A stretch of 64,000 nt of DNA from an uncultured Planctomycetota bacterium (GCA_963752285.1 CAVVXN010000002.1:455116-519115); one strand, 5' to 3'. Shown: positions 1 to 64,000, counted from the first letter of the stretch. Numbers and translations are program-made. The notes: generated by a model from the sequence alone, not told the origin.

Positions 1-506
1 GTAGTGGAAGAGGATCCCGTCCTCGTACAGGGAGACGATCCGTCCCACCTGGTTCGGCGCCTCGTCCGCGCCCTCCTCGGCCCGGAGTCGGAAGATCACG
101 GGGACCTCGCCCTGGAGCGCCTCGTCGGACTCGGTGCCCTCGAGCGCGAGCTGGGCCACGTCGGCGCCCTTCTTGAAGTGGAGGATCGCGTCCTCGACGG
201 TCTCCGCGAGCGGGAGGATCCCCTCGACGCCGTACGTCTTGATCGTCTTCCGCACGAACTTGCTCGGGCGGGCGAGGACGAGGCCGCCGCCCTTCTCCGC
301 CAGGACCTTGCGGAGCCTCAGGATGTAGCCGAACGCCGAGGAGTTGAGGAACGTGAGCAACCGGACGTCGAAGACGAACCGGACGTCGCCGCTCTGGATC
401 CAGCGCTCCATCCGCTCCGTGAAGCCCGGCAGGTTGAACGCCTCGAGCTCCCCCGTGAACTTCAGGATGACGATCTCGTCGTAGCGCTTCTTCTCGAGCT
501 TCATGC
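1..506 (-). CDS. STAS-domain protein (anti-sigma-factor-antagonist-like), possibly with a PilZ-like C-terminal segment; 3' end runs off the window
   Basis: Not in the ORF track because there is no stop inside the window. My minus-strand translation from the ATG at 506 reads MKLEKKRYDEIVILKFTGELEAFNLPGFTERMERWIQSGDVRFVFDVRLLTFLNSSAFGYILRLRKVLAEKGGGLVLARPSKFVRKTIKTYGVEGILPLAETVEDAI. This is a classic STAS/SpoIIAA pattern. The tail VPVIFRLR...GRIVSLYEDGILF looks PilZ-like. The + strand ORF 4..783 is its antisense shadow. Confidence 0.7.
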
Positions 507-616
507 CGCGGCCTCCCCCTCCGGGCCGACCCCGGGGGCCGGCATGGTAGCCCGACCCGCCCGGGGGGACACCCGACCCGACGCCGCGCCGTCCGCGGGG
601 TCCCCGCGGGGCCCCA

Positions 617-1618
617 TCAGAGCTTGGCGACCGACGCCAGGGCCTGCTCGATCACCTGGGCGGTCTGGACGCCCTCGGCCTCGCCCTCGAAGTTCAGCAC
701 GATGCGATGACGGAGCGCGGCGTGCGCGACGTCGCCCAGGTCGTCGCGGGAGACGGCCGCGCGCCCGTCCGCGAGGGCCATGACCTTGCCCGCGAGCGCG
801 AGCGCCTGGGCCGCGCGCGCGCTGGCCCCGTAGCGCACGAAGCGGCGCGCCAGGGGGACCGCGCCCTCCGCGTCAGGCCTCGTGGCGTGCACGAGCCGCG
901 CGATCCAGTGCCGGGCGCGATCGCCGAGAGGCACCTGCCTCGTGAGCGCACGCATCTCGACGACCCGGGGCCCGTTCATGACCGGGGTGACGACCGGCAA
1001 CGCCTCGGCGGTGGTGCGGTCGAGGATCCGTTCGATCTCCTCGACGCTGGGGCTCGCCACGACCGCCTTCAGGAGGAACCGGTCGAGCTGCGCCTCGGGG
1101 AGGGGGTACGTGCCCTCCATCTCGACGGGGTTCTGCGTCGCGAGGAGCACGAAGGGGTCCGGCAGCGGAAACGTCTGGTTGCCGGCCGTGACCTGCCGCT
1201 CCTCCATCGCCTCCAGGAGCGCGCTCTGCGTCTTGGGCGTCGCGCGATTCACCTCGTCCGCGAGGACCACGCTGGCGAAGACGGGCCCCGGCCGGAAGTC
1301 GAACTCGCGCCGGCCCTCCGACTCGTGGACGAGCCACGTGCCGAGGACGTCCGCCGGCATGAGGTCCGGCGTGCACTGGATGCGCCCGAACTCCAGGTCG
1401 AGCGCGCTCGCGAGCGTGCGGACGAGGAGCGTCTTCCCCGTCCCCGGGACACCCTCGAGCAGGAGATGCCCGCCCGCGAACAGGCAGAGCAGGGTGTCGC
1501 GAACCGCCTCCGCGTGGCCCACGATCACGCGTCCGACGGCCTCCTCCAGAGCGTGGAAGTCGCCGGCGTACCGCGCGACCTCGCGTGCCGCGTGCTCGAC
1601 CTCGCTCGACTGCGCCAT
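617..1618 (-). CDS. MoxR-family AAA+ ATPase
   Basis: Track ORF 617..1618. Walker A is GVPGTGKT and Walker B is VVLADEVNR. LLATQNPVEMEGTYPLPEAQLDRF is the MoxR/AAA_3 signature. Confidence 0.9.
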   Translation of the reverse strand: MAQSSEVEHAAREVARYAGDFHALEEAVGRVIVGHAEAVRDTLLCLFAGGHLLLEGVPGTGKTLLVRTLASALDLEFGRIQCTPDLMPADVLGTWLVHESEGRREFDFRPGPVFASVVLADEVNRATPKTQSALLEAMEERQVTAGNQTFPLPDPFVLLATQNPVEMEGTYPLPEAQLDRFLLKAVVASPSVEEIERILDRTTAEALPVVTPVMNGPRVVEMRALTRQVPLGDRARHWIARLVHATRPDAEGAVPLARRFVRYGASARAAQALALAGKVMALADGRAAVSRDDLGDVAHAALRHRIVLNFEGEAEGVQTAQVIEQALASVAKL

Positions 1619-1646
1619 GACGCCTCCCCCGGTCCCGCTGGGGCCG

Positions 1647-3062
1647 TTACCCGACCTCGTCCAGCGCGCGGGCGCGGAACCGGACGCCGAGCACGTCCTC
1701 GGCCAGACGTCGGCACGCCTCCACGTCCACGCCTTCGAGGCCCTCGATCGCCGTCGCGACCACGTCGATGCCGGCGGCCTTCGCGGACCGGATCCACGCG
1801 AGCATCGGGGTGAAGCCGTCGGGCGAGAACGCCGAGGGGCAGTGCCGCTCGAACGTTTCGCGGTCCTGGGCGTTCAGGCTCACGGACGCGACGTCGATCA
1901 GCCCCGCGAGCTCGGGCGCCGTGGGGCGCTTGTGGATCAGGTCGGCGTGCCCGTTCGTGTTGAGGCGCGTGCGGCCCCCGGCCTCCTTCACGCGGCGCGC
2001 GACCTCCTTCACGACCTCGAGCCGGAGCGTCGGCTCGCCGAACCCGCAGAACACGACCTCGGGCGGGCGGGACGGGTCGCCCAGCGCGTCGAGGATCTCG
2101 GCGACGGTCGGGTCCTTCGGGCGTCGGAGGTCGTAGCCCTTCACCTCGTACGCGTCCCAGGTCCGCGGGCAGAAGGTGCACCGCGCGTCGCACGCGTTCG
2201 TCACGTTCACGTACGCGGTGCCGCGGATGAGGTAGACGGGCGGGCCGTCCGTCTCCTCGCCGGGCAGCCGGAAGAGGGACCGCGCGTTCCGGGTCGTGAT
2301 CCGTCGGACGTCCGCCTCCGAGAGTCCCTTCACCGCGGCCAACGTCTTCGCGACCTCCGCCACGAACGACGGCTCGTTGCGGTGCCCGCGATGGGGCACC
2401 GGTGCGAGGAAGGGCGCGTCCGTCTCGACGAGCGCCCGCTCGACGGGGACCGCGGCGGCCGAGGCCCGCACGCCCTCGCCCTTGGGGAACGTGAGGATCC
2501 CGGACCAGGAGACGTAGAAGCCGAGCGCCACGAACCTCGCGGCGAACGCCGGGTCGCCCGTGAAGCAGTGCATCACGCCCCGGACGCCCGGCGTGGACTC
2601 GATGGTGCGCGCCACGTCCTCGTACGCGTCGAGGCGCCCCGGCTGGTCGCGCACGTGGACGATCACCGGCAGGTCGAGGTCCCGCGCGAGGGCGGCCTGC
2701 CGGGCGAAGGCCCGGCCCTGGCGCGCGCGGTCCACACGGTCGCGGTAGTAGTCGAGGCCGGTCTCGCCGACGGCCACGAAGCCGCCCTCGCGGACGAGGG
2801 CCTCCAGCTCGTCGAGGGCCGCGGCGTCGTCCGGGGGCACGTCGTTCGGGTGGATCCCCGCCGTCGGGTAGAGACCCGTCCGCTCGCGGCAGAGCGCGAA
2901 CGCGCGTCGCGCGTCCGAGACCCCCGTGGCCACCACCAGCGCCTGCCGCACGCCCGCGGACGCCATGCGGGACAGCACCGGGTCGAGGTCGTCCTGGAAG
3001 TCGTCCCAGGTCAGGTGGCAGTGCGAGTCCACGAGGTCGGGGAGGGCGCCGTTCTCGGCCAT
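1647..3062 (-). CDS. TatD-family metal-dependent hydrolase fused to a radical SAM domain (471 aa)
   Basis: This is the tail of the 1644-aa track ORF, with an ATG at 3062. The N-terminal half carries TatD motifs: DSHCHL, GETGLDYY, HVRD, HCF, ETDAPF. The C-terminal half carries NACDARCTFCPRTW (CX3CX2C) and FCGFGEPTL, which indicate radical SAM. There is no stop between the halves. Confidence 0.85.
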   Translation of the reverse strand: MAENGALPDLVDSHCHLTWDDFQDDLDPVLSRMASAGVRQALVVATGVSDARRAFALCRERTGLYPTAGIHPNDVPPDDAAALDELEALVREGGFVAVGETGLDYYRDRVDRARQGRAFARQAALARDLDLPVIVHVRDQPGRLDAYEDVARTIESTPGVRGVMHCFTGDPAFAARFVALGFYVSWSGILTFPKGEGVRASAAAVPVERALVETDAPFLAPVPHRGHRNEPSFVAEVAKTLAAVKGLSEADVRRITTRNARSLFRLPGEETDGPPVYLIRGTAYVNVTNACDARCTFCPRTWDAYEVKGYDLRRPKDPTVAEILDALGDPSRPPEVVFCGFGEPTLRLEVVKEVARRVKEAGGRTRLNTNGHADLIHKRPTAPELAGLIDVASVSLNAQDRETFERHCPSAFSPDGFTPMLAWIRSAKAAGIDVVATAIEGLEGVDVEACRRLAEDVLGVRFRARALDEVG

Positions 3063-3177
3063 CGGGCCACGGTACCCCGACGCCGGCGGGGCGAGGACGT
3101 CGGGCGGCGCGTGCCGTAGACTCGGCGTCCGCGCGCCGCCGAGGTGGCCGCTCGCGCGACCGAGGAGCCGGGACGCC

Positions 3178-4431
3178 ATGGGTACGACGAGATGGAAGGG
3201 CGGCCAGGCGGTCCCGTGGATCGCGCTCCTGATCGTCACGGCCTTCGCGATCGTCCTCCTCGCGCGCCGCGAGAGCCCCGCCTCGGCGGCGCGGCCCACG
3301 GCGGACGGCGCGTCGCCGCCGGCGTCGGGCCCCGCCACGACGGCGGCGCCGGCCCCCGCCGCGGCGCCCGCGCCCCGCGACGCGGCCGCGATCGAAAAGG
3401 CCGCCGCCGCGACGGAGATCGAGTACGACCGCGTGCTGCAGGACCTCGCCCAGGAGCGACAGCACGCGGCGGACCTCGCCCAGGAGGCCGCGGCCAGCCG
3501 GGCGCGGGCCGAGAGCGCCGAGGCCCGCCGCGCCGCCGCCGAGGCGCGGCTCACCGCGGTCGACGAGGCGATGGGCGCGGCGGAGGCCGAGGTGAAGGAC
3601 CTGCGCCAGGCCCTCGACGCCATGGGCGGTCGCGTCGAGGGGCTCGAGGCGCGGCGCGAGGCGGCCGAGGACCCCGTGCGGCGCTGGCTCAAGGACGCGG
3701 CCGACCCCGACCCCGACCACCGCCAGCGCGCGAAGCGAGGCGCGGAGCGGGCCGGCGAGAAGGACCTCGCCCACCTGGCCGAGCTCGTGTCGAAGGACCC
3801 CGCGTATGCGGCCCCGGCCGCGACGTTCCTATCGTGGGTCGAGGCGTCCGACGCATCCGACCAGGCGACCGCGGCCGTGCTCGCCGCTGCGGACGCGACC
3901 ACCGACCCGAAGGCGATCGTCGCCGCGCTCGGCGCCACGCCGGTGGCCCGGCCCGCGGCGGTCGCGCCGACGCTCTCGAACGGGGGCCCCGCACTCCGTC
4001 GCGCGGTGCTCGACGCCGTGCTGCAGAACGCCGCGCGCGTTGCCGACGACCAGAAGGCCGCCTTCGCGGCGCCGGTCGAGGGCCTCCTCGCCTCCGGCGA
4101 GCCCGACCTCGTCGCGCGCGCCGCGCGTCTCGTCGGGTACCTCCGTCTGGACGGGCTCGCCCCGAAGCTCGTCCCGCTGCTCGGGTCCGACGACGCCGCG
4201 GTCCGCGCCGGCGCCGCGTACGCGCTGTCGCGCGTGCCGGACCGCGCGTCCGTGGACGCCGAGGTGAAGGCGTCGCTCGCGACGCTCCTGGCGGCCGACT
4301 CCGTCGAGGTGCGCACGGCCGCCGTCCTGCTCGCGGAGGCCGTGCTCGGCGAGCGGGTCGCCTTCGACCCCGCCGCGCCGGCCGACGCCCGCGCTCGGGC
4401 GCTCGACGCGCTCCGGCCGCGCCTCCCGTAG
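3178..4431 (+). CDS. Membrane-anchored coiled-coil / HEAT-repeat protein, function unknown
   Basis: In-frame ATG at 3178 inside ORF 2926..4431. It has an N-terminal TM helix (WIALLIVTAFAIVLLA) and an Ala/Pro linker. An Ala/Glu/Arg-rich coiled-coil-like stretch follows, then HEAT-like repeats (LLGSDDAAVRAGAAYALSRV). Confidence 0.6.
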   Translation: MGTTRWKGGQAVPWIALLIVTAFAIVLLARRESPASAARPTADGASPPASGPATTAAPAPAAAPAPRDAAAIEKAAAATEIEYDRVLQDLAQERQHAADLAQEAAASRARAESAEARRAAAEARLTAVDEAMGAAEAEVKDLRQALDAMGGRVEGLEARREAAEDPVRRWLKDAADPDPDHRQRAKRGAERAGEKDLAHLAELVSKDPAYAAPAATFLSWVEASDASDQATAAVLAAADATTDPKAIVAALGATPVARPAAVAPTLSNGGPALRRAVLDAVLQNAARVADDQKAAFAAPVEGLLASGEPDLVARAARLVGYLRLDGLAPKLVPLLGSDDAAVRAGAAYALSRVPDRASVDAEVKASLATLLAADSVEVRTAAVLLAEAVLGERVAFDPAAPADARARALDALRPRLP

Positions 4432-4459
4432 GGAGCCCGCCGCCGCCCTTGCTCGGCAC

Positions 4460-6568
4460 CTACACGTGGAGCCCGTGCCGGCGCTGGTGGAGCCACCAGC
4501 CCGCGCCGAGCCCCAGGACCGCGAGCTCCGCCGCGTAGAAGATCACCAGGCCGTTCATCACGCCCTGCGTGAACCCGTACGCGTGCAGGCCGATCCCGAG
4601 CAGGTTGATGCCCCACCACGAGAAGGCCACCACCCCGGCCAGCGCGACCGTGGCCATCGCGAACCCGAACGGCTTCAGGATGCCGCCGAGGCGCCCGTGG
4701 ATCATCGCGAGCTGCCACAGCACGATCATCAGCGCGCCGTTCTCCTTGGGGTCCCAGCCCCAGAAGCGGCCCCACGACTCGTTCGCCCAGATGCCGCCGA
4801 GGATCGTCCCCACCGTGGTGAGGATCAGCGCGAACCCGAGCGTGCCGTAGGTCATCCCGTTCACGACGCGGAAGAAGCCCTGGTCCCGCTTCGCCAGCCC
4901 GAACACGCGGCCGAGCACGTATACGTGCGCGAACGCCGCGGCGAGGAGGCTCGCCATGTAGCCGAGCGCGATGCACGTGACGTGCGTGGACAGCCAGAAG
5001 TTCGTGTCGAGGACCGCCACGACCTTCTTCATGTTGTCTTCGCGCGTGATCGACTCGTAGCCGTGCGCCACGAGGAGGCCCAGGAACCCCAGGAGGGGGA
5101 CGAGGGCCAGCGCGATCCGGCGCCTCGTCAGTCCCTCGACGACGAGCCCCGTCAGCGCGGCGGTCGCGGTGACGAACAGGACGGTGTCGTAGAGGTTCGT
5201 CATCGGCGGGTGCTCGCGGATCAGGCAGCGCTCCACGATGCCCCAGATGACGAAGAGCGTCGTCCCGCCCAGGAGCCCGATCAGCGTGGCGTCGTACCAC
5301 GGGATGCGCCGGCGGAAGAACCACGACACCGCGACGAACACGAAGAGCGTGAGGTAGATCCACTGCGAGTTCCCGAACGGGTTCAGCCGGAAGAGCTGGA
5401 CCTCGCGCGGGATGTTCCGGTACTTGCCGATGTCGCGCGCGAGCGCCTCCGCGTCGCGCTCGAGCGTGCGGGCCCGGTCCGTGAACGTCTTCGGGTCGCT
5501 CCGCGCCTCGTACAGGCCCTCGAAGTCCTTCAGCATGTCGAAGTGGCCCGCGACCGGGGGGAGGTCGGGACGTTCGGCCGCCTGGTAGAGGACCTCGTAC
5601 GGCGTGAGCCACGCGTCGGCCTGCATATCGAGATCGCTGCCCGCGTCCTGCGCCGCCTGGATGGCCGCCATCCGCTCCTTCGAGGGCGGGAACACCGCGA
5701 GCGCGCTGGAGCTCCCCTTCGTCTGGAGCATCTGCTCGTACCCGTTCACGGCCGCGTCGAGCTCGGGGTGCTTCGGACCGGCGGCCTGCCGAAGCGCCGT
5801 CCGCAAGGCCTCGGTGATGCGCGGTGCCGCACGGACCAGCTCCGGGAACGAGACCTCGGCCTTCCCGCCGAGCTGCTGGCGGAGGATCGGGAGGTCGGGG
5901 ACGGCCACGGGCGCGCGGGCCCAGCCGATCCACGTCGTGAACTCCTCGAACTCCATCACGGCGTGGTAGAGCGTCACGATGCCGCCCTGCACCGGGTCGC
6001 GCTGCTTCTCCTCGATCTGGCCGTACTGGCGCGCCAGCGCGACCAGCCGGGTCCGACCGGGGGCCAGGAACTCGTACGCGTAGTAGTCGCGCTTCTTCTT
6101 CTCGACGGGCTTGCCGGACTCGTCGGTGAGGTGGCTCGGGTCGAGGCCCAGCGCGGTCAGCACTTCGTCGTTGTCGATCAGGAAGCACTCGTAGCGCCGC
6201 GCGGACTCGGGGAAGAACAGGCAGTCGAGGAGGAACTCGACCGGCCCGATCCGTCGGCCGTCCGGCGTCTTCACCGAACGGTGCTGCGCCATCCGCTCGA
6301 GGGCGTACGTGGCCATCGTGTTGAGCGGCTTGACGCGCCCGCCCTCCTGCACGGGGATCTCCGCGAAGAGGTCCACGACCTCGGCGGGCCACGCCGCGGG
6401 CCACGTGTGCGCCGGGGTCGAGGAGGTCGCGGCCGGGCCCTCGGCGGCGCGGGCCGGCGCGAGGCCCAGCGTCGCCGCCGCGACGCCGGCCGCGAGCAGC
6501 CCGCCCAGCAGGGCGAGCCGTCCGAACGGCACCCGGCGGTTCGGGGCGGAGTGGGTGGTGTCCCTCAT
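4460..6568 (-). CDS. ccsA: System II cytochrome c biogenesis protein CcsA/ResC with a long N-terminal soluble extension
   Basis: In-frame ATG at 6568 of track ORF 4460..7699. It has a signal-like N-terminus and a soluble region of about 380 aa. The polytopic C-terminal half carries the haem-handling WWD box WGRFWGWDPKENG. An ATGA overlap joins it to the upstream gene. Confidence 0.85.
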   Translation of the reverse strand: MRDTTHSAPNRRVPFGRLALLGGLLAAGVAAATLGLAPARAAEGPAATSSTPAHTWPAAWPAEVVDLFAEIPVQEGGRVKPLNTMATYALERMAQHRSVKTPDGRRIGPVEFLLDCLFFPESARRYECFLIDNDEVLTALGLDPSHLTDESGKPVEKKKRDYYAYEFLAPGRTRLVALARQYGQIEEKQRDPVQGGIVTLYHAVMEFEEFTTWIGWARAPVAVPDLPILRQQLGGKAEVSFPELVRAAPRITEALRTALRQAAGPKHPELDAAVNGYEQMLQTKGSSSALAVFPPSKERMAAIQAAQDAGSDLDMQADAWLTPYEVLYQAAERPDLPPVAGHFDMLKDFEGLYEARSDPKTFTDRARTLERDAEALARDIGKYRNIPREVQLFRLNPFGNSQWIYLTLFVFVAVSWFFRRRIPWYDATLIGLLGGTTLFVIWGIVERCLIREHPPMTNLYDTVLFVTATAALTGLVVEGLTRRRIALALVPLLGFLGLLVAHGYESITREDNMKKVVAVLDTNFWLSTHVTCIALGYMASLLAAAFAHVYVLGRVFGLAKRDQGFFRVVNGMTYGTLGFALILTTVGTILGGIWANESWGRFWGWDPKENGALMIVLWQLAMIHGRLGGILKPFGFAMATVALAGVVAFSWWGINLLGIGLHAYGFTQGVMNGLVIFYAAELAVLGLGAGWWLHQRRHGLHV

Positions 6569-7923
6569 GTCGCGCTCCCAAGCTCCACGCGCACGCGATG
6601 GTGCGACTGGCGCTCCAGGTACTTCACGAGCTTCATTACGAAGTGGATCAGCATGCCGATCGCGATGATCACGCAGGAGTAGAGGGGAACCCGATCGGAG
6701 GGGTTCGACACCACGGCGAAGTTCGAGTAGAGCCGCGAGCCGGGCGGGGCGTTCTCGGGCCCCCAGCCCGACTGGTAGAGCGTGTAGCCTTCGCTCCGCA
6801 GCGGCTCGTTCATCGTGATGTGGACCTCGCGCGGCGGGGAGCCGGCCTCGGTCTTCGTCACGAACGAGGAGAACCGCCGGGGGATCATCGTGCCCGGGTG
6901 GTACTCGTGGACGAAGCGGTCGAGGTGGACCTGGAAGGGGAGGGTCCACCGACGCGGCCTCAGCTCGACCGTCCACTCCGCGTCGCCGAGCCGAACGCCG
7001 TAGGGCGCGGCCCTTGCGCTCACGAGCCCGCGGTGGGACGCACCGGTCGTACGCTCGACCAGGGTCACGCGCGCCCCGGGCGCGTTGTACAGGTTCTGGT
7101 CCTCCTCCGCCTTCGTGACCGGGGGACGCGTCTCGAGGGTCCAGCCGTCCACGGCGGAGGGGGCGGACGCGCCGACCCGCTTGACCACCGCGTTCGTCGC
7201 GTAGCCCGAGACCAGCACGTCGAAGGGGAGGTCGGGGTGCGCGAAACGCGCCGTGCCGCCCTCGTTCGTCCACGAGAAGTCCTCGGCCGGGACGACGTAC
7301 TCGCGCGCGGTGTGGTCCGGTCGGATCTCGGTGGTCGCGAGCTCCCAGCTCCGGAAGCTCACGTACTCGTCGGAGGCGTCGCCCTCGTAGAGAACCATCT
7401 GCCCGCTGGTCGAGAACCGGCTCTCGACCCAGGAGCCGACGAGCAGGATCACGATCCCGAGGTGGACGATGAACACGCCGAGCGTCGAGGTGCCCCGCCG
7501 CATGCGGAGCAGGCCGCCGACGATCAGGTTCACGAAGAGGAGCGGGAGGAGGAGCATGGCGCCTGGCAGCGGCAGCGGGATGTCGGCCCCCTGCGCGTAC
7601 CGCACGAACGGGTAGACCGAGGTCGCCAGGAGCACGCCCGCCACGAGGGCGGTCCACGGGGAGAGCGTCCGGCGGGCCCAGTGGAGCAGGACGGTCCACA
7701 CGGCCAACCCGGCCAGCACGACGCCCACCACCAGCGGGAGGAAGCCGGCGCCCCGGTGGATCACGAAGACCGAGCCGAAGTAGTGCGCCTGGACGTCGTA
7801 GATCGTGTGCGTGCCCTGGGCGATGGTGCCGAAGAGCGTCAGCAGGAGCATCAGGACGAAGAGGGCCGCGGCGAGGCGGAACGAGCCGAGGACCGCCACG
7901 AGCCGATCGAGAGGTCGTTGCAT
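6565..7923 (-). CDS. ccsB: System II cytochrome c biogenesis protein CcsB/ResB
   Basis: In-frame ATG at 7923 of track ORF 6565..9060. It has N-terminal TM helices, a large periplasmic loop and a C-terminal TM helix (CVIIAIGMLIHFVMKLV). Its stop overlaps the ccsA start at 6565-6568. Confidence 0.8.
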   Translation of the reverse strand: MQRPLDRLVAVLGSFRLAAALFVLMLLLTLFGTIAQGTHTIYDVQAHYFGSVFVIHRGAGFLPLVVGVVLAGLAVWTVLLHWARRTLSPWTALVAGVLLATSVYPFVRYAQGADIPLPLPGAMLLLPLLFVNLIVGGLLRMRRGTSTLGVFIVHLGIVILLVGSWVESRFSTSGQMVLYEGDASDEYVSFRSWELATTEIRPDHTAREYVVPAEDFSWTNEGGTARFAHPDLPFDVLVSGYATNAVVKRVGASAPSAVDGWTLETRPPVTKAEEDQNLYNAPGARVTLVERTTGASHRGLVSARAAPYGVRLGDAEWTVELRPRRWTLPFQVHLDRFVHEYHPGTMIPRRFSSFVTKTEAGSPPREVHITMNEPLRSEGYTLYQSGWGPENAPPGSRLYSNFAVVSNPSDRVPLYSCVIIAIGMLIHFVMKLVKYLERQSHHRVRVELGSAT

Positions 7924-7949
7924 GGGATTCGGATCTCCGTGGGGTCCGT

Positions 7950-9164
7950 TCACCAGGACAGGGAGCGGCAGAAGGTCTCGAAGTTCGGCTTCTGGCCCTT
8001 CACGACGTCCGCCGGGCCCGTCAGCTTGACGAAGATCGCGCTGTCGGGGCGGAGCAGCACGAACCCGAGCATCTCGGCGGGGTCGATCTTCTCGCCGCCC
8101 TGTCCCATCCCCGGCGTGTAGCTCCCGTCGATCGTGACGAGCACGCCCTCCATCCCGTTCGCGGTGAGGCGCGGCAGCGCCTGGATCTCTGCGCTCGTGA
8201 GGGGGGGCTGTCCCATCTGCCCGCGCCAGCGGTTGAGGTTCATGTCGAGCCCGCCGCCGTCTCCGTTGAGCACGGTGACGTAGCACTCCGTGTCCGAGGT
8301 GTCCTTCGGGACGTAGGTGACCTCGCGCATCGGCTTCGCGGGCTGCGGGAGCCAGGACGGCGGAGCGTCCCAGTGGAGCCCGCTGTCGCCCTCGCCGGCG
8401 GGCGGCATCTCCCCGGTCCCTCCGGGGAGGGCCGGATGACCCGGCGGCAGGTCGCTCGGGGCGCTGGACGCGCTCGCCATCGGTGCCCACGTTATCGAAC
8501 GGGCGAGGGCGTCGAAGTGCGCTCGCTCCTGCGCGATCACGTCCGCGGGCCCGACCATCTTCAGGAAGAGCGCGGCCATCGGCAGCTCGAGGATCAGGCC
8601 CACCATCTTCGCGTGCTCGAGCGGCGCGGAGCCACCCATGCCGGCGTAGGCCCCGTCGAGAACCACCTCCTTCGCCGGCCGGCCGAGGATCTCGCCATCG
8701 GGCAGGTTCTGGACGGCCGCGTCCTCCTCCGGGGGGAGCCCCATCTGCTTTCGCCAGCGGTTCACGTTCTCGACGAGCCCGCCGGCGGCGCCGGGAAGGA
8801 CCACGAGCGAGCACTCGGCGTCGGGCGATCCCGGGACCTTCCAGCTGCCCTTGCGCATCTCCGCCGGCGGCTCCTCCGTCCACCCCTCGGGCGTCGTCCA
8901 GGTCCACTCCCGACCGCCCGGGTCGCCGGCGCTCGCGTGCGGGCCCGCGGTGGCCCGGCCGAAGCGCTGGTCGCTCGACAGGCTGCTGGTGGGGGAGGAC
9001 GAGGCGCTCGACCGCTCCCGGACGTCGTCGATCGTGTACGTCTTCTCCTTCTTGCCGCACGCGCCGAGGAGGGCCGAGAGCCCGAGGAGCACGAGCCCCG
9101 ACAGCGCCAGCCGGGGCCGCGGGGTCGGGAGGGGGCGGCGTCGGGTCCGCGAAGCGTGCTTCAT
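7950..9164 (-). CDS. Lipoprotein made of two homologous ~135-aa domains, unknown function, co-oriented 26 bp upstream of ccsB
   Basis: In-frame ATG at 9164 of ORF 7950..9644, with lipobox LLGAC. Internal duplication is clear: ECSLVVLPGAAGGLVENVNRWRKQMGLPP matches ECYVTVLNGDGGGLDMNLNRWRGQMGQPP. FLKMVGPADVIAQERAHFDALARSITW matches FVKLTGPADVVKGQKPNFETFCRSLSW. Confidence 0.7.
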   Translation of the reverse strand: MKHASRTRRRPLPTPRPRLALSGLVLLGLSALLGACGKKEKTYTIDDVRERSSASSSPTSSLSSDQRFGRATAGPHASAGDPGGREWTWTTPEGWTEEPPAEMRKGSWKVPGSPDAECSLVVLPGAAGGLVENVNRWRKQMGLPPEEDAAVQNLPDGEILGRPAKEVVLDGAYAGMGGSAPLEHAKMVGLILELPMAALFLKMVGPADVIAQERAHFDALARSITWAPMASASSAPSDLPPGHPALPGGTGEMPPAGEGDSGLHWDAPPSWLPQPAKPMREVTYVPKDTSDTECYVTVLNGDGGGLDMNLNRWRGQMGQPPLTSAEIQALPRLTANGMEGVLVTIDGSYTPGMGQGGEKIDPAEMLGFVLLRPDSAIFVKLTGPADVVKGQKPNFETFCRSLSW

Positions 9165-9851
9165 GGCGGTGGCGACTCCGTTCTCCGACCCGCCGGGCGC
9201 CCGCCTCCGCCCGCGGCGCGCGCCGGGTCGGACCGCGCGGCGCGCCAGCCGGGAAGGGGAGGAGCGAGGGGGACGGAAGGCCGAGGATCGATCCGGGTCC
9301 GATGGGGCGGACCGCGCGCCGCGAGCGGCGCCAGGGGCCCGGCCGCGCGCCAGGGGCCGGATCCGGTTCGTGATGGTCCTACGCCCGTCGGAGACGAATC
9401 GCCGTACGATACCTCCGCTTCGGCCCGGGCTCCCCTCGGGAGACGACCGCCCGCCCCGCCTGGGACTGGGCCTTTGAGCCCTCCTCGCGACGCCGCACCA
9501 TCCGCTGCGCGCGGCGCCCGCGATCCGTCCCGGAGGGGGCGACCCGGGTGCCGTCGGGACCCCTCTCTCCACGGCCCCTTCCGGGCCCCACGCCCCGCCA
9601 TTTCGGGGGGGTGTGGCCCTCGGGGTGATCGTCCGATGACGCATTCTGGGTACCTACCGGAGGATCCGGGGCCGCTCCGTGCGGCCCCCGGATTGGGTCG
9701 GCCCTTCCCAAACTGCTGGTGAACAAGGGCTTGGGTAATTCGTCCGCGTGGTGCCACCCGGGGTGCGTCGCTTGCTAGGCCCTGGGGCAGGACCGGCAAA
9801 GATGAGTTCGGGGTCCGGAGGTCCGGGCCCCGGTCAGGAGCGGTACCCGGA

Positions 9852-10283
9852 GTGCTCACCCAGGCGGTCTGCCACGCAGCGAGGGCCCTCTCGTACCTCG
9901 CGTCCCACGGACGCGAGGCGGTCCTCGTCCGTGACCTGGCCGACCGGACGGGCATCCCCGGGCCGTATCTCGCAAAGATCGTGAATCAGCTCTCCCGCAA
10001 GGGCCTGGTGCAGACGCAGCGGGGTGTCGGCGGCGGCGTCGCGCCGCTCCGCGACCCCGCCACGCTGACGCTCTACGACCTCTGCGTCGCGCTCGGCGAT
10101 CCGATCGTCGAGACGCGTTGTCTGCTCGCGAACGCCACGTGCTCCGACGAGAGGGCCTGCCCCGCGCACGGCTTCTTCGTGGGGCACCGCGAGAAGGAGC
10201 TCGAGTTCCTTCGCTCGACGACGCTCGCGCACCTGGCGGCCTTCGAGGCCGACCAGGAGAGGAGGGCGAAACAGACCGCTTGA
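9852..10283 (+). CDS. Rrf2-family (IscR/NsrR-like) transcriptional regulator with a probable Fe-S ligand motif
   Basis: Track ORF with a GTG start. The wHTH is LVRDLADRTGIPGPYLAKIVNQLSRKGLVQTQRGVGGG. A C-x6-C-x5-C-x2-H motif is present (CLLANATCSDERACPAH). Confidence 0.85.
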   Translation: MLTQAVCHAARALSYLASHGREAVLVRDLADRTGIPGPYLAKIVNQLSRKGLVQTQRGVGGGVAPLRDPATLTLYDLCVALGDPIVETRCLLANATCSDERACPAHGFFVGHREKELEFLRSTTLAHLAAFEADQERRAKQTA

Positions 10284-10353
10284 TGGCCGAGAGTCCCCCT
10301 GATGGCAACCCGCAGGACGTCCGGGCTTTGGCCCGGGTCTGGAGAAGCAAATC

Positions 10354-10992
10354 ATGAATCGTCGCTGGCTCGCACCCCTCGCGCTCGGGGCCGCCGTCGT
10401 CGCGGTCTTCGCGCTGGTCGAGAGCGGCCGCTCCGCGGCCGCGGACGAAGGCGCCACGCCCGAGTTCGTCGGACAGACCGCCTGCAAGCAGTGCCACTTC
10501 AAGGAGCACAAGAGCTGGAAGAAGACGGTCCACGCGAAGGCGCTGGACCTCCTGAAGCCCGGCGAGGCGGCCGATGCCAAGAAGAAGGCCAACCTCGACC
10601 CGCAGAAGGACTACAGCAAGGATGCGACCTGCCTCCCGTGCCACACGACCGGCTACGGTCAGCCCGGCGGGTACCCGGAGGTCAAGGACGCCTGGAGCGA
10701 GGACGAGCAGAAGTGCGCGGACGTCAACGAAGGCGTCGGCTGCGAGGCCTGCCACGGCGCGGGCAGCCAGTACATCCCGTTCAAGAAAGACCACGACGGG
10801 GAGTACAAGCGGTCCGAGATCGCGAAGCTCGGCCTCAAGACGCCGGTCACCGCCGCGAACTGCACCGGCTGCCACAAGGCCGAGGGCAACCCGACGGTCG
10901 GGCCCGACTACAAGTTCGACTTCGAGACCATGAAGACGAAGCCGGAAGCCATTCACGAGCACCAGAAGCTCAAGAAGGACCACGAGGGATAG
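10354..10992 (+). CDS. Periplasmic tetrahaem c-type cytochrome (c554-like multihaem family)
   Basis: Track ORF with a signal peptide and 4 CXXCH motifs (CKQCH, CLPCH, CEACH, CTGCH). An RBS-like GGAGAAG lies upstream. Confidence 0.9.
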   Translation: MNRRWLAPLALGAAVVAVFALVESGRSAAADEGATPEFVGQTACKQCHFKEHKSWKKTVHAKALDLLKPGEAADAKKKANLDPQKDYSKDATCLPCHTTGYGQPGGYPEVKDAWSEDEQKCADVNEGVGCEACHGAGSQYIPFKKDHDGEYKRSEIAKLGLKTPVTAANCTGCHKAEGNPTVGPDYKFDFETMKTKPEAIHEHQKLKKDHEG

Positions 10993-10998
10993 CAGAAA

Positions 10999-11024
10999 GG
11001 CCGCGCGCTTCGGGGCGCGCGGCC
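10999..11024 (+). terminator. Perfect 10-bp GC hairpin just after the tetrahaem gene stop (attenuator or stabiliser candidate, no U-tract)
   Basis: GGCCGCGCGC-ttcggg-GCGCGCGGCC begins 7 nt after the TAG at 10990-10992. Confidence 0.35.
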
Positions 11025-11112
11025 CGCTCGACGAACCACGACTGACACCCGCCCGTCGGCCCCGGGCCGCGGGCGGGTCGGCCCCGAGGGTAGGGCAGGG
11101 GGGGACGCCGCC

Positions 11113-12672
11113 GTGTTTCGATCCGTCTTGGTGTCGGGCTGCCTCGTGGCGGCCTGGATCCTGGCTGGGTCCCTGGCCTGGGCCGAGCCGCCTTCGGCGG
11201 GCGCGGCGCCCGCCGCGCCCGTAGCGCCTCCGAGCGCGAGCGGGCAAAACGACGCTCCGCCCCCCGGCGCGGACGCGGCGACCGCCGCCGCCGCCGCCGG
11301 GGTCTCCGACTCTGCCGCGCCGCCTCCGCCTCCGAACCCCGCGGCGAACGCCGAGGCGAGCTACGGGGGGATCACGCCCGGCATGGTGGACCGCGCCGTG
11401 CACGCCGACGCCTTCCGAAGCGAGGCGCCGCTCTGGCAGGGCCAGGCGCGCCTGCGGTACCGGGGTCGCTTCACCTCGGAGGACGACGCCTCCGACCACG
11501 ACCTGTACGCGTACCTCAAGCTGAAGTACCGCGACGAGATGCTCCCGGGCTGGTCGGCCTCCTTCCACGGCCGGGCGACGCTCGACATCGGAAGCTTCGG
11601 GAACCGCGACGGGTTCCATCCCTTCGACTCGATCACCGACACGTACGAGCACCGGCTGAACGGGCGGATCTACCACGCGTACGTGAACTACCGAAGCCCC
11701 CGGAGCCTGGTCGAGGAAGTGCGGCTCGGGCGGCAGTACTCCGACGTCGGCGAGTTCATCCGCTACGACGGCGTCCGCGCGACGAGCCGCCCCCTCGGGT
11801 GCGGTTGGTGGCAGGTGTCGGCGTTCGGCGGGGTCCCCTCGTACCTGTTCGACGACGGGCGCGAGGGCGACTGGACCGTGGGCGGGTCCGTGAAGGGCCG
11901 CCCGTGGCGCGCCACGGGCGTCACGCTGAGCTACACGCATGCTCACGACCAGAACGCCGTCTACGGCCACGTGGACGACAACTTCGTGGACCTGACGGTG
12001 GACCAGCGGATCGGCATGAACACGCTGGTCCGGGGCACGTACCAGCAACTGAACGCCGATCCCCGGGCGCTCCGCCTGATCTTCGACACCTTCTTCCCCG
12101 CGCGGGACGTCACGGTGCGCGGTTCGTTCTACTCGGTGCTCTCCTCCCAGACCGAAGCCGTGTACGACTTCGACTACTACTACGCGGAGGCGCTCTCGCT
12201 CGAGCCGTACTGGCTCGGGACGCTGGCCGTCTCGAAGGGCCTCGGCGACCTCTTCACGGTCGAGGCGGGCGTCAACGAGCGCATGCTCTACGACCAGGCG
12301 GACGAGGGCACCTTCAACCGCGAGTTCACGGAGGTCTACGGGACCGTGGCCTCCTCCGACTGGCTGCTCCGGGACCTCCGCCTCGCGCTGACCGGCGAAT
12401 GGTGGAAGGCGAGCGGCGACCGGATATGGACCGCCACGTTCGACCTCGACTGGCGCCCCTGTCCGGCGTGGCGCCTGAGGCTCGGCACCGACTACGCCGC
12501 GTACCGGTACGACCTCTTCACGAACTCCGAGCGGGTCCACGACCTCGGAGGCTTCGTGAGGGTCACGTGGCGGCCTCGCTCCTGCTGGGAGGTCGATGTC
12601 CGGCTGCGCGTGGACGACGACGACGACGGGACCTGGACGCAGCTCGACGCCGGGCTGACGTTCGATTTCTGA
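11113..12672 (+). CDS. Outer-membrane beta-barrel protein (porin component candidate of a porin-cytochrome complex)
   Basis: Track ORF with a signal peptide (SLAWA/EP) and an Ala/Pro-rich linker of about 90 aa. Amphipathic strands rich in Y/W/R/D follow. The C-terminus DAGLTFDF ends in an aromatic residue, as is typical of BAM substrates. Confidence 0.7.
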   Translation: MFRSVLVSGCLVAAWILAGSLAWAEPPSAGAAPAAPVAPPSASGQNDAPPPGADAATAAAAAGVSDSAAPPPPPNPAANAEASYGGITPGMVDRAVHADAFRSEAPLWQGQARLRYRGRFTSEDDASDHDLYAYLKLKYRDEMLPGWSASFHGRATLDIGSFGNRDGFHPFDSITDTYEHRLNGRIYHAYVNYRSPRSLVEEVRLGRQYSDVGEFIRYDGVRATSRPLGCGWWQVSAFGGVPSYLFDDGREGDWTVGGSVKGRPWRATGVTLSYTHAHDQNAVYGHVDDNFVDLTVDQRIGMNTLVRGTYQQLNADPRALRLIFDTFFPARDVTVRGSFYSVLSSQTEAVYDFDYYYAEALSLEPYWLGTLAVSKGLGDLFTVEAGVNERMLYDQADEGTFNREFTEVYGTVASSDWLLRDLRLALTGEWWKASGDRIWTATFDLDWRPCPAWRLRLGTDYAAYRYDLFTNSERVHDLGGFVRVTWRPRSCWEVDVRLRVDDDDDGTWTQLDAGLTFDF

Positions 12673-12686
12673 GGGGGGGTGGCTCC

Positions 12687-14066
12687 ATGGCCTTCTTGCG
12701 CAATGACGGCCTGTGGCGCTGGGCCATCGTCGCCGTCGCCTTCGGCGTGGTGGGGTGCGCCGTCGCGCTGAACGCCCCGCGCCCCACGATGGTTCCGGCG
12801 AACGTGTACCGCGCGCCTGCGCCCCCGCTCCCCGCCGGTCGGGCCGTTTTGGGCCCCCGCCTTCCGCACGAGAAGCACGCGGACCTCGGCCTGGGCTGTA
12901 CCGACTGCCACGGGGTGGACGAGAAGACCGGCGAGCCCACGTACCCCAAGCCCGAGGTCTGCCTCGACTGCCACCAGGACATTCAGGACGAGGCGAAGAC
13001 GCCCCCCGAGAAGCGCGTCGAGAACCTGTTCTTCGACCCGCAGGGCCTGCCGCGGTGGAAGCGCTCGATCGTGGGCTACCCGGCGGACGTCCGTTTCTCG
13101 CACAAGACCCACGCCACGGCCAACCTCGAGTGCGCCGAGTGCCACGGCAAGATGAAGGGCACGGAGCGGGTCCAGCACAAGGTCCTCCAGAAGAGCCAGT
13201 GCCTGGCCTGCCACCAGGAGCGGGACGTCTCGCTCCAGTGCGCCATCTGCCACCGCGCGACCCGCGCCGACGTGCCCCCGCCGAGCCACCAGCCCCAGAC
13301 CGACTGGGAGGTGCTGCACGGGAAGACGGTTCTCGCGGCCGAGGCCCAGGGGACGAGTTCCTCCTGCCAGTACTGCCACGCCACGTCCTACTGCAACGAG
13401 TGCCACCAGGCCCGCAAGCCGTCGTCCCACGGCTTCGACTGGGAGCGACGTCACGGCCAGCTCGTCTGGCAGGCGGGGAGCCCCGACGCCGCGAGCTGCA
13501 CCTTCTGTCATCGCGACGCCGCGTTCTGTGACGGCTGCCACCAGAACCGGAAGCCCAGCTCCCACGACCACCTCTGGGAGAAGAGACACGGCGTGCTGGC
13601 CCGCGCCGGCGACATGAGCGGCATGGCGCGGTGCACGTTCTGCCACGACAAGCCTTCCTTCTGCGAGGACTGCCACAAGGAGAACCCGCCGCGCGACCAC
13701 ACCGACATCTTCCGGACGCGGACGCACGGCATGATGGCCTCCCTCGACCGCACGCGATGCATGGTCTGCCACCAGACCGACTTCTGCGTGCGCTGCCACG
13801 AGGACACCGCACCGCGCTCCCACCGCGGGCTCTGGGCCCACCTGCGGGACACGCACTGCATGCAGTGCCACTTCCCGATCCAGCAGGAGCCCGAGTGCGC
13901 GGTGTGCCACAAGCAGAACCCCACCCACGACACCGCGCCGGACCAGCCGCCGAGCCACACGCCCGGCCTCAACTGCCGTGCGTGTCACACGCCCGTGGGC
14001 GTGGGGGGGGCGCCGCCGTTGCGGCACGTTGACAACGGGACCCCCTGCCAGTTCTGCCACCACTAA
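12687..14066 (+). CDS. 17-haem c-type cytochrome, probable lipoprotein
   Basis: In-frame ATG at 12687 (RBS GAGGGGGGG) within ORF 11799..14066. The N-terminal helix ends in VVGC, a possible lipobox. I count 17 CXXCH motifs. Several form pairs of CxxCH-x4-5-CxxCH followed by a (K/P/A)P-x-(S/D)H tail (KPSSH, PPRDH, APRSH). Confidence 0.9.
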   Translation: MAFLRNDGLWRWAIVAVAFGVVGCAVALNAPRPTMVPANVYRAPAPPLPAGRAVLGPRLPHEKHADLGLGCTDCHGVDEKTGEPTYPKPEVCLDCHQDIQDEAKTPPEKRVENLFFDPQGLPRWKRSIVGYPADVRFSHKTHATANLECAECHGKMKGTERVQHKVLQKSQCLACHQERDVSLQCAICHRATRADVPPPSHQPQTDWEVLHGKTVLAAEAQGTSSSCQYCHATSYCNECHQARKPSSHGFDWERRHGQLVWQAGSPDAASCTFCHRDAAFCDGCHQNRKPSSHDHLWEKRHGVLARAGDMSGMARCTFCHDKPSFCEDCHKENPPRDHTDIFRTRTHGMMASLDRTRCMVCHQTDFCVRCHEDTAPRSHRGLWAHLRDTHCMQCHFPIQQEPECAVCHKQNPTHDTAPDQPPSHTPGLNCRACHTPVGVGGAPPLRHVDNGTPCQFCHH

Positions 14067-14067
14067 C

Positions 14068-14171
14068 GCCGGCGCGCTGAGGGCCCCGTTCGCGGCCCTT
14101 CCTCCTCCTTGCGTGCATTCGCACGCGGCGTCGTCGTCATGACCACTCCTTGGGGCCCTCAGCGCGCCGGC
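14068..14171. repeat. 104-bp element bounded by a perfect 20-bp inverted repeat with an inner hairpin
   Basis: GCCGGCGCGCTGAGGGCCCC (14068-14087) is the exact reverse complement of 14152-14171. The 64-nt interior contains GCGTGC-attc-GCACGC (14111-14126). The element starts 2 nt after the cytochrome stop codon. Confidence 0.8.
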
Positions 14172-14190
14172 TGCGTGCGGGCGCGGCGCG

Positions 14191-14570
14191 GGGGGCTCGC
14201 GGGCCCGCCTTCGGCGGGGCCGCATCGCGGGCTTGGTGCGGGGGGCTCGCGGGCCCGCCTTCGGCGGGGCCGCATCGCGGGCTTGGTGCGGGGGGCTTGC
14301 GGGCCCGCCTTTGGCGGGGCCGCATCGCGGGCTGTGGTGCGGGGGGCTCGCGGGCCCGCCTTTGGCGGGGCCGCATCGCGGGTGTGGTGCGGGGGGCTCG
14401 CGGGCCCGCCTTCGGCGGGGCCGCATCGCGGGGTGGGGTGGGGGGCTTGCGGGCCCGCCTTGGGCGGGGCCGCATCGCGGGGGTGGTGCGGGGGGATTGC
14501 GGGCCCGCCTTTGGCGGGGCCGCATCGCGGGGGTGGGGTGGGGGGGGCTTGCGGGACCGTTTTGGGCGCT
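14191..14570. repeat. Tandem array of 7 copies plus 1 degenerate copy of a ~50-bp GC-rich hairpin repeat
   Basis: The unit is GGGGGCTCGCGGGCCCGCCTTCGGCGGGGCCGCATCGCGGGCTTGGTGCG. Units start at 14191, 14241, 14291, 14342, 14392, 14441 and 14491, with a degenerate copy at about 14543. Units 1 and 2 are identical. Each contains an 11-bp stem, GCGGGCCCGCC/GGCGGGGCCGC, with one mismatch. Confidence 0.9.
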
Positions 14571-14638
14571 CCGGGAAAGGTTTGGGTGGGGCGTCGCGTT
14601 CGGGATCATGTCGCGAACGTCGTTCGGGAGTCGGTATC

Positions 14639-16711
14639 GTGCGGCTCGCGTGGCTCGCGTGGCTCGGTGGGGTCGTCTTGGCGCTCGGGCTCTCGCTCGG
14701 GGTGGGGGTTCGGGCGGCTCGGGCGGACGACGAGGTCACCGACCAGACGCTCGAGGACCACGAGTGCCTGTCGTGCCACGGGTTTGCGAAGAACGAGGAG
14801 AAGGCGCCCTTCGTGGACGGGCGACTGTTCCTCGTCTCGGTGCACAAGGACGTCGCTTGCACCGACTGCCATGGCGACTACGAGGGCAACCATCCCCAGA
14901 AGATGGCCCCGCCCGAGTCGTGCGCCTCGTGTCACTCCGACGAGTACGACCAGGTCAAGAAGAGCGTCCACGGCGTACGGTTCCCCGGGCCCGAGGCGCC
15001 CGAGACCTCGCCCGCCTGCGGGGCCTGCCACGGGATCCACGACGTCTTCAAGCCCACGGACCGCCGGTCGCACCTGTTCCCGCTCGAGGTCCCGTTCACC
15101 TGCGGGCGCTGCCACGCGAACGAGAAGGACGGCACGCCGACGCCCGCCTCCGAGCGGCCCACGGTCGATCAGCTCCTCTCGACGCTCTACGCCGACGACA
15201 CGCACGGCGCGGCGCTCCTCAAGGCCGGGCTGGTCACGGCGCCGACGTGTGTCACCTGCCACGGCAAGCACGACATCCGGCACCCGGAGGACCCGGCCGC
15301 GTCGGTCAACCGGATGAACGTGTCGAAGACGTGCGGCCAGTGCCACGTCGGGATCTACGAGCACTACGTCGAGAGCATCCACGGCACCACGCCCCGGGGC
15401 CATCCCGAGAACAACGCGAACAAGCGGGAGCCCGCCACCTGCACGGACTGCCACACGCCGCACGGGATCGAGCGTGTGGGGCTCCACTTCAAGCTGAAGA
15501 TCATCCAGACATGCTCGCGCTGCCACGGCGAGCGCGGCCGGACGTACAAGGGCACGTACCACGGTCACATCTCGGAGATCGGGCTGGGCGGCGTCGCGGC
15601 GTGCAGCGACTGCCACACCGCGCACGACATCCTGCCGTCCAGCGACCCGCGTTCCTCCGTGAACCCCGCCCACCGGACCGCGACGTGCGCGAAGTGCCAC
15701 GAGGGCGCGACGCCCCGGTTCGCGAGCTACCTGGTGCACGCGAACCCGGACGACCCGAAGCGCTTCCCCATCCTCTATTACGCGCGCACCATCATGCGCG
15801 ACCTGATCCTGGGCACCTGGGCCCTGTGGGGTCTCCACACGCTCCTCTGGCTGTTCCGCGCGTGGAAGGACCGGAAGAGGATTCGGGCGCACATCGAACC
15901 GGTGAGCGGGCGGTGGTACCGGCGCTGGCCCTGGAGCTACCGCGCGATCCACCTCACGCTGATCTTCTCGTTCCTGCTCCTCGCCATGACCGGCATCCCG
16001 CTCCGCTTCAGCGAGGCGCCCTGGGCGCGGACCGTGTTCGACTTCCTGGGAGGGGCTGCGAACTGCCGGCTTCTCCACCGCATTGGCGCGGCCTTGACCT
16101 TCGCGTACGCCCTGGCCTTCGTCGTGATGATCGCCGTGCGCCTGGCCCGGGGCGAGCGTGGCATCTTCCGCGGGCCCTCGTCCCTCCTCCCGCGCGTGAA
16201 GGACCTCCACGACATCCGGGCGAACCTCAAGTGGTTCGTGAAGGGCGGGCACCCTCCGGCCTTCGACCGCTGGACCTACTACGAGAAGTTCGACTTCCTC
16301 GCCGAGGTCTGGGGGGTGATGTTCATCGGGATCACGGGCCTGGTCATGTGGTTCCCGATCTTCTTCACCGACTTCCTTCCCGGCTGGGGCATCAACCTCG
16401 CCAACATCTTCCACTCGTACGAGGCGCTGCTCGCGACGACGTTCATCTTCACGGTGCACTTCTTCAACGCGAACCTGCGGCCAGGGAAGTTCCCCGTGGA
16501 CCCGATGTTCCTGCACGGCCGCATCTCCGAGGAAGAGCTGCGCCACGAGCGGCCGGCCGAGTACGAGCGCATGCGCGCCGAGGGCCGCCTCGAGAGCGAG
16601 GCCCTGCCGCCGCCCAACGAGCGCGTGACCGAGCGCGCCCACATCATGGGCATCCTGCTCATGTCGATCGGTCTCGTGCTCGTCCTCCTCATGGCCAGCA
16701 CGCTTCTCTGA
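14639..16711 (+). CDS. Fusion of an 11-haem c-type cytochrome domain and a membrane b-type cytochrome domain (CbcL-like quinol oxidoreductase candidate)
   Basis: In-frame GTG at 14639 (GGGAG about 9 nt upstream) within ORF 14150..16711. There are 11 CXXCH motifs in the first ~380 aa. About 5 TM helices with conserved His follow (WGLHTLLW, AIHLTLIF, LLHRIGAAL, FHSYEALL..TVHFF). Confidence 0.85.
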   Translation: MRLAWLAWLGGVVLALGLSLGVGVRAARADDEVTDQTLEDHECLSCHGFAKNEEKAPFVDGRLFLVSVHKDVACTDCHGDYEGNHPQKMAPPESCASCHSDEYDQVKKSVHGVRFPGPEAPETSPACGACHGIHDVFKPTDRRSHLFPLEVPFTCGRCHANEKDGTPTPASERPTVDQLLSTLYADDTHGAALLKAGLVTAPTCVTCHGKHDIRHPEDPAASVNRMNVSKTCGQCHVGIYEHYVESIHGTTPRGHPENNANKREPATCTDCHTPHGIERVGLHFKLKIIQTCSRCHGERGRTYKGTYHGHISEIGLGGVAACSDCHTAHDILPSSDPRSSVNPAHRTATCAKCHEGATPRFASYLVHANPDDPKRFPILYYARTIMRDLILGTWALWGLHTLLWLFRAWKDRKRIRAHIEPVSGRWYRRWPWSYRAIHLTLIFSFLLLAMTGIPLRFSEAPWARTVFDFLGGAANCRLLHRIGAALTFAYALAFVVMIAVRLARGERGIFRGPSSLLPRVKDLHDIRANLKWFVKGGHPPAFDRWTYYEKFDFLAEVWGVMFIGITGLVMWFPIFFTDFLPGWGINLANIFHSYEALLATTFIFTVHFFNANLRPGKFPVDPMFLHGRISEEELRHERPAEYERMRAEGRLESEALPPPNERVTERAHIMGILLMSIGLVLVLLMASTLL

Positions 16712-16878
16712 CCCGTCGCCCGGACCGGGCGCTCGGGACGGGGGACCCGGGCACCGCGGCCCGGCCGGCCTCCGCCCGAGCGCAGGCGCCCGTCCACCGT
16801 GGGGCGTGAACCGCGCGCTCTCGAATCGCCGGGAAGCGCACGTTTGCGGGTCGGCGATCGGCCATTAGGATCCTCCGA

Positions 16879-17904
16879 ATGAAGACCGTGCCCCCGCCCG
16901 CCGGCCCGGCCGACGGTGATGGTCCGCGCCGCTGGGCGGTCGTCGTGGGCACGATCGGGGGCCTCTTCCTCGGCGTCGTGTTCTTCGTCGCCGTCTGGGG
17001 GGTCCCGCCGATCCGCCTCGGCAAGGTGGGCGACCCGGAGGCGTTCGCGCAGGTCCTCCAGCTCGAGCGCCTCGTGGTGGTGCTGAGCCCCTTCGAGGCG
17101 GCGGTGTTCGCGATCGGAGTGGAGGCCGCCGTGGCCTTCTTCCTGCTGCTCGGGATCCGCCGGCTCTGGGTCCTGGTGCCCGTGACGTTGGTGGTGGTCT
17201 TCTTCATGTACCTGAACGGCCGAGCGTATCTCGCGTGGATCCAGGGCGAGAAGCTCCCCGAGATGTCGTGCGGCTGTTTCGGGAACCTCGTAGACCGCTC
17301 GCCCGCGGAGGCGTTCTGGCAGGACGCGGCCCTCCTGCTCCCCGCGCTGCTCATGGCGTACGTGGGCCGTCCCAGAGGGGAGGGCGCCTCCGCGCCTCCC
17401 GTTCGGACGGCGCTGGCGGGCCTCCTCACCATGGGCACCGTGTTCTTCGCGGCGGCCGCGCCCGAGATGAGGCTCGACGACCTTTCGACGCGGCTCCGGC
17501 CCGGAACGGACCTTCGCACCGTCTGCGCCGGCACGGGTCCGGAGCACCTGTGCCTGGCGGGCGAAGCCCTCGCGCCCGGGCTTACGGAGGGCGAACACGT
17601 CGTCGTGCTCGCCGACCTCACCGACCCGGACTTCCAGGCGGAGGTGGCGCACCGGAGCCAGGAGCTCCTCGACTTCGCCGCGCGCGAGGACGCGCCCGAC
17701 ATCCTCGTTCTGTTCAGCGGGCCCAAGGAGCAGGCGACCGCGTTCCAGTTCCAGGCCCTCGCGCCCCCGTTCCAGTACCAGGACGTGCCGGCGGCGCTGC
17801 TGAGACCCCTGCACCGTCGTCTGCCGCGTACGTTCGTGGTTCGAGACGGCGTCGTGCGCGCGACCTACTCTGGACTGCCCCCGATGGCCGATCTGGACCT
17901 GTGA
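16879..17904 (+). CDS. MauE/DoxX-like membrane protein (CGCFG motif) with a C-terminal soluble domain
   Basis: Track ORF with 4-5 TM helices and the MauE-type motif EMSCGCFGNL. The C-terminal ~150 aa may have a thioredoxin-like fold but carry no CXXC. Confidence 0.75.
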   Translation: MKTVPPPAGPADGDGPRRWAVVVGTIGGLFLGVVFFVAVWGVPPIRLGKVGDPEAFAQVLQLERLVVVLSPFEAAVFAIGVEAAVAFFLLLGIRRLWVLVPVTLVVVFFMYLNGRAYLAWIQGEKLPEMSCGCFGNLVDRSPAEAFWQDAALLLPALLMAYVGRPRGEGASAPPVRTALAGLLTMGTVFFAAAAPEMRLDDLSTRLRPGTDLRTVCAGTGPEHLCLAGEALAPGLTEGEHVVVLADLTDPDFQAEVAHRSQELLDFAAREDAPDILVLFSGPKEQATAFQFQALAPPFQYQDVPAALLRPLHRRLPRTFVVRDGVVRATYSGLPPMADLDL

Positions 17905-17927
17905 ACCCGGTCCCCCGAGGCTCCTCC

Positions 17928-18755
17928 ATGCGCCGCATCCACCCCCCGAGCCGCTGGGCGGCGATCCTCGTTCTCGCCACGCTGGCGGGGGTCCCCTCCG
18001 CGCGTGCCGGCGACGACACCGGGGACGCGCATCCGACCCTCCGCGACTTCCAGGCGACGGGGCAGTACGTCCTCTGGGCCAAGGACGAGGCGGTGGACCA
18101 GGCGACGATCTACTACTCGGAGCCCTCGGCGGCGTATTTGATCGTCACGGAGGCCTTCCCCGACGCGGTGCTGATCCTGCCGCGCACCCGTTGTGTCGAG
18201 TCGGTCAAGTCGGACGAGATGATCGAGCGGGACGACGGCGGCATCGACGTGAAGAAGGAGGCGATGCCCTGCGGTCTCGGCCGGTTCCGCCTGGAGGGAG
18301 CCGACGTGGTGTTCGACGTCGGCGACATCCCCGCCCGGCTGAAGCCGAAGCCGCCCCTGCTCGGCGGGCATCGGCGCGACGCGCTCCTCGAGCACTCACC
18401 GGAGTACGCGCGGGGCGCGAAGGCCTACAAGCCCGACATGGACGTCATCGAGCAGATGAAGAAGGCCAACAAGAAGGCCCGCATCCAGATCTTCTTCGGC
18501 TCGTGGTGTTCGTTCTGTGCCCGCTTCGTTCCCCACATCCTGCGCGTGGAGGAGGAGCTCCAGGGCACCGACCTTTCGTTCGAGTACTTCGGCCTGGAGC
18601 CGCCGCCGGCGGCGTGGGTCGGCGAGACGGCGACGAAGATGGGAATCAAGAGACTCCCCACGGGCATCATCTTCGTGGACGACAAGGAGATCGGCCGGAT
18701 CATCGGGACCGAGTGGATCCGCCCCGAGGTCGCGCTGGCGCGCTTCCTCCGCTGA
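17928..18755 (+). CDS. Secreted thioredoxin-family protein (WCSFC active site) with an unknown N-terminal domain
   Basis: In-frame ATG at 17928 of ORF 17235..18755. Signal peptide is AAILVLATLAGVPSARA. The C-terminus reads IQIFFGSWCSFCARFVPHI...LPTGIIFVDDKEIGRIIG. Confidence 0.8.
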   Translation: MRRIHPPSRWAAILVLATLAGVPSARAGDDTGDAHPTLRDFQATGQYVLWAKDEAVDQATIYYSEPSAAYLIVTEAFPDAVLILPRTRCVESVKSDEMIERDDGGIDVKKEAMPCGLGRFRLEGADVVFDVGDIPARLKPKPPLLGGHRRDALLEHSPEYARGAKAYKPDMDVIEQMKKANKKARIQIFFGSWCSFCARFVPHILRVEEELQGTDLSFEYFGLEPPPAAWVGETATKMGIKRLPTGIIFVDDKEIGRIIGTEWIRPEVALARFLR

Positions 18756-18832
18756 CGCGGACCCGCGCCGCGACCCGGGCGTCGCCGCATCCCGGCCCAC
18801 GCCGGATCCGCCCGCGCGGCGCACCTACGAGA

Positions 18833-18863
18833 GCGCCCCGCGCGGCGGGGCCGCGCGGGGCGC
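18833..18863. terminator. Perfect 14-bp GC hairpin between convergent genes (bidirectional terminator candidate)
   Basis: GCGCCCCGCGCGGC-ggg-GCCGCGCGGGGCGC lies between the stops at 18755 (+) and 18883 (-). Confidence 0.45.
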
Positions 18864-18882
18864 GAGGGGGAGACTCCGAACG

Positions 18883-21411
18883 CTAGGGCAGCGCGAAGCT
18901 CGCGCCCGACAGCGCGCCGAGCGTGTGGGTGAACACGTCCGAGACGAAGCCCGGGTTGTGGAAGGACTTGCTGCGGTCCGCCTCGAGCATGGAGAAGTTC
19001 CAGCCCGCCTTCGCGAGCACCACCTCGGGGTTCCCGGCGAAGAGGCCGTTCAGGTAGAGCGAGCCCATCGGGAGATCGAGCGGGTCGAGGATCGTCGTGC
19101 CGCCGTGGAGCTGCACGTGGTAGATCCAGGAGCCGCCGATCTGGATGTTCATGCCCTGCCGCCCGTGCGACTCGGCGAACTCCAACCCCCCGACGACCGA
19201 CGTGGAGTCGATCGTGGCGGCGAGCGGGGTCGCCTCGTCGAGCGTCGAGCCGGTGAGGGCGATGCGGTATCCCGCACCGACCAGCGACTGGATCTCGTCC
19301 GCGAGCTTGGACTCGATGGTGAGCTTCAGGTCCTCGATGCTGGTCTCGAACTGCTTCTCGAGCGTGCCGCCGTCGAAGGCGCCGTGGCAGTTCGAGCAGA
19401 TCGAGACGTCGGCGGTGAAGCCGTGGTTGGCGCCCGCGCCGCTCAGGCTGTAGTCCGCCGGGGGCGGGCTCATCTGGACGTGGCAGGTGACGCAGGTGTC
19501 CTTCAGGAAGCCGTGGGGGCCGCGGCTCGGCGTCGAGACGAAGAACATGTTCTGGCCGAAGAGCACGTCCGTCTGCGGGCCCTGGTGGGGCGCCCGGTCG
19601 GGCGAGTCGAGGCCCGTCACGTCGTTCCTCAGACCGCGCCGGCCGTTGTGGCACTCCATGCACATCGCGCCCTTGCCGACGTTCGTCGCGCTGAACCCCG
19701 ACTCGAGGTTCATCGCGTTGTCCTCGACGCGCATGTGCGCGTCGTTCGCGTCGCCGGAGACCGTTCCGACGTTGTGCGGGTCGTGGCAGACCACGCACGT
19801 GATCGGGTGGACCGTATCGGCCGTCGGCGCGGCATCGACCACCCCGTCCGGCAGCCAGTCGAGGAAGCCCTGTGCGGAGTGGCACTTCGCGCAGCTCTTG
19901 TTGGTGCCCTCAGCGATGGCGACCTCGTAGTTGCCGTGCGCGCTGTTCTCCCACTGCTGGAAGCGGCCGTGCCGCGGCGGTTCGCCGTGGCAGGAGCCGC
20001 ACACGTCCGACGCCATGGAAACGCGGTACACGTCGTTGCCCATGTGGCTGCTGCCCTGGCCGTTCGGGCCGTGGCAGTTCTCACACTGGATGTTGCCCTT
20101 CTGGGCGACCGTGGGCCACGTCGAGAGCACCTTGGCCCAGTTCCCCATGTCCATCGTCATGTGGCCACCGGGGAACATGCCGGCGTAGAAGTCGGCGTAC
20201 TGCGGCGTGTCGTCCAGCCCGTCGTTCGTCGCGTCGAGGTCGAAGCCCACGGTGTGGCACGCGAAGCAGCTGCTGCTGTAGTGGTCGCTCGTGTTCAGGT
20301 TGTCCTTGAAGATCGAGGCGTGCCCGGTCTTGGCCCAGTCCGTGAATTTCTCGGGGAAGATGCCGGAGTGACAGGACATCGTGCAGGACATCGTCGGGTT
20401 GCCGGCGGCGTCCATGCCGTCGATCCCGCCGACCCACTTGCCGGCGTAGACGTCCAGGTTGACCGTCGTGCTCGTCGCGAGGTCCGTCACCGCGAGGGTG
20501 TACTTCCCCGTGACGTCGGGCACGAACCAGGGGTACCGGGTCGTGGCGTCGGAGAGCGTCGCCGTGGAGGTCCCCGGCGCCGCCTGGATCGTCCAGTCGT
20601 ACGACGCCTGGGTCTTCCCGCCGAGCAGGACCGGCACGCCGACCGGCACGTTCTGGAGGCCCGTCGTCCAGGCGACGAAGGGCAGCTTCGCGGCGACCGC
20701 GGCCGTCGCCTTGTACGTGCCGCTCGTCGTCGTCACGGTGCACTGGAGGTCCACCGCCGCGCCGAGGTCGGCGACCTCGGGGTTGAGCGGGACCACCCGC
20801 CAGCGCTCGAGCTGCTCGATGCTGCCCACGAGGGCGGTCTTGTAGGCCGCGATCGCGGCCAGCGTCACGTCCGTCGTCGCCGCGGTCGGCGCCGTGATCG
20901 TCGCCGTGGCGCCCGTGCCCGTCTGCGACCAGGAGTAGCCGCTGACCGTCGATCCGTCGTAGATCGTCGGCGTGGCCGTCAGCGCGAACGACGCCCCGGG
21001 AGCGGGGCCCGTCGGCGCGCCCGTGATCTTCACGGTCACGTGCGCCGTCGGCATGAGGTCGAGGTTGCACGTGGTCGTGCCGGCTGCGAGGACGCTCACG
21101 CTGTCGGCGCCCGCCGTGAACCCGGTCGGCGCGCAGGCGAGTCCGTAGCTGCCCACCGGCAGCGTCGCGGTGTAGTGACCGGTCGCGTCGGTCACGGGGT
21201 TCACACCCGCCACGGCGGGCGTGAGGGTAACGGGCGCCCCTGCGAGGGGAGCGCCGCTCATGGCGTTGGTCACCTGACCGGTCAGCGTGCCGGTGCTCGC
21301 GCCGGGGAGGCCGGGCGCGCCGTTGCTGCCGGAACCGCAGGCGGCCAACGACAGGCAGAGGAAGGTGGCGAGCAGCCACCCGCCTCGATGGAAGCGAGTC
21401 GCAGGCGTCAT
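18883..21411 (-). CDS. 842-aa multihaem lipoprotein cytochrome (8 CXXCH + 1 CX3CH) with N-terminal carboxypeptidase-regulatory/Ig-like domains
   Basis: In-frame ATG at 21411 (RBS AGGAG) of ORF 18883..21588, with lipobox SLAAC. GTLTGQVTNAMSGAPLAGAPVTLTP...TDATGHYTATLPVGSY matches a CarboxypepD_reg-like domain. Haem motifs are CTMSCH, CFACH, CENCH, CGSCH, CAKCH, CVVCH, CMECH, CVTCH and CSNCH. Confidence 0.85.
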   Translation of the reverse strand: MTPATRFHRGGWLLATFLCLSLAACGSGSNGAPGLPGASTGTLTGQVTNAMSGAPLAGAPVTLTPAVAGVNPVTDATGHYTATLPVGSYGLACAPTGFTAGADSVSVLAAGTTTCNLDLMPTAHVTVKITGAPTGPAPGASFALTATPTIYDGSTVSGYSWSQTGTGATATITAPTAATTDVTLAAIAAYKTALVGSIEQLERWRVVPLNPEVADLGAAVDLQCTVTTTSGTYKATAAVAAKLPFVAWTTGLQNVPVGVPVLLGGKTQASYDWTIQAAPGTSTATLSDATTRYPWFVPDVTGKYTLAVTDLATSTTVNLDVYAGKWVGGIDGMDAAGNPTMSCTMSCHSGIFPEKFTDWAKTGHASIFKDNLNTSDHYSSSCFACHTVGFDLDATNDGLDDTPQYADFYAGMFPGGHMTMDMGNWAKVLSTWPTVAQKGNIQCENCHGPNGQGSSHMGNDVYRVSMASDVCGSCHGEPPRHGRFQQWENSAHGNYEVAIAEGTNKSCAKCHSAQGFLDWLPDGVVDAAPTADTVHPITCVVCHDPHNVGTVSGDANDAHMRVEDNAMNLESGFSATNVGKGAMCMECHNGRRGLRNDVTGLDSPDRAPHQGPQTDVLFGQNMFFVSTPSRGPHGFLKDTCVTCHVQMSPPPADYSLSGAGANHGFTADVSICSNCHGAFDGGTLEKQFETSIEDLKLTIESKLADEIQSLVGAGYRIALTGSTLDEATPLAATIDSTSVVGGLEFAESHGRQGMNIQIGGSWIYHVQLHGGTTILDPLDLPMGSLYLNGLFAGNPEVVLAKAGWNFSMLEADRSKSFHNPGFVSDVFTHTLGALSGASFALP

Positions 21412-21695
21412 GCTGATCTCCTGGTACCGATGTGCAGGTCGGGGCGCGGCGGGAACGGGAATTCCGCCCCCGACCCGCGTGATCCGCCGACGGAGCCTGG
21501 CGGCGACGACGTGGCGGCAGAGCGCGTCGAGACTGCGGGCGCGGTCGTCCTGGTGTCTCGGGTGCGGAGCAAGCGCCTTGTCGTTCATCCGACGGGCCTC
21601 GTCTCAGCGAATCGTCCCTCTTGGGGCGGAGTGTATTCGTGCCGTGGCGTCTTCCCAATCTTTGCGACGGTGTTCCGTGCGGAATGCGTTGTTGA

Positions 21696-21744
21696 TTGCA
21701 TAGTATGCAAACGAATCGTGCAGATTGAATGCAACGTTGTTGCA
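21696..21744. promoter_or_regulatory. Two TTGCA/TGCAA palindromes in a locally AT-richer island (operator candidate)
   Basis: TTGCATA-g-TATGCAA is at 21696-21710 and TGCAAC-gtt-GTTGCA is at 21730-21744. Both lie in the 455-bp spacer between the two large cytochrome genes. Confidence 0.3.
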
Positions 21745-21866
21745 GCGAGGACCCCGGCGCCATGCCGCGCGCGCGCCCCGGAAATGCGAGCGGCCCGCGC
21801 GAGCGGAGGCTCGCGCGGGCCGCGAATGGGGGAAGGGCGCCCGGGGGCGCCCTCCGCTGGTCGTCG

Positions 21867-24266
21867 CTACGGACGGGCGACGCTCGGCGTGCCGCCGAGG
21901 TCCACGATCGCGTCGTAGAGCAGCTGACGCATGTACTTCCCGTTGTGGATGAAGCCGCAGGGCTCCTTGATCGAGAAGTGGTAGTTGTAGGCGGCCTCGA
22001 GGAGCTGCGCGTCGAAGTTCGAGAACTTGTTCGCGTTCGTGTCCTCGCCGGCGTCGAGCACGCCGTTCCCGTTCGTGTCGATGAACCAGTAGGGGTAGGC
22101 CGTCTCGCTGTAGACGATGCCCGAGCCGAGGTTGGCCGAGGCGTACGTCTGCATCTGCGCGAGCAGCTCACCCTGCAGGATCACGATCTGGTCGTGGTTG
22201 TTCTTCGGTCCGAACTCGAGGGTCTCGAACGTCGAACCCGAGTGGCACAGCGTGCAGTCCGAGACCTGCGGGAGGAAGTTGTGGTCGGCGTTCGAGCCGC
22301 GGAGGTGGCAGCCGATGCAGGTGTTGAGCCCGGCGCTCACGTGGAGGCCGTTCCAGCTCGTGGGACCCGCATAGGTCTTGCCGGAGTACTGGTACCCGCC
22401 GTTCACGTTCGTCCCGAAGAAGGACGCCGCGGCGGCGAAGTAGTGGATGTTCAGGAAGGAGTAGGGGGGCAAGGTCGTGTCGATCTTGCTCTGGACCGAG
22501 ACGCCCGATTCGCGACCCTGGTGGCACGTCATGCAGATGTTCGACGCGTTGCCCAGAGAGGCCGTGAGGCCCGACGGGAACGTCACCGGCTGGAGGGCCG
22601 GGTTCGCGGCGAGGTCGTCGTACCGGGTGTCGTGGTTCGCGAACAGGTTGTTCGAGTCGTGACACGTGATGCAGTCCGTGGCGCCGAGGATCTTCGACGC
22701 CGCATCGACCGATCCGTCCGCGGCGAAGTCCACGAACCCGGGCGCGCTGTGGCACTTCGCGCAGCTCGTGGGGATCTCCGGCGGGACGCCCGTGTCCCAG
22801 TGGCGGTACGGCGCGTCCGCGTTGTTGCCGTGGCCCGAGAGGTGCCACTGCTGCGACTTCCCCGCCTCGCTGAGCGGGGCCGTGTACCCCGGACGGCCCG
22901 GAGCGGGCGTCATCGGGGTCTCCCCGAGGTCGGCGATCGAGTCGGTCAGGTACTGGCGCGCGTACACGCCGTTGTGGATGAAGCCGCAGGGCTCCTTGAT
23001 CGCGACGTGGTAGTTGTAGGCGGCCTTGAGGAGCGTGGCGTCGAACTGGGTGAACTTGTTCGCGTTCGTGCCCTCGGCCCCGTCCACGACGCCGTTCCCG
23101 TTCGTGTCGATGAACCAGTACGGGTAGGCGTCGGCGCTGTAGGCGATGTGCAACCCCGTGTTCGTGAACGCGTAGGCCTGCATGGCCTGCAGGAGCTGGG
23201 TCTTGTTGGCCTCGATCGCCGTGCGGTTCACGGACGGCGAGCCGCCCAGCGTCTCGAAGGTCGAGCCGCTGTGGCAAGTGGTGCACGCGCTCAGGTCGGG
23301 CTCGAGCGTGTGGTTCCGCTCGTCGCCGCGCATGTGGCAGCCGACACAGGTCTTCTTGTCCGCCGTGTGCGACGGGAACGTGTTCCGGGCGACGTACGTC
23401 TTGCCCGGGTACTGGTAGGCGCCGCGCACCTCGCCGCCGAAGTACGTCGCGGCCGCCGCGAAGTAGTGGATGTTGATGAACGAGTAGGGCCCGGGGCCTC
23501 CGGCGATCGCGTCGTCCACCTGGACGGTCGAGGCGCGGCCCTGGTGGCACTGGGCGCAGAGGTTGCTGTTGTCGAAGAGGGAGACCGTGTCGCCCGACGG
23601 GAAGGTGATCCAGTCGAGGTTCGGGTACATCGCGTGGTCGTCGTACGCGGTGGCCGGGGGACCGCCGAGGGCGCCGGGGTGGCAGCCCGTGCACGCCAGC
23701 CCGAAGGGCAGCGGCTGCGGCAGGTCCGTCAGCCCGGTCTGGTTGTAGTGGTCGAAGCCGGACCCGGAGTGGCACCGCGAGCAGGTGCTGTCCACCTGGC
23801 CGCTCGTGTCCCAGTGCCGCCACGGCTCGTCGCCGACCATGCCGTGTCCGCTCTCGCCCCACTGCTGGGAGATCAAGCCCCCGCCCACCGTGTAGCCGGC
23901 GGTCTGGACGGCCGAGGCGTTGCCGCTGGCGTCCACGGCGAAGTACTTGATGACCGTGTTGTTCGGCGCCGAGATCGCCGCCGAGTAGACGGCGCTCGTG
24001 TCGTCGGGCACCGAGAGGTCGGTCGTGTAGTAGATCGTGGGGTTCGCGTCACGCGCGTCGGAGGCGTGCAGCGTCACGTTCTGTGTCGAGCTGTACCAGC
24101 CCGGAGCGGGACTGGCCGAGACGGTCGGCGCCGTGGTGTCCGGCCCCGGGGGCGTGGGCGGATTGCTGCTTCCGCCGCCACCGCCGCAGCCGGCGACACC
24201 CAATGCGAGGCCGAGCACGAGGGCGGTCAGCACCTGCCCCCCATGCGACCTGGTTGCCTTGGTCAT
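21867..24266 (-). CDS. ~800-aa decahaem lipoprotein cytochrome: an N-terminal chitobiase-C-like/Ig domain plus two tandem pentahaem modules
   Basis: In-frame ATG at 24266 (alternative 24278) of ORF 21867..24467, with lipobox GVAGC. The 10 CXXCH motifs are CSRCH, CTGCH, CAQCH, CVGCH and CTTCH, then CAKCH, CITCH, CMTCH, CIGCH and CTLCH. The two modules are clearly homologous: YSFINIHYFAAAATYFG matches YSFLNIHYFAAAASFFG. YPYWFIDTNGNGVVD...KEPCGFIHNG matches YPYWFIDTNGNGVLD...KEPCGFIHNG. Confidence 0.85.
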   Translation of the reverse strand: MTKATRSHGGQVLTALVLGLALGVAGCGGGGGSSNPPTPPGPDTTAPTVSASPAPGWYSSTQNVTLHASDARDANPTIYYTTDLSVPDDTSAVYSAAISAPNNTVIKYFAVDASGNASAVQTAGYTVGGGLISQQWGESGHGMVGDEPWRHWDTSGQVDSTCSRCHSGSGFDHYNQTGLTDLPQPLPFGLACTGCHPGALGGPPATAYDDHAMYPNLDWITFPSGDTVSLFDNSNLCAQCHQGRASTVQVDDAIAGGPGPYSFINIHYFAAAATYFGGEVRGAYQYPGKTYVARNTFPSHTADKKTCVGCHMRGDERNHTLEPDLSACTTCHSGSTFETLGGSPSVNRTAIEANKTQLLQAMQAYAFTNTGLHIAYSADAYPYWFIDTNGNGVVDGAEGTNANKFTQFDATLLKAAYNYHVAIKEPCGFIHNGVYARQYLTDSIADLGETPMTPAPGRPGYTAPLSEAGKSQQWHLSGHGNNADAPYRHWDTGVPPEIPTSCAKCHSAPGFVDFAADGSVDAASKILGATDCITCHDSNNLFANHDTRYDDLAANPALQPVTFPSGLTASLGNASNICMTCHQGRESGVSVQSKIDTTLPPYSFLNIHYFAAAASFFGTNVNGGYQYSGKTYAGPTSWNGLHVSAGLNTCIGCHLRGSNADHNFLPQVSDCTLCHSGSTFETLEFGPKNNHDQIVILQGELLAQMQTYASANLGSGIVYSETAYPYWFIDTNGNGVLDAGEDTNANKFSNFDAQLLEAAYNYHFSIKEPCGFIHNGKYMRQLLYDAIVDLGGTPSVARP

Positions 24267-24606
24267 GCTTCTCTCCATGGTCGCGGCGCGCCGGACTCTT
24301 CCGGCGCGGTCGCGCATCGGGTCTGCCTGGCCGCGCTTGGCCACCGCGAACGGAGGGCTCCCACCGTGGGCCTCCTGGGATTCGTGGGGAGCGGACGCGC
24401 GGGTCATTGCACCTACCCTTGCGTCACGATGGTACGCGGTTGCATCCCGAACGGCCCCGGAAAACACCGGGACTTCCGGACGGAATCACCGCTTCTTCAT
24501 CATGTCCGGCCTCGACTCTCGCATTCGAACACTGAGAGTCAGTCTCAATCTGCGCGGAAGATAGAGGACCGTTTCAGTACGGTTCCGCCGTGGGCCCCCG
24601 GACGCC

Positions 24607-27186
24607 TCAGGGCGCGTGGTACGCGTGGCTCTCGCGGTAGAGCGCGAGGCGCTGTTGCAGCCCCTGGACGAGCGGGCTCGTGCTGCCGTCGATGAGACGA
24701 AGCCCTTGTTCGGCCGCGTGCGCGGCGTCTTCGTAGCGGCCGCTCTCGGCCAGCGCGGCGGCGAGGGCGTCGAACGGTTCGGGACGAGCGCCCTTGCTGA
24801 CCTCCACGGCGTGCTGCGCCAGCGCGACGGCGCGCGCGCCGTCGCGGATGTTCGCGTCGGGCGAGGTGGAGAGCAGCCACGCCAGCATCGAGAGGGCCCG
24901 CACGTCGTCTGGAGCGCCCGCGACGAGGCTCTGGAGCTGGGTCTTCACGTCCTCGGCGCGCTGGAGGCGGCTGTAGACGGTCACGAGCCCCCATCGGGAG
25001 AGCGGGTCGTCGGGCTTCGCCGCGAGCGCCTTGTGGTAGTAGGCCGCCGACTCCTCGAGGCGCCCGACCTGTTCGAGGGCTTGGCCGGCGTTCTGCATGG
25101 CCCCCACGAGGCTCGGGTCGAGGCGCAGGGCCGCGAAGAGGTGGGGGATCGCGTCCTTCGGCCGCTGGAGCGCCATGTAGGCCGTCCCGAGGTTGTTCTC
25201 GGCGAACACGTTCTTCGGATCGAGCTCGAGCGTGCGGCGGTAGTTCTGGATCGCTTCGTCCCAGCGACCGACGTGGCTCAGCGCCTCGCCGAGGTTCAGG
25301 TACGCCTTCGTGAAGTCGGGCTCGATCGCGATCGCCTTCTCGAGGAGCGGGATCTCGTCGGCGTACTTCCCCTCGCGCTTCAGGTCCGTCGCCTCCCAGA
25401 AGTACCGCTGGTGCTCGACCGCGGGCACCTCGATGTGCTGCAACGCGTCGTACGGGGCGTTCATGAACTCGGGGATGTTCACGGCGCGGTTGGCCGCCGT
25501 CGAGCCCGGGACGAGGATCGCCGGGGTGTCGTTCCCGTCCGCGTCCACGTGCGTCAGGAACATCTGCGTGTACGGCGTGTTGACCTTCGACGAGAACACG
25601 AGCCAGCGCGAGTTGGGCGACCACGAGTGCCACGAGTTCATGCTGTTCGTGTTGCACCGCATCTCGCGGACCTCGCCGCCCTCGAAGGGCACGATGCACA
25701 GCCGGCCGTCCGGACGCATCAGCTGCCCGTTCTGGCACCTCGTGAAGACGATCCACCTCCCGTCCGGCGAGACCTTCGGGAACGTGTTGCTCCAGCCGTT
25801 CGCGCTGGCGCCGCGGATCGGTTCGGCGTCGCCGGCCGGCTGTCCGCCCCGGAACGGGACCCGGTACAGGTCGTACTGGATCTTGGGCTCGTTGGGGTCG
25901 TTCGGGTGGGTGGCCAGCGGGAGGCCCGAGGCGTAGGGGTCGAACGCCCGGGCGCGGGCGAACACGATCCACTTGCCGTCGGGGCTCCAGACGCCGTCCG
26001 TGTGGACGTACTCGGGGTCGTCGGCCCCGGGCACCGCCTTCATCTCGCCGTTCGAGCGGTCGTAGTACGCGAGGATCCCCCGCGTGGGATAGAAGACCTG
26101 CAGGTAGCGGTAGTCGAGGAAGTTCGAGACGTAGAGCGCCTCGTTCAACGTCGTGATCACGTACCGGCCGTCCGGGGACACGCGGGACAGGAACCCGATC
26201 GTCTTGTGGCCCTTCGGCTTGTTCGCGTACGAGTTCCACGTGATGACGTCGTCGATGTCGATCCGCATCTGGGGCGACACGGCCTTGATGGCGTAGGTGC
26301 CCTTGTCGCCCTGGGGACCGTCCACGTCCATGCCGAACGTCTTTCCGTCGCGTGAGAACGAGTGGCAGTTTCCGCACGACGGCATGTGCGTCAGGACGAG
26401 CCGCGTCTCGGGCCGCGTGATGTCGCGCAGTCGCCACGCGATCCTCGGGATCGCGTTCTGGCCGAGGGGCTGGATCTGCCCGCGCTCGCCCTTGCCCGGC
26501 ATGAGCGGGACGTCGCGGTAGAAGATGGGTGCGCCGACCGGGTCGGTCGAGGTCTGGATCCCGACCGCGCCGCGCGACAGGGGCTGGTCGGGCGCGTCGG
26601 ACCGGTAGCCCACCCAGCGCACCTGGGCCGGCGCCGACGTGCTGCGCCGCTGGATCTCGTCCCACACGGCGCGCGCCGGCGTCCACGAACGGGCGGACGC
26701 CTGGTACGGAGTCGGCTGGTAGACCTCGTTCGTGTCGCCGAGCGCTTCCGGGTCCACCTCGCCTTGCGGGGGCGGGGCCCCGGGGACCACCGCGTGGATC
26801 GGCCGCGCTCCCGGATCCTCGAAGCGGATCTCGACGAGCCAGGTGTCCGCCTGGGTCTCGTCGTGCCAGAGGAAGGTAGGCGGCACCATCCCCGGAGGGA
26901 ACACCGAGCCGTCCCGGGGATCGTCTACCACCACGCTCGCCTCGCCCCCGGCCGGGGTCCCGAGCGCCTCGGCCTCGGCCCGCACCATCGCCGTCGCCGC
27001 GCCGTCGTCCGCGAGCACGCCGCCCGCGTCCCACAGCGGGTCGTGAGAGGCGGCCTCGACCCCGCCCATCGCCCTGCCCTCGGCGCCCGCGGGGGCGGTC
27101 GCCTCCCCCCGCCCGCAGGCGACCAGCAGCCAGGAGGCCGCCGCGGCCAGGAACAGACGGCGGAGGCGAGGCGGGGAATCGGTCAT
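24607..27186 (-). CDS. Lipoprotein with one CXXCH, a TolB/PD40-like beta-propeller and C-terminal TPR repeats
   Basis: In-frame ATG at 27186 of ORF 24607..28632, with lipobox LLVAC and the haem motif CGNCH. PD40-like repeats are SPDGRYV, SPDGKWIVF, SPDGRWIVF and SPNSRWLVF. TPR-like repeats include AYLNLGEAL...AIQNYRRTLELDP. Confidence 0.8.
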   Translation of the reverse strand: MTDSPPRLRRLFLAAAASWLLVACGRGEATAPAGAEGRAMGGVEAASHDPLWDAGGVLADDGAATAMVRAEAEALGTPAGGEASVVVDDPRDGSVFPPGMVPPTFLWHDETQADTWLVEIRFEDPGARPIHAVVPGAPPPQGEVDPEALGDTNEVYQPTPYQASARSWTPARAVWDEIQRRSTSAPAQVRWVGYRSDAPDQPLSRGAVGIQTSTDPVGAPIFYRDVPLMPGKGERGQIQPLGQNAIPRIAWRLRDITRPETRLVLTHMPSCGNCHSFSRDGKTFGMDVDGPQGDKGTYAIKAVSPQMRIDIDDVITWNSYANKPKGHKTIGFLSRVSPDGRYVITTLNEALYVSNFLDYRYLQVFYPTRGILAYYDRSNGEMKAVPGADDPEYVHTDGVWSPDGKWIVFARARAFDPYASGLPLATHPNDPNEPKIQYDLYRVPFRGGQPAGDAEPIRGASANGWSNTFPKVSPDGRWIVFTRCQNGQLMRPDGRLCIVPFEGGEVREMRCNTNSMNSWHSWSPNSRWLVFSSKVNTPYTQMFLTHVDADGNDTPAILVPGSTAANRAVNIPEFMNAPYDALQHIEVPAVEHQRYFWEATDLKREGKYADEIPLLEKAIAIEPDFTKAYLNLGEALSHVGRWDEAIQNYRRTLELDPKNVFAENNLGTAYMALQRPKDAIPHLFAALRLDPSLVGAMQNAGQALEQVGRLEESAAYYHKALAAKPDDPLSRWGLVTVYSRLQRAEDVKTQLQSLVAGAPDDVRALSMLAWLLSTSPDANIRDGARAVALAQHAVEVSKGARPEPFDALAAALAESGRYEDAAHAAEQGLRLIDGSTSPLVQGLQQRLALYRESHAYHAP

Positions 27187-27272
27187 CGGGTGGCTCCGGA
27201 TCCGCTCCGACTGTACGAGGAAGCGGGGCGCCGGGGGTCGGCGGCGGGGACCGGTCCTGAACGGCCGGGTCG

Positions 27273-28049
27273 TCAGTCGAAGACTGCGGCGATGTCCTCG
27301 GTGGACGCGCCCTCGGTGGTCCGCCGGAGGTCGTGGTACGCCACCGCGGCGGTCGTGCCCTGCCAGATCGCGAACACGGCGGAGAGTGCGATCTGTAGGA
27401 GCTGGAGGCGACGGAGCTGGGCGAACGTCTGGTGCGACATCGAGGTCTGCAGCAGGTAGGCCCCCAGCCACGACGACCCGCCGACCACGAGCAGGATCGC
27501 GAAGACGCGGAGCCGGTTCCCCTGCGTCAGCAGGTCGCTCCGGGCGATGGCCCGGAGCGGGCCCCTCCCCTCGACCACCGCGGCCGGCACCGCGACGTAG
27601 AAGCGGCAGGCGAGGTACGCGATGGCCGCGACACACAGGTAGTAGAGGCCGCGCGACCCGCTGAGCACCGCGGGGAGCGCGAGGAACAGGTAGATCAGCA
27701 TGAGGAACAGCGCGACACCGAGCACGGGGAGGAGGCGACGGATCCCCATGCCCACGGTTCGGAAGGCGGACGCCGGGTCGCCTCGAAGCTGACGGAACAC
27801 GCCGAACGCCACGCACGCCTGGACGAGGAGGGGAAGGAGGTACTCGAGCATCCCCCCGAGACCGAGCAGGAACAGCAGGCTCCCACGTCCCCGCGACCCA
27901 TCCCAGTGCTCGATGCGATCGAGGAGCCAGACCCGGTACAGGGCGAGCGGCGCGTAGACCACCGCGGCCAGCACGAGGAACGCCGGCGCGTTTCGGACGG
28001 TCGCCAGGACCCCCTGCCCCAACGCGCGGCCCGGGGAGACGCGACCCAC
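27273..28049 (-). CDS. Polytopic membrane protein, unknown function (start uncertain; maximal ORF reaches 28322)
   Basis: Track ORF 27273..28322 has 6-7 TM helices. The first ~90 codons of the maximal ORF are Arg/Pro-rich. That start would leave only 8 bp to the divergent gene at 28331, so I prefer the GTG at 28049. Confidence 0.6.
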   Translation of the reverse strand: MGRVSPGRALGQGVLATVRNAPAFLVLAAVVYAPLALYRVWLLDRIEHWDGSRGRGSLLFLLGLGGMLEYLLPLLVQACVAFGVFRQLRGDPASAFRTVGMGIRRLLPVLGVALFLMLIYLFLALPAVLSGSRGLYYLCVAAIAYLACRFYVAVPAAVVEGRGPLRAIARSDLLTQGNRLRVFAILLVVGGSSWLGAYLLQTSMSHQTFAQLRRLQLLQIALSAVFAIWQGTTAAVAYHDLRRTTEGASTEDIAAVFD

Positions 28050-28330
28050 GCCGCGGCGGCCTTGGTGCCGCCGAGAGACCGGTGCGCGGACGGGTCCCGG
28101 TCGCTTCGGCGTGGCGGATCCCGTCGGCCGTTCGGTGTCGTCCACGGCGCTCCCCTGCCCAGGCCCCTCGGAGGGACGAGCGAAGATACGCCCGCGCCGC
28201 TTCGAGGGCACGCGTGGCCTCTTTGGACCGCGCGGCACGCGCCCACGGACCCACCTCGGGGACCCCGCGCCCCCCGGGCGCCCGCGCCTCGGGGTTGACG
28301 GGGTCCCGGCCCTCGCCTTCACTTGGCGCC

Positions 28331-29764
28331 ATGGCGTCCGGGGCGCGGGTGGTCCGAGTATTCGTCTCCTCCACCTCGGAGGACCTGAAGGACCACCGGG
28401 CGGTGGCCCGGAACGTCATCATGGACCTCGGCTGGCAGCCGAAGATGATGGAGCACTTCGGCTCGAGCCCCCACGCGACGGTGGTCGCGTGCCGGGAGGA
28501 GCTCGGACGCTGCGACCTGATGCTCCTGGTGGTCGCCTGGCGCCGGGGGTGGGTGCCGACCCCGCAGCAGGGCGGCGACGGGACCGAGTCGATCACCGCG
28601 ATGGAGCTCCGGCACGCCCGGGAGCGCGGCATCCCCGTTCTGCCGCTCTTCGCCAGCGAGACCTGGCCCGGGAACCTCTGGGAGGACGACGCGGACGCGC
28701 GCGTCTGGATGAAGTCGTTCCGTCAGAACCTGAACCAGCCGGCCGTGTTCTTCGACTACGAGCCGCTGACCGCCCAGGAGACGGAACGGCTGCCGGCCTT
28801 CCGGGCGAAGGTGAAGGAGGCGCTCCTCGCCGAGAAGGAGCGGCTGCTCGCCCGGGTGGGCGGCGGGCAGGGTGCGCCCGAGCTCGACTACTTCGAGAGC
28901 GCGCGGGACGGCCTCTGCGACGGCACGGACGTCCCCTTCGTGGGGCCCGGGGTCTATGGGGACGGGCCGCTCGGGCGCGAGGCCCTGATGGACGCGCTCG
29001 CCGGAGAGGACGTCGGGGAGGAGGTCCAGTCGATCGCCACGGCGGCCGAGTACCGCGAGCGGTACCTGGGGTCGCGAGAGCACCTCCTCCGCCACCTGGC
29101 GCGCCTCCTCTCGGAGCAGACCGCTCGCACCGAGCCGCTGCCGATCCACGACCTGCTCGTCGGCCTGGAGCGTCTGCCGCTCGTCGTCTCGACGTGCTCG
29201 GACGAGGTGCTCGAGAACCGTCTCCGCGAGGCCGGGCGGCCGTTCGTGCTCGTGAGCCACGTGGTGCGCTCGTACAGCGGCGAGCACGACGGCAAGGTCG
29301 TGGTCGTCCCGCCGGAGGGCGAGCCACGGTTCTTGCCGGCCGACGAGCTCACGCTCGACGAGGCGTGCACGGTGGTCTACAAGCCCGTCGGCTCGCCGTA
29401 TCTGAACGACCGCCTCGACGAGGACGGCGAGATCGACACGGTGATGATCACGGAGACCGACCACGTCGCGTTCCTGCAGCGGCTCGACAACGAACGCACG
29501 GGGGTCCCGAAGCGATTCGCCATCAAGTTCGCGCGGCGGCCCCTCCTCTTCCTGGGCTACGCGCTCGACGTCTGGCAATACCGCCTCATGATGCACGTCT
29601 TCCAGTCCGCACACCGGCAGGCGCGCCGGTCCACGACGATCGCCGTCCGGCGTCCCGGCTCCGTGATCGAGCAGCTCGCGTGGAAGCGCCTGAACGCGGA
29701 CCTGGTGCCGATGGACCCGAACGAGTTCGCCCGCGCCGTCCTCGGCGGCGCGGCGGCCCGATGA
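28331..29764 (+). CDS. DUF4062-like N-terminal domain fused to a SIR2_2-like domain (477 aa)
   Basis: In-frame ATG at 28331 of ORF 28082..29764. VRVFVSSTSEDLKDHRAVARNVIMDLGW...CDLMLLVVAWRRGW matches the DUF4062 pattern. FVGPGV, VVSTCSDEVLENRL, VYKPVGS, MITETDHVAFL and LLFLGYALDVW match the SIR2_2 pattern. Confidence 0.75.
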   Translation: MASGARVVRVFVSSTSEDLKDHRAVARNVIMDLGWQPKMMEHFGSSPHATVVACREELGRCDLMLLVVAWRRGWVPTPQQGGDGTESITAMELRHARERGIPVLPLFASETWPGNLWEDDADARVWMKSFRQNLNQPAVFFDYEPLTAQETERLPAFRAKVKEALLAEKERLLARVGGGQGAPELDYFESARDGLCDGTDVPFVGPGVYGDGPLGREALMDALAGEDVGEEVQSIATAAEYRERYLGSREHLLRHLARLLSEQTARTEPLPIHDLLVGLERLPLVVSTCSDEVLENRLREAGRPFVLVSHVVRSYSGEHDGKVVVVPPEGEPRFLPADELTLDEACTVVYKPVGSPYLNDRLDEDGEIDTVMITETDHVAFLQRLDNERTGVPKRFAIKFARRPLLFLGYALDVWQYRLMMHVFQSAHRQARRSTTIAVRRPGSVIEQLAWKRLNADLVPMDPNEFARAVLGGAAAR

Positions 29765-32700
29765 CCGACGACGCGATGCGAGCGTCCGACGGCCCCGTGG
29801 ACCGCGCGTCCGCGAGCCGCGGTGTCGAGGAGGGTGACGACGGCCGGGCCCCCAGGATCGCGCCGCGCGAGGCGCAACCGTACGTGGGCCTCCGTCCGTT
29901 CGAGCGGGAGGAGAGCCACCTCTTCTTCGGCCGCGAGCGGGACGCCCAGATCCTCGAGGACAAGATCCTCTCCGCGCGTCTCACCGTGCTCTACGCGCAG
30001 TCCGGCCTCGGGAAGTCGTCCCTGCTCCGCGCGCTCGTGGTGCCGCGGCTCGAGGAGAACGAAGCCCTCGTCGTCGAGTTCGACGCGTGGGCGCAGTCGG
30101 ATCCGCTCGCGGCGTTGAAGGAGACGCTCGCCGGCGAGGCGGAGGGCCTCGGCGTCCCCGACGCCGGCCTCGGCGCGCCGACGCTGCTCGAGCTCGCGCG
30201 ATTGATCCAGACCGCCACCGACCGGAGCCTCGTCCTCGTCCTCGACCAGTTCGAGGAGCTCCTCGTCCACCACGGTCGCTCGATCGAGCCGCTGCGCCGC
30301 GAGCTGGCCGCGCTCGTGAGCTCGCGGGCGGTGGACGTCCACGTCCTGCTCTCGCTGCGGGAGGAGTTCCTCGGCGCGCTCCAGCCGTTCCGCCAGGCGA
30401 TGCTCGGCCTCTTCCAGTCCACGTACCGGCTGGAGGGCCTCGCCCCGGACGGGCTCCGCGACGCGATCGTCGAGCCGGCCCGGCTCTCGGGCGGCGCGTG
30501 CGACCCCGGGCTCGTCGAGGCGCTCGCGAAGGACCTCCGTTCCGAGGCGCAGGACGAGACCGGCGGCGAGCCGACGGGCGCGTCCGTCGAGCTCCCGATG
30601 CTGCAGCTCGTGTGCGCCGAGCTCTGGCAGGCCGCGACCTCGGTCGGGAGCCGCCACCTGACCGAGGACCTGTACCGCGCGCGCGGCGGCGCCGAGCGGA
30701 TCCTCGCCGACTACGTGCGGAGCGTGATGCCGCGTCGCGCTTCGCAGCGCCGCGTCGTGGCCCGGCTCCTGCGGCTCCTCGCGCCGCCGAGCGGCCTCAA
30801 GATGGCGTACACCGAGGAAGACCTCGCCTCGACCACGGGCATCGGCCTCTCGCGCGTCCGCGAGGTGCTCGACCGTCTGGCGGCCGCGCGCATCCTGCGG
30901 ACGCGGGAGGACCGCGCGGGCGTCCGATACGAGCTCCAACACGACGCGTTCATCGGCGTGGTCGGGCCCTGGCGCGACGACGTCCTCCGGCGCGCGCACC
31001 GGCGAAGGGTCGCGACGTGGATCCTCGCCACGGCCGCGATCGTCGCTGCGGGGACTTGGGGCTTCTGGACCTTTCGTCTGGGGCAGGAGCAGAAGGAGAA
31101 CCGGCTCCTCCTCGACCGCCAGCGCGCGACGGCGGAGCGGGAGCAGGCGCGCGCGGAGCAGGCCGCCGTGGACCGCTGGCTCGCGGGCGACGCCCTCGAC
31201 GAGCTCGCGCGCGGCGACGACGCGGCGAGCGAGGGAAAGCGCGGGAGCCGGCTCGACATGCTCGCCGGCTACCTCCTCTGGCCGCGCGAGGGCTCGGCGC
31301 GGATCGACGACCTCGCCGCGGTGCTCCAGCGGCACGAGGACCTGATTCCCGAGCGCTACGGCGTCGCGACGGCGGGCATCGACGAGCTCGACCTCCCGCC
31401 CCGCGAGTGGCCCCTCTCGCTCGCGGTCGCGCCCGACCGGAAGGTGGACGCTCCGCTCTTCGGGCTCGAGTGGCGTCGGCTCGCGCGGCTCGTCAACCAG
31501 CAGCGGGGCGTCCCCACGCCGCTCCGGATCCGCGTCGTTCACGACGCGGACCTGTCCGGCGAGGACGTCCGCCTGGAGGCGGCGGGCGCCGACCCCGTGA
31601 CCTTCGCGGTCGCTCGCCAGGAGGGACGCGCGCTCCTCGACGTGCCCGAGGGCGGGCTCGGCGAGCCCGCGCGGGGGTTCTACGAGCGATTCGGCGCCGG
31701 GTGGCCGACGCTCTCGACGAGCTCCACCTCGCGCATCGTCCCGCGGTGGACCCTCCCCGTGTGGCACGTCACCGGCTACGCCGTCGAGAGCGGGAGCGCG
31801 ATCACCGCCTACCGCGTGCTCAAGGAGGCCCTCGACCGCGCGGATCCGCTGCTCTCGCCGGCGGCGGTCGAGCACCTCCTCCGGCGCGCGGCCGCCGTCG
31901 CGCCGCGCACGGTGGCCGAGGTCCGCGCGGCGCGCGGCGATCGTCTCCCGCGCGACCTGGCGACGTGGGTGCGCCGCGGCCACGCGCTCGATCGCCCGGC
32001 CGAGCTCTTCGACGTGCTCGCCGACCGCGTGGCCGGCTCGTCCGAGGAGATCGCCGACGCGTGGGCGGAGGACGGCGTCCTCGACACGGCGAGCGGCGCG
32101 CCCGATCTCCACGGGCCGTGGCGCGGACCGCCGCCCGCCGACCTCGGCGAGGAACCGCCGGCGTACCGCGACACGAGCGCTTGGCTGCCCGTCGTCGGTC
32201 AACCGGTGCGCGTCGAGGCGGGCCCGGACCTCGAACCGTCGTGGTTCGACGACGATCGGCTGCGACCGGATCTCGTGGAGGCCATCGAGGCCGCGCGAGA
32301 CGAGTCGCACCGTCGCTACGGCATCGAGCTGCCGGGGATCCGGTTCCGCTCCGAGGACGCGCCGGGCCACGTGGGCGCGGGGTCGTTCCGCGTCGAGGTG
32401 TTCGACGAGGACGCGACGAGCCCCGAGGCCCCGGCCGTGACGCCGGAGGCCGGCGCCGCGCTCGCCCGGCTCGGGCGCGCGCTCGACGTGCGAGCCGCGT
32501 GCTGGCGCGTGCACTGGCTGACGGCGGAGGTCGTCCACGACCTCGAGGCCGAGACGCACCCGGCCGTGGCGAAGTGGCTCGACGCGCGCTACGCGCTGAC
32601 CGACCTGAAGGTGCTGCTCCGCGGCGTGCTCTCCCCCGACCCCCGGGAGGTCGCCGCGCTCCGCGCGGCCGAGGCGGGCGACGGACGGCTCCCCGACCCG

Positions 32701-34497
32701 GTGGACCCCGGGTCCACGGTCCGCTACGCGCCGTGGCTCCTCGACGCGCTCGTCTTCTACACGGTGGCCGAGAAGCCGCTCGACGGCGAGGCGCTGGTGC
32801 GGGACCTGCGGCACCTCGCGCGCCTGCGCGTCGCCGGCGAGCGTTCCGCCGCCGAGGCGGTCTCGGTCCCGCCCTCCGTGCCGCCCGAGGTCCGCGCGGG
32901 GGTGGACGCGCTGCTCCGGGGCCGGCCCGAGGACGCGGCCGCGAGGTTCCTGTCGGCGCTCCAGGCCGATCGGGCGGTCGCCATGCGCGCGTTCGCGACG
33001 GCCTGGGTGGACCGTCTCGGCTCCGTGTGGCTCGACGACGAGACGCGCAGCCTGACCAGCCTGGACCTCGCGCGGCTCGATCGGCGGGCGCGCCTCGACC
33101 TGGAGGACCTGCTCCGCCGGCCCGACGTCCAGGCGTCGCGGCTCCTCCGTACGCGGCTCGGCATCCTGCTGCTCGCCGCGAGCGCGGACGACGCCGAGCC
33201 GGAGAAGGCGACGCTCCCGTCGCTGCTCGCCGCGTCGGACCTCGCGGACGAGCTCCCGGCCTCCGAGGCGGCGTGGCTCGGCCAGCGGGGCCTCCACGCG
33301 TACGATCCCGCGGAGCCGGACGCCGCCGCGCTCGAGCAGGCGGCGCGTCTGCTCGTCTCGGCGGCCCGGCGTCTCGACGACGACGGCGCGTACCGCATCG
33401 TGACCGACCTCCTGGATGTGTGGCGAGGGCCGAAGGGCGGCCGGTGGTGCCGACGGCTGCTCGAGCGTCTCGCGCAGGCGAAGCCCGACAGCGTGAAGCC
33501 GAGCCTCCCGCTGGAGCTCGCCTTCCACCTCGCGTACCTGCAGTCCCCGGACGACCTGCACGAGGCGCGCGCGCTGCTCGAGACCGAGAGGAAGAAGCTC
33601 GACGCGCCCGTCTTCACCGACGACGACCGCGCGTACCGGCGCGCCGTGCTGGCGTTCGTGGACGCGAAGAGCCTCACGAACCTCGCCGCCGCCGGCGAGG
33701 ACCGGCGCTGGCCCGAGGCCGAGGCGGCGTGGCGGTCGCTCCTCGACGTGAACCAGGGGAGCTTCGCGGAGGAGGCGCACGGCGAGCTCGCCGAGGCGCT
33801 CATCTCGCTCGACCGGGTCGACGACGCCCGGAAGGTGCTCGACGAGGGGCAGGCCCGGTGGCCGAAGAACACGCGCTTCGAGATCCTGCGGCTCCTGGCC
33901 GCTCTCCGCGTGGGAGACACGAACGCCGTCGCGGCCGTCTCGCTCCAGGCGGTCGCGCGGCTGGGCCCGGAGGTGGACGACGCCTGGTACGTCGCGGCCC
34001 TGGGCCAGGTGCTCACCGGTCGGGGACCGGGCGACGGCGCGGTCCGCACGTACTACGAGAAGAAGCACTGGGCGGAAACGTTCGTCTCTCTCCTCGCCCG
34101 GGCGATGCGGAGGGAGCCCCTCGCCGCGGAGGCCGACGCCCGGCTCCGCGCGCGATGGAACGATCTGGAGGCCGAACGCGCGGGATGGCCCGAGCGTCTC
34201 GCGCAGGGCGACCCGAACGTCTGGTCGGATCTCCTGCTCGGCTTCGCGCTGGGGGAGGTGCCGCGCGAGGACGTCTTCCCAGCGCTGGCCGACGACGAGT
34301 CCTTCCGGGCGTCCCCGTACGTCCACCTCGGGGCCGTCCGGCGGGCGTTTTTGTGCGAGGCGCACTTCGCCGACGCGCTCGCGCTCCTGGCGAAGGGCGA
34401 CGCCGCCGCGGCGAAGCAGGCCCTGGAACGGGTGGTCCAGAGCGGGCAGCGGACGTACCTCGACTACACGATCGCGAAGTACCTGCTCTCCCGGTGA
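29761..34497 (+). CDS. 1578-aa STAND-class P-loop NTPase with a wHTH-like segment, one TM helix and a large unassigned/TPR-like C-terminal region
   Basis: ATG at 29761 overlaps the upstream stop (ATGA). PYVGLRPFEREESHLFFGRERD precedes Walker A GQSGLGKSS and Walker B LVLVLDQFEELL. The TM helix is WILATAAIVAAGTWGFWTF. The C-terminal region of ~1100 aa is helical-repeat-rich. Confidence 0.8.
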   Translation: MTDDAMRASDGPVDRASASRGVEEGDDGRAPRIAPREAQPYVGLRPFEREESHLFFGRERDAQILEDKILSARLTVLYAQSGLGKSSLLRALVVPRLEENEALVVEFDAWAQSDPLAALKETLAGEAEGLGVPDAGLGAPTLLELARLIQTATDRSLVLVLDQFEELLVHHGRSIEPLRRELAALVSSRAVDVHVLLSLREEFLGALQPFRQAMLGLFQSTYRLEGLAPDGLRDAIVEPARLSGGACDPGLVEALAKDLRSEAQDETGGEPTGASVELPMLQLVCAELWQAATSVGSRHLTEDLYRARGGAERILADYVRSVMPRRASQRRVVARLLRLLAPPSGLKMAYTEEDLASTTGIGLSRVREVLDRLAAARILRTREDRAGVRYELQHDAFIGVVGPWRDDVLRRAHRRRVATWILATAAIVAAGTWGFWTFRLGQEQKENRLLLDRQRATAEREQARAEQAAVDRWLAGDALDELARGDDAASEGKRGSRLDMLAGYLLWPREGSARIDDLAAVLQRHEDLIPERYGVATAGIDELDLPPREWPLSLAVAPDRKVDAPLFGLEWRRLARLVNQQRGVPTPLRIRVVHDADLSGEDVRLEAAGADPVTFAVARQEGRALLDVPEGGLGEPARGFYERFGAGWPTLSTSSTSRIVPRWTLPVWHVTGYAVESGSAITAYRVLKEALDRADPLLSPAAVEHLLRRAAAVAPRTVAEVRAARGDRLPRDLATWVRRGHALDRPAELFDVLADRVAGSSEEIADAWAEDGVLDTASGAPDLHGPWRGPPPADLGEEPPAYRDTSAWLPVVGQPVRVEAGPDLEPSWFDDDRLRPDLVEAIEAARDESHRRYGIELPGIRFRSEDAPGHVGAGSFRVEVFDEDATSPEAPAVTPEAGAALARLGRALDVRAACWRVHWLTAEVVHDLEAETHPAVAKWLDARYALTDLKVLLRGVLSPDPREVAALRAAEAGDGRLPDPVDPGSTVRYAPWLLDALVFYTVAEKPLDGEALVRDLRHLARLRVAGERSAAEAVSVPPSVPPEVRAGVDALLRGRPEDAAARFLSALQADRAVAMRAFATAWVDRLGSVWLDDETRSLTSLDLARLDRRARLDLEDLLRRPDVQASRLLRTRLGILLLAASADDAEPEKATLPSLLAASDLADELPASEAAWLGQRGLHAYDPAEPDAAALEQAARLLVSAARRLDDDGAYRIVTDLLDVWRGPKGGRWCRRLLERLAQAKPDSVKPSLPLELAFHLAYLQSPDDLHEARALLETERKKLDAPVFTDDDRAYRRAVLAFVDAKSLTNLAAAGEDRRWPEAEAAWRSLLDVNQGSFAEEAHGELAEALISLDRVDDARKVLDEGQARWPKNTRFEILRLLAALRVGDTNAVAAVSLQAVARLGPEVDDAWYVAALGQVLTGRGPGDGAVRTYYEKKHWAETFVSLLARAMRREPLAAEADARLRARWNDLEAERAGWPERLAQGDPNVWSDLLLGFALGEVPREDVFPALADDESFRASPYVHLGAVRRAFLCEAHFADALALLAKGDAAAAKQALERVVQSGQRTYLDYTIAKYLLSR

Positions 34498-34516
34498 GGC
34501 GGCGGCGCGGGGCGGG

Positions 34517-36865
34517 TCACGCGTCCGCAACGGCCGCGAAGACGAAGACCTCGACCGGCGTGCCCTCCTTCGCGCCGACCACGATCAGGTCCACGTCCAT
34601 CGCGGACTCGACCGAGAACGAGAACGCGGGGAAGTGGTCTCCGCTGCTGTCCTCGCCGACGACGCTCCCGTCGCCGGCGTTCACGGCCTTCATGTCGATT
34701 GGCTCGAACCCAGGCGCCACCGCGACCGCGAGATAGGGCCCGTCGTGGGGGAGGGACGCCCGCTCGCGGGCGACGCCCTTCTCGTCGAGCTGGAAGCTCC
34801 CCGAAGCGACGGCCTTCGCCGACCACGACCCGCCCTTCGCGCGGGCGATGTTCTGGAGCCAGTGGTCGAGGAGCCGCCCTCGGATCCGGGCGGGCGTCAT
34901 CGCGCTCAGCGCGGCGCGGTAGAGCTGCCCTCGGATGCGCGTCGCGCCGCCTTCGACCTCGAGCTTGACCTGGAGGTCGCCGGCCGTGTCGGTCTCGAGG
35001 CTCGCCACGCCGAGCCACGGCGCGAGCCGCGTCGGCGCCACGGGCACGGGGTTCCCCGAGGCGGGCGCGAATTGGATGTCCATCCCGATCTCGCGCCGGC
35101 GGTCCGCGTCCACGATGGCGAGGTACCGGCCCGGGCTGTCGAGCCGGAGCACGAGTGGGGCGTCCGGCGCCTGCTTGCCCGGAGGCACGGGCGCCTCGAG
35201 CTCGCTCTGCTTCGCCCACGCGACCGTCTGCGTCATGTTCGAGCCGCTCTCGATCTCGTGGACCGCCTTCGCGAGGACCTGTTCCACGTCGAGGTCGCGT
35301 TGGAGGAGGTGGCCCGAGGCGTAGAGCGTCTGGATGCGCGACTCCCACGCGGTCTCGCGCCCCGCCTGCTTCGCGTCGGCCGTGTCCTTCAGCAGCTCGT
35401 TCACGAGATCCGCACGCTGGCCGTAGTTCACGCCGACCCCGGTCGAGATGCGGGGGCCGCCGCCGATCTGCAACACGTTGCCTGCGCTGAGGACCGCGAT
35501 CACCCGGCCCTGCGCGTCGATCATCGGGCTCCCGCTCGCGCCGCCGGCGGCCGGGCAGCTGTGCTGGATCAGGAGGTTGTCCGCGCGCGCCTCCGCCGAC
35601 TCGCCGTGCGCGCCGAAGTAGTCGGTCATGGCCGTGACCGAGCCGATCTGCGTCTGCGCGGTCGGCTGGTGGAGCGGCGTCCCCCCGAACGCCACGCCCT
35701 CCATCGGGTATCCGATGTAGCCCACGGCGTCGCCCGCGTCGAGCCGGCAAAGCGCCACGTCGGACTCGATCGGGAGGGGCGGCGCGAGGCCCTCGAAGGG
35801 GGCCTTCAGGTGGAGCAGCCCGACGTCGCACGCGCCGCCGGGGAACCGGATCGTGTTCGCGTTCTTGGCGTCCGTTCCCTCCACGGGCACGTAGCCCTCC
35901 CACACGTGCTCGAACGCCGCGTAGCCGGGGTGGACGATCACGGAGTCCACCACGTACGTCCGCGGCGTCTCCGCGTTCGAGCGCACGAGCATGCGCACGC
36001 CGGGTGCGAGCTGGCCGAAGACCTCGGCGACGTGGGCGTTCGTCGCCAGGGTCCCGTCCGAGACCACCCAGGCGGTCCCCAGGCCGTTCTCGAATCCCTC
36101 GGCGTTCTCCAGCAGGACGAGGTAGACGGACGGCCGCGCCTTTCGCAGCGCCTCCTCGATGCGGTCCTTGTTCGCGGCGAGCTCCTCCTCGACCGCGTGG
36201 AACTTCTGCGTCATCGACCCGACCGTCTCGGTCAGGTTCCCGAGGTCGCCGCCGACCGCGCTCAGGTCGTTTTGGACGTGCGTGATCTCGTCGTGCATGG
36301 AGCCGAGCGAGCTCCGGACGTCGGCGATCGCGTGGCCTTCCTCGGCGAGACGACGCGTGACCGCGTCCTCGGCCGTGTCGATCCGCTCCGACTGCCGGAG
36401 GAGCGCGCGGAGGCCCACGGCCGCCGCCCCGAGGACGACCACGAGCACCCCGAAGAGGAGCCAGCGGGTGCGGCCGGTCGCGGCGACGGCCTGGTGGAGG
36501 ACCGTGGCCTGTCCCGCGCGGTGGCCCTGCCGGATCGTGGGCGACAGGTCCTCGCGCTCCACGCGTCGGACCACCACGCGCGGCCCGTCCGGCCCGAGCC
36601 GGAGCTCGCACTGCTCCGGTAGCTCCTGGTCGTCGTACGCCGGCTTCCCGTCCACGAGGACCAGGTTGTCGCCGTTGAGCACGACGCGGTAGCGGCCGAG
36701 CACGCGCCGCAACGCCACGTGCTCGCGACCCACCACCGTCTGGTCGCCGGGAAACACGACCTGACAGCGATCCGGGTCGCGGCCGAAGACGATCTCCTCC
36801 TGGTCGTCGCCGAACGACCGGCTCGCCTCCGCGCTGTCGTCCCGAACGCGCACCACGAGCCCCAT
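34517..36865 (-). CDS. FHA domain - TM - coiled coil - trypsin-like serine protease - unknown C-terminal domain (782 aa)
   Basis: Track ORF. The FHA domain reads EIVFGRDPDRCQVVFPGDQTVVGREHVALRRVLGRYRVVLNGDNLVLVDG. The TM helix is WLLFGVLVVVLGAAAVGL. Protease triad contexts are ATNAHVA, DVGLLHL and GGASGSPMID. Confidence 0.85.
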   Translation of the reverse strand: MGLVVRVRDDSAEASRSFGDDQEEIVFGRDPDRCQVVFPGDQTVVGREHVALRRVLGRYRVVLNGDNLVLVDGKPAYDDQELPEQCELRLGPDGPRVVVRRVEREDLSPTIRQGHRAGQATVLHQAVAATGRTRWLLFGVLVVVLGAAAVGLRALLRQSERIDTAEDAVTRRLAEEGHAIADVRSSLGSMHDEITHVQNDLSAVGGDLGNLTETVGSMTQKFHAVEEELAANKDRIEEALRKARPSVYLVLLENAEGFENGLGTAWVVSDGTLATNAHVAEVFGQLAPGVRMLVRSNAETPRTYVVDSVIVHPGYAAFEHVWEGYVPVEGTDAKNANTIRFPGGACDVGLLHLKAPFEGLAPPLPIESDVALCRLDAGDAVGYIGYPMEGVAFGGTPLHQPTAQTQIGSVTAMTDYFGAHGESAEARADNLLIQHSCPAAGGASGSPMIDAQGRVIAVLSAGNVLQIGGGPRISTGVGVNYGQRADLVNELLKDTADAKQAGRETAWESRIQTLYASGHLLQRDLDVEQVLAKAVHEIESGSNMTQTVAWAKQSELEAPVPPGKQAPDAPLVLRLDSPGRYLAIVDADRRREIGMDIQFAPASGNPVPVAPTRLAPWLGVASLETDTAGDLQVKLEVEGGATRIRGQLYRAALSAMTPARIRGRLLDHWLQNIARAKGGSWSAKAVASGSFQLDEKGVARERASLPHDGPYLAVAVAPGFEPIDMKAVNAGDGSVVGEDSSGDHFPAFSFSVESAMDVDLIVVGAKEGTPVEVFVFAAVADA

Positions 36866-36951
36866 GTCGCACCCTCCCGGCCTCGGCCGGCCACGCTACC
36901 AGGGTCGGACCGGGCCGGGCGCCGGCCGGCGCCTGCGCGCGTCCGCCCGGG

Positions 36952-38190
36952 TCACCCCGCGTCCAGCCACGCGTCGATGCGCTCGGTCCGCCCCGCGGCG
37001 GCGAGGATCCGGTCGGCCTGCGCCCGGGTGCCCGAGATGTCGTCCTTCCGCGCGGCGTACGTCCGAAACGCGCGCTGGTAGTGCCGGGCCGCCGCCGCCG
37101 GCTCGCCCGCGAGGAGCAGCGCCTCGGCGCGCATCACCTGCGTGTAGTAGGGGAGGCGCGACGTGTCCACGCCGCCGCGCTCCAGGGTCGCCTCCCGCGC
37201 ATCGAGCAGCGCGCGGACCTCGCCGGCCAGCGCCTCCGCGGCGTCCGTCCGGCCGAGCAGGAGCGCCGTCGTCGCGGCGTTGATCCCGAGGTACGCGTTC
37301 TCCCGGCCCGAGCCGCGCCAGGCGTCCCGGTAGATCCGGTGCGCGCGCTCGAGCGCCGGCGTCCCATCCTCGGCCAGGCCCACGCGCTTCAACGCCCCGG
37401 CGAGGATCCCCGCCGTCTCGTCGTCCGTCGGCTGGCGCCGGCGGAGGGGCTCGAGCCGTCGGATCGCCTCGGCGGGGTCTCCGCGACGGCTCGCGAGGAA
37501 CGCGGCGAGCTGGACGAGGCGCACGTCGGAGGGCGCGTCGGCGAGGCCGCGCGCGAGGAGGGCGTCCGCGTCCTCGAGAGCGCCGCGGCGGATCTCGAGC
37601 TCCGCGCCGAGCGCGAGGAGCGCGGCGCCGCCGGGGTGCGCCGCGCGGCCGGGCGCCGAGAGCGCCGCCCGTGCCGGGGCCGGGAGCGGACGGCCCTCGC
37701 GCGCGAGGTCGCGCAGGGCGTCGAGGAGCGACCCCGTGCCGCCGGGCGTCCGCGGGGGCCACGGTCCGCCGTCCATGGTGAGCGAGGCGAGCGCGGGCCC
37801 CCCGGCGCGCCGCCGGAAGAACCAGTCGAGCCACGCGCCGAGGAGGTGCCCGACGATTTCCGCGTCCTCGGGCTCCGGCGCGTACCCCACGTGCCGGACG
37901 GCGTTCCCGAGGCGCCGCACGGTGTGGCCCACGGTCACGTCGAGCTCGTCGAGGAGGCCCATGTCCTCGAGGTTCACCAACGTGCCGTAGCAGCTGGTCC
38001 CCGGCTCGATCCCGAGGGCGGCGACGGCGGCGCTCGCGAGCGCCTCGACGACGCGGGCCGCGTAGAGCACCGCCGCCTCGGGTGCGTCCACGCCGCGCAC
38101 GGCCTCCAGCCGCTCGAGGTCCCGCGCGAGCCGAAACGGTCCCGACGCGAACGCGAGGACCTCGGGGCGGAGCCGTCCGACCTCGCTCAC
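36952..38190 (-). CDS. DUF4145-like N-terminal domain plus TPR-like helical repeat protein
   Basis: GTG at 38190 overlaps the kinase stop (GTGA) within ORF 36952..38424. AAVLYAARVVEALAS...GHTVRRLGNAVRHVGY...DAEIVGHLLGAWLDWFF matches the DUF4145 pattern. The C-terminal half is TPR-like. Confidence 0.65.
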   Translation of the reverse strand: MSEVGRLRPEVLAFASGPFRLARDLERLEAVRGVDAPEAAVLYAARVVEALASAAVAALGIEPGTSCYGTLVNLEDMGLLDELDVTVGHTVRRLGNAVRHVGYAPEPEDAEIVGHLLGAWLDWFFRRRAGGPALASLTMDGGPWPPRTPGGTGSLLDALRDLAREGRPLPAPARAALSAPGRAAHPGGAALLALGAELEIRRGALEDADALLARGLADAPSDVRLVQLAAFLASRRGDPAEAIRRLEPLRRRQPTDDETAGILAGALKRVGLAEDGTPALERAHRIYRDAWRGSGRENAYLGINAATTALLLGRTDAAEALAGEVRALLDAREATLERGGVDTSRLPYYTQVMRAEALLLAGEPAAAARHYQRAFRTYAARKDDISGTRAQADRILAAAGRTERIDAWLDAG

Positions 38191-40220
38191 GACGCGTCCG
38201 CCCCCAGGTCGGCGAGGATCGCGTCGAGGCGCCTCGCGACCTCGTGCGCCGACGGCCGGCGGCGCGGCGACTTCGCGAGCATCTCGTCGAGCAGACGGAC
38301 GAGGCCGTCGGGCAGCCCGCGCCGGAGCTCCCGAACGGGCATGGGCGTCGTCTCCCGGATCGCGCGGGCCGCGGCCTCGACGTCGTGCGACGGCAGGTGG
38401 AGGGGGAGGAGGCCGGTCAGCCACTCGTAGAGGACCACGCCGAGCGCGTACACGTCCGCGCGCGCGCCGACGCCCTTGCCCGCCGCCTGCTCCGGCGCCA
38501 TCGTGGCCAGCGTTCCGACGACCGCCTGGCGGTCGAACGCGTTCGGGTCACGGGGCAGGTACGCGACGCCCATGTCGATCAAGACGGGACGGCCCGCCGG
38601 CGTGACGATCACGTTGGCCGGCTTCACGTCGCGATGCACGACCCCGGCGTCGTGGAGGGCCTGGAGCGCGTCCGCGACGTCGCGCACCGTCTCGATCACG
38701 AGCCCGAGGGGCGCGCTCGCGTCGGTGGGCATCGCCGACCGGAGCGAGCGTCCCGGAACGTAGTCCTCGACGATGTACGTCCGGCCGCCCCGGTCCGTGC
38801 CGATGGCGCGCACGCGCGCGACGCCCGGATGCCGCACCCGCGAGGCCGCCTCGAGCTCCACGCGGATCGAGCGGAGTCGCGCGCGCCGCTCCTCCGGGTC
38901 GTAGAGGTCCTCGAGGCGGAGGACCTTCAGGGCCACCTCCTCGCCGCGCCGGACGTCGAGGGCGAGGTGCACCTCGCCGAAGCTCCCCTCGCCGAGCTTC
39001 GAGAGCAGCGTGTACGCCTGGTCCGGCCCGGGAACGGGGCGAGCCAGGTCGAGGCGCCCCTCCTCGACCTCGGCGCCCGGAGGGAGGTCGAGACCCTCCA
39101 TCGCCTCGCGAATCGGGGCCAGGTGCCGGTGGAGCCCCGCCTCGCGCGCCAACGCGAGCGCGCGGGCGAGGCTCGCGTGCGCGTCCCCTCTCCGCCCGCG
39201 CCGCACGAGCTCGGTGGCGAGGTCCAGGAGGACGGGCACCTCGGCGTCGGGGGTCGAGAGCCGCTCGAGCGCGCGCGCGGACCGGATCAGGGCGTCGGCG
39301 GCCGAGGCGTCGCCCTTCGCGGCGAGAACGAGCCCCTCCGCGTGCGTCAGGAGCGCGCGTGCGAAAGGGTCGTCGCGGCCTTCGAGGAGGCGTCGCCCCT
39401 CGGCCACGGCCGCCTCGGCCCGGGCGCGACGGTCGGGATCGTCGCGCGCGCCCTCCCCGGAGAGGAGCGCGAGCGCCGTGTCCTTCGCGGCGAACGCGAG
39501 GACGTCGTCGAACCCGCCCGCCGTGGCCACCACCCGGCACGCCTCGAGCGACTCGATCGCCTGGTCGGCGGCGCCGAGGGCCATGTGCGCGCGCGCGATG
39601 TCGTTTTGCATCCGGGCCTCGCCACGCCGGTCGCCGAGCGCGCGCGACATCTCGAGGTCGAGCCGGAAGCAGTGGAGCGCTTCGCGGGCCCGACCCGCGC
39701 TGAGGAGCAGCCGGCCCAGGTTCCCGAGCGTGATGGCCACGCCGGCGCGGTCGTCCGAGATCGACTTCTGCGCGATCGCCAGCGCGTAGTAGCCCGACGC
39801 CGGCTCGAGCTGGCCGTCGAATGCGTACGCCATGCCGAGCGAGTCGTAGACCTCCGCCTCGCGCCGCGACTCGCCGTGGGCCTCGTACACCTCGAGCGCG
39901 CGGAGGAGGCTCTGTACGGCCGGGCCGGTCCGCGCCGCGCGCGCGAGGACGACGCCCCTCACGTGCTCGGCGCGCGCCTCGATCTCGCTTCCGCGCGGCA
40001 CGCGGCCGAGGACCGCCTCGAGCGCGTCGAGGACGGCCCCGTGCGGCCGGCCGGCGCGCGCGTCGAGGAGGAGGAGCTCGATCTCGACCGCGTCGGGACG
40101 CGCGCCCCGGACCGCCTCGAAGGCCTCCCGCGCCGCGCGGTCCTCGCCCCGTTCGGCGAGCGCCACCGCGCGCGCGAAGCCCGCGTGCGCGGACGGGGCT
40201 GCGGGCGCGGTGTCCTCCAC
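38187..40220 (-). CDS. TPR-repeat / Hanks-type Ser/Thr protein kinase
   Basis: Track ORF with a GTG start. The N-terminal ~390 aa are TPR-like. Kinase motifs are GEGSFGEV, VALK, HRDVKPANV, DMG (a DFG variant) and TLATMAPE. Confidence 0.85.
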   Translation of the reverse strand: MEDTAPAAPSAHAGFARAVALAERGEDRAAREAFEAVRGARPDAVEIELLLLDARAGRPHGAVLDALEAVLGRVPRGSEIEARAEHVRGVVLARAARTGPAVQSLLRALEVYEAHGESRREAEVYDSLGMAYAFDGQLEPASGYYALAIAQKSISDDRAGVAITLGNLGRLLLSAGRAREALHCFRLDLEMSRALGDRRGEARMQNDIARAHMALGAADQAIESLEACRVVATAGGFDDVLAFAAKDTALALLSGEGARDDPDRRARAEAAVAEGRRLLEGRDDPFARALLTHAEGLVLAAKGDASAADALIRSARALERLSTPDAEVPVLLDLATELVRRGRRGDAHASLARALALAREAGLHRHLAPIREAMEGLDLPPGAEVEEGRLDLARPVPGPDQAYTLLSKLGEGSFGEVHLALDVRRGEEVALKVLRLEDLYDPEERRARLRSIRVELEAASRVRHPGVARVRAIGTDRGGRTYIVEDYVPGRSLRSAMPTDASAPLGLVIETVRDVADALQALHDAGVVHRDVKPANVIVTPAGRPVLIDMGVAYLPRDPNAFDRQAVVGTLATMAPEQAAGKGVGARADVYALGVVLYEWLTGLLPLHLPSHDVEAAARAIRETTPMPVRELRRGLPDGLVRLLDEMLAKSPRRRPSAHEVARRLDAILADLGADAS

Positions 40221-40323
40221 GGCGGTCCTCCCTCGGGGACCGCGGATTGTATCGGCCGTGCTCCCGCGCCGGCCTGCGGGAGCCTCGTCCGTGCCCGCTC
40301 GGCGGTCGCGCCCTGTCGCGCCC

Positions 40324-41469
40324 TCAGCGCGAGCGCGTCGAGACCGGCGAGAAGCCTCCGCCCTGGTGTCCGGGGCCGAGGTCGATGCCGAAGATCACGT
40401 ACATCTCGAGGTCGGGGGCGTCGCCCGTCAGCCCGAAGAGCGGGACGACGTCGAGGTGCGTGTTCCGCCAGGGCCGCCACTGGAGGCTCGGCCCGAGCAG
40501 CACCTCCTGTGCCGGGTCGCTGCGCGCGCCCTCGACGGTCGCGCGCTCGTACTGGAGCTCGACACCGAGCGAGAGCTTCTGGTCGAGGATCGCGCGGCCC
40601 GCGGCCACGCTCACGCCCATCTCCTCCGCGAGCTCCCCGCTCGTCTCGCGCTCGAAGAAGAGGTTCGCGCCGAGGTGCCAGTAGCAGCCCACGTCTTGTG
40701 CGAGGAGGAGCTTCGCCTCCCAGGCGTCGGGTGCGTCGTGCGTGTTGAACTTCCACTCGCCGTAGAGGGTGGGGTTGAGGGGGAGGCGCCCCCACGCGGC
40801 CAGCGCCCACCGGACCTCGACCTGCGTTCCCTCGTAGATCGTCGGCCCACCGGGACCGTGCGCGACGTTGCCGTAGAGGTCGAGCTGCAACCGATAGGGG
40901 AGACCGATGCCGACCTCCTCCTGGAACAGGTGGTCGGGCTTCTCGCCCTTGCTCATCTTCCCCTTCCACCACGTCTCGAGCTCGACCTGCCCCGGCGCGA
41001 GGACGTAGGACCGCGTCGTCGCGAAGCGCCGCTGGGTCGTCCACTCGGGCTGCAGGTTCGGGCCGACGCGATCGGCCTCGGAGAACGCCGTCCTCCGGGA
41101 GCGGTACACGCCGCCCGGACCCGGCACGCCGGCGTAGCCCGTGCCGTTCGGGGGACGCACCACCACCTCGGGCAGGCGGCGCACGTCCGCGCCACCGGCG
41201 GGCCCGGCCGGCGGCGTCCCGCCCGCGGGGTCGTCCACGAGGACGAACCGGGTCGCGGCGGCGACGGCCGAGCGGGCGAGACGGGGCGGGCCGCCGGCGT
41301 CGGGGGCCGGGGCCGCGGCCCCCCACGGCGGTGCCCCGGGCTGCGACGCCGCGGGCTGCGGCGCGGGGGCCGCGGCACGCTCCCCGGCGTGCAGGACCGG
41401 CGAGGAGAGCGCGAGCGTCAGGACGACGGCGGCGACGGGGACGGTGAGGCGGATCGTACGGGTTCGCAT
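40324..41469 (-). CDS. Secreted protein with a beta-barrel-like C-terminal half (OM protein candidate)
   Basis: In-frame ATG at 41469 (RBS GGAGGA) of ORF 40324..41664. Signal peptide is VAAVVLTLALSSPVLHA, followed by an Ala/Pro-rich linker. Alternating strands follow (YRLQLDLYGNV, QVEVRWALA, WEAKLLLAQDV, LSLGVELQYE). Confidence 0.6.
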   Translation of the reverse strand: MRTRTIRLTVPVAAVVLTLALSSPVLHAGERAAAPAPQPAASQPGAPPWGAAAPAPDAGGPPRLARSAVAAATRFVLVDDPAGGTPPAGPAGGADVRRLPEVVVRPPNGTGYAGVPGPGGVYRSRRTAFSEADRVGPNLQPEWTTQRRFATTRSYVLAPGQVELETWWKGKMSKGEKPDHLFQEEVGIGLPYRLQLDLYGNVAHGPGGPTIYEGTQVEVRWALAAWGRLPLNPTLYGEWKFNTHDAPDAWEAKLLLAQDVGCYWHLGANLFFERETSGELAEEMGVSVAAGRAILDQKLSLGVELQYERATVEGARSDPAQEVLLGPSLQWRPWRNTHLDVVPLFGLTGDAPDLEMYVIFGIDLGPGHQGGGFSPVSTRSR

Positions 41470-41745
41470 GACGAGGCGTCCTCCCGGGAGGGCCCGATCG
41501 GGGGTGGGAAGTCCGCCCACCCGGCACGCCGACCTGCCTCCCCGGCGGGGGAACGGACGGACCCCCGCTCGGGTTCGGGCCGACGCCGAGACCGGAAGGG
41601 TTCCCGAGGCCGCGACCTTCCCCGGACCCCGCCGGCTCGTCCGGAGGGAGAATGCACGGCCCACGGCGGGAGGGGCCTCACCCCCCAGGGACCCGTGGCG
41701 AGGAGTTGTTCACCATGCACCGGTTCCGTATGCACCCTGTTCCGT

Positions 41746-42327
41746 ATGCGCCTTGTCCGTCTGGCCTCGATCGCCTCCGTGTTGCCGTTCCTGGTCGTGT
41801 GCCTCGGCGCCGCGCGCGCCGAGGACGAGATGATCGACAACCCCGAGTACACGCAGTGGTCCCAGTTCAAGGTCGGCGCCTTCGCGACCATGAAGACGGA
41901 GACGTCGATGGGCGAGCAGTCCACGACCATGACCACCAAGACGAAGCTGGTGGAGTTGGCGGACGACCACGCCGTCCTCGAAACGACCACGACCATGACG
42001 ATGATGGGTCAGGAGATCAAGCAGCCGGCCCAGAAGCGCCAGGTCCCGGCCAAGATCGCGAAGATGGACCCGCCCGAGGTCGAGGGCCAGGACGACATGC
42101 CCAAGCCGACCATGAAGGAGGGGACCGAGACGGTCACCGTGAAGGGCAAGTCGATCGCCTGCAAGACCGTCGAGTCCACGTTCGAGTACTCGGGCATGAA
42201 GACCTGGTCGAAGTCCTGGAGCAGCGACAAGGTGCCCGGCAGCATCGTGAAGATGGAGTCCAAGAGCGAGAGCTCGATGGGCGCCACCACCGTGAAGTCC
42301 ACGCTCGAGGACTTCGCCACGGAGTAG
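41746..42327 (+). CDS. Small secreted Met/Thr/Lys-rich protein, unknown function
   Basis: In-frame ATG at 41746 of ORF 40210..42327. Signal peptide is ASVLPFLVVCLGAARA. The composition is atypical for this genome (TTTTMTMMGQ, KSESSMGATTVKS). Confidence 0.6.
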   Translation: MRLVRLASIASVLPFLVVCLGAARAEDEMIDNPEYTQWSQFKVGAFATMKTETSMGEQSTTMTTKTKLVELADDHAVLETTTTMTMMGQEIKQPAQKRQVPAKIAKMDPPEVEGQDDMPKPTMKEGTETVTVKGKSIACKTVESTFEYSGMKTWSKSWSSDKVPGSIVKMESKSESSMGATTVKSTLEDFATE

Positions 42328-42349
42328 CGGCGCAGGGCCGCGCCCGCCG

Positions 42350-42574
42350 CTACGGTCGTCGAGGCGGAACGAGGTCCACCGCGGTCGAAGCGGCCGCGGT
42401 GCCGACCGCCCGGTACGCGGCGCCCAGCCGTGCCGCGAGCGAGGGCGCCGAGACGCGGAACGTCCGCTCGGGGTCCATCAACCACGTCACGCCGTTCTCG
42501 TCCACGAACGACAGGCACTCCTGGGCGAGCGAGGCGAGCCTCTGGAGCGTGAGGGGCGAGGTCTCCACGCTCAC
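42350..42574 (-). CDS. Hypothetical 74-aa protein
   Basis: GTG at 42574 overlaps the stop of the upstream micro-ORF, and GGAGG lies immediately upstream. Translation reads VSVETSPLTLQRLASLAQECLSFVDENGVTWLMDPERTF. It has no recognisable motifs. Confidence 0.35.
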   Translation of the reverse strand: MSVETSPLTLQRLASLAQECLSFVDENGVTWLMDPERTFRVSAPSLAARLGAAYRAVGTAAASTAVDLVPPRRP

Positions 42575-42780
42575 CTCCCCCCCTCGTCGGGGTGCTCCGC
42601 CAGGCGCCAGTGCGTCGCGCGGTCGCAGCGCGGGCACGTGGGCAGGCGGTCCCCGGGAAGGAAGGCCTCCAGCTCCTTCGGGTGGCACCCGGCGCGGTAG
42701 ATGCCGGCGCGGGCGCATCGGGAGCCGGTGGCTGTGGACGGCGGGGTGTCCGTCGCGGGCAGCGCGCGGTCCTGGGACAT
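42571..42780 (-). CDS. 69-aa Cys-pair (zinc-ribbon-like) protein
   Basis: ATG at 42780 with a strong RBS (GAGGAGGGGG). Translation reads MSQDRALP...SRCARAGIYRAGCHPKELEAFLPGDRLPTCPRCDRATHW, giving a CX9C...CX2C pattern. Confidence 0.5.
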   Translation of the reverse strand: MSQDRALPATDTPPSTATGSRCARAGIYRAGCHPKELEAFLPGDRLPTCPRCDRATHWRLAEHPDEGGR

Positions 42781-42888
42781 GGAGCCCCCTCCTCGCCCTT
42801 CGGGGCCCTCCACGCCGTGCACATATCGGCAACCCGTCCGGGCCATCTGAAGGGCCCGTTGGGACGCCCCGACCGACGGGGCCCGCGC

Positions 42889-44316
42889 TCAGCGCCGGAA
42901 GTCCTCCTTGCGGAGGCCGTGGTGGCGCATCTTGTCGTAGAGGGAGCGGGCCGAGATCCCAGCCTTGGCCGCGGTCGCGCCCACCCGGCCGTGCGTGGAG
43001 CGGAGCTGGGCCGTCAGGTAGGCGCGCTCGAACCGCTCGATCAGCTCGCGCCGCGCGTCGGCGAGAGGCCGGTCCTGCATCGCCGTGTCGAGAAAGGTCC
43101 GCGTGATCACGTCGGGACCCTCGGGCCCTTCCGGCGATCCCCCCCCGAGAGATGGCGGCAGGTCCGCGACGGTGATCTCGTCGCCGCGGGCGACGAGCAT
43201 CGCGCGCTCGATCGTGTTGATGACCTCGCGCACGTTGCCCGGCCACGCGTGACCGAGCATGGCGTCGAGCGCGGCCGGGTGGATGCCGCCGACGTCCTGC
43301 CGCCCCATGCGCTCCCGGTAGAGACGCAGGAGGCTCCCCAGCAGCACGGGGAGGTCCTCGCGCCGGTCCCGGAGCGGCGGGATGGTCAGCGGCACGACGT
43401 TCAGGCGGTAGAAGAGGTCGCGGCGGAAGCGACCGCTCTCGACGTCCGCCGAGAGGTCCCGGTTCGTCGCGGCGACGACGCGCACGTCCACCGGACGCGG
43501 CGTCTCGGCGCCGAGCGGGCGGATCTCGTGCCGTTGCAGGACGGTCAGCAGCTTCACCTGCAACGAGCTGGGCATCTCGCCGACCTCGTCGAGGAAGATC
43601 GTCCCGCCGCTTGCGACCTCGAACAGCCCGCGCCGCGCCGCCGCGGCGCCCGTGAACGCCCCGCGCTCGTGGCCGAAGAGCTCGCTCTCGAGCAGGGTCT
43701 CGGGCAGCGCGCCGCAGTTGACCGTCACGAAACGGTGCTCGCGTCGCGCCCCCTCGGCGTGGATCGCGCGCGCGAGGTGCTCCTTCCCGACGCCCGTCTC
43801 GCCCTGGATGAGCAGCGTGGTGTCCACGTCGAGCAGACGACGGACGAACTCTACGAACGTTCGCATCCGGCGGTTGTGCGAGGCAAAGTCGGCGAGGCTC
43901 GGCGTCGGGCCCTCGGGCCCCACGTCCGGTGCGGGCGGGCGCTGCGCGCCCTCCTCGAGCGCGAGCAGCGTGTCGCGAAGCTCCGCGTCGCCCGTGCCGG
44001 TCGAGAGGACGTCGGTCGCCCCCGCGGCGATCCACCGCGTCTGGTCGGCGCTGGACGGGTCGTCGGCGAGCACGAGCACACGCGGGGCCCGCTCGACCAG
44101 CGCGTGGTCCAGGCGCCCGAACCCGTCGCCCACGCCCGCCTGCACGACCAGGAGGTCCACGTCGCCGAGCGAGCCGGACGGCGCGAGACCGCGCGCCGGG
44201 TCGAGAACCTCCACGCGTCGGAACGTCCGACCGAGGATCTGCAGGAGGCGATGGCGGAGCGGACCGTCCGGAACGGCCACGGCCACCGCGCCCTTGGCGG
44301 TTACGTGGAGTGCCAT
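42889..44316 (-). CDS. Sigma-54-dependent transcriptional activator (NtrC family) with a degenerate receiver domain
   Basis: Track ORF. AAA+ motifs are GETGVGKE, ESELFGHERGAFTGA and IFLDEVGEM. The C-terminal Fis-type HTH is ATAAKAGISARSLYDKM. The receiver-like N-terminus lacks the phospho-acceptor Asp (LLVVQ in place of LLxxD). Confidence 0.9.
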   Translation of the reverse strand: MALHVTAKGAVAVAVPDGPLRHRLLQILGRTFRRVEVLDPARGLAPSGSLGDVDLLVVQAGVGDGFGRLDHALVERAPRVLVLADDPSSADQTRWIAAGATDVLSTGTGDAELRDTLLALEEGAQRPPAPDVGPEGPTPSLADFASHNRRMRTFVEFVRRLLDVDTTLLIQGETGVGKEHLARAIHAEGARREHRFVTVNCGALPETLLESELFGHERGAFTGAAAARRGLFEVASGGTIFLDEVGEMPSSLQVKLLTVLQRHEIRPLGAETPRPVDVRVVAATNRDLSADVESGRFRRDLFYRLNVVPLTIPPLRDRREDLPVLLGSLLRLYRERMGRQDVGGIHPAALDAMLGHAWPGNVREVINTIERAMLVARGDEITVADLPPSLGGGSPEGPEGPDVITRTFLDTAMQDRPLADARRELIERFERAYLTAQLRSTHGRVGATAAKAGISARSLYDKMRHHGLRKEDFRR

Positions 44317-44367
44317 GCGCTTCCTTTCCCGACGTGTCGGGCGAGGCCGTCAGCACGACGAGCGAGG

Positions 44368-44712
44368 CTAGCACCGTCCGGGGGGCGACTCGCGAGGGCT
44401 TACGTCGTGGTCCACGTCCTTCACCGCGCTCTCCACGAGCTCGGCCGTGTTCGTGAGAGCGAGCCAGGCGCGGTCCACGGCGTCGCGCGCCTCCGCGACG
44501 CGCTCGACGGGCGCGCGACGCAGACCTTCGGCCTTCACGCGAAGCGTTGCGAGCTGATGCGAGAGCGCCTCCACGTGCTCCGAGAGCCCCTGCGTCCGTG
44601 CGGCGAGGTCACGGCGTGCGCGCGTGAGCAGACCATCGACTCGCGCCTCCGCCGCGCGGAGGCGCTGGTCCGCGTCACGAAGCGCTTCGAAACGGTCGGG
44701 CGTCGCCTTCAC
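44368..44712 (-). CDS. Hypothetical helical/coiled-coil protein (114 aa)
   Basis: Track ORF with a GTG start. The sequence is Ala/Arg/Glu/Leu-rich and helical. It lies 51 bp upstream of the sigma-54 activator on the same strand. Confidence 0.4.
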   Translation of the reverse strand: MKATPDRFEALRDADQRLRAAEARVDGLLTRARRDLAARTQGLSEHVEALSHQLATLRVKAEGLRRAPVERVAEARDAVDRAWLALTNTAELVESAVKDVDHDVSPRESPPGRC

Positions 44713-44887
44713 CGGGACCTCCGGGCCGAACGCCGGTTCGTACGCAAGCCCCGGGCCGGGGACGCCCCACGCCGCCCCGGCCTCGATCGGCGGCTTCGCC
44801 GGCCGGTGCCCACGCTCGCCTTCGGCGACGACGCCTCCGATGGGCGAGGCGCGGAGCTGCCGATCCCGGGTGGGCAGGGACCTCCGT

Positions 44888-45529
44888 TCAGTCCCGGGAC
44901 CGCTGTCCGTCGAGGTGCTGCGTGTCGTTCCAGTGGACGAGCTGCGGCCGGCCTCGCCGGAAGTCGATCATCGAGAGCCCGCAATTCGCCCGCATCGACA
45001 GCCGGTCCAGGTGTTCCGGCGCCAGCCGGATCAGGTGCGCGATCAGGGTCTTCGCCGCCCCCCCGTGCGTCACGACCAGCACCTGCTCTCCCGCGTGATC
45101 CGCCCGCAGCCGGTCGAACCCCGCCCGGAGTCGCGCCTCGAACTCGGGATACGGCTCGGCCCCATCGACGAGCGGACCCGACGCCCGCGCCGCCGCCGAA
45201 ACGAGCTCGCCGTACTGGCGCTCGCAGGTGGCCTGGTCCGTGCCCTCGATCACACCCAATCCGATCTCGCGCCACGCGGGCGACACGACGGGCGACAACC
45301 CGATCACGGACGCGACCGCCTCGGCCGTGGATGTGGCACGCACGAGGTCGCTCGCATGAATCGTGTCGATCGGGACCGTCGAGAGCCGCCGCGCGAGGCG
45401 CGCCGCCTGGGCGCGCCCCCGCTCGTTCAGAGGGACGTCCGCCTGCCCCTGGACCCGCCCGAGCGCGTTCCACTCCGTCTCGCCGTGACGGGCGATCCAG
45501 AGACACGCGAGCTCGGTCGTCGAAGCCAT
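44888..45529 (-). CDS. Histidine phosphatase family protein (phosphoglycerate-mutase-like)
   Basis: Track ORF. RHGETEWN is the catalytic motif, with a downstream VVTHGG. Confidence 0.85.
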   Translation of the reverse strand: MASTTELACLWIARHGETEWNALGRVQGQADVPLNERGRAQAARLARRLSTVPIDTIHASDLVRATSTAEAVASVIGLSPVVSPAWREIGLGVIEGTDQATCERQYGELVSAAARASGPLVDGAEPYPEFEARLRAGFDRLRADHAGEQVLVVTHGGAAKTLIAHLIRLAPEHLDRLSMRANCGLSMIDFRRGRPQLVHWNDTQHLDGQRSRD

Positions 45530-45606
45530 CGGACCATCCTGCCCGACCGCGCGGGGTCGGAGCCGAGGCCCCGGGCAGGGTCACGGCGGCGCGCGCGGCC
45601 GCCGCG

Positions 45607-46857
45607 TCATGGCGGCGCGCGCGGCCGCCCGGCCTGCCCGTGGCGCTCCCGCCCTGCGGCGGGCGTACCACGCTCCCGCCCTGCAGCGGGCTCGCCACGC
45701 GCCCGCCCTGCGGCGGGCTCTCGGCGCTCCCGCCCTGCGGCGGGTTCGCGCCGCCGCCGCCGCGGCGTCTTCCCGACCGCGCGGAGCAGCCACGCCGGCC
45801 GCTCGGGCGGCTCGCGATCCTCGGGGAGGGGCTTGGGCGCGAGGAACGCGCCCGTCGCCGCGATCACGAACAGAGGTCGCCCGTCCGTGGACCAGCACCG
45901 AAGCGCGATCATCCCCAGGTCGTAGTTCTTGTGGTGGACCACGCAGCCGTCGAAGAGGTCCTTCGCCTCCCGACCGCTCCCGTCCGCGTGCGGCCTCACG
46001 TGGCACAGCTCCGCCGCTACGCGCGTGCAGAGCCCGACCTCGCACAGGCCTCCCGAACGCCGACGGATCGCCCGGACCACCTCCGCCGGGACCTCCCGGT
46101 CCCCGGGGCGCTCTTCGGTCGGCGGAAGACGCCGCGGCCTGGGCTCCTTCCGCGTCGGGTCCCACCGTGCCCGGTACGCGTACGCGAGCACCGCCAGGAG
46201 CTGGCCGTTGTCGATCGCGCACTCGGCCTTCTTCTTCGCGATCCTGCGGCACGCCCGCAGGTCGTCCGCGGCGTCGGGTCCCACGTGCGCGACGAAGGTC
46301 GTGACGTCGGACTCCGGCGCGACGTGACGTCGCGCGGCCAGGCGGCGTCCCACGCGACGGCGGAGCGCGCCGACGCGCAAGGACCTGGCGAGGTCGAGCC
46401 AGTCGTCGCCCGCCTCGAGGTAGCGCTCCGGGTCTACGAAGACGTCGCCGAGCAGGATGGCCGCCGCGAAGGAGATCCCGCCCGCGCGGACCTCCTCCTC
46501 CAGGCCGGGCAGGCGCTCCAGGGCGTAGCCGAGCATCAGGAGCTGACGCCCCCGCGCGCCGTCGAACCCGTAGCGCTCGGAGAGCTCCCAGGTCGAGGCG
46601 GCGCTCTCCCACACGCAGGAGCCCTGCTCGTGGAGGCGGACCATCAGCTTCGCGTAGGCGATCTCGGCGTCGCCGAGCGCGCGGCTCCGGGCCCGCAGGA
46701 GCGCGATCCCCTCGGGGTCCTTCTCTCCGCGGAGGGTGCGCCGGTCGATGCGCCGCTCGGAGATCCCGCCCTCGGAGACTCCGCGCTCGGAGGGGCGGCC
46801 CTCGGAGGGGCGGCGCTCGGGGTCGCTTCGTTCGTGGAGTTCGCGTTCCGACAGCAC
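45607..46857 (-). CDS. HNH endonuclease-domain protein (DUF222-like N-terminal region); both ends repetitive, boundaries uncertain
   Basis: Track ORF. The HNH core is LCEVGLCTRVAAELCHVRPHADGSGREAKDLFDGCVVHHKN. The C-terminus has 4 EPAAGRER repeats. The N-terminus has SE(G/R)-type repeats. Confidence 0.65.
   Translation of the reverse strand: MLSERELHERSDPERRPSEGRPSERGVSEGGISERRIDRRTLRGEKDPEGIALLRARSRALGDAEIAYAKLMVRLHEQGSCVWESAASTWELSERYGFDGARGRQLLMLGYALERLPGLEEEVRAGGISFAAAILLGDVFVDPERYLEAGDDWLDLARSLRVGALRRRVGRRLAARRHVAPESDVTTFVAHVGPDAADDLRACRRIAKKKAECAIDNGQLLAVLAYAYRARWDPTRKEPRPRRLPPTEERPGDREVPAEVVRAIRRRSGGLCEVGLCTRVAAELCHVRPHADGSGREAKDLFDGCVVHHKNYDLGMIALRCWSTDGRPLFVIAATGAFLAPKPLPEDREPPERPAWLLRAVGKTPRRRRREPAAGRERREPAAGRARGEPAAGRERGTPAAGRERHGQAGRPRAPP
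45644..45751. repeat. Four tandem 27-bp repeats, each containing a CCCGCC-ctgc-GGCGGG hairpin
   Basis: Units start at 45644, 45671, 45698 and 45725 (GCTCCCGCCCTGCGGCGGG...). The period is 27 bp, in frame with the 3' end of the HNH ORF. Confidence 0.8.
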
Positions 46858-46905
46858 GAACGAAACGGTAACGCATGGGGGGGACAGTCCCGGAGAGCCC
46901 GGAAA

Positions 46906-48105
46906 TCAGGCGTCCGACGCCCCGGAGGCCGCCTCCGCGGAGGGCCGCCCGCGGTTTCGGGCGGGCTCTCGGGCGACGGTCCGGCCGGGTCGCGCGGCCC
47001 GGGCGAGGGCCACCTGGACGGCGAGGAGCGCCAGGAGGGACGCGGCGGCCGCGATCCACCTGCCGTACGCGGTGCCGATGCCGAGGGTCTCTGTGACGGT
47101 GCCGGCGGCGGGACGCCCGATGGCGTCCGCCAGGAGCGGCGCGACCGTCAGCGCGCTCGCCGTCGCGAGGAAGAGGCGGGCCGCGCGGAGCGCCCCCGCC
47201 GCGGCCGCGCCCGAGATCGGAGCCATCCAGCGCGGCACGGTGGACCACGCGCACACGAGGCCGAGCGCGAGGGCCACCACGACGGCGCGCCCGTCGCCGA
47301 GATAGCCCTGGACCGTGCCGTCTTCCGGTCGCAGTCGGAGGAGGGCCTGCAGGCTCGACCCCGAACCCGAGGACCCGGGAGCCGAGCCGACACCGAGCTT
47401 CCACCACGGGAGATACGTGGCCGCGAGTGCGAGCGTGGAGAGCACGACTCCGACGCGGGCCCACGCCCGGTGTCCGAGTGGCACGGTCCTAAAAGCGTCG
47501 TCGGGGCGGTCGCCCGGCTCCTCGCTCGCTACGTCCGTCGCGTCGGTTGCGAGCCTCGTCCCGAGGGTCGCACGAAGCACGAGCACCGCCGCGAACGAGG
47601 CTCCGAGCGACGCGCCCACGAAGGCCCAGAGCCCGTACGCGGGCCCGTAGCCCCGGCGCTCGAACCCCATCTGGAGCGCCTGCGTCCCGGCGAGGAGCGC
47701 CCCGGTGAAGAACGACATGGAGGCGAGCGCAGGGGGGCTGGCGCTCCACGCTCCGAGGCCAGAGCTCCTCTTGCGAGACGCGAGGAGGCCGAGTCCGAGC
47801 ACGGCGAACCCGAGCGGCAGGAGCCCACCGGCATAGACGCCGGACGTGCCCGACCCGCAGCCCGCCAGCAGCGCGGAAACGACGTGCGCGCGGGCGGACG
47901 CGTCCCCGATCTGGGGCCGAAGCCACGGGAGCAAGCAGGCCACGAGCGCGGCCAGCGCGAGCACGACCCCGAGGAGACGCCAGCCGCCATCCGAGGAGCC
48001 AGGTCGAGGCGAAGACCGAGCGCGACCCACGGGCCCCCCCTCCACGAACGCCGTGAGGATACCGGGATCGACTCGCGCGAGTGCAGTCCCTAGATGGGAT
48101 GACAC
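46906..48105 (-). CDS. Polytopic membrane protein, unknown function
   Basis: Track ORF with a GTG start and about 8 hydrophobic helices. It has no recognisable motifs. Confidence 0.6.
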   Translation of the reverse strand: MSSHLGTALARVDPGILTAFVEGGPVGRARSSPRPGSSDGGWRLLGVVLALAALVACLLPWLRPQIGDASARAHVVSALLAGCGSGTSGVYAGGLLPLGFAVLGLGLLASRKRSSGLGAWSASPPALASMSFFTGALLAGTQALQMGFERRGYGPAYGLWAFVGASLGASFAAVLVLRATLGTRLATDATDVASEEPGDRPDDAFRTVPLGHRAWARVGVVLSTLALAATYLPWWKLGVGSAPGSSGSGSSLQALLRLRPEDGTVQGYLGDGRAVVVALALGLVCAWSTVPRWMAPISGAAAAGALRAARLFLATASALTVAPLLADAIGRPAAGTVTETLGIGTAYGRWIAAAASLLALLAVQVALARAARPGRTVAREPARNRGRPSAEAASGASDA

Positions 48106-48454
48106 CTGAACCTCCGTAAATCACGCGGCCCTGCCCACGCCCGGACCCCGATGACTGCGTTGCTCGTCGTCGGCGACCCCCAAGTCGCAACCGTGGACGG
48201 GAGGTCGCCTCCTCCTCTCGACTCGTCCTTGGGGCCCAGGCGCACGCAGTCGATCCCGTGGGCGGAGGCGTGACCTTCTCGCGATCCCAGCTCGGGCTCG
48301 CTTCGACACGCTCGTCGAACACGCCGCGCGCTCCACGGGTCGTCCCATCCCGCGGCACGAACCGTCCGCCCAAACGTCGCGCGTGCGCCCCGATTCGCCC
48401 GTGGCCCTCCGCGAGGCCTACCCTCCGACACGAGGCCGTGAGGAAGGAACCGCC

Positions 48455-48859
48455 GTGGGGACGGTCGAGACCCTCGTTCGCATCGTGGTGTCGGGCGTCC
48501 TCTCCGGGGCCGCCTACCTGGCTTTCCTCGGGTACCGCACCGACTACGTCGGCCACTTCCTCGCCGGGATGGGGGGGACGCTGTTCCTCCTGTCCTTCGC
48601 GCTCGGGCGCGAGGGTCGGACGCTCCGCTGGGAGCCGGTGGTCCTCGCACTCCTCGCGATCCTCCTCGGCGCCGGGACCGAGGCCACGGTGTTTTGCATC
48701 GCGATCTTCGATCCCGTGGACTTCCTGAACCAGAGCCTCGGCGCCGGCATCGCCGCGGCGTGCGTCCTCGGCAGCCGCGCCTCCACCCGCACCGCGACGG
48801 CTACGTTCCTCCTCTCGTTCGTGTTCCTCGTCGTGGGAGCGCTCTATGCGTTCGCCTAG
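48455..48859 (+). CDS. Small membrane protein (about 4 TM helices), unknown function
   Basis: In-frame GTG at 48455 (RBS AGGAAGGA) of ORF 48383..48859. Hydrophobic helices are present throughout. Confidence 0.5.
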   Translation: MGTVETLVRIVVSGVLSGAAYLAFLGYRTDYVGHFLAGMGGTLFLLSFALGREGRTLRWEPVVLALLAILLGAGTEATVFCIAIFDPVDFLNQSLGAGIAAACVLGSRASTRTATATFLLSFVFLVVGALYAFA

Positions 48860-49259
48860 GCCCTGGCTCTTCCTGCTCGTCGTCGTGCTCGCCGCCGGCG
48901 ACGCCTGGGTCGCGTTTCGTCGTTCGGGCATCCCGGTCGCCCTCGACGGCCGCGTGGAGCGGATCGACCTGCGCCGCGAGAAGCACCCCGGTCTCGACGA
49001 CGTGTACCTCGTCACGATCGGCCCGCGCGAGGTCCACCTCGACGACGCCGTCGCGAGGCAGCTCGCGGTGGGGGAGCACGCGCACAAGGACGCGTGGTCC
49101 ACCCGACTCGAGACCTCGCACGGTCCGATCGCGCTCGCACCCTCGAAGGACACGGGCGGCATGGCCCGCGCGATGCCGCTCCTCGTGATCCTCGCGCTCG
49201 GGCTCCTCCTCCCACGCCGAGGCACGTCCCCGGCCAAGACCCCTCGGCCCCTGACGTGA
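48846..49259 (+). CDS. Small bitopic protein with N- and C-terminal TM helices, unknown function
   Basis: Track ORF. Its ATG at 48846 overlaps the end of the previous gene by 14 nt. Confidence 0.45.
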   Translation: MRSPRPWLFLLVVVLAAGDAWVAFRRSGIPVALDGRVERIDLRREKHPGLDDVYLVTIGPREVHLDDAVARQLAVGEHAHKDAWSTRLETSHGPIALAPSKDTGGMARAMPLLVILALGLLLPRRGTSPAKTPRPLT

Positions 49260-49346
49260 AGGTGTCGCCTCGGCGCGCGCGTCTTTTGGCGCGATCTTCA
49301 CCTCGTCTCGGCACGACGTTCCCCGGGGTCGGCGATTCCTGGGGGC

Positions 49347-49814
49347 ATGGGCGATCGCGTGGCGAAGAGCTTCCTCGTGGGTCTCGTCGCGACCGCAGCG
49401 GACGTCGGCGGCCTGGCGCTCCTCATCACGGGTTGCGGCGTCTCGCCGGCCCTCGCGAACGGTCCGGCGCTGCTCCTCGGGGTCGCGATCCAGTTCCTGG
49501 GAAACAAGTACTTCGCGTTCGGTGACCGCTCGCGCGGCGTGATGCGACAGGGGGCGCTCTTCTCGCTCGTCGAGTGCGGGACGTTCGCGCTGAACGCCGG
49601 GGTCTTCCACGTGCTCGCCGTCGTCGGTCCGCTGCCGTACTACCTCGCCCGGCCGGTCGGCACGCTGCTCGTGTACCTCGCGTTCAGCTATCCCCTCTGG
49701 ACGCGGATCTTCGGACCGACGGACCGGCGTCGCCGCGCGCGGTCCACACCCCCGGCCCCCACGCCGGCCTTCGGGCCGAGCGAGCCGCCGCTCCTCGATC
49801 CCGGTCGCCGCTGA
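49347..49814 (+). CDS. GtrA-like family membrane protein
   Basis: Track ORF with 4 TM helices. The motif AIQFLGNKYFAFGD is typical of the GtrA family. Confidence 0.75.
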   Translation: MGDRVAKSFLVGLVATAADVGGLALLITGCGVSPALANGPALLLGVAIQFLGNKYFAFGDRSRGVMRQGALFSLVECGTFALNAGVFHVLAVVGPLPYYLARPVGTLLVYLAFSYPLWTRIFGPTDRRRRARSTPPAPTPAFGPSEPPLLDPGRR

Positions 49815-49848
49815 GGCCCCCGCCGCGCCCGCGTGTTCGCCCCCACGC

Positions 49849-52800
49849 TTGAACCGGAATCGGGCGCGGCGGACATTGCCTCGTGGAGGCGCGTTGCGAC
49901 CGCACCCGGCCGTCGATCCCGAGATCCTGCTGGCCCACGCCGCGGCGCTGAGGCGTCTCGCCCGCGCGCTCGTCCACGACGGGATCGAGGCGGAGGACGT
50001 CGCGCAGGAGACGCTCGTCCGGGCGCTCGAGCGGGGACCGCGCGCGGGCTGGGACCTCTGGGCGTGGCTCTCGGGCGTCGCGCGAAACGTCGCGCGGACC
50101 GGAGCACGGGCGCGCGCGCGCCGGCTCCGGCGCGAGGCGGGGGCCGCGCGTCTCGAGGAGACCCCTTCGACGCTCGACGTGGTCGCGAGTCTCGCCGAGC
50201 GCCGCGCGCTCGTCACGGCCGTACGCGCCCTCCCCGAGCCGTACCGGACCGTGGTGACGCTCCGCTGGCTCGAGGGCATGTCGCCGCGCGCGGTCGCGCA
50301 CCGGCTCGGCGTTCCCGTCGAGACGGTCCGGACGCGGGCGAGGCGCGCGCTCCCCATGCTGCGGGCGCTCTTGACGCGGCGCCACGACGGCAACGAGCGG
50401 CGGGCGATCCTCGCGCTCCTGCCCCTCGCGGGCGGCGGGCCGACCCCGCTCACGGCGCTGGGAGGCGCGGCCATGGCGACGAAGACCTACGTGACCGCCG
50501 CGGCGGCGGTCTGTCTCCTCCTCGTGGGGCTCGCCGCGTGGCTCGCCCTCGGCCGCGGTGGCGTCGGCGACGCGGCGCCTCGGCCCGGAAGGCCGGCGCT
50601 CGGTCCGAGCGCGCCGCCGCGCCTCGTCGGTACGGAGACGGAGCCCGACACGCGACCGTCGCCGGCCGTGACGTGGCACGTGGACGCCGGCGTGAAGGGA
50701 CGCGTGGTGGGGCCGGGGGACGCCCCCGTCCCCGGCGCGAGCGTCGTGTTCGTGGCGCCGGACCTCTACGTCTCGGCCGACCCGGAGCCCGCCGCACGAA
50801 CCGCTGCCGACGGGACGTTTCGCTTCGAGGTGCCCGCGGCGCTCCGGTCGGGCGTGCGGCTGTTCGTGCACGCGCCGGGGTACCGCACGGCGAGCCGCCT
50901 CGCGAGGGCCGACCCAAGCGAGGAGACCGTGCTCCGCCTCGTGCCCGTACCGAGCGTGCGGCTCCGCGTCCTCGACTCGGACACGGACGCGCCGATCCGA
51001 GGCGCGGTCGTCGAGACGTGGACGCTCGAGCTCGGAGGCGAGAGCGCGGAACGCGCGACGACGGATGCGGAGGGCGTCGCCATCCTCTCCGATCCGGGGC
51101 CGGCCTCGGGCGACGTCCTGTTCGGGCCGTTCGTGCACGTGGCCCATCCCGGGTACGAGCCCGCGCGCGTCGAGCTCTGGCAGGGCGACCGTCCCCGCGC
51201 AGCGGGCGGGAAGCCCACGGAGGTGTATCTGCGTCCCGGGAGCCCGAGCCGGATCCTCGTGCTGGAGGCGGACGGCTCGACGCCGGCGGCCGGCGTGCGC
51301 GTCCGCGGCTGGTCCGGCGGCGGCCTCCCGGTCGGGGCGGGCGCGGACGTGGTGATCCCCCAGGCCAGCGTCACGTCGATCGGCGAGGGGGTCACCTCGG
51401 CCGACGGCAGCGTGCGGTTGGGCGCACCCGCGCGAGACGAGCAGCTCTTCCTCCTCGCGGACCGGCCGGGTCATCTCGCCGTGCGCTGCCTCGAGAACGG
51501 CGGCGAGGATGCCGCGAGCCCGTGGCGGCTCGTGCTCTCTCCCGCCGGGTCCGTCTCCGGCCGCGTCGTGGACGCCTCCGATCGCCCCATCCCCGGCGCG
51601 CACGTCGAGACGGACTGGCGCGCCTGGTTCCCTACCCGAGCCGATCGCGCCGCGGGCGACGGTTTCCCGAGGGCGTACCCCCCTCCCGCGCTCTACGAAC
51701 GCGTGGCCGTCACGTCCGGGCCCGATGGCCGCTTCACCGTGCCGTGGGTGGTGTGTCCTGGCGGTCGGACCCGGGTCTGGGCGTACGCCGCGGGCCGGGA
51801 GACCGCGAGCGAGGACGTCCTCGCTCCGGCCGAGGGCGCGCCCCGCGACGAGGTCGTGCTTCGCCTTCCCCTGCGGGAGGACGCGTGGACGGTGCGCGTC
51901 CACGACGCGTCGGGCCACCCGATCGAACGGGCGCTCGTGGGACAACCTCGAACGTATCCGATGACGCGGACCGACCGGCTGGGCGTGGCCCGCCTCGTAC
52001 CCGTCGCCGCGCCGGGAGAGCCGGCGTTCGTCTTCGCCTCGGCGCCCGGCTTCGCGTCGGTCCGGGTCGAGGTCGATCCGGCGTCACCGGACCGCGCCCT
52101 CGACCTCGCGCTGGGACCCGCGCGGTCCCTCGAGGTCCGGACGATCGACGAGACGAACGGTCCCGTGCCCGCGTCGGTCGAGGTGTACGCCGGCGACCTC
52201 CCTCCCTCGGTCGAGCTCCCACTCTCGACGGCGCTCGACGTGCGGCGCCTCGCCGAGGGCATCACCGACACGGGCGGGGTGGTGCGGTTCGACGACCTGC
52301 CCCCGGGGGACCTCGTCGTGTGGGCGGGGCGACCGGGCGCGGGCCGCGGGGGCGTGCGGACCTCGGTCGGGCACGAGCCGGGCGTCGAGCTCCGCCTTCC
52401 CGGTCGCCACGACGATCCCGCGGCCGGCTCCGTCGTCGAGGGCCACGTGGTGGACGTCGAGGGGCGCGCCGTCCTCCGGTACCGGGCCACGATCGAGTCG
52501 GACTCGGTGGCGCAGGGCGCCGCGCTCGAGGGCCGCCGGTTCCGGTTCGAGGGTCTCCCGCCGGGAGCCTACGACCTCCTGGTCACCCCGCGGGGGGACT
52601 GGAAGCGGGTCATCGTGCCCGTCGTCGTGCGCCGGGGCGAGGACGTCCACGACCTCACGGTGCGCGTGGGGGAGGGCGCGAGCGTTCTCGGGGTCGTCGC
52701 GGCGCCCGCGAACACGAGCGTCGCGCGCCTGCGCGTCCTGGCGATGGCCGTCGGTACGCGTCGCGCATGGGGAACCAGCGCCGACGTGGGCAAGGACGGT

Positions 52801-53250
52801 CGTTTCGTGCTCGAGGGCCTGAACGCGGGACGCTACGCCCTCCGTCTCAGCGCCGAGGGCGGCGCTCACGACTCTCCGCTCCAGCTGGTGGACGCGGTCG
52901 TGGACCTCGCGCCGGGCGAACGCCTCGAGCGGACGTTTCGTGCCGTCGGGGCGGTGCGCCTGTGGCTGCGCGGCGACGATCCCTCGCTCGCGGACCGCCC
53001 CCCGCCCGTCCTCACGGTCGCCACGCAGTCGGTGGACAACGTCTCTTCCTGGGTCGTGATCGAGCTCCAGGACGAGGCCGGCGCCCGCCAGAGCGCGGGA
53101 GGCCTCTACCGGGAACGGACGCGCACTCCGTTCCTGCTCGTGCCGGGTCGATACCATCTGCGGGTCAGCCATCACCGCCTGGGTCGGTACGAAGCCGACC
53201 TCGACGTACGGGGCGACGACGACGTGGACGTGCTCGTTCACCTCGAGTAG
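49849..53250 (+). CDS. ECF-type sigma-70 factor fused in one ORF to a TM helix and an extracytoplasmic region of at least 8 carboxypeptidase-regulatory-like repeats
   Basis: Track ORF. The start is uncertain: TTG at 49849, or TTG at 49894 behind a GGAGG. Sigma region 2 is EDVAQETLVRALER. Region 4 is LPEPYRTVVTLRWLEGMSPRAVAHRLGVPVETVRTRARRAL. No stop occurs before the TM helix (AAAAVCLLLVGLAAWLAL). Repeats follow, such as VKGRVVGPGDAPVPGASVVF...AADGTFRFE. Confidence 0.75.
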   Translation: MNRNRARRTLPRGGALRPHPAVDPEILLAHAAALRRLARALVHDGIEAEDVAQETLVRALERGPRAGWDLWAWLSGVARNVARTGARARARRLRREAGAARLEETPSTLDVVASLAERRALVTAVRALPEPYRTVVTLRWLEGMSPRAVAHRLGVPVETVRTRARRALPMLRALLTRRHDGNERRAILALLPLAGGGPTPLTALGGAAMATKTYVTAAAAVCLLLVGLAAWLALGRGGVGDAAPRPGRPALGPSAPPRLVGTETEPDTRPSPAVTWHVDAGVKGRVVGPGDAPVPGASVVFVAPDLYVSADPEPAARTAADGTFRFEVPAALRSGVRLFVHAPGYRTASRLARADPSEETVLRLVPVPSVRLRVLDSDTDAPIRGAVVETWTLELGGESAERATTDAEGVAILSDPGPASGDVLFGPFVHVAHPGYEPARVELWQGDRPRAAGGKPTEVYLRPGSPSRILVLEADGSTPAAGVRVRGWSGGGLPVGAGADVVIPQASVTSIGEGVTSADGSVRLGAPARDEQLFLLADRPGHLAVRCLENGGEDAASPWRLVLSPAGSVSGRVVDASDRPIPGAHVETDWRAWFPTRADRAAGDGFPRAYPPPALYERVAVTSGPDGRFTVPWVVCPGGRTRVWAYAAGRETASEDVLAPAEGAPRDEVVLRLPLREDAWTVRVHDASGHPIERALVGQPRTYPMTRTDRLGVARLVPVAAPGEPAFVFASAPGFASVRVEVDPASPDRALDLALGPARSLEVRTIDETNGPVPASVEVYAGDLPPSVELPLSTALDVRRLAEGITDTGGVVRFDDLPPGDLVVWAGRPGAGRGGVRTSVGHEPGVELRLPGRHDDPAAGSVVEGHVVDVEGRAVLRYRATIESDSVAQGAALEGRRFRFEGLPPGAYDLLVTPRGDWKRVIVPVVVRRGEDVHDLTVRVGEGASVLGVVAAPANTSVARLRVLAMAVGTRRAWGTSADVGKDGRFVLEGLNAGRYALRLSAEGGAHDSPLQLVDAVVDLAPGERLERTFRAVGAVRLWLRGDDPSLADRPPPVLTVATQSVDNVSSWVVIELQDEAGARQSAGGLYRERTRTPFLLVPGRYHLRVSHHRLGRYEADLDVRGDDDVDVLVHLE

Positions 53251-53359
53251 CCCACCCTGCGGCGGACGAGCGGCACCCCGGATCCGCCGAAACGAAGAGC
53301 GTCCGCTCCCGGAGACCGTCGCATCGCGTCCGAGAGCGACGTCCGCACGCCCGGAGGGA

Positions 53360-53433
53360 TGGAGGCGCCGTCCGGAATCGAACCGGAGTGCGCGGATTTG
53401 CAATCCGCTGCCTAACCACTCGGCCACGGCGCC
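53360..53433 (-). tRNA. tRNA-Cys (anticodon GCA), CCA encoded
   Basis: The reverse complement reads GGCGCCGUGGCCGAGUGGUUAGGCAGCGGAUUGCAAAUCCGCGCACUCCGGUUCGAUUCCGGACGGCGCCUCCA. The acceptor stem is 7 bp. The anticodon arm is GCGGA/UUGCAAA/UCCGC. The T arm is UCCGG/UUCGAUU/CCGGA, and the discriminator is U73. Confidence 0.9.
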
Positions 53434-54080
53434 CGGGTCCGGGCTGGGGAGTTGAAACCGGGTTCGCCGGATTGGCAAGCCCGGTCCGAGGTCGGAGGTC
53501 CGCCCGCGGCTACGGGCTGCGGGCCGGCGGTGGTGCGTCCCGGGCGCCGGCCGCCGGGGGCGGGAGTCCGGGCGGAGCCCGTCGCGGCGTTGCGTCGCGG
53601 CGCTGCGGAGCCGAGGGTCCCCCGGAGCCGACGGCGTCCCGGAGTCGCGGGCGGCGCGGCGCCGGGGCCGGGACAACCGGCGGGCGCGGTCCCCGCGGGC
53701 GTGGGGCCGGCCTGGGTCACGGCGGCCCGGCGTACCGAGCGTCGGTCCCTGCGCGTCGGGCCCCCGCCTTGGCGAGGGCGCGCCGGCGCGCCTGTTTATT
53801 CGTTCGTGTGCGAATCGATTCACTTCGTGTGCGATACCCATCGCAGGATCGCACGCGCGGTACACACCTCGGCAACCCGGTAACCATCCCCCGCTTGGCG
53901 GCGGTTGCGTCGAAGTTCCAAGACGCCCGGCGCGCGATCGCATTTCGTGCGGTCCCCGACGGGGCGAGAAGAGAATTACGCGGTAGCTACCTCGAGCGCG
54001 CCGCGCGGTGCGACGTTTGCCTACAAGAGTCGGGCGGGTACCCGAAACGCAACCGCGGGCTCGCTCCAAGGAGAGGCGTC

Positions 54081-57000
54081 ATGTCACGCTCCCGTGTCGT
54101 GGGGATCTCCCTCACCCTTCTTGCCTCGGTCGTCCTCGCGTCTTGCGGTGGCAGCGGCCAGGGCCTCCGGATGCCGAGCGACTCGGTCCGGTTCCTGAGC
54201 ACGTCGCTTCCGGCGATGACGTCGGGCGTGCCCTACGACTACCAGATCCCGCTCACCGGCGGTTGCGGCGGCCCCTACGTGATGAAGACGATCTCGGGCG
54301 GGCTGCCCGCTGGGCTCGTGTTCGACCCCCAGAACCACGCGATCCGGGGTACGCCGCTCGTAGACGGGGTGTTCTCCTTCGAGATCCAGATCCAGGACAC
54401 CGGTTGCAACCCATTCTCGGCCGCGGCGGCCAAGTTCAGCGCGAACGTCACGGTCGGAGCCGTCACCGTCGTGGACGTCCTGCAGGACGGGAACCCGAGC
54501 CTCTCTGCGCCCGGAACGGCACCCGAGTTCCCCGACCTGCCCGCGCTCCCGAACACGGTCTACAACGAGTTCACCTCGCTGCACTTCCTCTGCGCCGGCG
54601 GGCAGGGGCCCTACACGATGAAGATCGCCGACGACCCTGCGAACCCCGACGATGGCGCACTTCCCCTGGGCGTGAGCGTCGCGCCGAAGTCCACCGATCT
54701 CGTGGGGTCTCCGGCGGAGGTGGGCCCGAACGAAGGACCGTTCTGCCTGACGTTCGACGTCCAGGACTCCCTGGGCAACACCTCTCGCTTCACCTGCTGC
54801 TGGCGGGTGGACACGCCGCCGATCCTGGTGGCCGTCACGAGCCTCGCGAACGGCGCCTGCGGCCAGGTCTACAGCGAGCAGCTCTCGGTCAGCGGCGGCG
54901 TCCCGCCCTTCTCCCACGAGCTCGTGGAGAAGGGGCTTCCCCTCGACTACACGATCGACCGCGGACCGAACCCGTCCAATCCCTCGGCCGACGTGATCTT
55001 CGAGCCCGGGGCGGAGCCTACGGTCAACCCGCCGGAGGCGCTGAACCGCATCGACTCGTGGGTCTACCCCGCGCCCGCCGCGCTGGGCCCCAACTATGCG
55101 GCCTCGAATCCGGGCGCTCCGCCCGAGGGCGTCTACATCGTCGAGGACACGGGCTCCCTCCGCGGCATCCCGCGTCGCCGCGGCGCCTTCCTGATCCACT
55201 ACCACGTCAAGAGCGCGCTGGTCCCCCTGAGCTTCGGACAGCACGCCTGGCGCTCGTTCAACGTCACCTTCTCCCCGGCCCCGGCTCCCGCGCAGAACCC
55301 CGCCTACACGGTGGAGGGCTCGTTCTCCTCCATCCCGCCCTACGCCCGCGTCCCCGAGATGCAGCAGGGGCAGGTCTACAACCCCGACGCCGGACCGCTC
55401 GGGCTCCAGCTCCTCGCCACGGGTGGCGTGCCCCAGGACGGCTACTCGGACCATCCGCACAAGAGCCAGATCGACAGCGACCCGGTCGTCGGCGAGACCG
55501 CCGGCGCCTACCTCTGGTCGATCGACTGGGACCCCGACGGCCTCGGAAGCAGCCAACCGCTGCACGTGGAGTTCCTCCCGTCGGGCGTCCTCCGGCCGGT
55601 CACCGGCGAGGAGGCGAACCTGGTCCCGCAGGCTCCCGCGGCCATCGCCGTCACCGCGCAGGACTTCGCCCTTCCACAGTCTCTCGCCGGCACGCAGACG
55701 CAGAAGGTGCGCCTCGGCATCGGGCCGGACCGGATCATCGTGACCCAGTCCACGACCTCCTACACGAGCGACTACTACACCATGGCGTTGAACGACCCCG
55801 TCATGACGGTGCGCATGATGCTGCCGTACACGTCGGGCGCTCAGCTCCGGAACCTGAACGACTCCGATCTCGTAGGCAACGGCACCGACCGCATCCCGCT
55901 GCCGACGGAGATCGGTTCGAGCACCTCGATCTCCACGCTGCTCACGAACATCGACATCGTGCGTGTGTCGGTCAACCCGACGGGTTGGTGGGACGACACC
56001 AACGCCCTGAACCCGCGAGGCGCGCGCCCGTGGCAGCACGGTGACCGCAACGAGTACTACCCGTACTACGGCATCGGCTACAACGGCAACACGTACGACA
56101 TCTACGGCTACAACTCGGACCAGGTCCAGCCGTCCGCCACGGCGGTTCGGCTGCCGGCCTGCACGTCTTCGGCGGTCACGGCCGACCTCCAGACCGGCGT
56201 GTACACGGACGGCGGCAAGCTCTACGTCTTCGACGCCGCCTCCTACTTCGGGATCTTCATCATCCGCAAGGACGGTCGCATCTACGTCCCGGCCGCGTTC
56301 TCGAAGTCCGGGACGTGGAGCTCCTTCGGCGACAACTGGATGGAGTCCTACTCGACCAGCACCTCGCAGCTGAGCCTCGTGAAGATCCCGCAGATGACCG
56401 TGAGCCCGGACGGCCGCTTCGCGGCGTTCAAGCTGCGGCGTTCGCTCAACCAGTGGGAGAACGCGAGCTCGTCGGGCATCCTGCTCATCTCCCTGACGGG
56501 GGAGCGGGTCGGTGGCTGGGGTGACGACGTCCACCACGTCATCTCGACGGGCTCGGACGGGAGCTGGTCCCAGGGCGAGATCGTCTTCGCCTCGAGCCTC
56601 ACCCTGACCGGCCAGTACCTGTACTACCTGGTCGGCAGCGGAAGCACCGACTACATGCACTTCCGCGACCACTACATCTATCGCGCCGACATCACGTCGG
56701 GCGCCTCGGCGGGCGCGCTGCTCCACCCGGGCTTCTCCTCGGCCTGGCCGAACAGCCCGGGCAGTCCGATGCAGACGCCCTTCCAGTGCTTCTCGCGATC
56801 GTTCGGGTCGTCGAGCGGCCCGGACATGGTGATGATCTCGACGTACGGCTACAACGGGTTCGAGGCGTCGCTCGCCCCGCACCCGTTCCGGGTGAGCTCC
56901 GACGGCCGCGCGTGCGCGATCCTCGCGAGCCCGACGCCCGCCGGGGTCGGCGGCTCGGACGTCCTCCTCCACAACGTGTGGGTGGACTACGACGGCAACC

Positions 57001-58508
57001 TCTCCCAGGTGAGCACGAAGGCGCGTCACTCGCACGGCGGCGGCCGCGGCACGGCGCTCACGACCGGTCCCGTGTACTACCCGGTGACCGGGCTGTGGGG
57101 CCGCTACAACGGACCGACCACCGCCTTCGAGATCTCGGACGACGGCCTGAAGGTCGCCGTGGTGGTGAGCCGCGCGGACTACGTCTACGCGGCCTACTCG
57201 TACTACGACTACAACTACGACTGGCAGTACCGCGAGGACGTCGTCGCGTTCACGAGCTCGGGGGCGACCCCGTGGCAGGGCTCGACCGAGCTCCAAGTCA
57301 CGGGCAACGAGTCCGGCGGCACGCCGGTGTTCTCGAACTCCCTCCTCTGGCGCTTCGGAGCGCTGACGTTCACGCGCGCCGGGGACGGCCTCGTGTTCTG
57401 GGGCGGCTATTCGTGCTACAGCCCCAGCTGGTTCGACGCGGACTACTCCTACATGGCCTCGGGCTCCAAGAGCTTCATCGGGAGCCTGTACTCGTACTCG
57501 TTCAGCGACAACGGCGTCCGCAGCATCCTTTCGAGCTCCGACGGCGGGTGCAACCTGACCGTGGGCAGCACGCAGACCTCGATCTCGTTCTCGACGAGCC
57601 AGGGCCAGACCGACGGCGGCGTCATCCGTCCGTGGGGCGGCTTCCTCTCGAAGAACGGGAACTTCTTCTACATCGTGAACCACGAGGCCCTGAGCACGTC
57701 CGACTACACGAACGCCCGCCTGGTCGGAGTGAACGTCCGGAGTCTCGACTCGTCGAGCTCCATCAACAGCCACCTCGACGGACGCGCCTTCGCCGTCGGC
57801 GGCATGGGCAGCTCGGTCGGCTACCACGGCTTCTACCCGTTCCTCGACTACACCAGCTTCTTCGGCATGGGCAGCGAGTACTACTACTACCACTATCACC
57901 AGTACTACAACCACTACATGGGCGCGAAGCAGGTGGCTTCCACGGACAACGGCTGGGTGTTCTTCTTCAGCGACTACCAGCCCTACTCCAGCAACGCCAG
58001 CGGCTGGCTCTACGACTCGGGCGGTTCGATCCGGAACACGGGGTACTCGTACGGGTACGAGGGCCACGTGTTCGTCTTCGACCCGAACGTGGGCGGGAGC
58101 GTGCAGAGGGTCACGGGCAGCGAGTTCGGCGCCGACACGGGCTACAACTATCGCTTCCCCGGTTTCCTCGAGGTGTCGGACGACGGCAGCGGCTGCGCGG
58201 TCGTCTACGGCACGAATTACCCCGCGCTGCAGTACGAGCAGCTGATCGCGTACAGCCGGATCCGGCTGAACCCGACGACCGGCGCGCTCCTGGCAGGCAA
58301 GCAGTACCGCTCGCTCGAGCCCTCCATCACGCGCGTGAGCTCGTGCATCTCGTTCGACTCCGTCACCGAGAAGCTGCTGTACGCGGCCGGCAGCGGCAAC
58401 GAGAACAGCAAGACGATCAAGGCGGGCACGCTGGCCACCGGTTCGACCACGACCGCCTACTCCGGCTTCGGCACCAAGAGCTTCAACATCCTGCACGCCG
58501 GCCGCTGA
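54081..58508 (+). CDS. 1475-aa lipoprotein: N-terminal putative-Ig (He_PIG-like) repeats plus a large Tyr/Ser/Gly-rich region with PD40-like blades
   Basis: In-frame ATG at 54081 (RBS AAGGAGAGG) of the 2891-aa track ORF, with lipobox VLASC. LPAGLVFDPQNHAIRGTP is an Ig-type repeat. (V/I)S(P/S/D)DG motifs recur (VSPDGRFAAF, VSSDGRACAI, ISDDGLKVAV, VSDDGSGCAV). A low-complexity stretch reads SEYYYYHYHQYYNHY. Confidence 0.85.
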   Translation: MSRSRVVGISLTLLASVVLASCGGSGQGLRMPSDSVRFLSTSLPAMTSGVPYDYQIPLTGGCGGPYVMKTISGGLPAGLVFDPQNHAIRGTPLVDGVFSFEIQIQDTGCNPFSAAAAKFSANVTVGAVTVVDVLQDGNPSLSAPGTAPEFPDLPALPNTVYNEFTSLHFLCAGGQGPYTMKIADDPANPDDGALPLGVSVAPKSTDLVGSPAEVGPNEGPFCLTFDVQDSLGNTSRFTCCWRVDTPPILVAVTSLANGACGQVYSEQLSVSGGVPPFSHELVEKGLPLDYTIDRGPNPSNPSADVIFEPGAEPTVNPPEALNRIDSWVYPAPAALGPNYAASNPGAPPEGVYIVEDTGSLRGIPRRRGAFLIHYHVKSALVPLSFGQHAWRSFNVTFSPAPAPAQNPAYTVEGSFSSIPPYARVPEMQQGQVYNPDAGPLGLQLLATGGVPQDGYSDHPHKSQIDSDPVVGETAGAYLWSIDWDPDGLGSSQPLHVEFLPSGVLRPVTGEEANLVPQAPAAIAVTAQDFALPQSLAGTQTQKVRLGIGPDRIIVTQSTTSYTSDYYTMALNDPVMTVRMMLPYTSGAQLRNLNDSDLVGNGTDRIPLPTEIGSSTSISTLLTNIDIVRVSVNPTGWWDDTNALNPRGARPWQHGDRNEYYPYYGIGYNGNTYDIYGYNSDQVQPSATAVRLPACTSSAVTADLQTGVYTDGGKLYVFDAASYFGIFIIRKDGRIYVPAAFSKSGTWSSFGDNWMESYSTSTSQLSLVKIPQMTVSPDGRFAAFKLRRSLNQWENASSSGILLISLTGERVGGWGDDVHHVISTGSDGSWSQGEIVFASSLTLTGQYLYYLVGSGSTDYMHFRDHYIYRADITSGASAGALLHPGFSSAWPNSPGSPMQTPFQCFSRSFGSSSGPDMVMISTYGYNGFEASLAPHPFRVSSDGRACAILASPTPAGVGGSDVLLHNVWVDYDGNLSQVSTKARHSHGGGRGTALTTGPVYYPVTGLWGRYNGPTTAFEISDDGLKVAVVVSRADYVYAAYSYYDYNYDWQYREDVVAFTSSGATPWQGSTELQVTGNESGGTPVFSNSLLWRFGALTFTRAGDGLVFWGGYSCYSPSWFDADYSYMASGSKSFIGSLYSYSFSDNGVRSILSSSDGGCNLTVGSTQTSISFSTSQGQTDGGVIRPWGGFLSKNGNFFYIVNHEALSTSDYTNARLVGVNVRSLDSSSSINSHLDGRAFAVGGMGSSVGYHGFYPFLDYTSFFGMGSEYYYYHYHQYYNHYMGAKQVASTDNGWVFFFSDYQPYSSNASGWLYDSGGSIRNTGYSYGYEGHVFVFDPNVGGSVQRVTGSEFGADTGYNYRFPGFLEVSDDGSGCAVVYGTNYPALQYEQLIAYSRIRLNPTTGALLAGKQYRSLEPSITRVSSCISFDSVTEKLLYAAGSGNENSKTIKAGTLATGSTTTAYSGFGTKSFNILHAGR

Positions 58509-58537
58509 CGGCGGCCGAGACGTTTCGATCGCACGCC

Positions 58538-58569
58538 CCGGCCCCCGCGGCACCGCCCGCGGGGGCCGG
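58538..58569 (+). terminator. Perfect 13-bp GC hairpin 30 nt after the lipoprotein stop (terminator candidate)
   Basis: CCGGCCCCCGCGG-caccgc-CCGCGGGGGCCGG is followed by gcttcgtct. Confidence 0.5.
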
Positions 58570-58685
58570 GCTTCGTCTCGGGGGGACCGGAGGCGCGCGG
58601 GTCGTCAGCCGGAGTCCTCGCCGCCGCCCGATCGACCGGAGCCGGAGCGCGCGGAGCGTCACGGCGTTCGTCGTCGCGCTCGGGG

Positions 58686-59507
58686 CTACGGGACGTTCAC
58701 GCGGGCGTTCTCGACGTTCGCGCCGAGGCGGCCGCCGGGGACGAGGAGCGGGACGACACGGCCCTCGCGTACCACCTCCACGGCGACCTGGTCGGTGGGG
58801 GCGGTGCGGTCCCGGGCCGCCAGGAGCTCGGAGAGGTCGTGGACCCGGACCGCGTCGTAGCGGACGATCACGTCGCCCACGCGAAGCCCCGCCTCCCTCG
58901 CCCGGCTGGTGTCGGCGAGGCCCGTGACGCGGATCCCGTCGGCGCGCGCGAGGTCCACGGTGCGCTCCACGTGGCGGACTTCGGTCGTGATCTCGACGTC
59001 GATGGTCGCCGCCACGTGGTGGGGGGCGCTGAGGGGTTCGATCGCCGCGACGGTGTCCCGCTGGTCCGCGCAAAACCCCACCGCGAATCGCACGTCGGGA
59101 ATGGGCTCCTCCGTCCGCGCGTCGAGCACCCGGACCTCGAAGCTCGCGGTTCCCGGCACGCGCACGGATCCCACGTCGGTCGTCCGGCCGGGCTCGACCC
59201 GGTATCCCAGGTCGCTCTCGTACGGGTTCGCGCCCCCGCCTTCGAAGAGCGCGGGCCGCCCCTCGATCCACCCGCCGTGCTCGTTCGGCCGAGCGTTCAA
59301 AGCCTCGGCGTCGGACGCGGCGCTCGGAGCCCGCGCGTTCGGCTCGACCCCGCGGAGCGCCGCCGCGCCCGGCGCCGCTTCGGCGCTCGCGGGCGAGGGC
59401 CGCGCGAGGTCCCTCGCGTCGCGCGGCTCGTTCCCCGATCTCCGCACGAGGAACCAGCCGAGCGCGACGAGCACGTCGAGCAGGATCGCGACGACGATCG
59501 GCCTCAT
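58686..59507 (-). CDS. Membrane-anchored protein with a C-terminal PDZ domain
   Basis: In-frame ATG at 59507 of the 1396-aa track ORF. The N-terminal TM helix is IVVAILLDVLVALGWFLV. The PDZ-like segment is GIRVTGLADTSRAREAGLRVGDVIVRYDAVRVHDLSELL. Confidence 0.7.
   Translation of the reverse strand: MRPIVVAILLDVLVALGWFLVRRSGNEPRDARDLARPSPASAEAAPGAAALRGVEPNARAPSAASDAEALNARPNEHGGWIEGRPALFEGGGANPYESDLGYRVEPGRTTDVGSVRVPGTASFEVRVLDARTEEPIPDVRFAVGFCADQRDTVAAIEPLSAPHHVAATIDVEITTEVRHVERTVDLARADGIRVTGLADTSRAREAGLRVGDVIVRYDAVRVHDLSELLAARDRTAPTDQVAVEVVREGRVVPLLVPGGRLGANVENARVNVP

Positions 59508-64000: not shown

Follow-up and report, generated by a model that had tools for sequence, protein, structure and literature searches.

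SGBP-B of Bacteroides consists of a lipidated cysteine, a short linker, tandem Ig-like domains and a distal glycan-binding domain which carries an aromatic platform (PMC4850273). SGBP-B, SusE and SusF of the Bacteroidota resemble the protein described here in having an N-terminal cysteine for lipidation, a flexible linker and Ig-like domains that project a distal module (PMC4850273), and binding by aromatic side chains is a likeness that we propose for our protein as well. They offer the best analogy for its possible mode of action. The two differ in that no sequence relationship exists, the host phylum here is Planctomycetota, and the small Ig/CBM-like distal domain is replaced by a propeller-like body of ~930 residues. 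Furthermore, our gene is not located in a SusC/SusD-type locus.

Archaeal surface-layer proteins of Methanosarcina are described as containing a YVTN beta-propeller plus PKD domains (PMC2447325). By analogy, our protein would also be a cell-surface protein combining a propeller with Ig-like domains, whereas it shows no detected sequence similarity, a different domain order and a lipobox for anchoring. The PD40/TolB and DPP-IV/S9 propellers are also similar, with four-stranded blades such as those assigned here, an S-x-D-G turn in the first hairpin and a Foldseek probability of 1.0. However, they have six to eight blades compared with about ten assigned here, and our protein has neither a PD40 match nor a peptidase domain and reaches a TM-score of only 0.2-0.3. 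Integrin alpha, a eukaryotic protein with an N-terminal seven-bladed FG-GAP propeller and a C-terminal transmembrane helix, shares the plan proposed here of a membrane anchor, Ig-like legs and a propeller head with a ligand-binding loop face but is not homologous to our protein.

The gene and its expression signals

The gene lies in a stretch of 64,000 nucleotides from an uncultured Planctomycetota bacterium, referred to as the window, and is framed by the following features:

54081..58508, plus strand: coding sequence, 1475 amino acids plus stop (translation, GC1/2/3, full-length homologues)
54068..54076, plus strand: Shine-Dalgarno-like AAGGAGAGG, read directly from the sequence
58515..58581, plus strand: hairpin 3' of the stop codon, RNA fold of -48.8 kcal/mol

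The reading frame is uninterrupted and is a real gene, with homologues spanning its full length at 32-54% identity. It ranks second by length in the window after an nSTAND1 NTPase of 1605 residues, as had been noted earlier. The predicted mature lipoprotein has 1453 residues, a computed mass of about 155 kDa and a pI of 4.9. The sequence AAGGAGAGG ends 4 nt 5' of the ATG with its AAGGAG core 7 nt 5' of it, forming a strong Shine-Dalgarno site, whereas a scan of 53300-58800 revealed no sigma-70 consensus promoter. No RNA run was found to contain the gene. In the hairpin, an inner stem of 14 perfect GC-rich pairs (58537-58570) is enclosed by an outer stem of 8 bp; the z-score of the hairpin against shuffles is only -1.6 in this GC-rich sequence. 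The earlier note had called this a strong terminator. Its GC stem after the stop codon was confirmed but a U-tract is absent and a simple consensus terminator scan makes no call there. It is probably either a terminator or an RNA-stabilising hairpin.

Signal peptide, tether and stalk

The N-terminal part of the protein is divided as follows:

54081..54146, plus strand: signal peptide with lipobox LASC, residues 1-22 (sequence, AF2 helix, conservation)
54147..54185, plus strand: Gly-rich tether, residues 23-35, beginning GGSGQGLR (low pLDDT, family conservation)
54186..55724, plus strand: stalk of about four Ig/cadherin-like beta-sandwich domains, residues 36-548 (Pfam, AF2, Foldseek)

The signal sequence reads MSRSRVVGISLTLLASVVLAS-C22, where the lipobox L-A-S-C places the cysteine at residue 22, and a helix is modelled at residues 3-19. 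With a positive n-region, a hydrophobic h-region and a lipobox of the form [LVI][ASTVIP][GAS]C near residue 20, it has the sequence characters of a signal peptidase II substrate, that is, a bacterial lipoprotein. Cys22 is invariant in all 31 aligned family sequences, and the lipobox pattern is present in 29 of the 31 N-termini. Both the lipobox (VLASC) and the lipoprotein assignment of the earlier note are thus upheld, and Cys22 is the predicted lipidated residue of what would be an extracytoplasmic protein. The tether that follows has a pLDDT below 50 across residues 21-31 and is conserved family-wide with the consensus C-GGGGQGLR. Two of the window's lipoprotein cytochromes carry similar Gly/Ser tethers. 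MtrC/MtrF-like lipoprotein cytochromes are surface-exposed in Shewanella.

About four Ig-like sandwiches were modelled in the stalk with a mean pLDDT of 87. A single He_PIG domain (PF05345) was called by Pfam at residues 40-109 (E 2.4e-9, 38 bits against a gathering cut-off of 24), which corresponds to the first stalk domain, contains a nearly invariant Cys62/Cys109 pair and is matched in 21 of the 31 family members. The motif G-x-[LP]-P-x-G-[LV] occurs at residues 73, 192 and 345. These observations agree with the 3-4 putative Ig repeats proposed earlier. Although the first domain resembles those of He_PIG/cadherin-like bacterial surface proteins above the curated cut-off, He_PIG covers only 70 of the 1475 residues, and other He_PIG proteins (Xanthomonas autotransporters, Acidobacteriota giant proteins) share this domain alone with 17-30% query coverage. 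Structurally, the whole stalk aligns with cadherin and protocadherin ectodomains, and its Foldseek matches include protocadherins, contactins and the SbsB S-layer Ig array with E-values down to 2e-14.

The propeller-like head

Three parts are distinguished after the stalk:

55725..56195, plus strand: pre-propeller beta region, residues 549-705 (AF2 strands, invariant residues, loop alignment)
56196..58505, plus strand: propeller-like head, residues 706-1475 (AF2, Foldseek, DSSP-based blades)
58485..58505, plus strand: C-terminal strand and motif N-[IV]-L-H-A-G-R-COOH, residues 1469-1475 (family conservation)

The AF2 model of residues ~549-1475 is all-beta, with about 44 strands and almost no helices (pLDDT 83, pTM 0.91), which suggests a rigid, propeller-like module. 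It appears to contain about ten four-stranded blades, most of which would open with an SxDG-type A-B turn; the blades and loops were assigned from the DSSP string of the model. Motifs of the form [VIL][ST]x[DN]G were found at residues 774, 938, 1018, 1189 and 1365 in accordance with the recurring (V/I)S(P/S/D)DG blades described earlier, and the all-beta model and Foldseek propeller matches are compatible with a C-terminal part built of repeated blades. Internal blade-to-blade similarity is barely detectable. Foldseek matched the head to S9 peptidase propellers, DPP4, GH74 and WD40 proteins with a probability of 1.0 but low TM-scores (TMq at most 0.25, TMt at most 0.31; overall 0.18-0.30, with a GH74 TMq of 0.14-0.18).

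The C-terminal module has no Pfam relative, and it matched no PDB sequence with a single-sequence search and none at E <= 10 with a profile. PD40 (PF07676) gave no match to our protein at E <= 1 and matched one of the 31 members (E 0.052). The protein matches no catalytic family in Pfam, NCBIfam or PDB sequences. An S9 prolyl oligopeptidase/DPP-IV peptidase, for which we looked for a C-terminal alpha/beta-hydrolase domain bearing a Ser-Asp-His triad, was rejected, as no Peptidase_S9 match was obtained in Pfam or NCBIfam and the model is nearly helix-free. A GH74 xyloglucanase, for which we looked for two seven-bladed propellers, a catalytic Asp in the cleft and GH74 sequence membership, was also rejected, having no sequence match, a weak structural match and about ten blades rather than fourteen.

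The pre-propeller region contains a conserved NPTGWWDD...LNPxAAR segment, the first Tyr-rich loop (residues 657-682) and, in the family alignment, the invariant residues D625, R628, N632 and D639. Invariant residues of the charged set continue into the blades with R729, D751, E928, R937, D969, R982 and E1017. The C-terminal Arg is invariant in the family, and the family profile ends where the protein ends in full-length relatives.

Tyrosine-rich loops

The Tyr-rich runs coincide with low-pLDDT loops of the model, and the aromatic low-complexity runs seen earlier are real. Four of these loops are listed here:

57171..57233, plus strand: Tyr-rich B-C loop of blade 5, residues 1031-1051, RADYVYAAYSYYDYNYDWQYR (low pLDDT); family-wide 17-37 residues, 17.8% Tyr
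57414..57473, plus strand: Tyr-rich B-C loop of blade 6, residues 1112-1131 (family loop composition); family-wide 12-32 residues, 16.6% Tyr
57795..57929, plus strand: Tyr-rich D-A loop of blades 7/8, residues 1239-1283, containing SEYYYYHYHQYYNHY (pLDDT 39-42); family-wide 35-50 residues, 19.1% Tyr
57981..58061, plus strand: Tyr/Ser-rich B-C loop of blade 8, residues 1301-1327; family-wide 18.6% Tyr

Tyrosine was observed at one of 133 positions in the A-B plus C-D loops compared with 39 of 371 in the B-C plus D-A loops (Fisher p 6e-5). The same asymmetry holds across the family, with 0.1% and 0.9% Tyr in A-B and C-D loops against 13.4% and 8.3% in B-C and D-A loops. Because successive loops of a four-stranded antiparallel blade alternate between faces, the Tyr-rich loops would share one face of the head.

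The B-C loops are variable in length and the least conserved in the family. Between recent tandem paralogues their identity is 68%, as against 84% in the strands and the stalk (p 2e-28), although the C-D loops on the opposite face also diverge faster than the strands, at 74% identity. The dN/dS between tandem paralogues is 0.34 for B-C loops versus 0.16-0.19. As this value is below 1, the faster change may reflect relaxed constraint and not selection for new specificities. A diversity-generating retroelement target was considered and rejected, since a sensitive blastn search of the whole window revealed no second copy of any gene segment that could serve as a template repeat, and the window proteins scanned include none with a reverse transcriptase domain.

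Family, composition and origin of the gene

Searching with the head returned 160 matches among 1.84 billion representatives, all of which have the architecture described here, in full or in part. The named homologues all come from Planctomycetota MAGs, and judging by these matches the protein belongs to a small, as yet unnamed family restricted to uncultured members of this phylum. Tandem arrays are frequent; other genomes carry 2-6 copies, and purifying selection acts on all of them. No conserved partner genes pointing to a pathway were observed across the family neighbourhoods examined.

The earlier note had described a Tyr/Ser/Gly/Asn-rich protein, scarce in Arg and Ala and encoded by less GC-rich DNA, and each of these points was borne out. 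Relative to 33 other window proteins, Tyr is enriched 2.7-fold and Asn and Ser 2.3-fold each, while Arg (0.44-fold), Glu (0.45-fold) and Ala (0.57-fold) are depleted. The GC content of the gene is 0.65-0.70 compared with 0.72-0.78 in the flanks. This dip is confined to codon position 1 (GC1/2/3 of 0.58/0.51/0.94; GC3 of neighbouring genes 0.90-0.98) and arises from the amino-acid composition, that is, from Tyr, Ser, Asn, Phe and Ile codons. The same bias was found in two large lipoprotein multihaem cytochromes (MtrC/MtrF-like) of the window.

A recent acquisition as island cargo beside a tRNA gene, which had been suggested as a possibility, is disfavoured and we consider it highly improbable. 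Apart from the lower total GC, it has in its favour a tRNA-Cys (GCA) gene at 53360-53433, 647 bp upstream. That gene is nearby as reported, but it lies on the opposite strand with the lipoprotein gene on its 5' side, and not just downstream; integrases targeting tRNA 3' ends leave islands on the 3' side. No tRNA-derived direct repeat of at least 13 nt was found in the window, and the flanking genes that were scanned contain neither an integrase nor a transposase domain. The gene is typical of the window in its GC3 and in its use of synonymous codons (distance 0.038, 12th among 29 genes), and its contrast in composition lies at the amino-acid level. The occurrence of the family in a single phylum, with tandem duplications specific to lineages, also argues against transfer. 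Of the two findings which the earlier note held would speak against its view, a codon composition in the normal range was obtained, whereas no housekeeping function is known for the homologues.

Functional interpretation

A binding or adhesion role is the most likely fit to the architecture of lipid anchor, Ig stalk and propeller-like head, in line with the surface adhesin proposed earlier, and our leading though tentative reading is that of a binding protein tethered to the envelope and built as 'stalk plus head'. Points for it are the invariant Cys with its Gly tether, the confident AF2 models, the Foldseek matches, the loop asymmetry, the length variation and faster divergence of the B-C loops, the tandem arrays and the SGBP-B analogue, along with the acidic pI, the low charge and the composition and tether common to the two window cytochromes. 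Against it, the sequence shows no recognisable ligand-binding domain, and the invariant Asp, Glu and Arg residues of blades 3-5 and the pre-propeller region could mark a catalytic or metal site. The loop dN/dS below 1, the faster C-D divergence on the other face and the lack of conserved partner genes also count against it.

The protein might instead be an abundant glycoprotein with a lipid anchor, its Ig array and head packing laterally in an S-layer-like surface lattice and the paralogues serving as alternative coat subunits. Its large size, the pI of 4.9, the richness in Ser/Thr/Gly/Asn and poverty in Lys, Arg and Glu, the 10 N-x-S/T sequons, the strong Shine-Dalgarno site and the stand-alone gene with its own hairpin are compatible with a coat, and the stalk resembles the SbsB array, among many other Ig arrays. 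Archaeal surface-layer proteins described as combining YVTN propellers and PKD domains (PMC2447325) provide a parallel. However, no SLH or other S-layer Pfam anchoring domain was found in the window protein or the family members scanned, up to six diverged copies per locus would be unusual for a single lattice subunit, and lattices are not known to feature long disordered Tyr-rich loops. We regard the coat as an unlikely explanation. Somewhat less probable still is a polysaccharide-cleaving or other hydrolytic or lytic enzyme with its active site in the propeller and the Ig stalk as its link to the envelope. Along the sequence, the invariant charged residues (D625 to E1017) do group together in the pre-propeller region and blades 1-5, the Foldseek matches include GH74 xyloglucanases and S9 peptidase propellers, and a sulfatase gene lies 1.3 kb downstream. 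The S9 matches, however, are to the non-catalytic propeller, and the all-beta model lacks an alpha/beta-hydrolase domain; the low TM-scores, the absence of a match to any catalytic family and neighbouring genes that are not conserved with the family also argue against catalysis.

Diderm lipoproteins face the periplasm by default, and a periplasm-facing scaffold or chaperone-like lipoprotein analogous to the TolB/BamB propellers would be consistent with the SxDG turns, which resemble the PD40/TolB repeat, and with the dsbD gene adjoining the family in several genomes. We regard this as improbable, more so than an enzyme, given that the protein is four times the size of BamB or TolB, that it lacks a PD40 profile match and that the family, unlike the single-copy, conserved housekeeping scaffolds, occurs in multiple copies and evolves fast. 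In addition, no tol, pal or bam genes were adjacent to the family genes examined.

For the binding protein that we prefer, the following arrangement is proposed. The protein would be exported by Sec, lipidated on Cys22 and hung by its flexible Gly-rich tether from a membrane, probably the outer one, facing either outward or into the enlarged planctomycetal periplasm. The Ig/cadherin-like domains would serve as a spacer bearing the rigid ~930-residue beta-propeller-like head, and the long, length-variable Tyr/Ser/Gly/Asn-rich loops on one face of the head may form the ligand-contact surface. As candidate ligands we consider a polysaccharide, another cell and the surface of a particle or mineral; the mineral-binding role raised earlier is possible. 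Tandem duplication, together with the fastest change in the Tyr-rich loops, would then provide the lineage with a set of related binders.

Gene structure and conservation

The reading frame at 54081-58508 (+) was found to be uninterrupted over 1475 codons on translation. Open frames are cheap at the 73% GC of the window, where the stop-free frame around this gene is already open from 49833, and the coding part was therefore delimited by codon-position GC. From the ATG at 54081 the GC1/GC2/GC3 values are 0.58/0.51/0.94, which is the signature of a real gene for this genome. AAGGAGAGG is located just upstream of the ATG, and the N-terminus MSRSRVVGISLTLLASVVLAS-C22-GGSGQG is a predicted textbook lipoprotein signal. 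The features of the gene and its flanks are as follows.

Minus strand, 647 bp upstream of the gene: tRNA-Cys
53434-54080: unusually long intergenic region (647 bp), very GC-rich until about 53780
53776-53803: 18-nt GC palindrome followed by GTTTATTCGT, terminator-like on the + strand
53790-53840: less GC-rich stretch with repeated TTCGTGTGCGA motifs, after the palindrome
54144-54170: post-cysteine motif, family consensus C-GGGGQGLR
58485-58505: C-terminal motif, NILHAGR in the window protein, family consensus N-V-L-H-A-G-R-COOH
58537-58570: hairpin past the stop codon, a 14-bp perfect GC stem nested in a second stem

A scan of the intergenic region upstream of the gene revealed no sigma-70 consensus promoter. 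All the motifs that the earlier note quoted were present in the translation. The strong terminator hairpin that it described is present as two nested stems (-48.8 kcal/mol by RNA fold) but lacks a U-tract, and for that reason the consensus terminator scan makes no call. Similarly, a tRNA gene does lie upstream as claimed, but on the opposite strand, where the protein gene is located on its 5' side.

Full-length relatives number about 33 in a search of 5.8 billion proteins; they have 1470-1620 aa, 32-54% identity and 96-100% coverage, and are without exception unnamed or labelled 'hypothetical'. The remaining matches have only the He_PIG region in common and cover 17-30% of the query. The taxonomic distribution, a check proposed in the earlier note, was observed to be narrow: the named relatives all come from Planctomycetota MAGs, and in the GTDB species set 16/16 loci belong to Planctomycetota, Planctomycetia or Planctomycetales MAGs. 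In the alignment of 31 sequences Cys22 is invariant and the Cys62/Cys109 pair of the first Ig domain is nearly so. The C-GGGGQGLR and N-V-L-H-A-G-R motifs are conserved family-wide, well beyond the overall identity, and the last arginine is invariant. A sorting signal and propeller closure are candidate roles for the two motifs.

Beyond He_PIG, Pfam gave nothing in the window protein or the 31 relatives except isolated weak matches. The sole NCBIfam result was a 12.7-bit chance match to the Atxe2 isopeptidase propeller, and a single-sequence PDB search matched the Ig region only (E 0.007). On these Pfam, NCBIfam and PDB searches, assignment of aa 110-1475 to a sequence-level family was rejected. 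A profile of the head, the module at aa ~549-1475, was built from the C-terminal 942 alignment positions and matched 160 proteins at E <= 0.001 among 1.84 billion representatives. All of these are full-length members or fragments and none is a remote relative in another architecture; in the PDB the profile has zero matches even at E <= 10. On the Pfam, PDB and 1.84-billion searches, about 1,100 residues of the protein therefore constitute an undescribed, phylum-restricted family.

Predicted structure

AF2 runs with the 31-sequence alignment, followed by Foldseek, gave two confident models which together describe an Ig-array stalk and a propeller-like head. The model of residues 1-620 (pLDDT 87) comprises a signal helix, a disordered tether and about four beta-sandwich domains reaching to about aa 548. 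At E values as low as 2e-14, Foldseek pairs this stalk with protocadherin/cadherin ectodomains, contactins, titin and the SbsB S-layer Ig array. The model of residues 540-1475 (pLDDT 83, pTM 0.91) is all-beta with about 44 strands, and its Foldseek matches at probability 1.0 are propellers, namely those of S9 peptidases, DPP4/DPP9, WD40 Utp proteins and GH74. TM-scores to solved propellers are just 0.14-0.31, and the best to any PDB chain is about 0.3. The blades appear propeller-like in the model, yet the body as a whole has no match among solved structures. Since the best TM-score is this low, the head may represent a form of propeller not yet seen in any solved structure.

From the DSSP string we infer ten four-stranded blades (aa 706-1475) after a beta region of ~160 residues, and these blades may close into one ring or two. 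This count rests on secondary structure and not on sequence repeats, because internal repeat detection is near-empty: profile-profile comparison of the ten putative blades paired b5 with b9 (94.7% probability over 19 columns) and yielded no more than two weak pairs besides. Similarity between blade sequences therefore appears barely detectable. Five blades open with the [VIL][ST]x[DN]G turn in its strict form, and degenerate turns such as YTDGG, AGDG and STDNG are found in others.

Tyrosine-rich loops

The Tyr-rich runs of the window protein are located in low-confidence loops of the AF2 model, and all members carry, at the same positions, variable-length loops rich in Y, S, G, N and T. The family thus keeps these runs as a feature and not as a sequence. 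Tyrosine was observed to be unevenly distributed among the loops connecting successive blade strands (Fisher p 6e-5 for A-B plus C-D versus B-C plus D-A in the window protein).

Table. Tyrosine content of the inter-strand loops: across the family; in the window protein
A-B loops: 0.1%; 0/52
C-D loops: 0.9%; 1/81
B-C loops: 13.4%; 20/129
D-A loops: 8.3%; 19/242

Loops of antiparallel blades alternate between two faces, and for this reason the Tyr-rich loops would share one face of the modelled head, opposite the SxDG turns. A-B loops are fixed in length and the most conserved, and B-C loops are the least conserved. Between recent paralogues the B-C loops are 68% identical compared with 84% for strands and stalk (p 2e-28), with dN/dS of 0.34 versus 0.16-0.19; C-D loops are also somewhat faster (74% identical). 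Pairwise dN/dS is below 1 throughout, where the maximum is 0.42 in B-C loops and no class exceeds 1. These values show accelerated change in the B-C loops and stop short of positive selection. Diversity-generating retroelement (DGR) origin of the Tyr/Asn/His/Asp-rich loops was rejected, as the window contains no template repeat.

Paralogues and gene neighbourhood

The window holds one copy of the family, whereas other genomes carry same-strand tandem arrays.

HK-STAS-PLAN-1 (loci L011 plus L009): six copies
CA_2019_TPBF_209 (locus L007): at least five copies
MFD05684.bin.2.230 (loci L004 and L001): three plus two copies

Copies are 65-89% identical inside an array and about 30-37% identical to those of other lineages, and the arrays therefore arose by lineage-specific duplication. 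Every copy is under purifying selection (pooled dN/dS 0.12-0.34 by region).

The window gene is preceded by an ECF-sigma/CarboxypepD_reg ORF and followed by genes for a PDZ protein, a sulfatase and a histidine kinase; none of these neighbours recurs beside homologues in other genomes. Genes for a small TM-anchored protein, PTPS and DsbD come after the family in at least four other genomes; two of these (L011/L009 and L012) also have nuoL/M/N-like genes upstream and a TetR gene within the downstream block. This nuoL/M/N-like to DsbD synteny is absent from the window. The conserved site carries six copies in one genome and a single copy in another, which we take to reflect common ancestry of the site and not an operon.

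The small protein of the other Planctomycetota MAGs carries a TM helix at its N-terminus and a C-terminal part of ~75 aa that is weakly conserved, and may be an accessory factor (L009:19386-19934, L012:11720-12232, L004:14728-15270, L016:6104-6847 and L013:3129-3671). It is encoded on the same strand as the last family copy, 44-119 bp downstream where measured (L009, L012, L004 and L016), with the PTPS and DsbD genes after it, and in L009 the TetR gene too. It has no counterpart in the window.

Other genes in the window

4460-24233: large multihaem c-type cytochrome cluster
4460-7953: ResB/CcsA-type cytochrome c assembly genes
10354-10992: cytochrome c554-like protein
12687-16711, 18883-21411 and 21867-24233: four or five MtrC/MtrF-like, c7 or c3 domain proteins, one fused to a cytochrome b561 membrane domain
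24607-27186: 859-aa lipoprotein (LVAC) with PD40 beta-propeller repeats and a long TPR array
28214-29764: DUF4062 plus SIR2_2
29680-34497: nSTAND1 NTPase, 1605 aa
34517-36865: Trypsin_2 protein
36952-38190: TPR-S sensor-repeat protein
38187-40220: TPR plus Ser/Thr kinase
49849-53250: 1133-aa ORF with TTG start, ECF sigma-70 regions 2 and 4 (aa 29-172) and at least three CarboxypepD_reg domains

The cytochrome cluster suggests that this planctomycete transfers electrons extracellularly or within the periplasm; its protein at 21867-24233 contains an internal duplication of ~340 aa at 51% identity. The propeller of the lipoprotein at 24607-27186 is recognised by the PD40 profile, whereas the propeller-like head of the Tyr-rich protein is not. 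The genes at 27273-40220 look like a conflict-system neighbourhood, and the ORF at 49849-53250 is putatively either one fused protein or two genes merged by the ORF call.

Composition and origin

The compositional contrast described in the earlier note was borne out: relative to 33 other proteins called in the window, Y is x2.7, N x2.3, S x2.3, R x0.44, A x0.57 and Glu x0.45, and GC over the gene is 0.65-0.70 versus 0.72-0.78 in the flanks. The horizontal acquisition proposed with it did not hold. GC3 (0.94) is within the 0.90-0.98 of other confident genes of the window, and the leave-one-out distance on synonymous codon fractions is 0.038, rank 12/29 among window genes (range 0.025-0.082). 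Since GC3 and codon usage are typical, the GC dip is an amino-acid effect that sits at codon position 1 and reflects excess Tyr, Ser, Asn, Phe and Ile. No segment of the tRNA region of at least 13 nt is repeated anywhere in the window, no att-like repeats were found, and none of the flanking genes scanned encodes an integrase or transposase domain. GC3, codon usage, tRNA orientation and the missing att-like repeats led us to reject horizontal transfer, and we consider it highly improbable that the gene is foreign cargo of an island. Where a genome is very GC-rich, a local dip in GC can thus be nothing more than an amino-acid effect and need not mark foreign DNA.

The next two most S/T/N/G/Y-rich, R/A-poor proteins are the MtrC/MtrF-like multihaem cytochromes at 18883-21411 and 21867-24233, which match the Tyr-rich protein also in low GC1 and are likewise lipoproteins with a Gly/Ser tether after the cysteine (LAAC-GSGSNG and VAGC-GGGGGSS respectively). 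The bias looks like a property of the large extracytoplasmic lipoproteins of this organism, and the composition and Gly-rich tether common to the three proteins may be a shared sorting or compartment signature.

Proposed function and significance

We tentatively favour, at close to even confidence, a tethered 'stalk plus head' binder with putative ligand contact. The lipid anchor and Gly tether would hold the protein at the membrane, the Ig stalk would act as a spacer, and the propeller head would offer its aromatic-rich loop face to a putative ligand. Integrin alpha subunits have the same geometry. The closest functional analogue documented is SGBP-B of Bacteroides ovatus, which combines a lipidated Cys with a linker of eight residues and with tandem Ig-like domains; these domains hold out a distal module that binds xyloglucan and has a Trp/Tyr platform (PMC4850273).

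A coat or S-layer-like subunit, the latter also named in the earlier note, appears unlikely to us. Invariant Asp/Glu/Arg residues in the pre-propeller region and blades 1-5 could serve a propeller enzyme, to which we give a rather low probability, and a periplasmic scaffold seems improbable. The tethered binder could be extended to the whole family as a lineage-specific repertoire of 'stalked propeller' receptors with a paratope-like loop face, in which tandem duplication gives different specificities, and we regard this extension as doubtful. The Tyr/Ser/Gly/Asn-rich face would then be a recognition surface maintained in composition and variable in sequence, where duplication and loop divergence would equip Planctomycetota of soils and wetlands with binders that recognise particles, minerals, polymers or other cells. 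The window gene was observed in soil and wetland DNA metagenomes only, and no RNA runs holding it were found.

Envelope lipoproteins that carry a beta-propeller head on an Ig stalk are already known as a kind of protein. The head family and its Tyr-loop face are undescribed, as are the tandem arrays and the motifs conserved in the tether and at the C-terminus. A literature search on this family or on Tyr-rich planctomycetal surface proteins returned nothing relevant. Planctomycetota are abundant in soils, wetlands and waters and, to our knowledge, almost nothing is known of their envelope proteins. The family provides a compact, well-defined envelope candidate in which an Ig stalk joins a predicted lipid anchor to a ~930-residue head that has no Pfam or PDB sequence relative, often in several tandem copies per genome. 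For annotation, about 1,100 residues currently labelled 'hypothetical' can now be defined as a domain family. The protein is unsurprising in principle and a clean object for structural and binding studies in a phylum about which little is known. Should the Tyr-rich loop face prove to bind substrates or surfaces, polymer capture or particle attachment by these bacteria would gain an explanation, and the natural binding proteins would gain a new scaffold.
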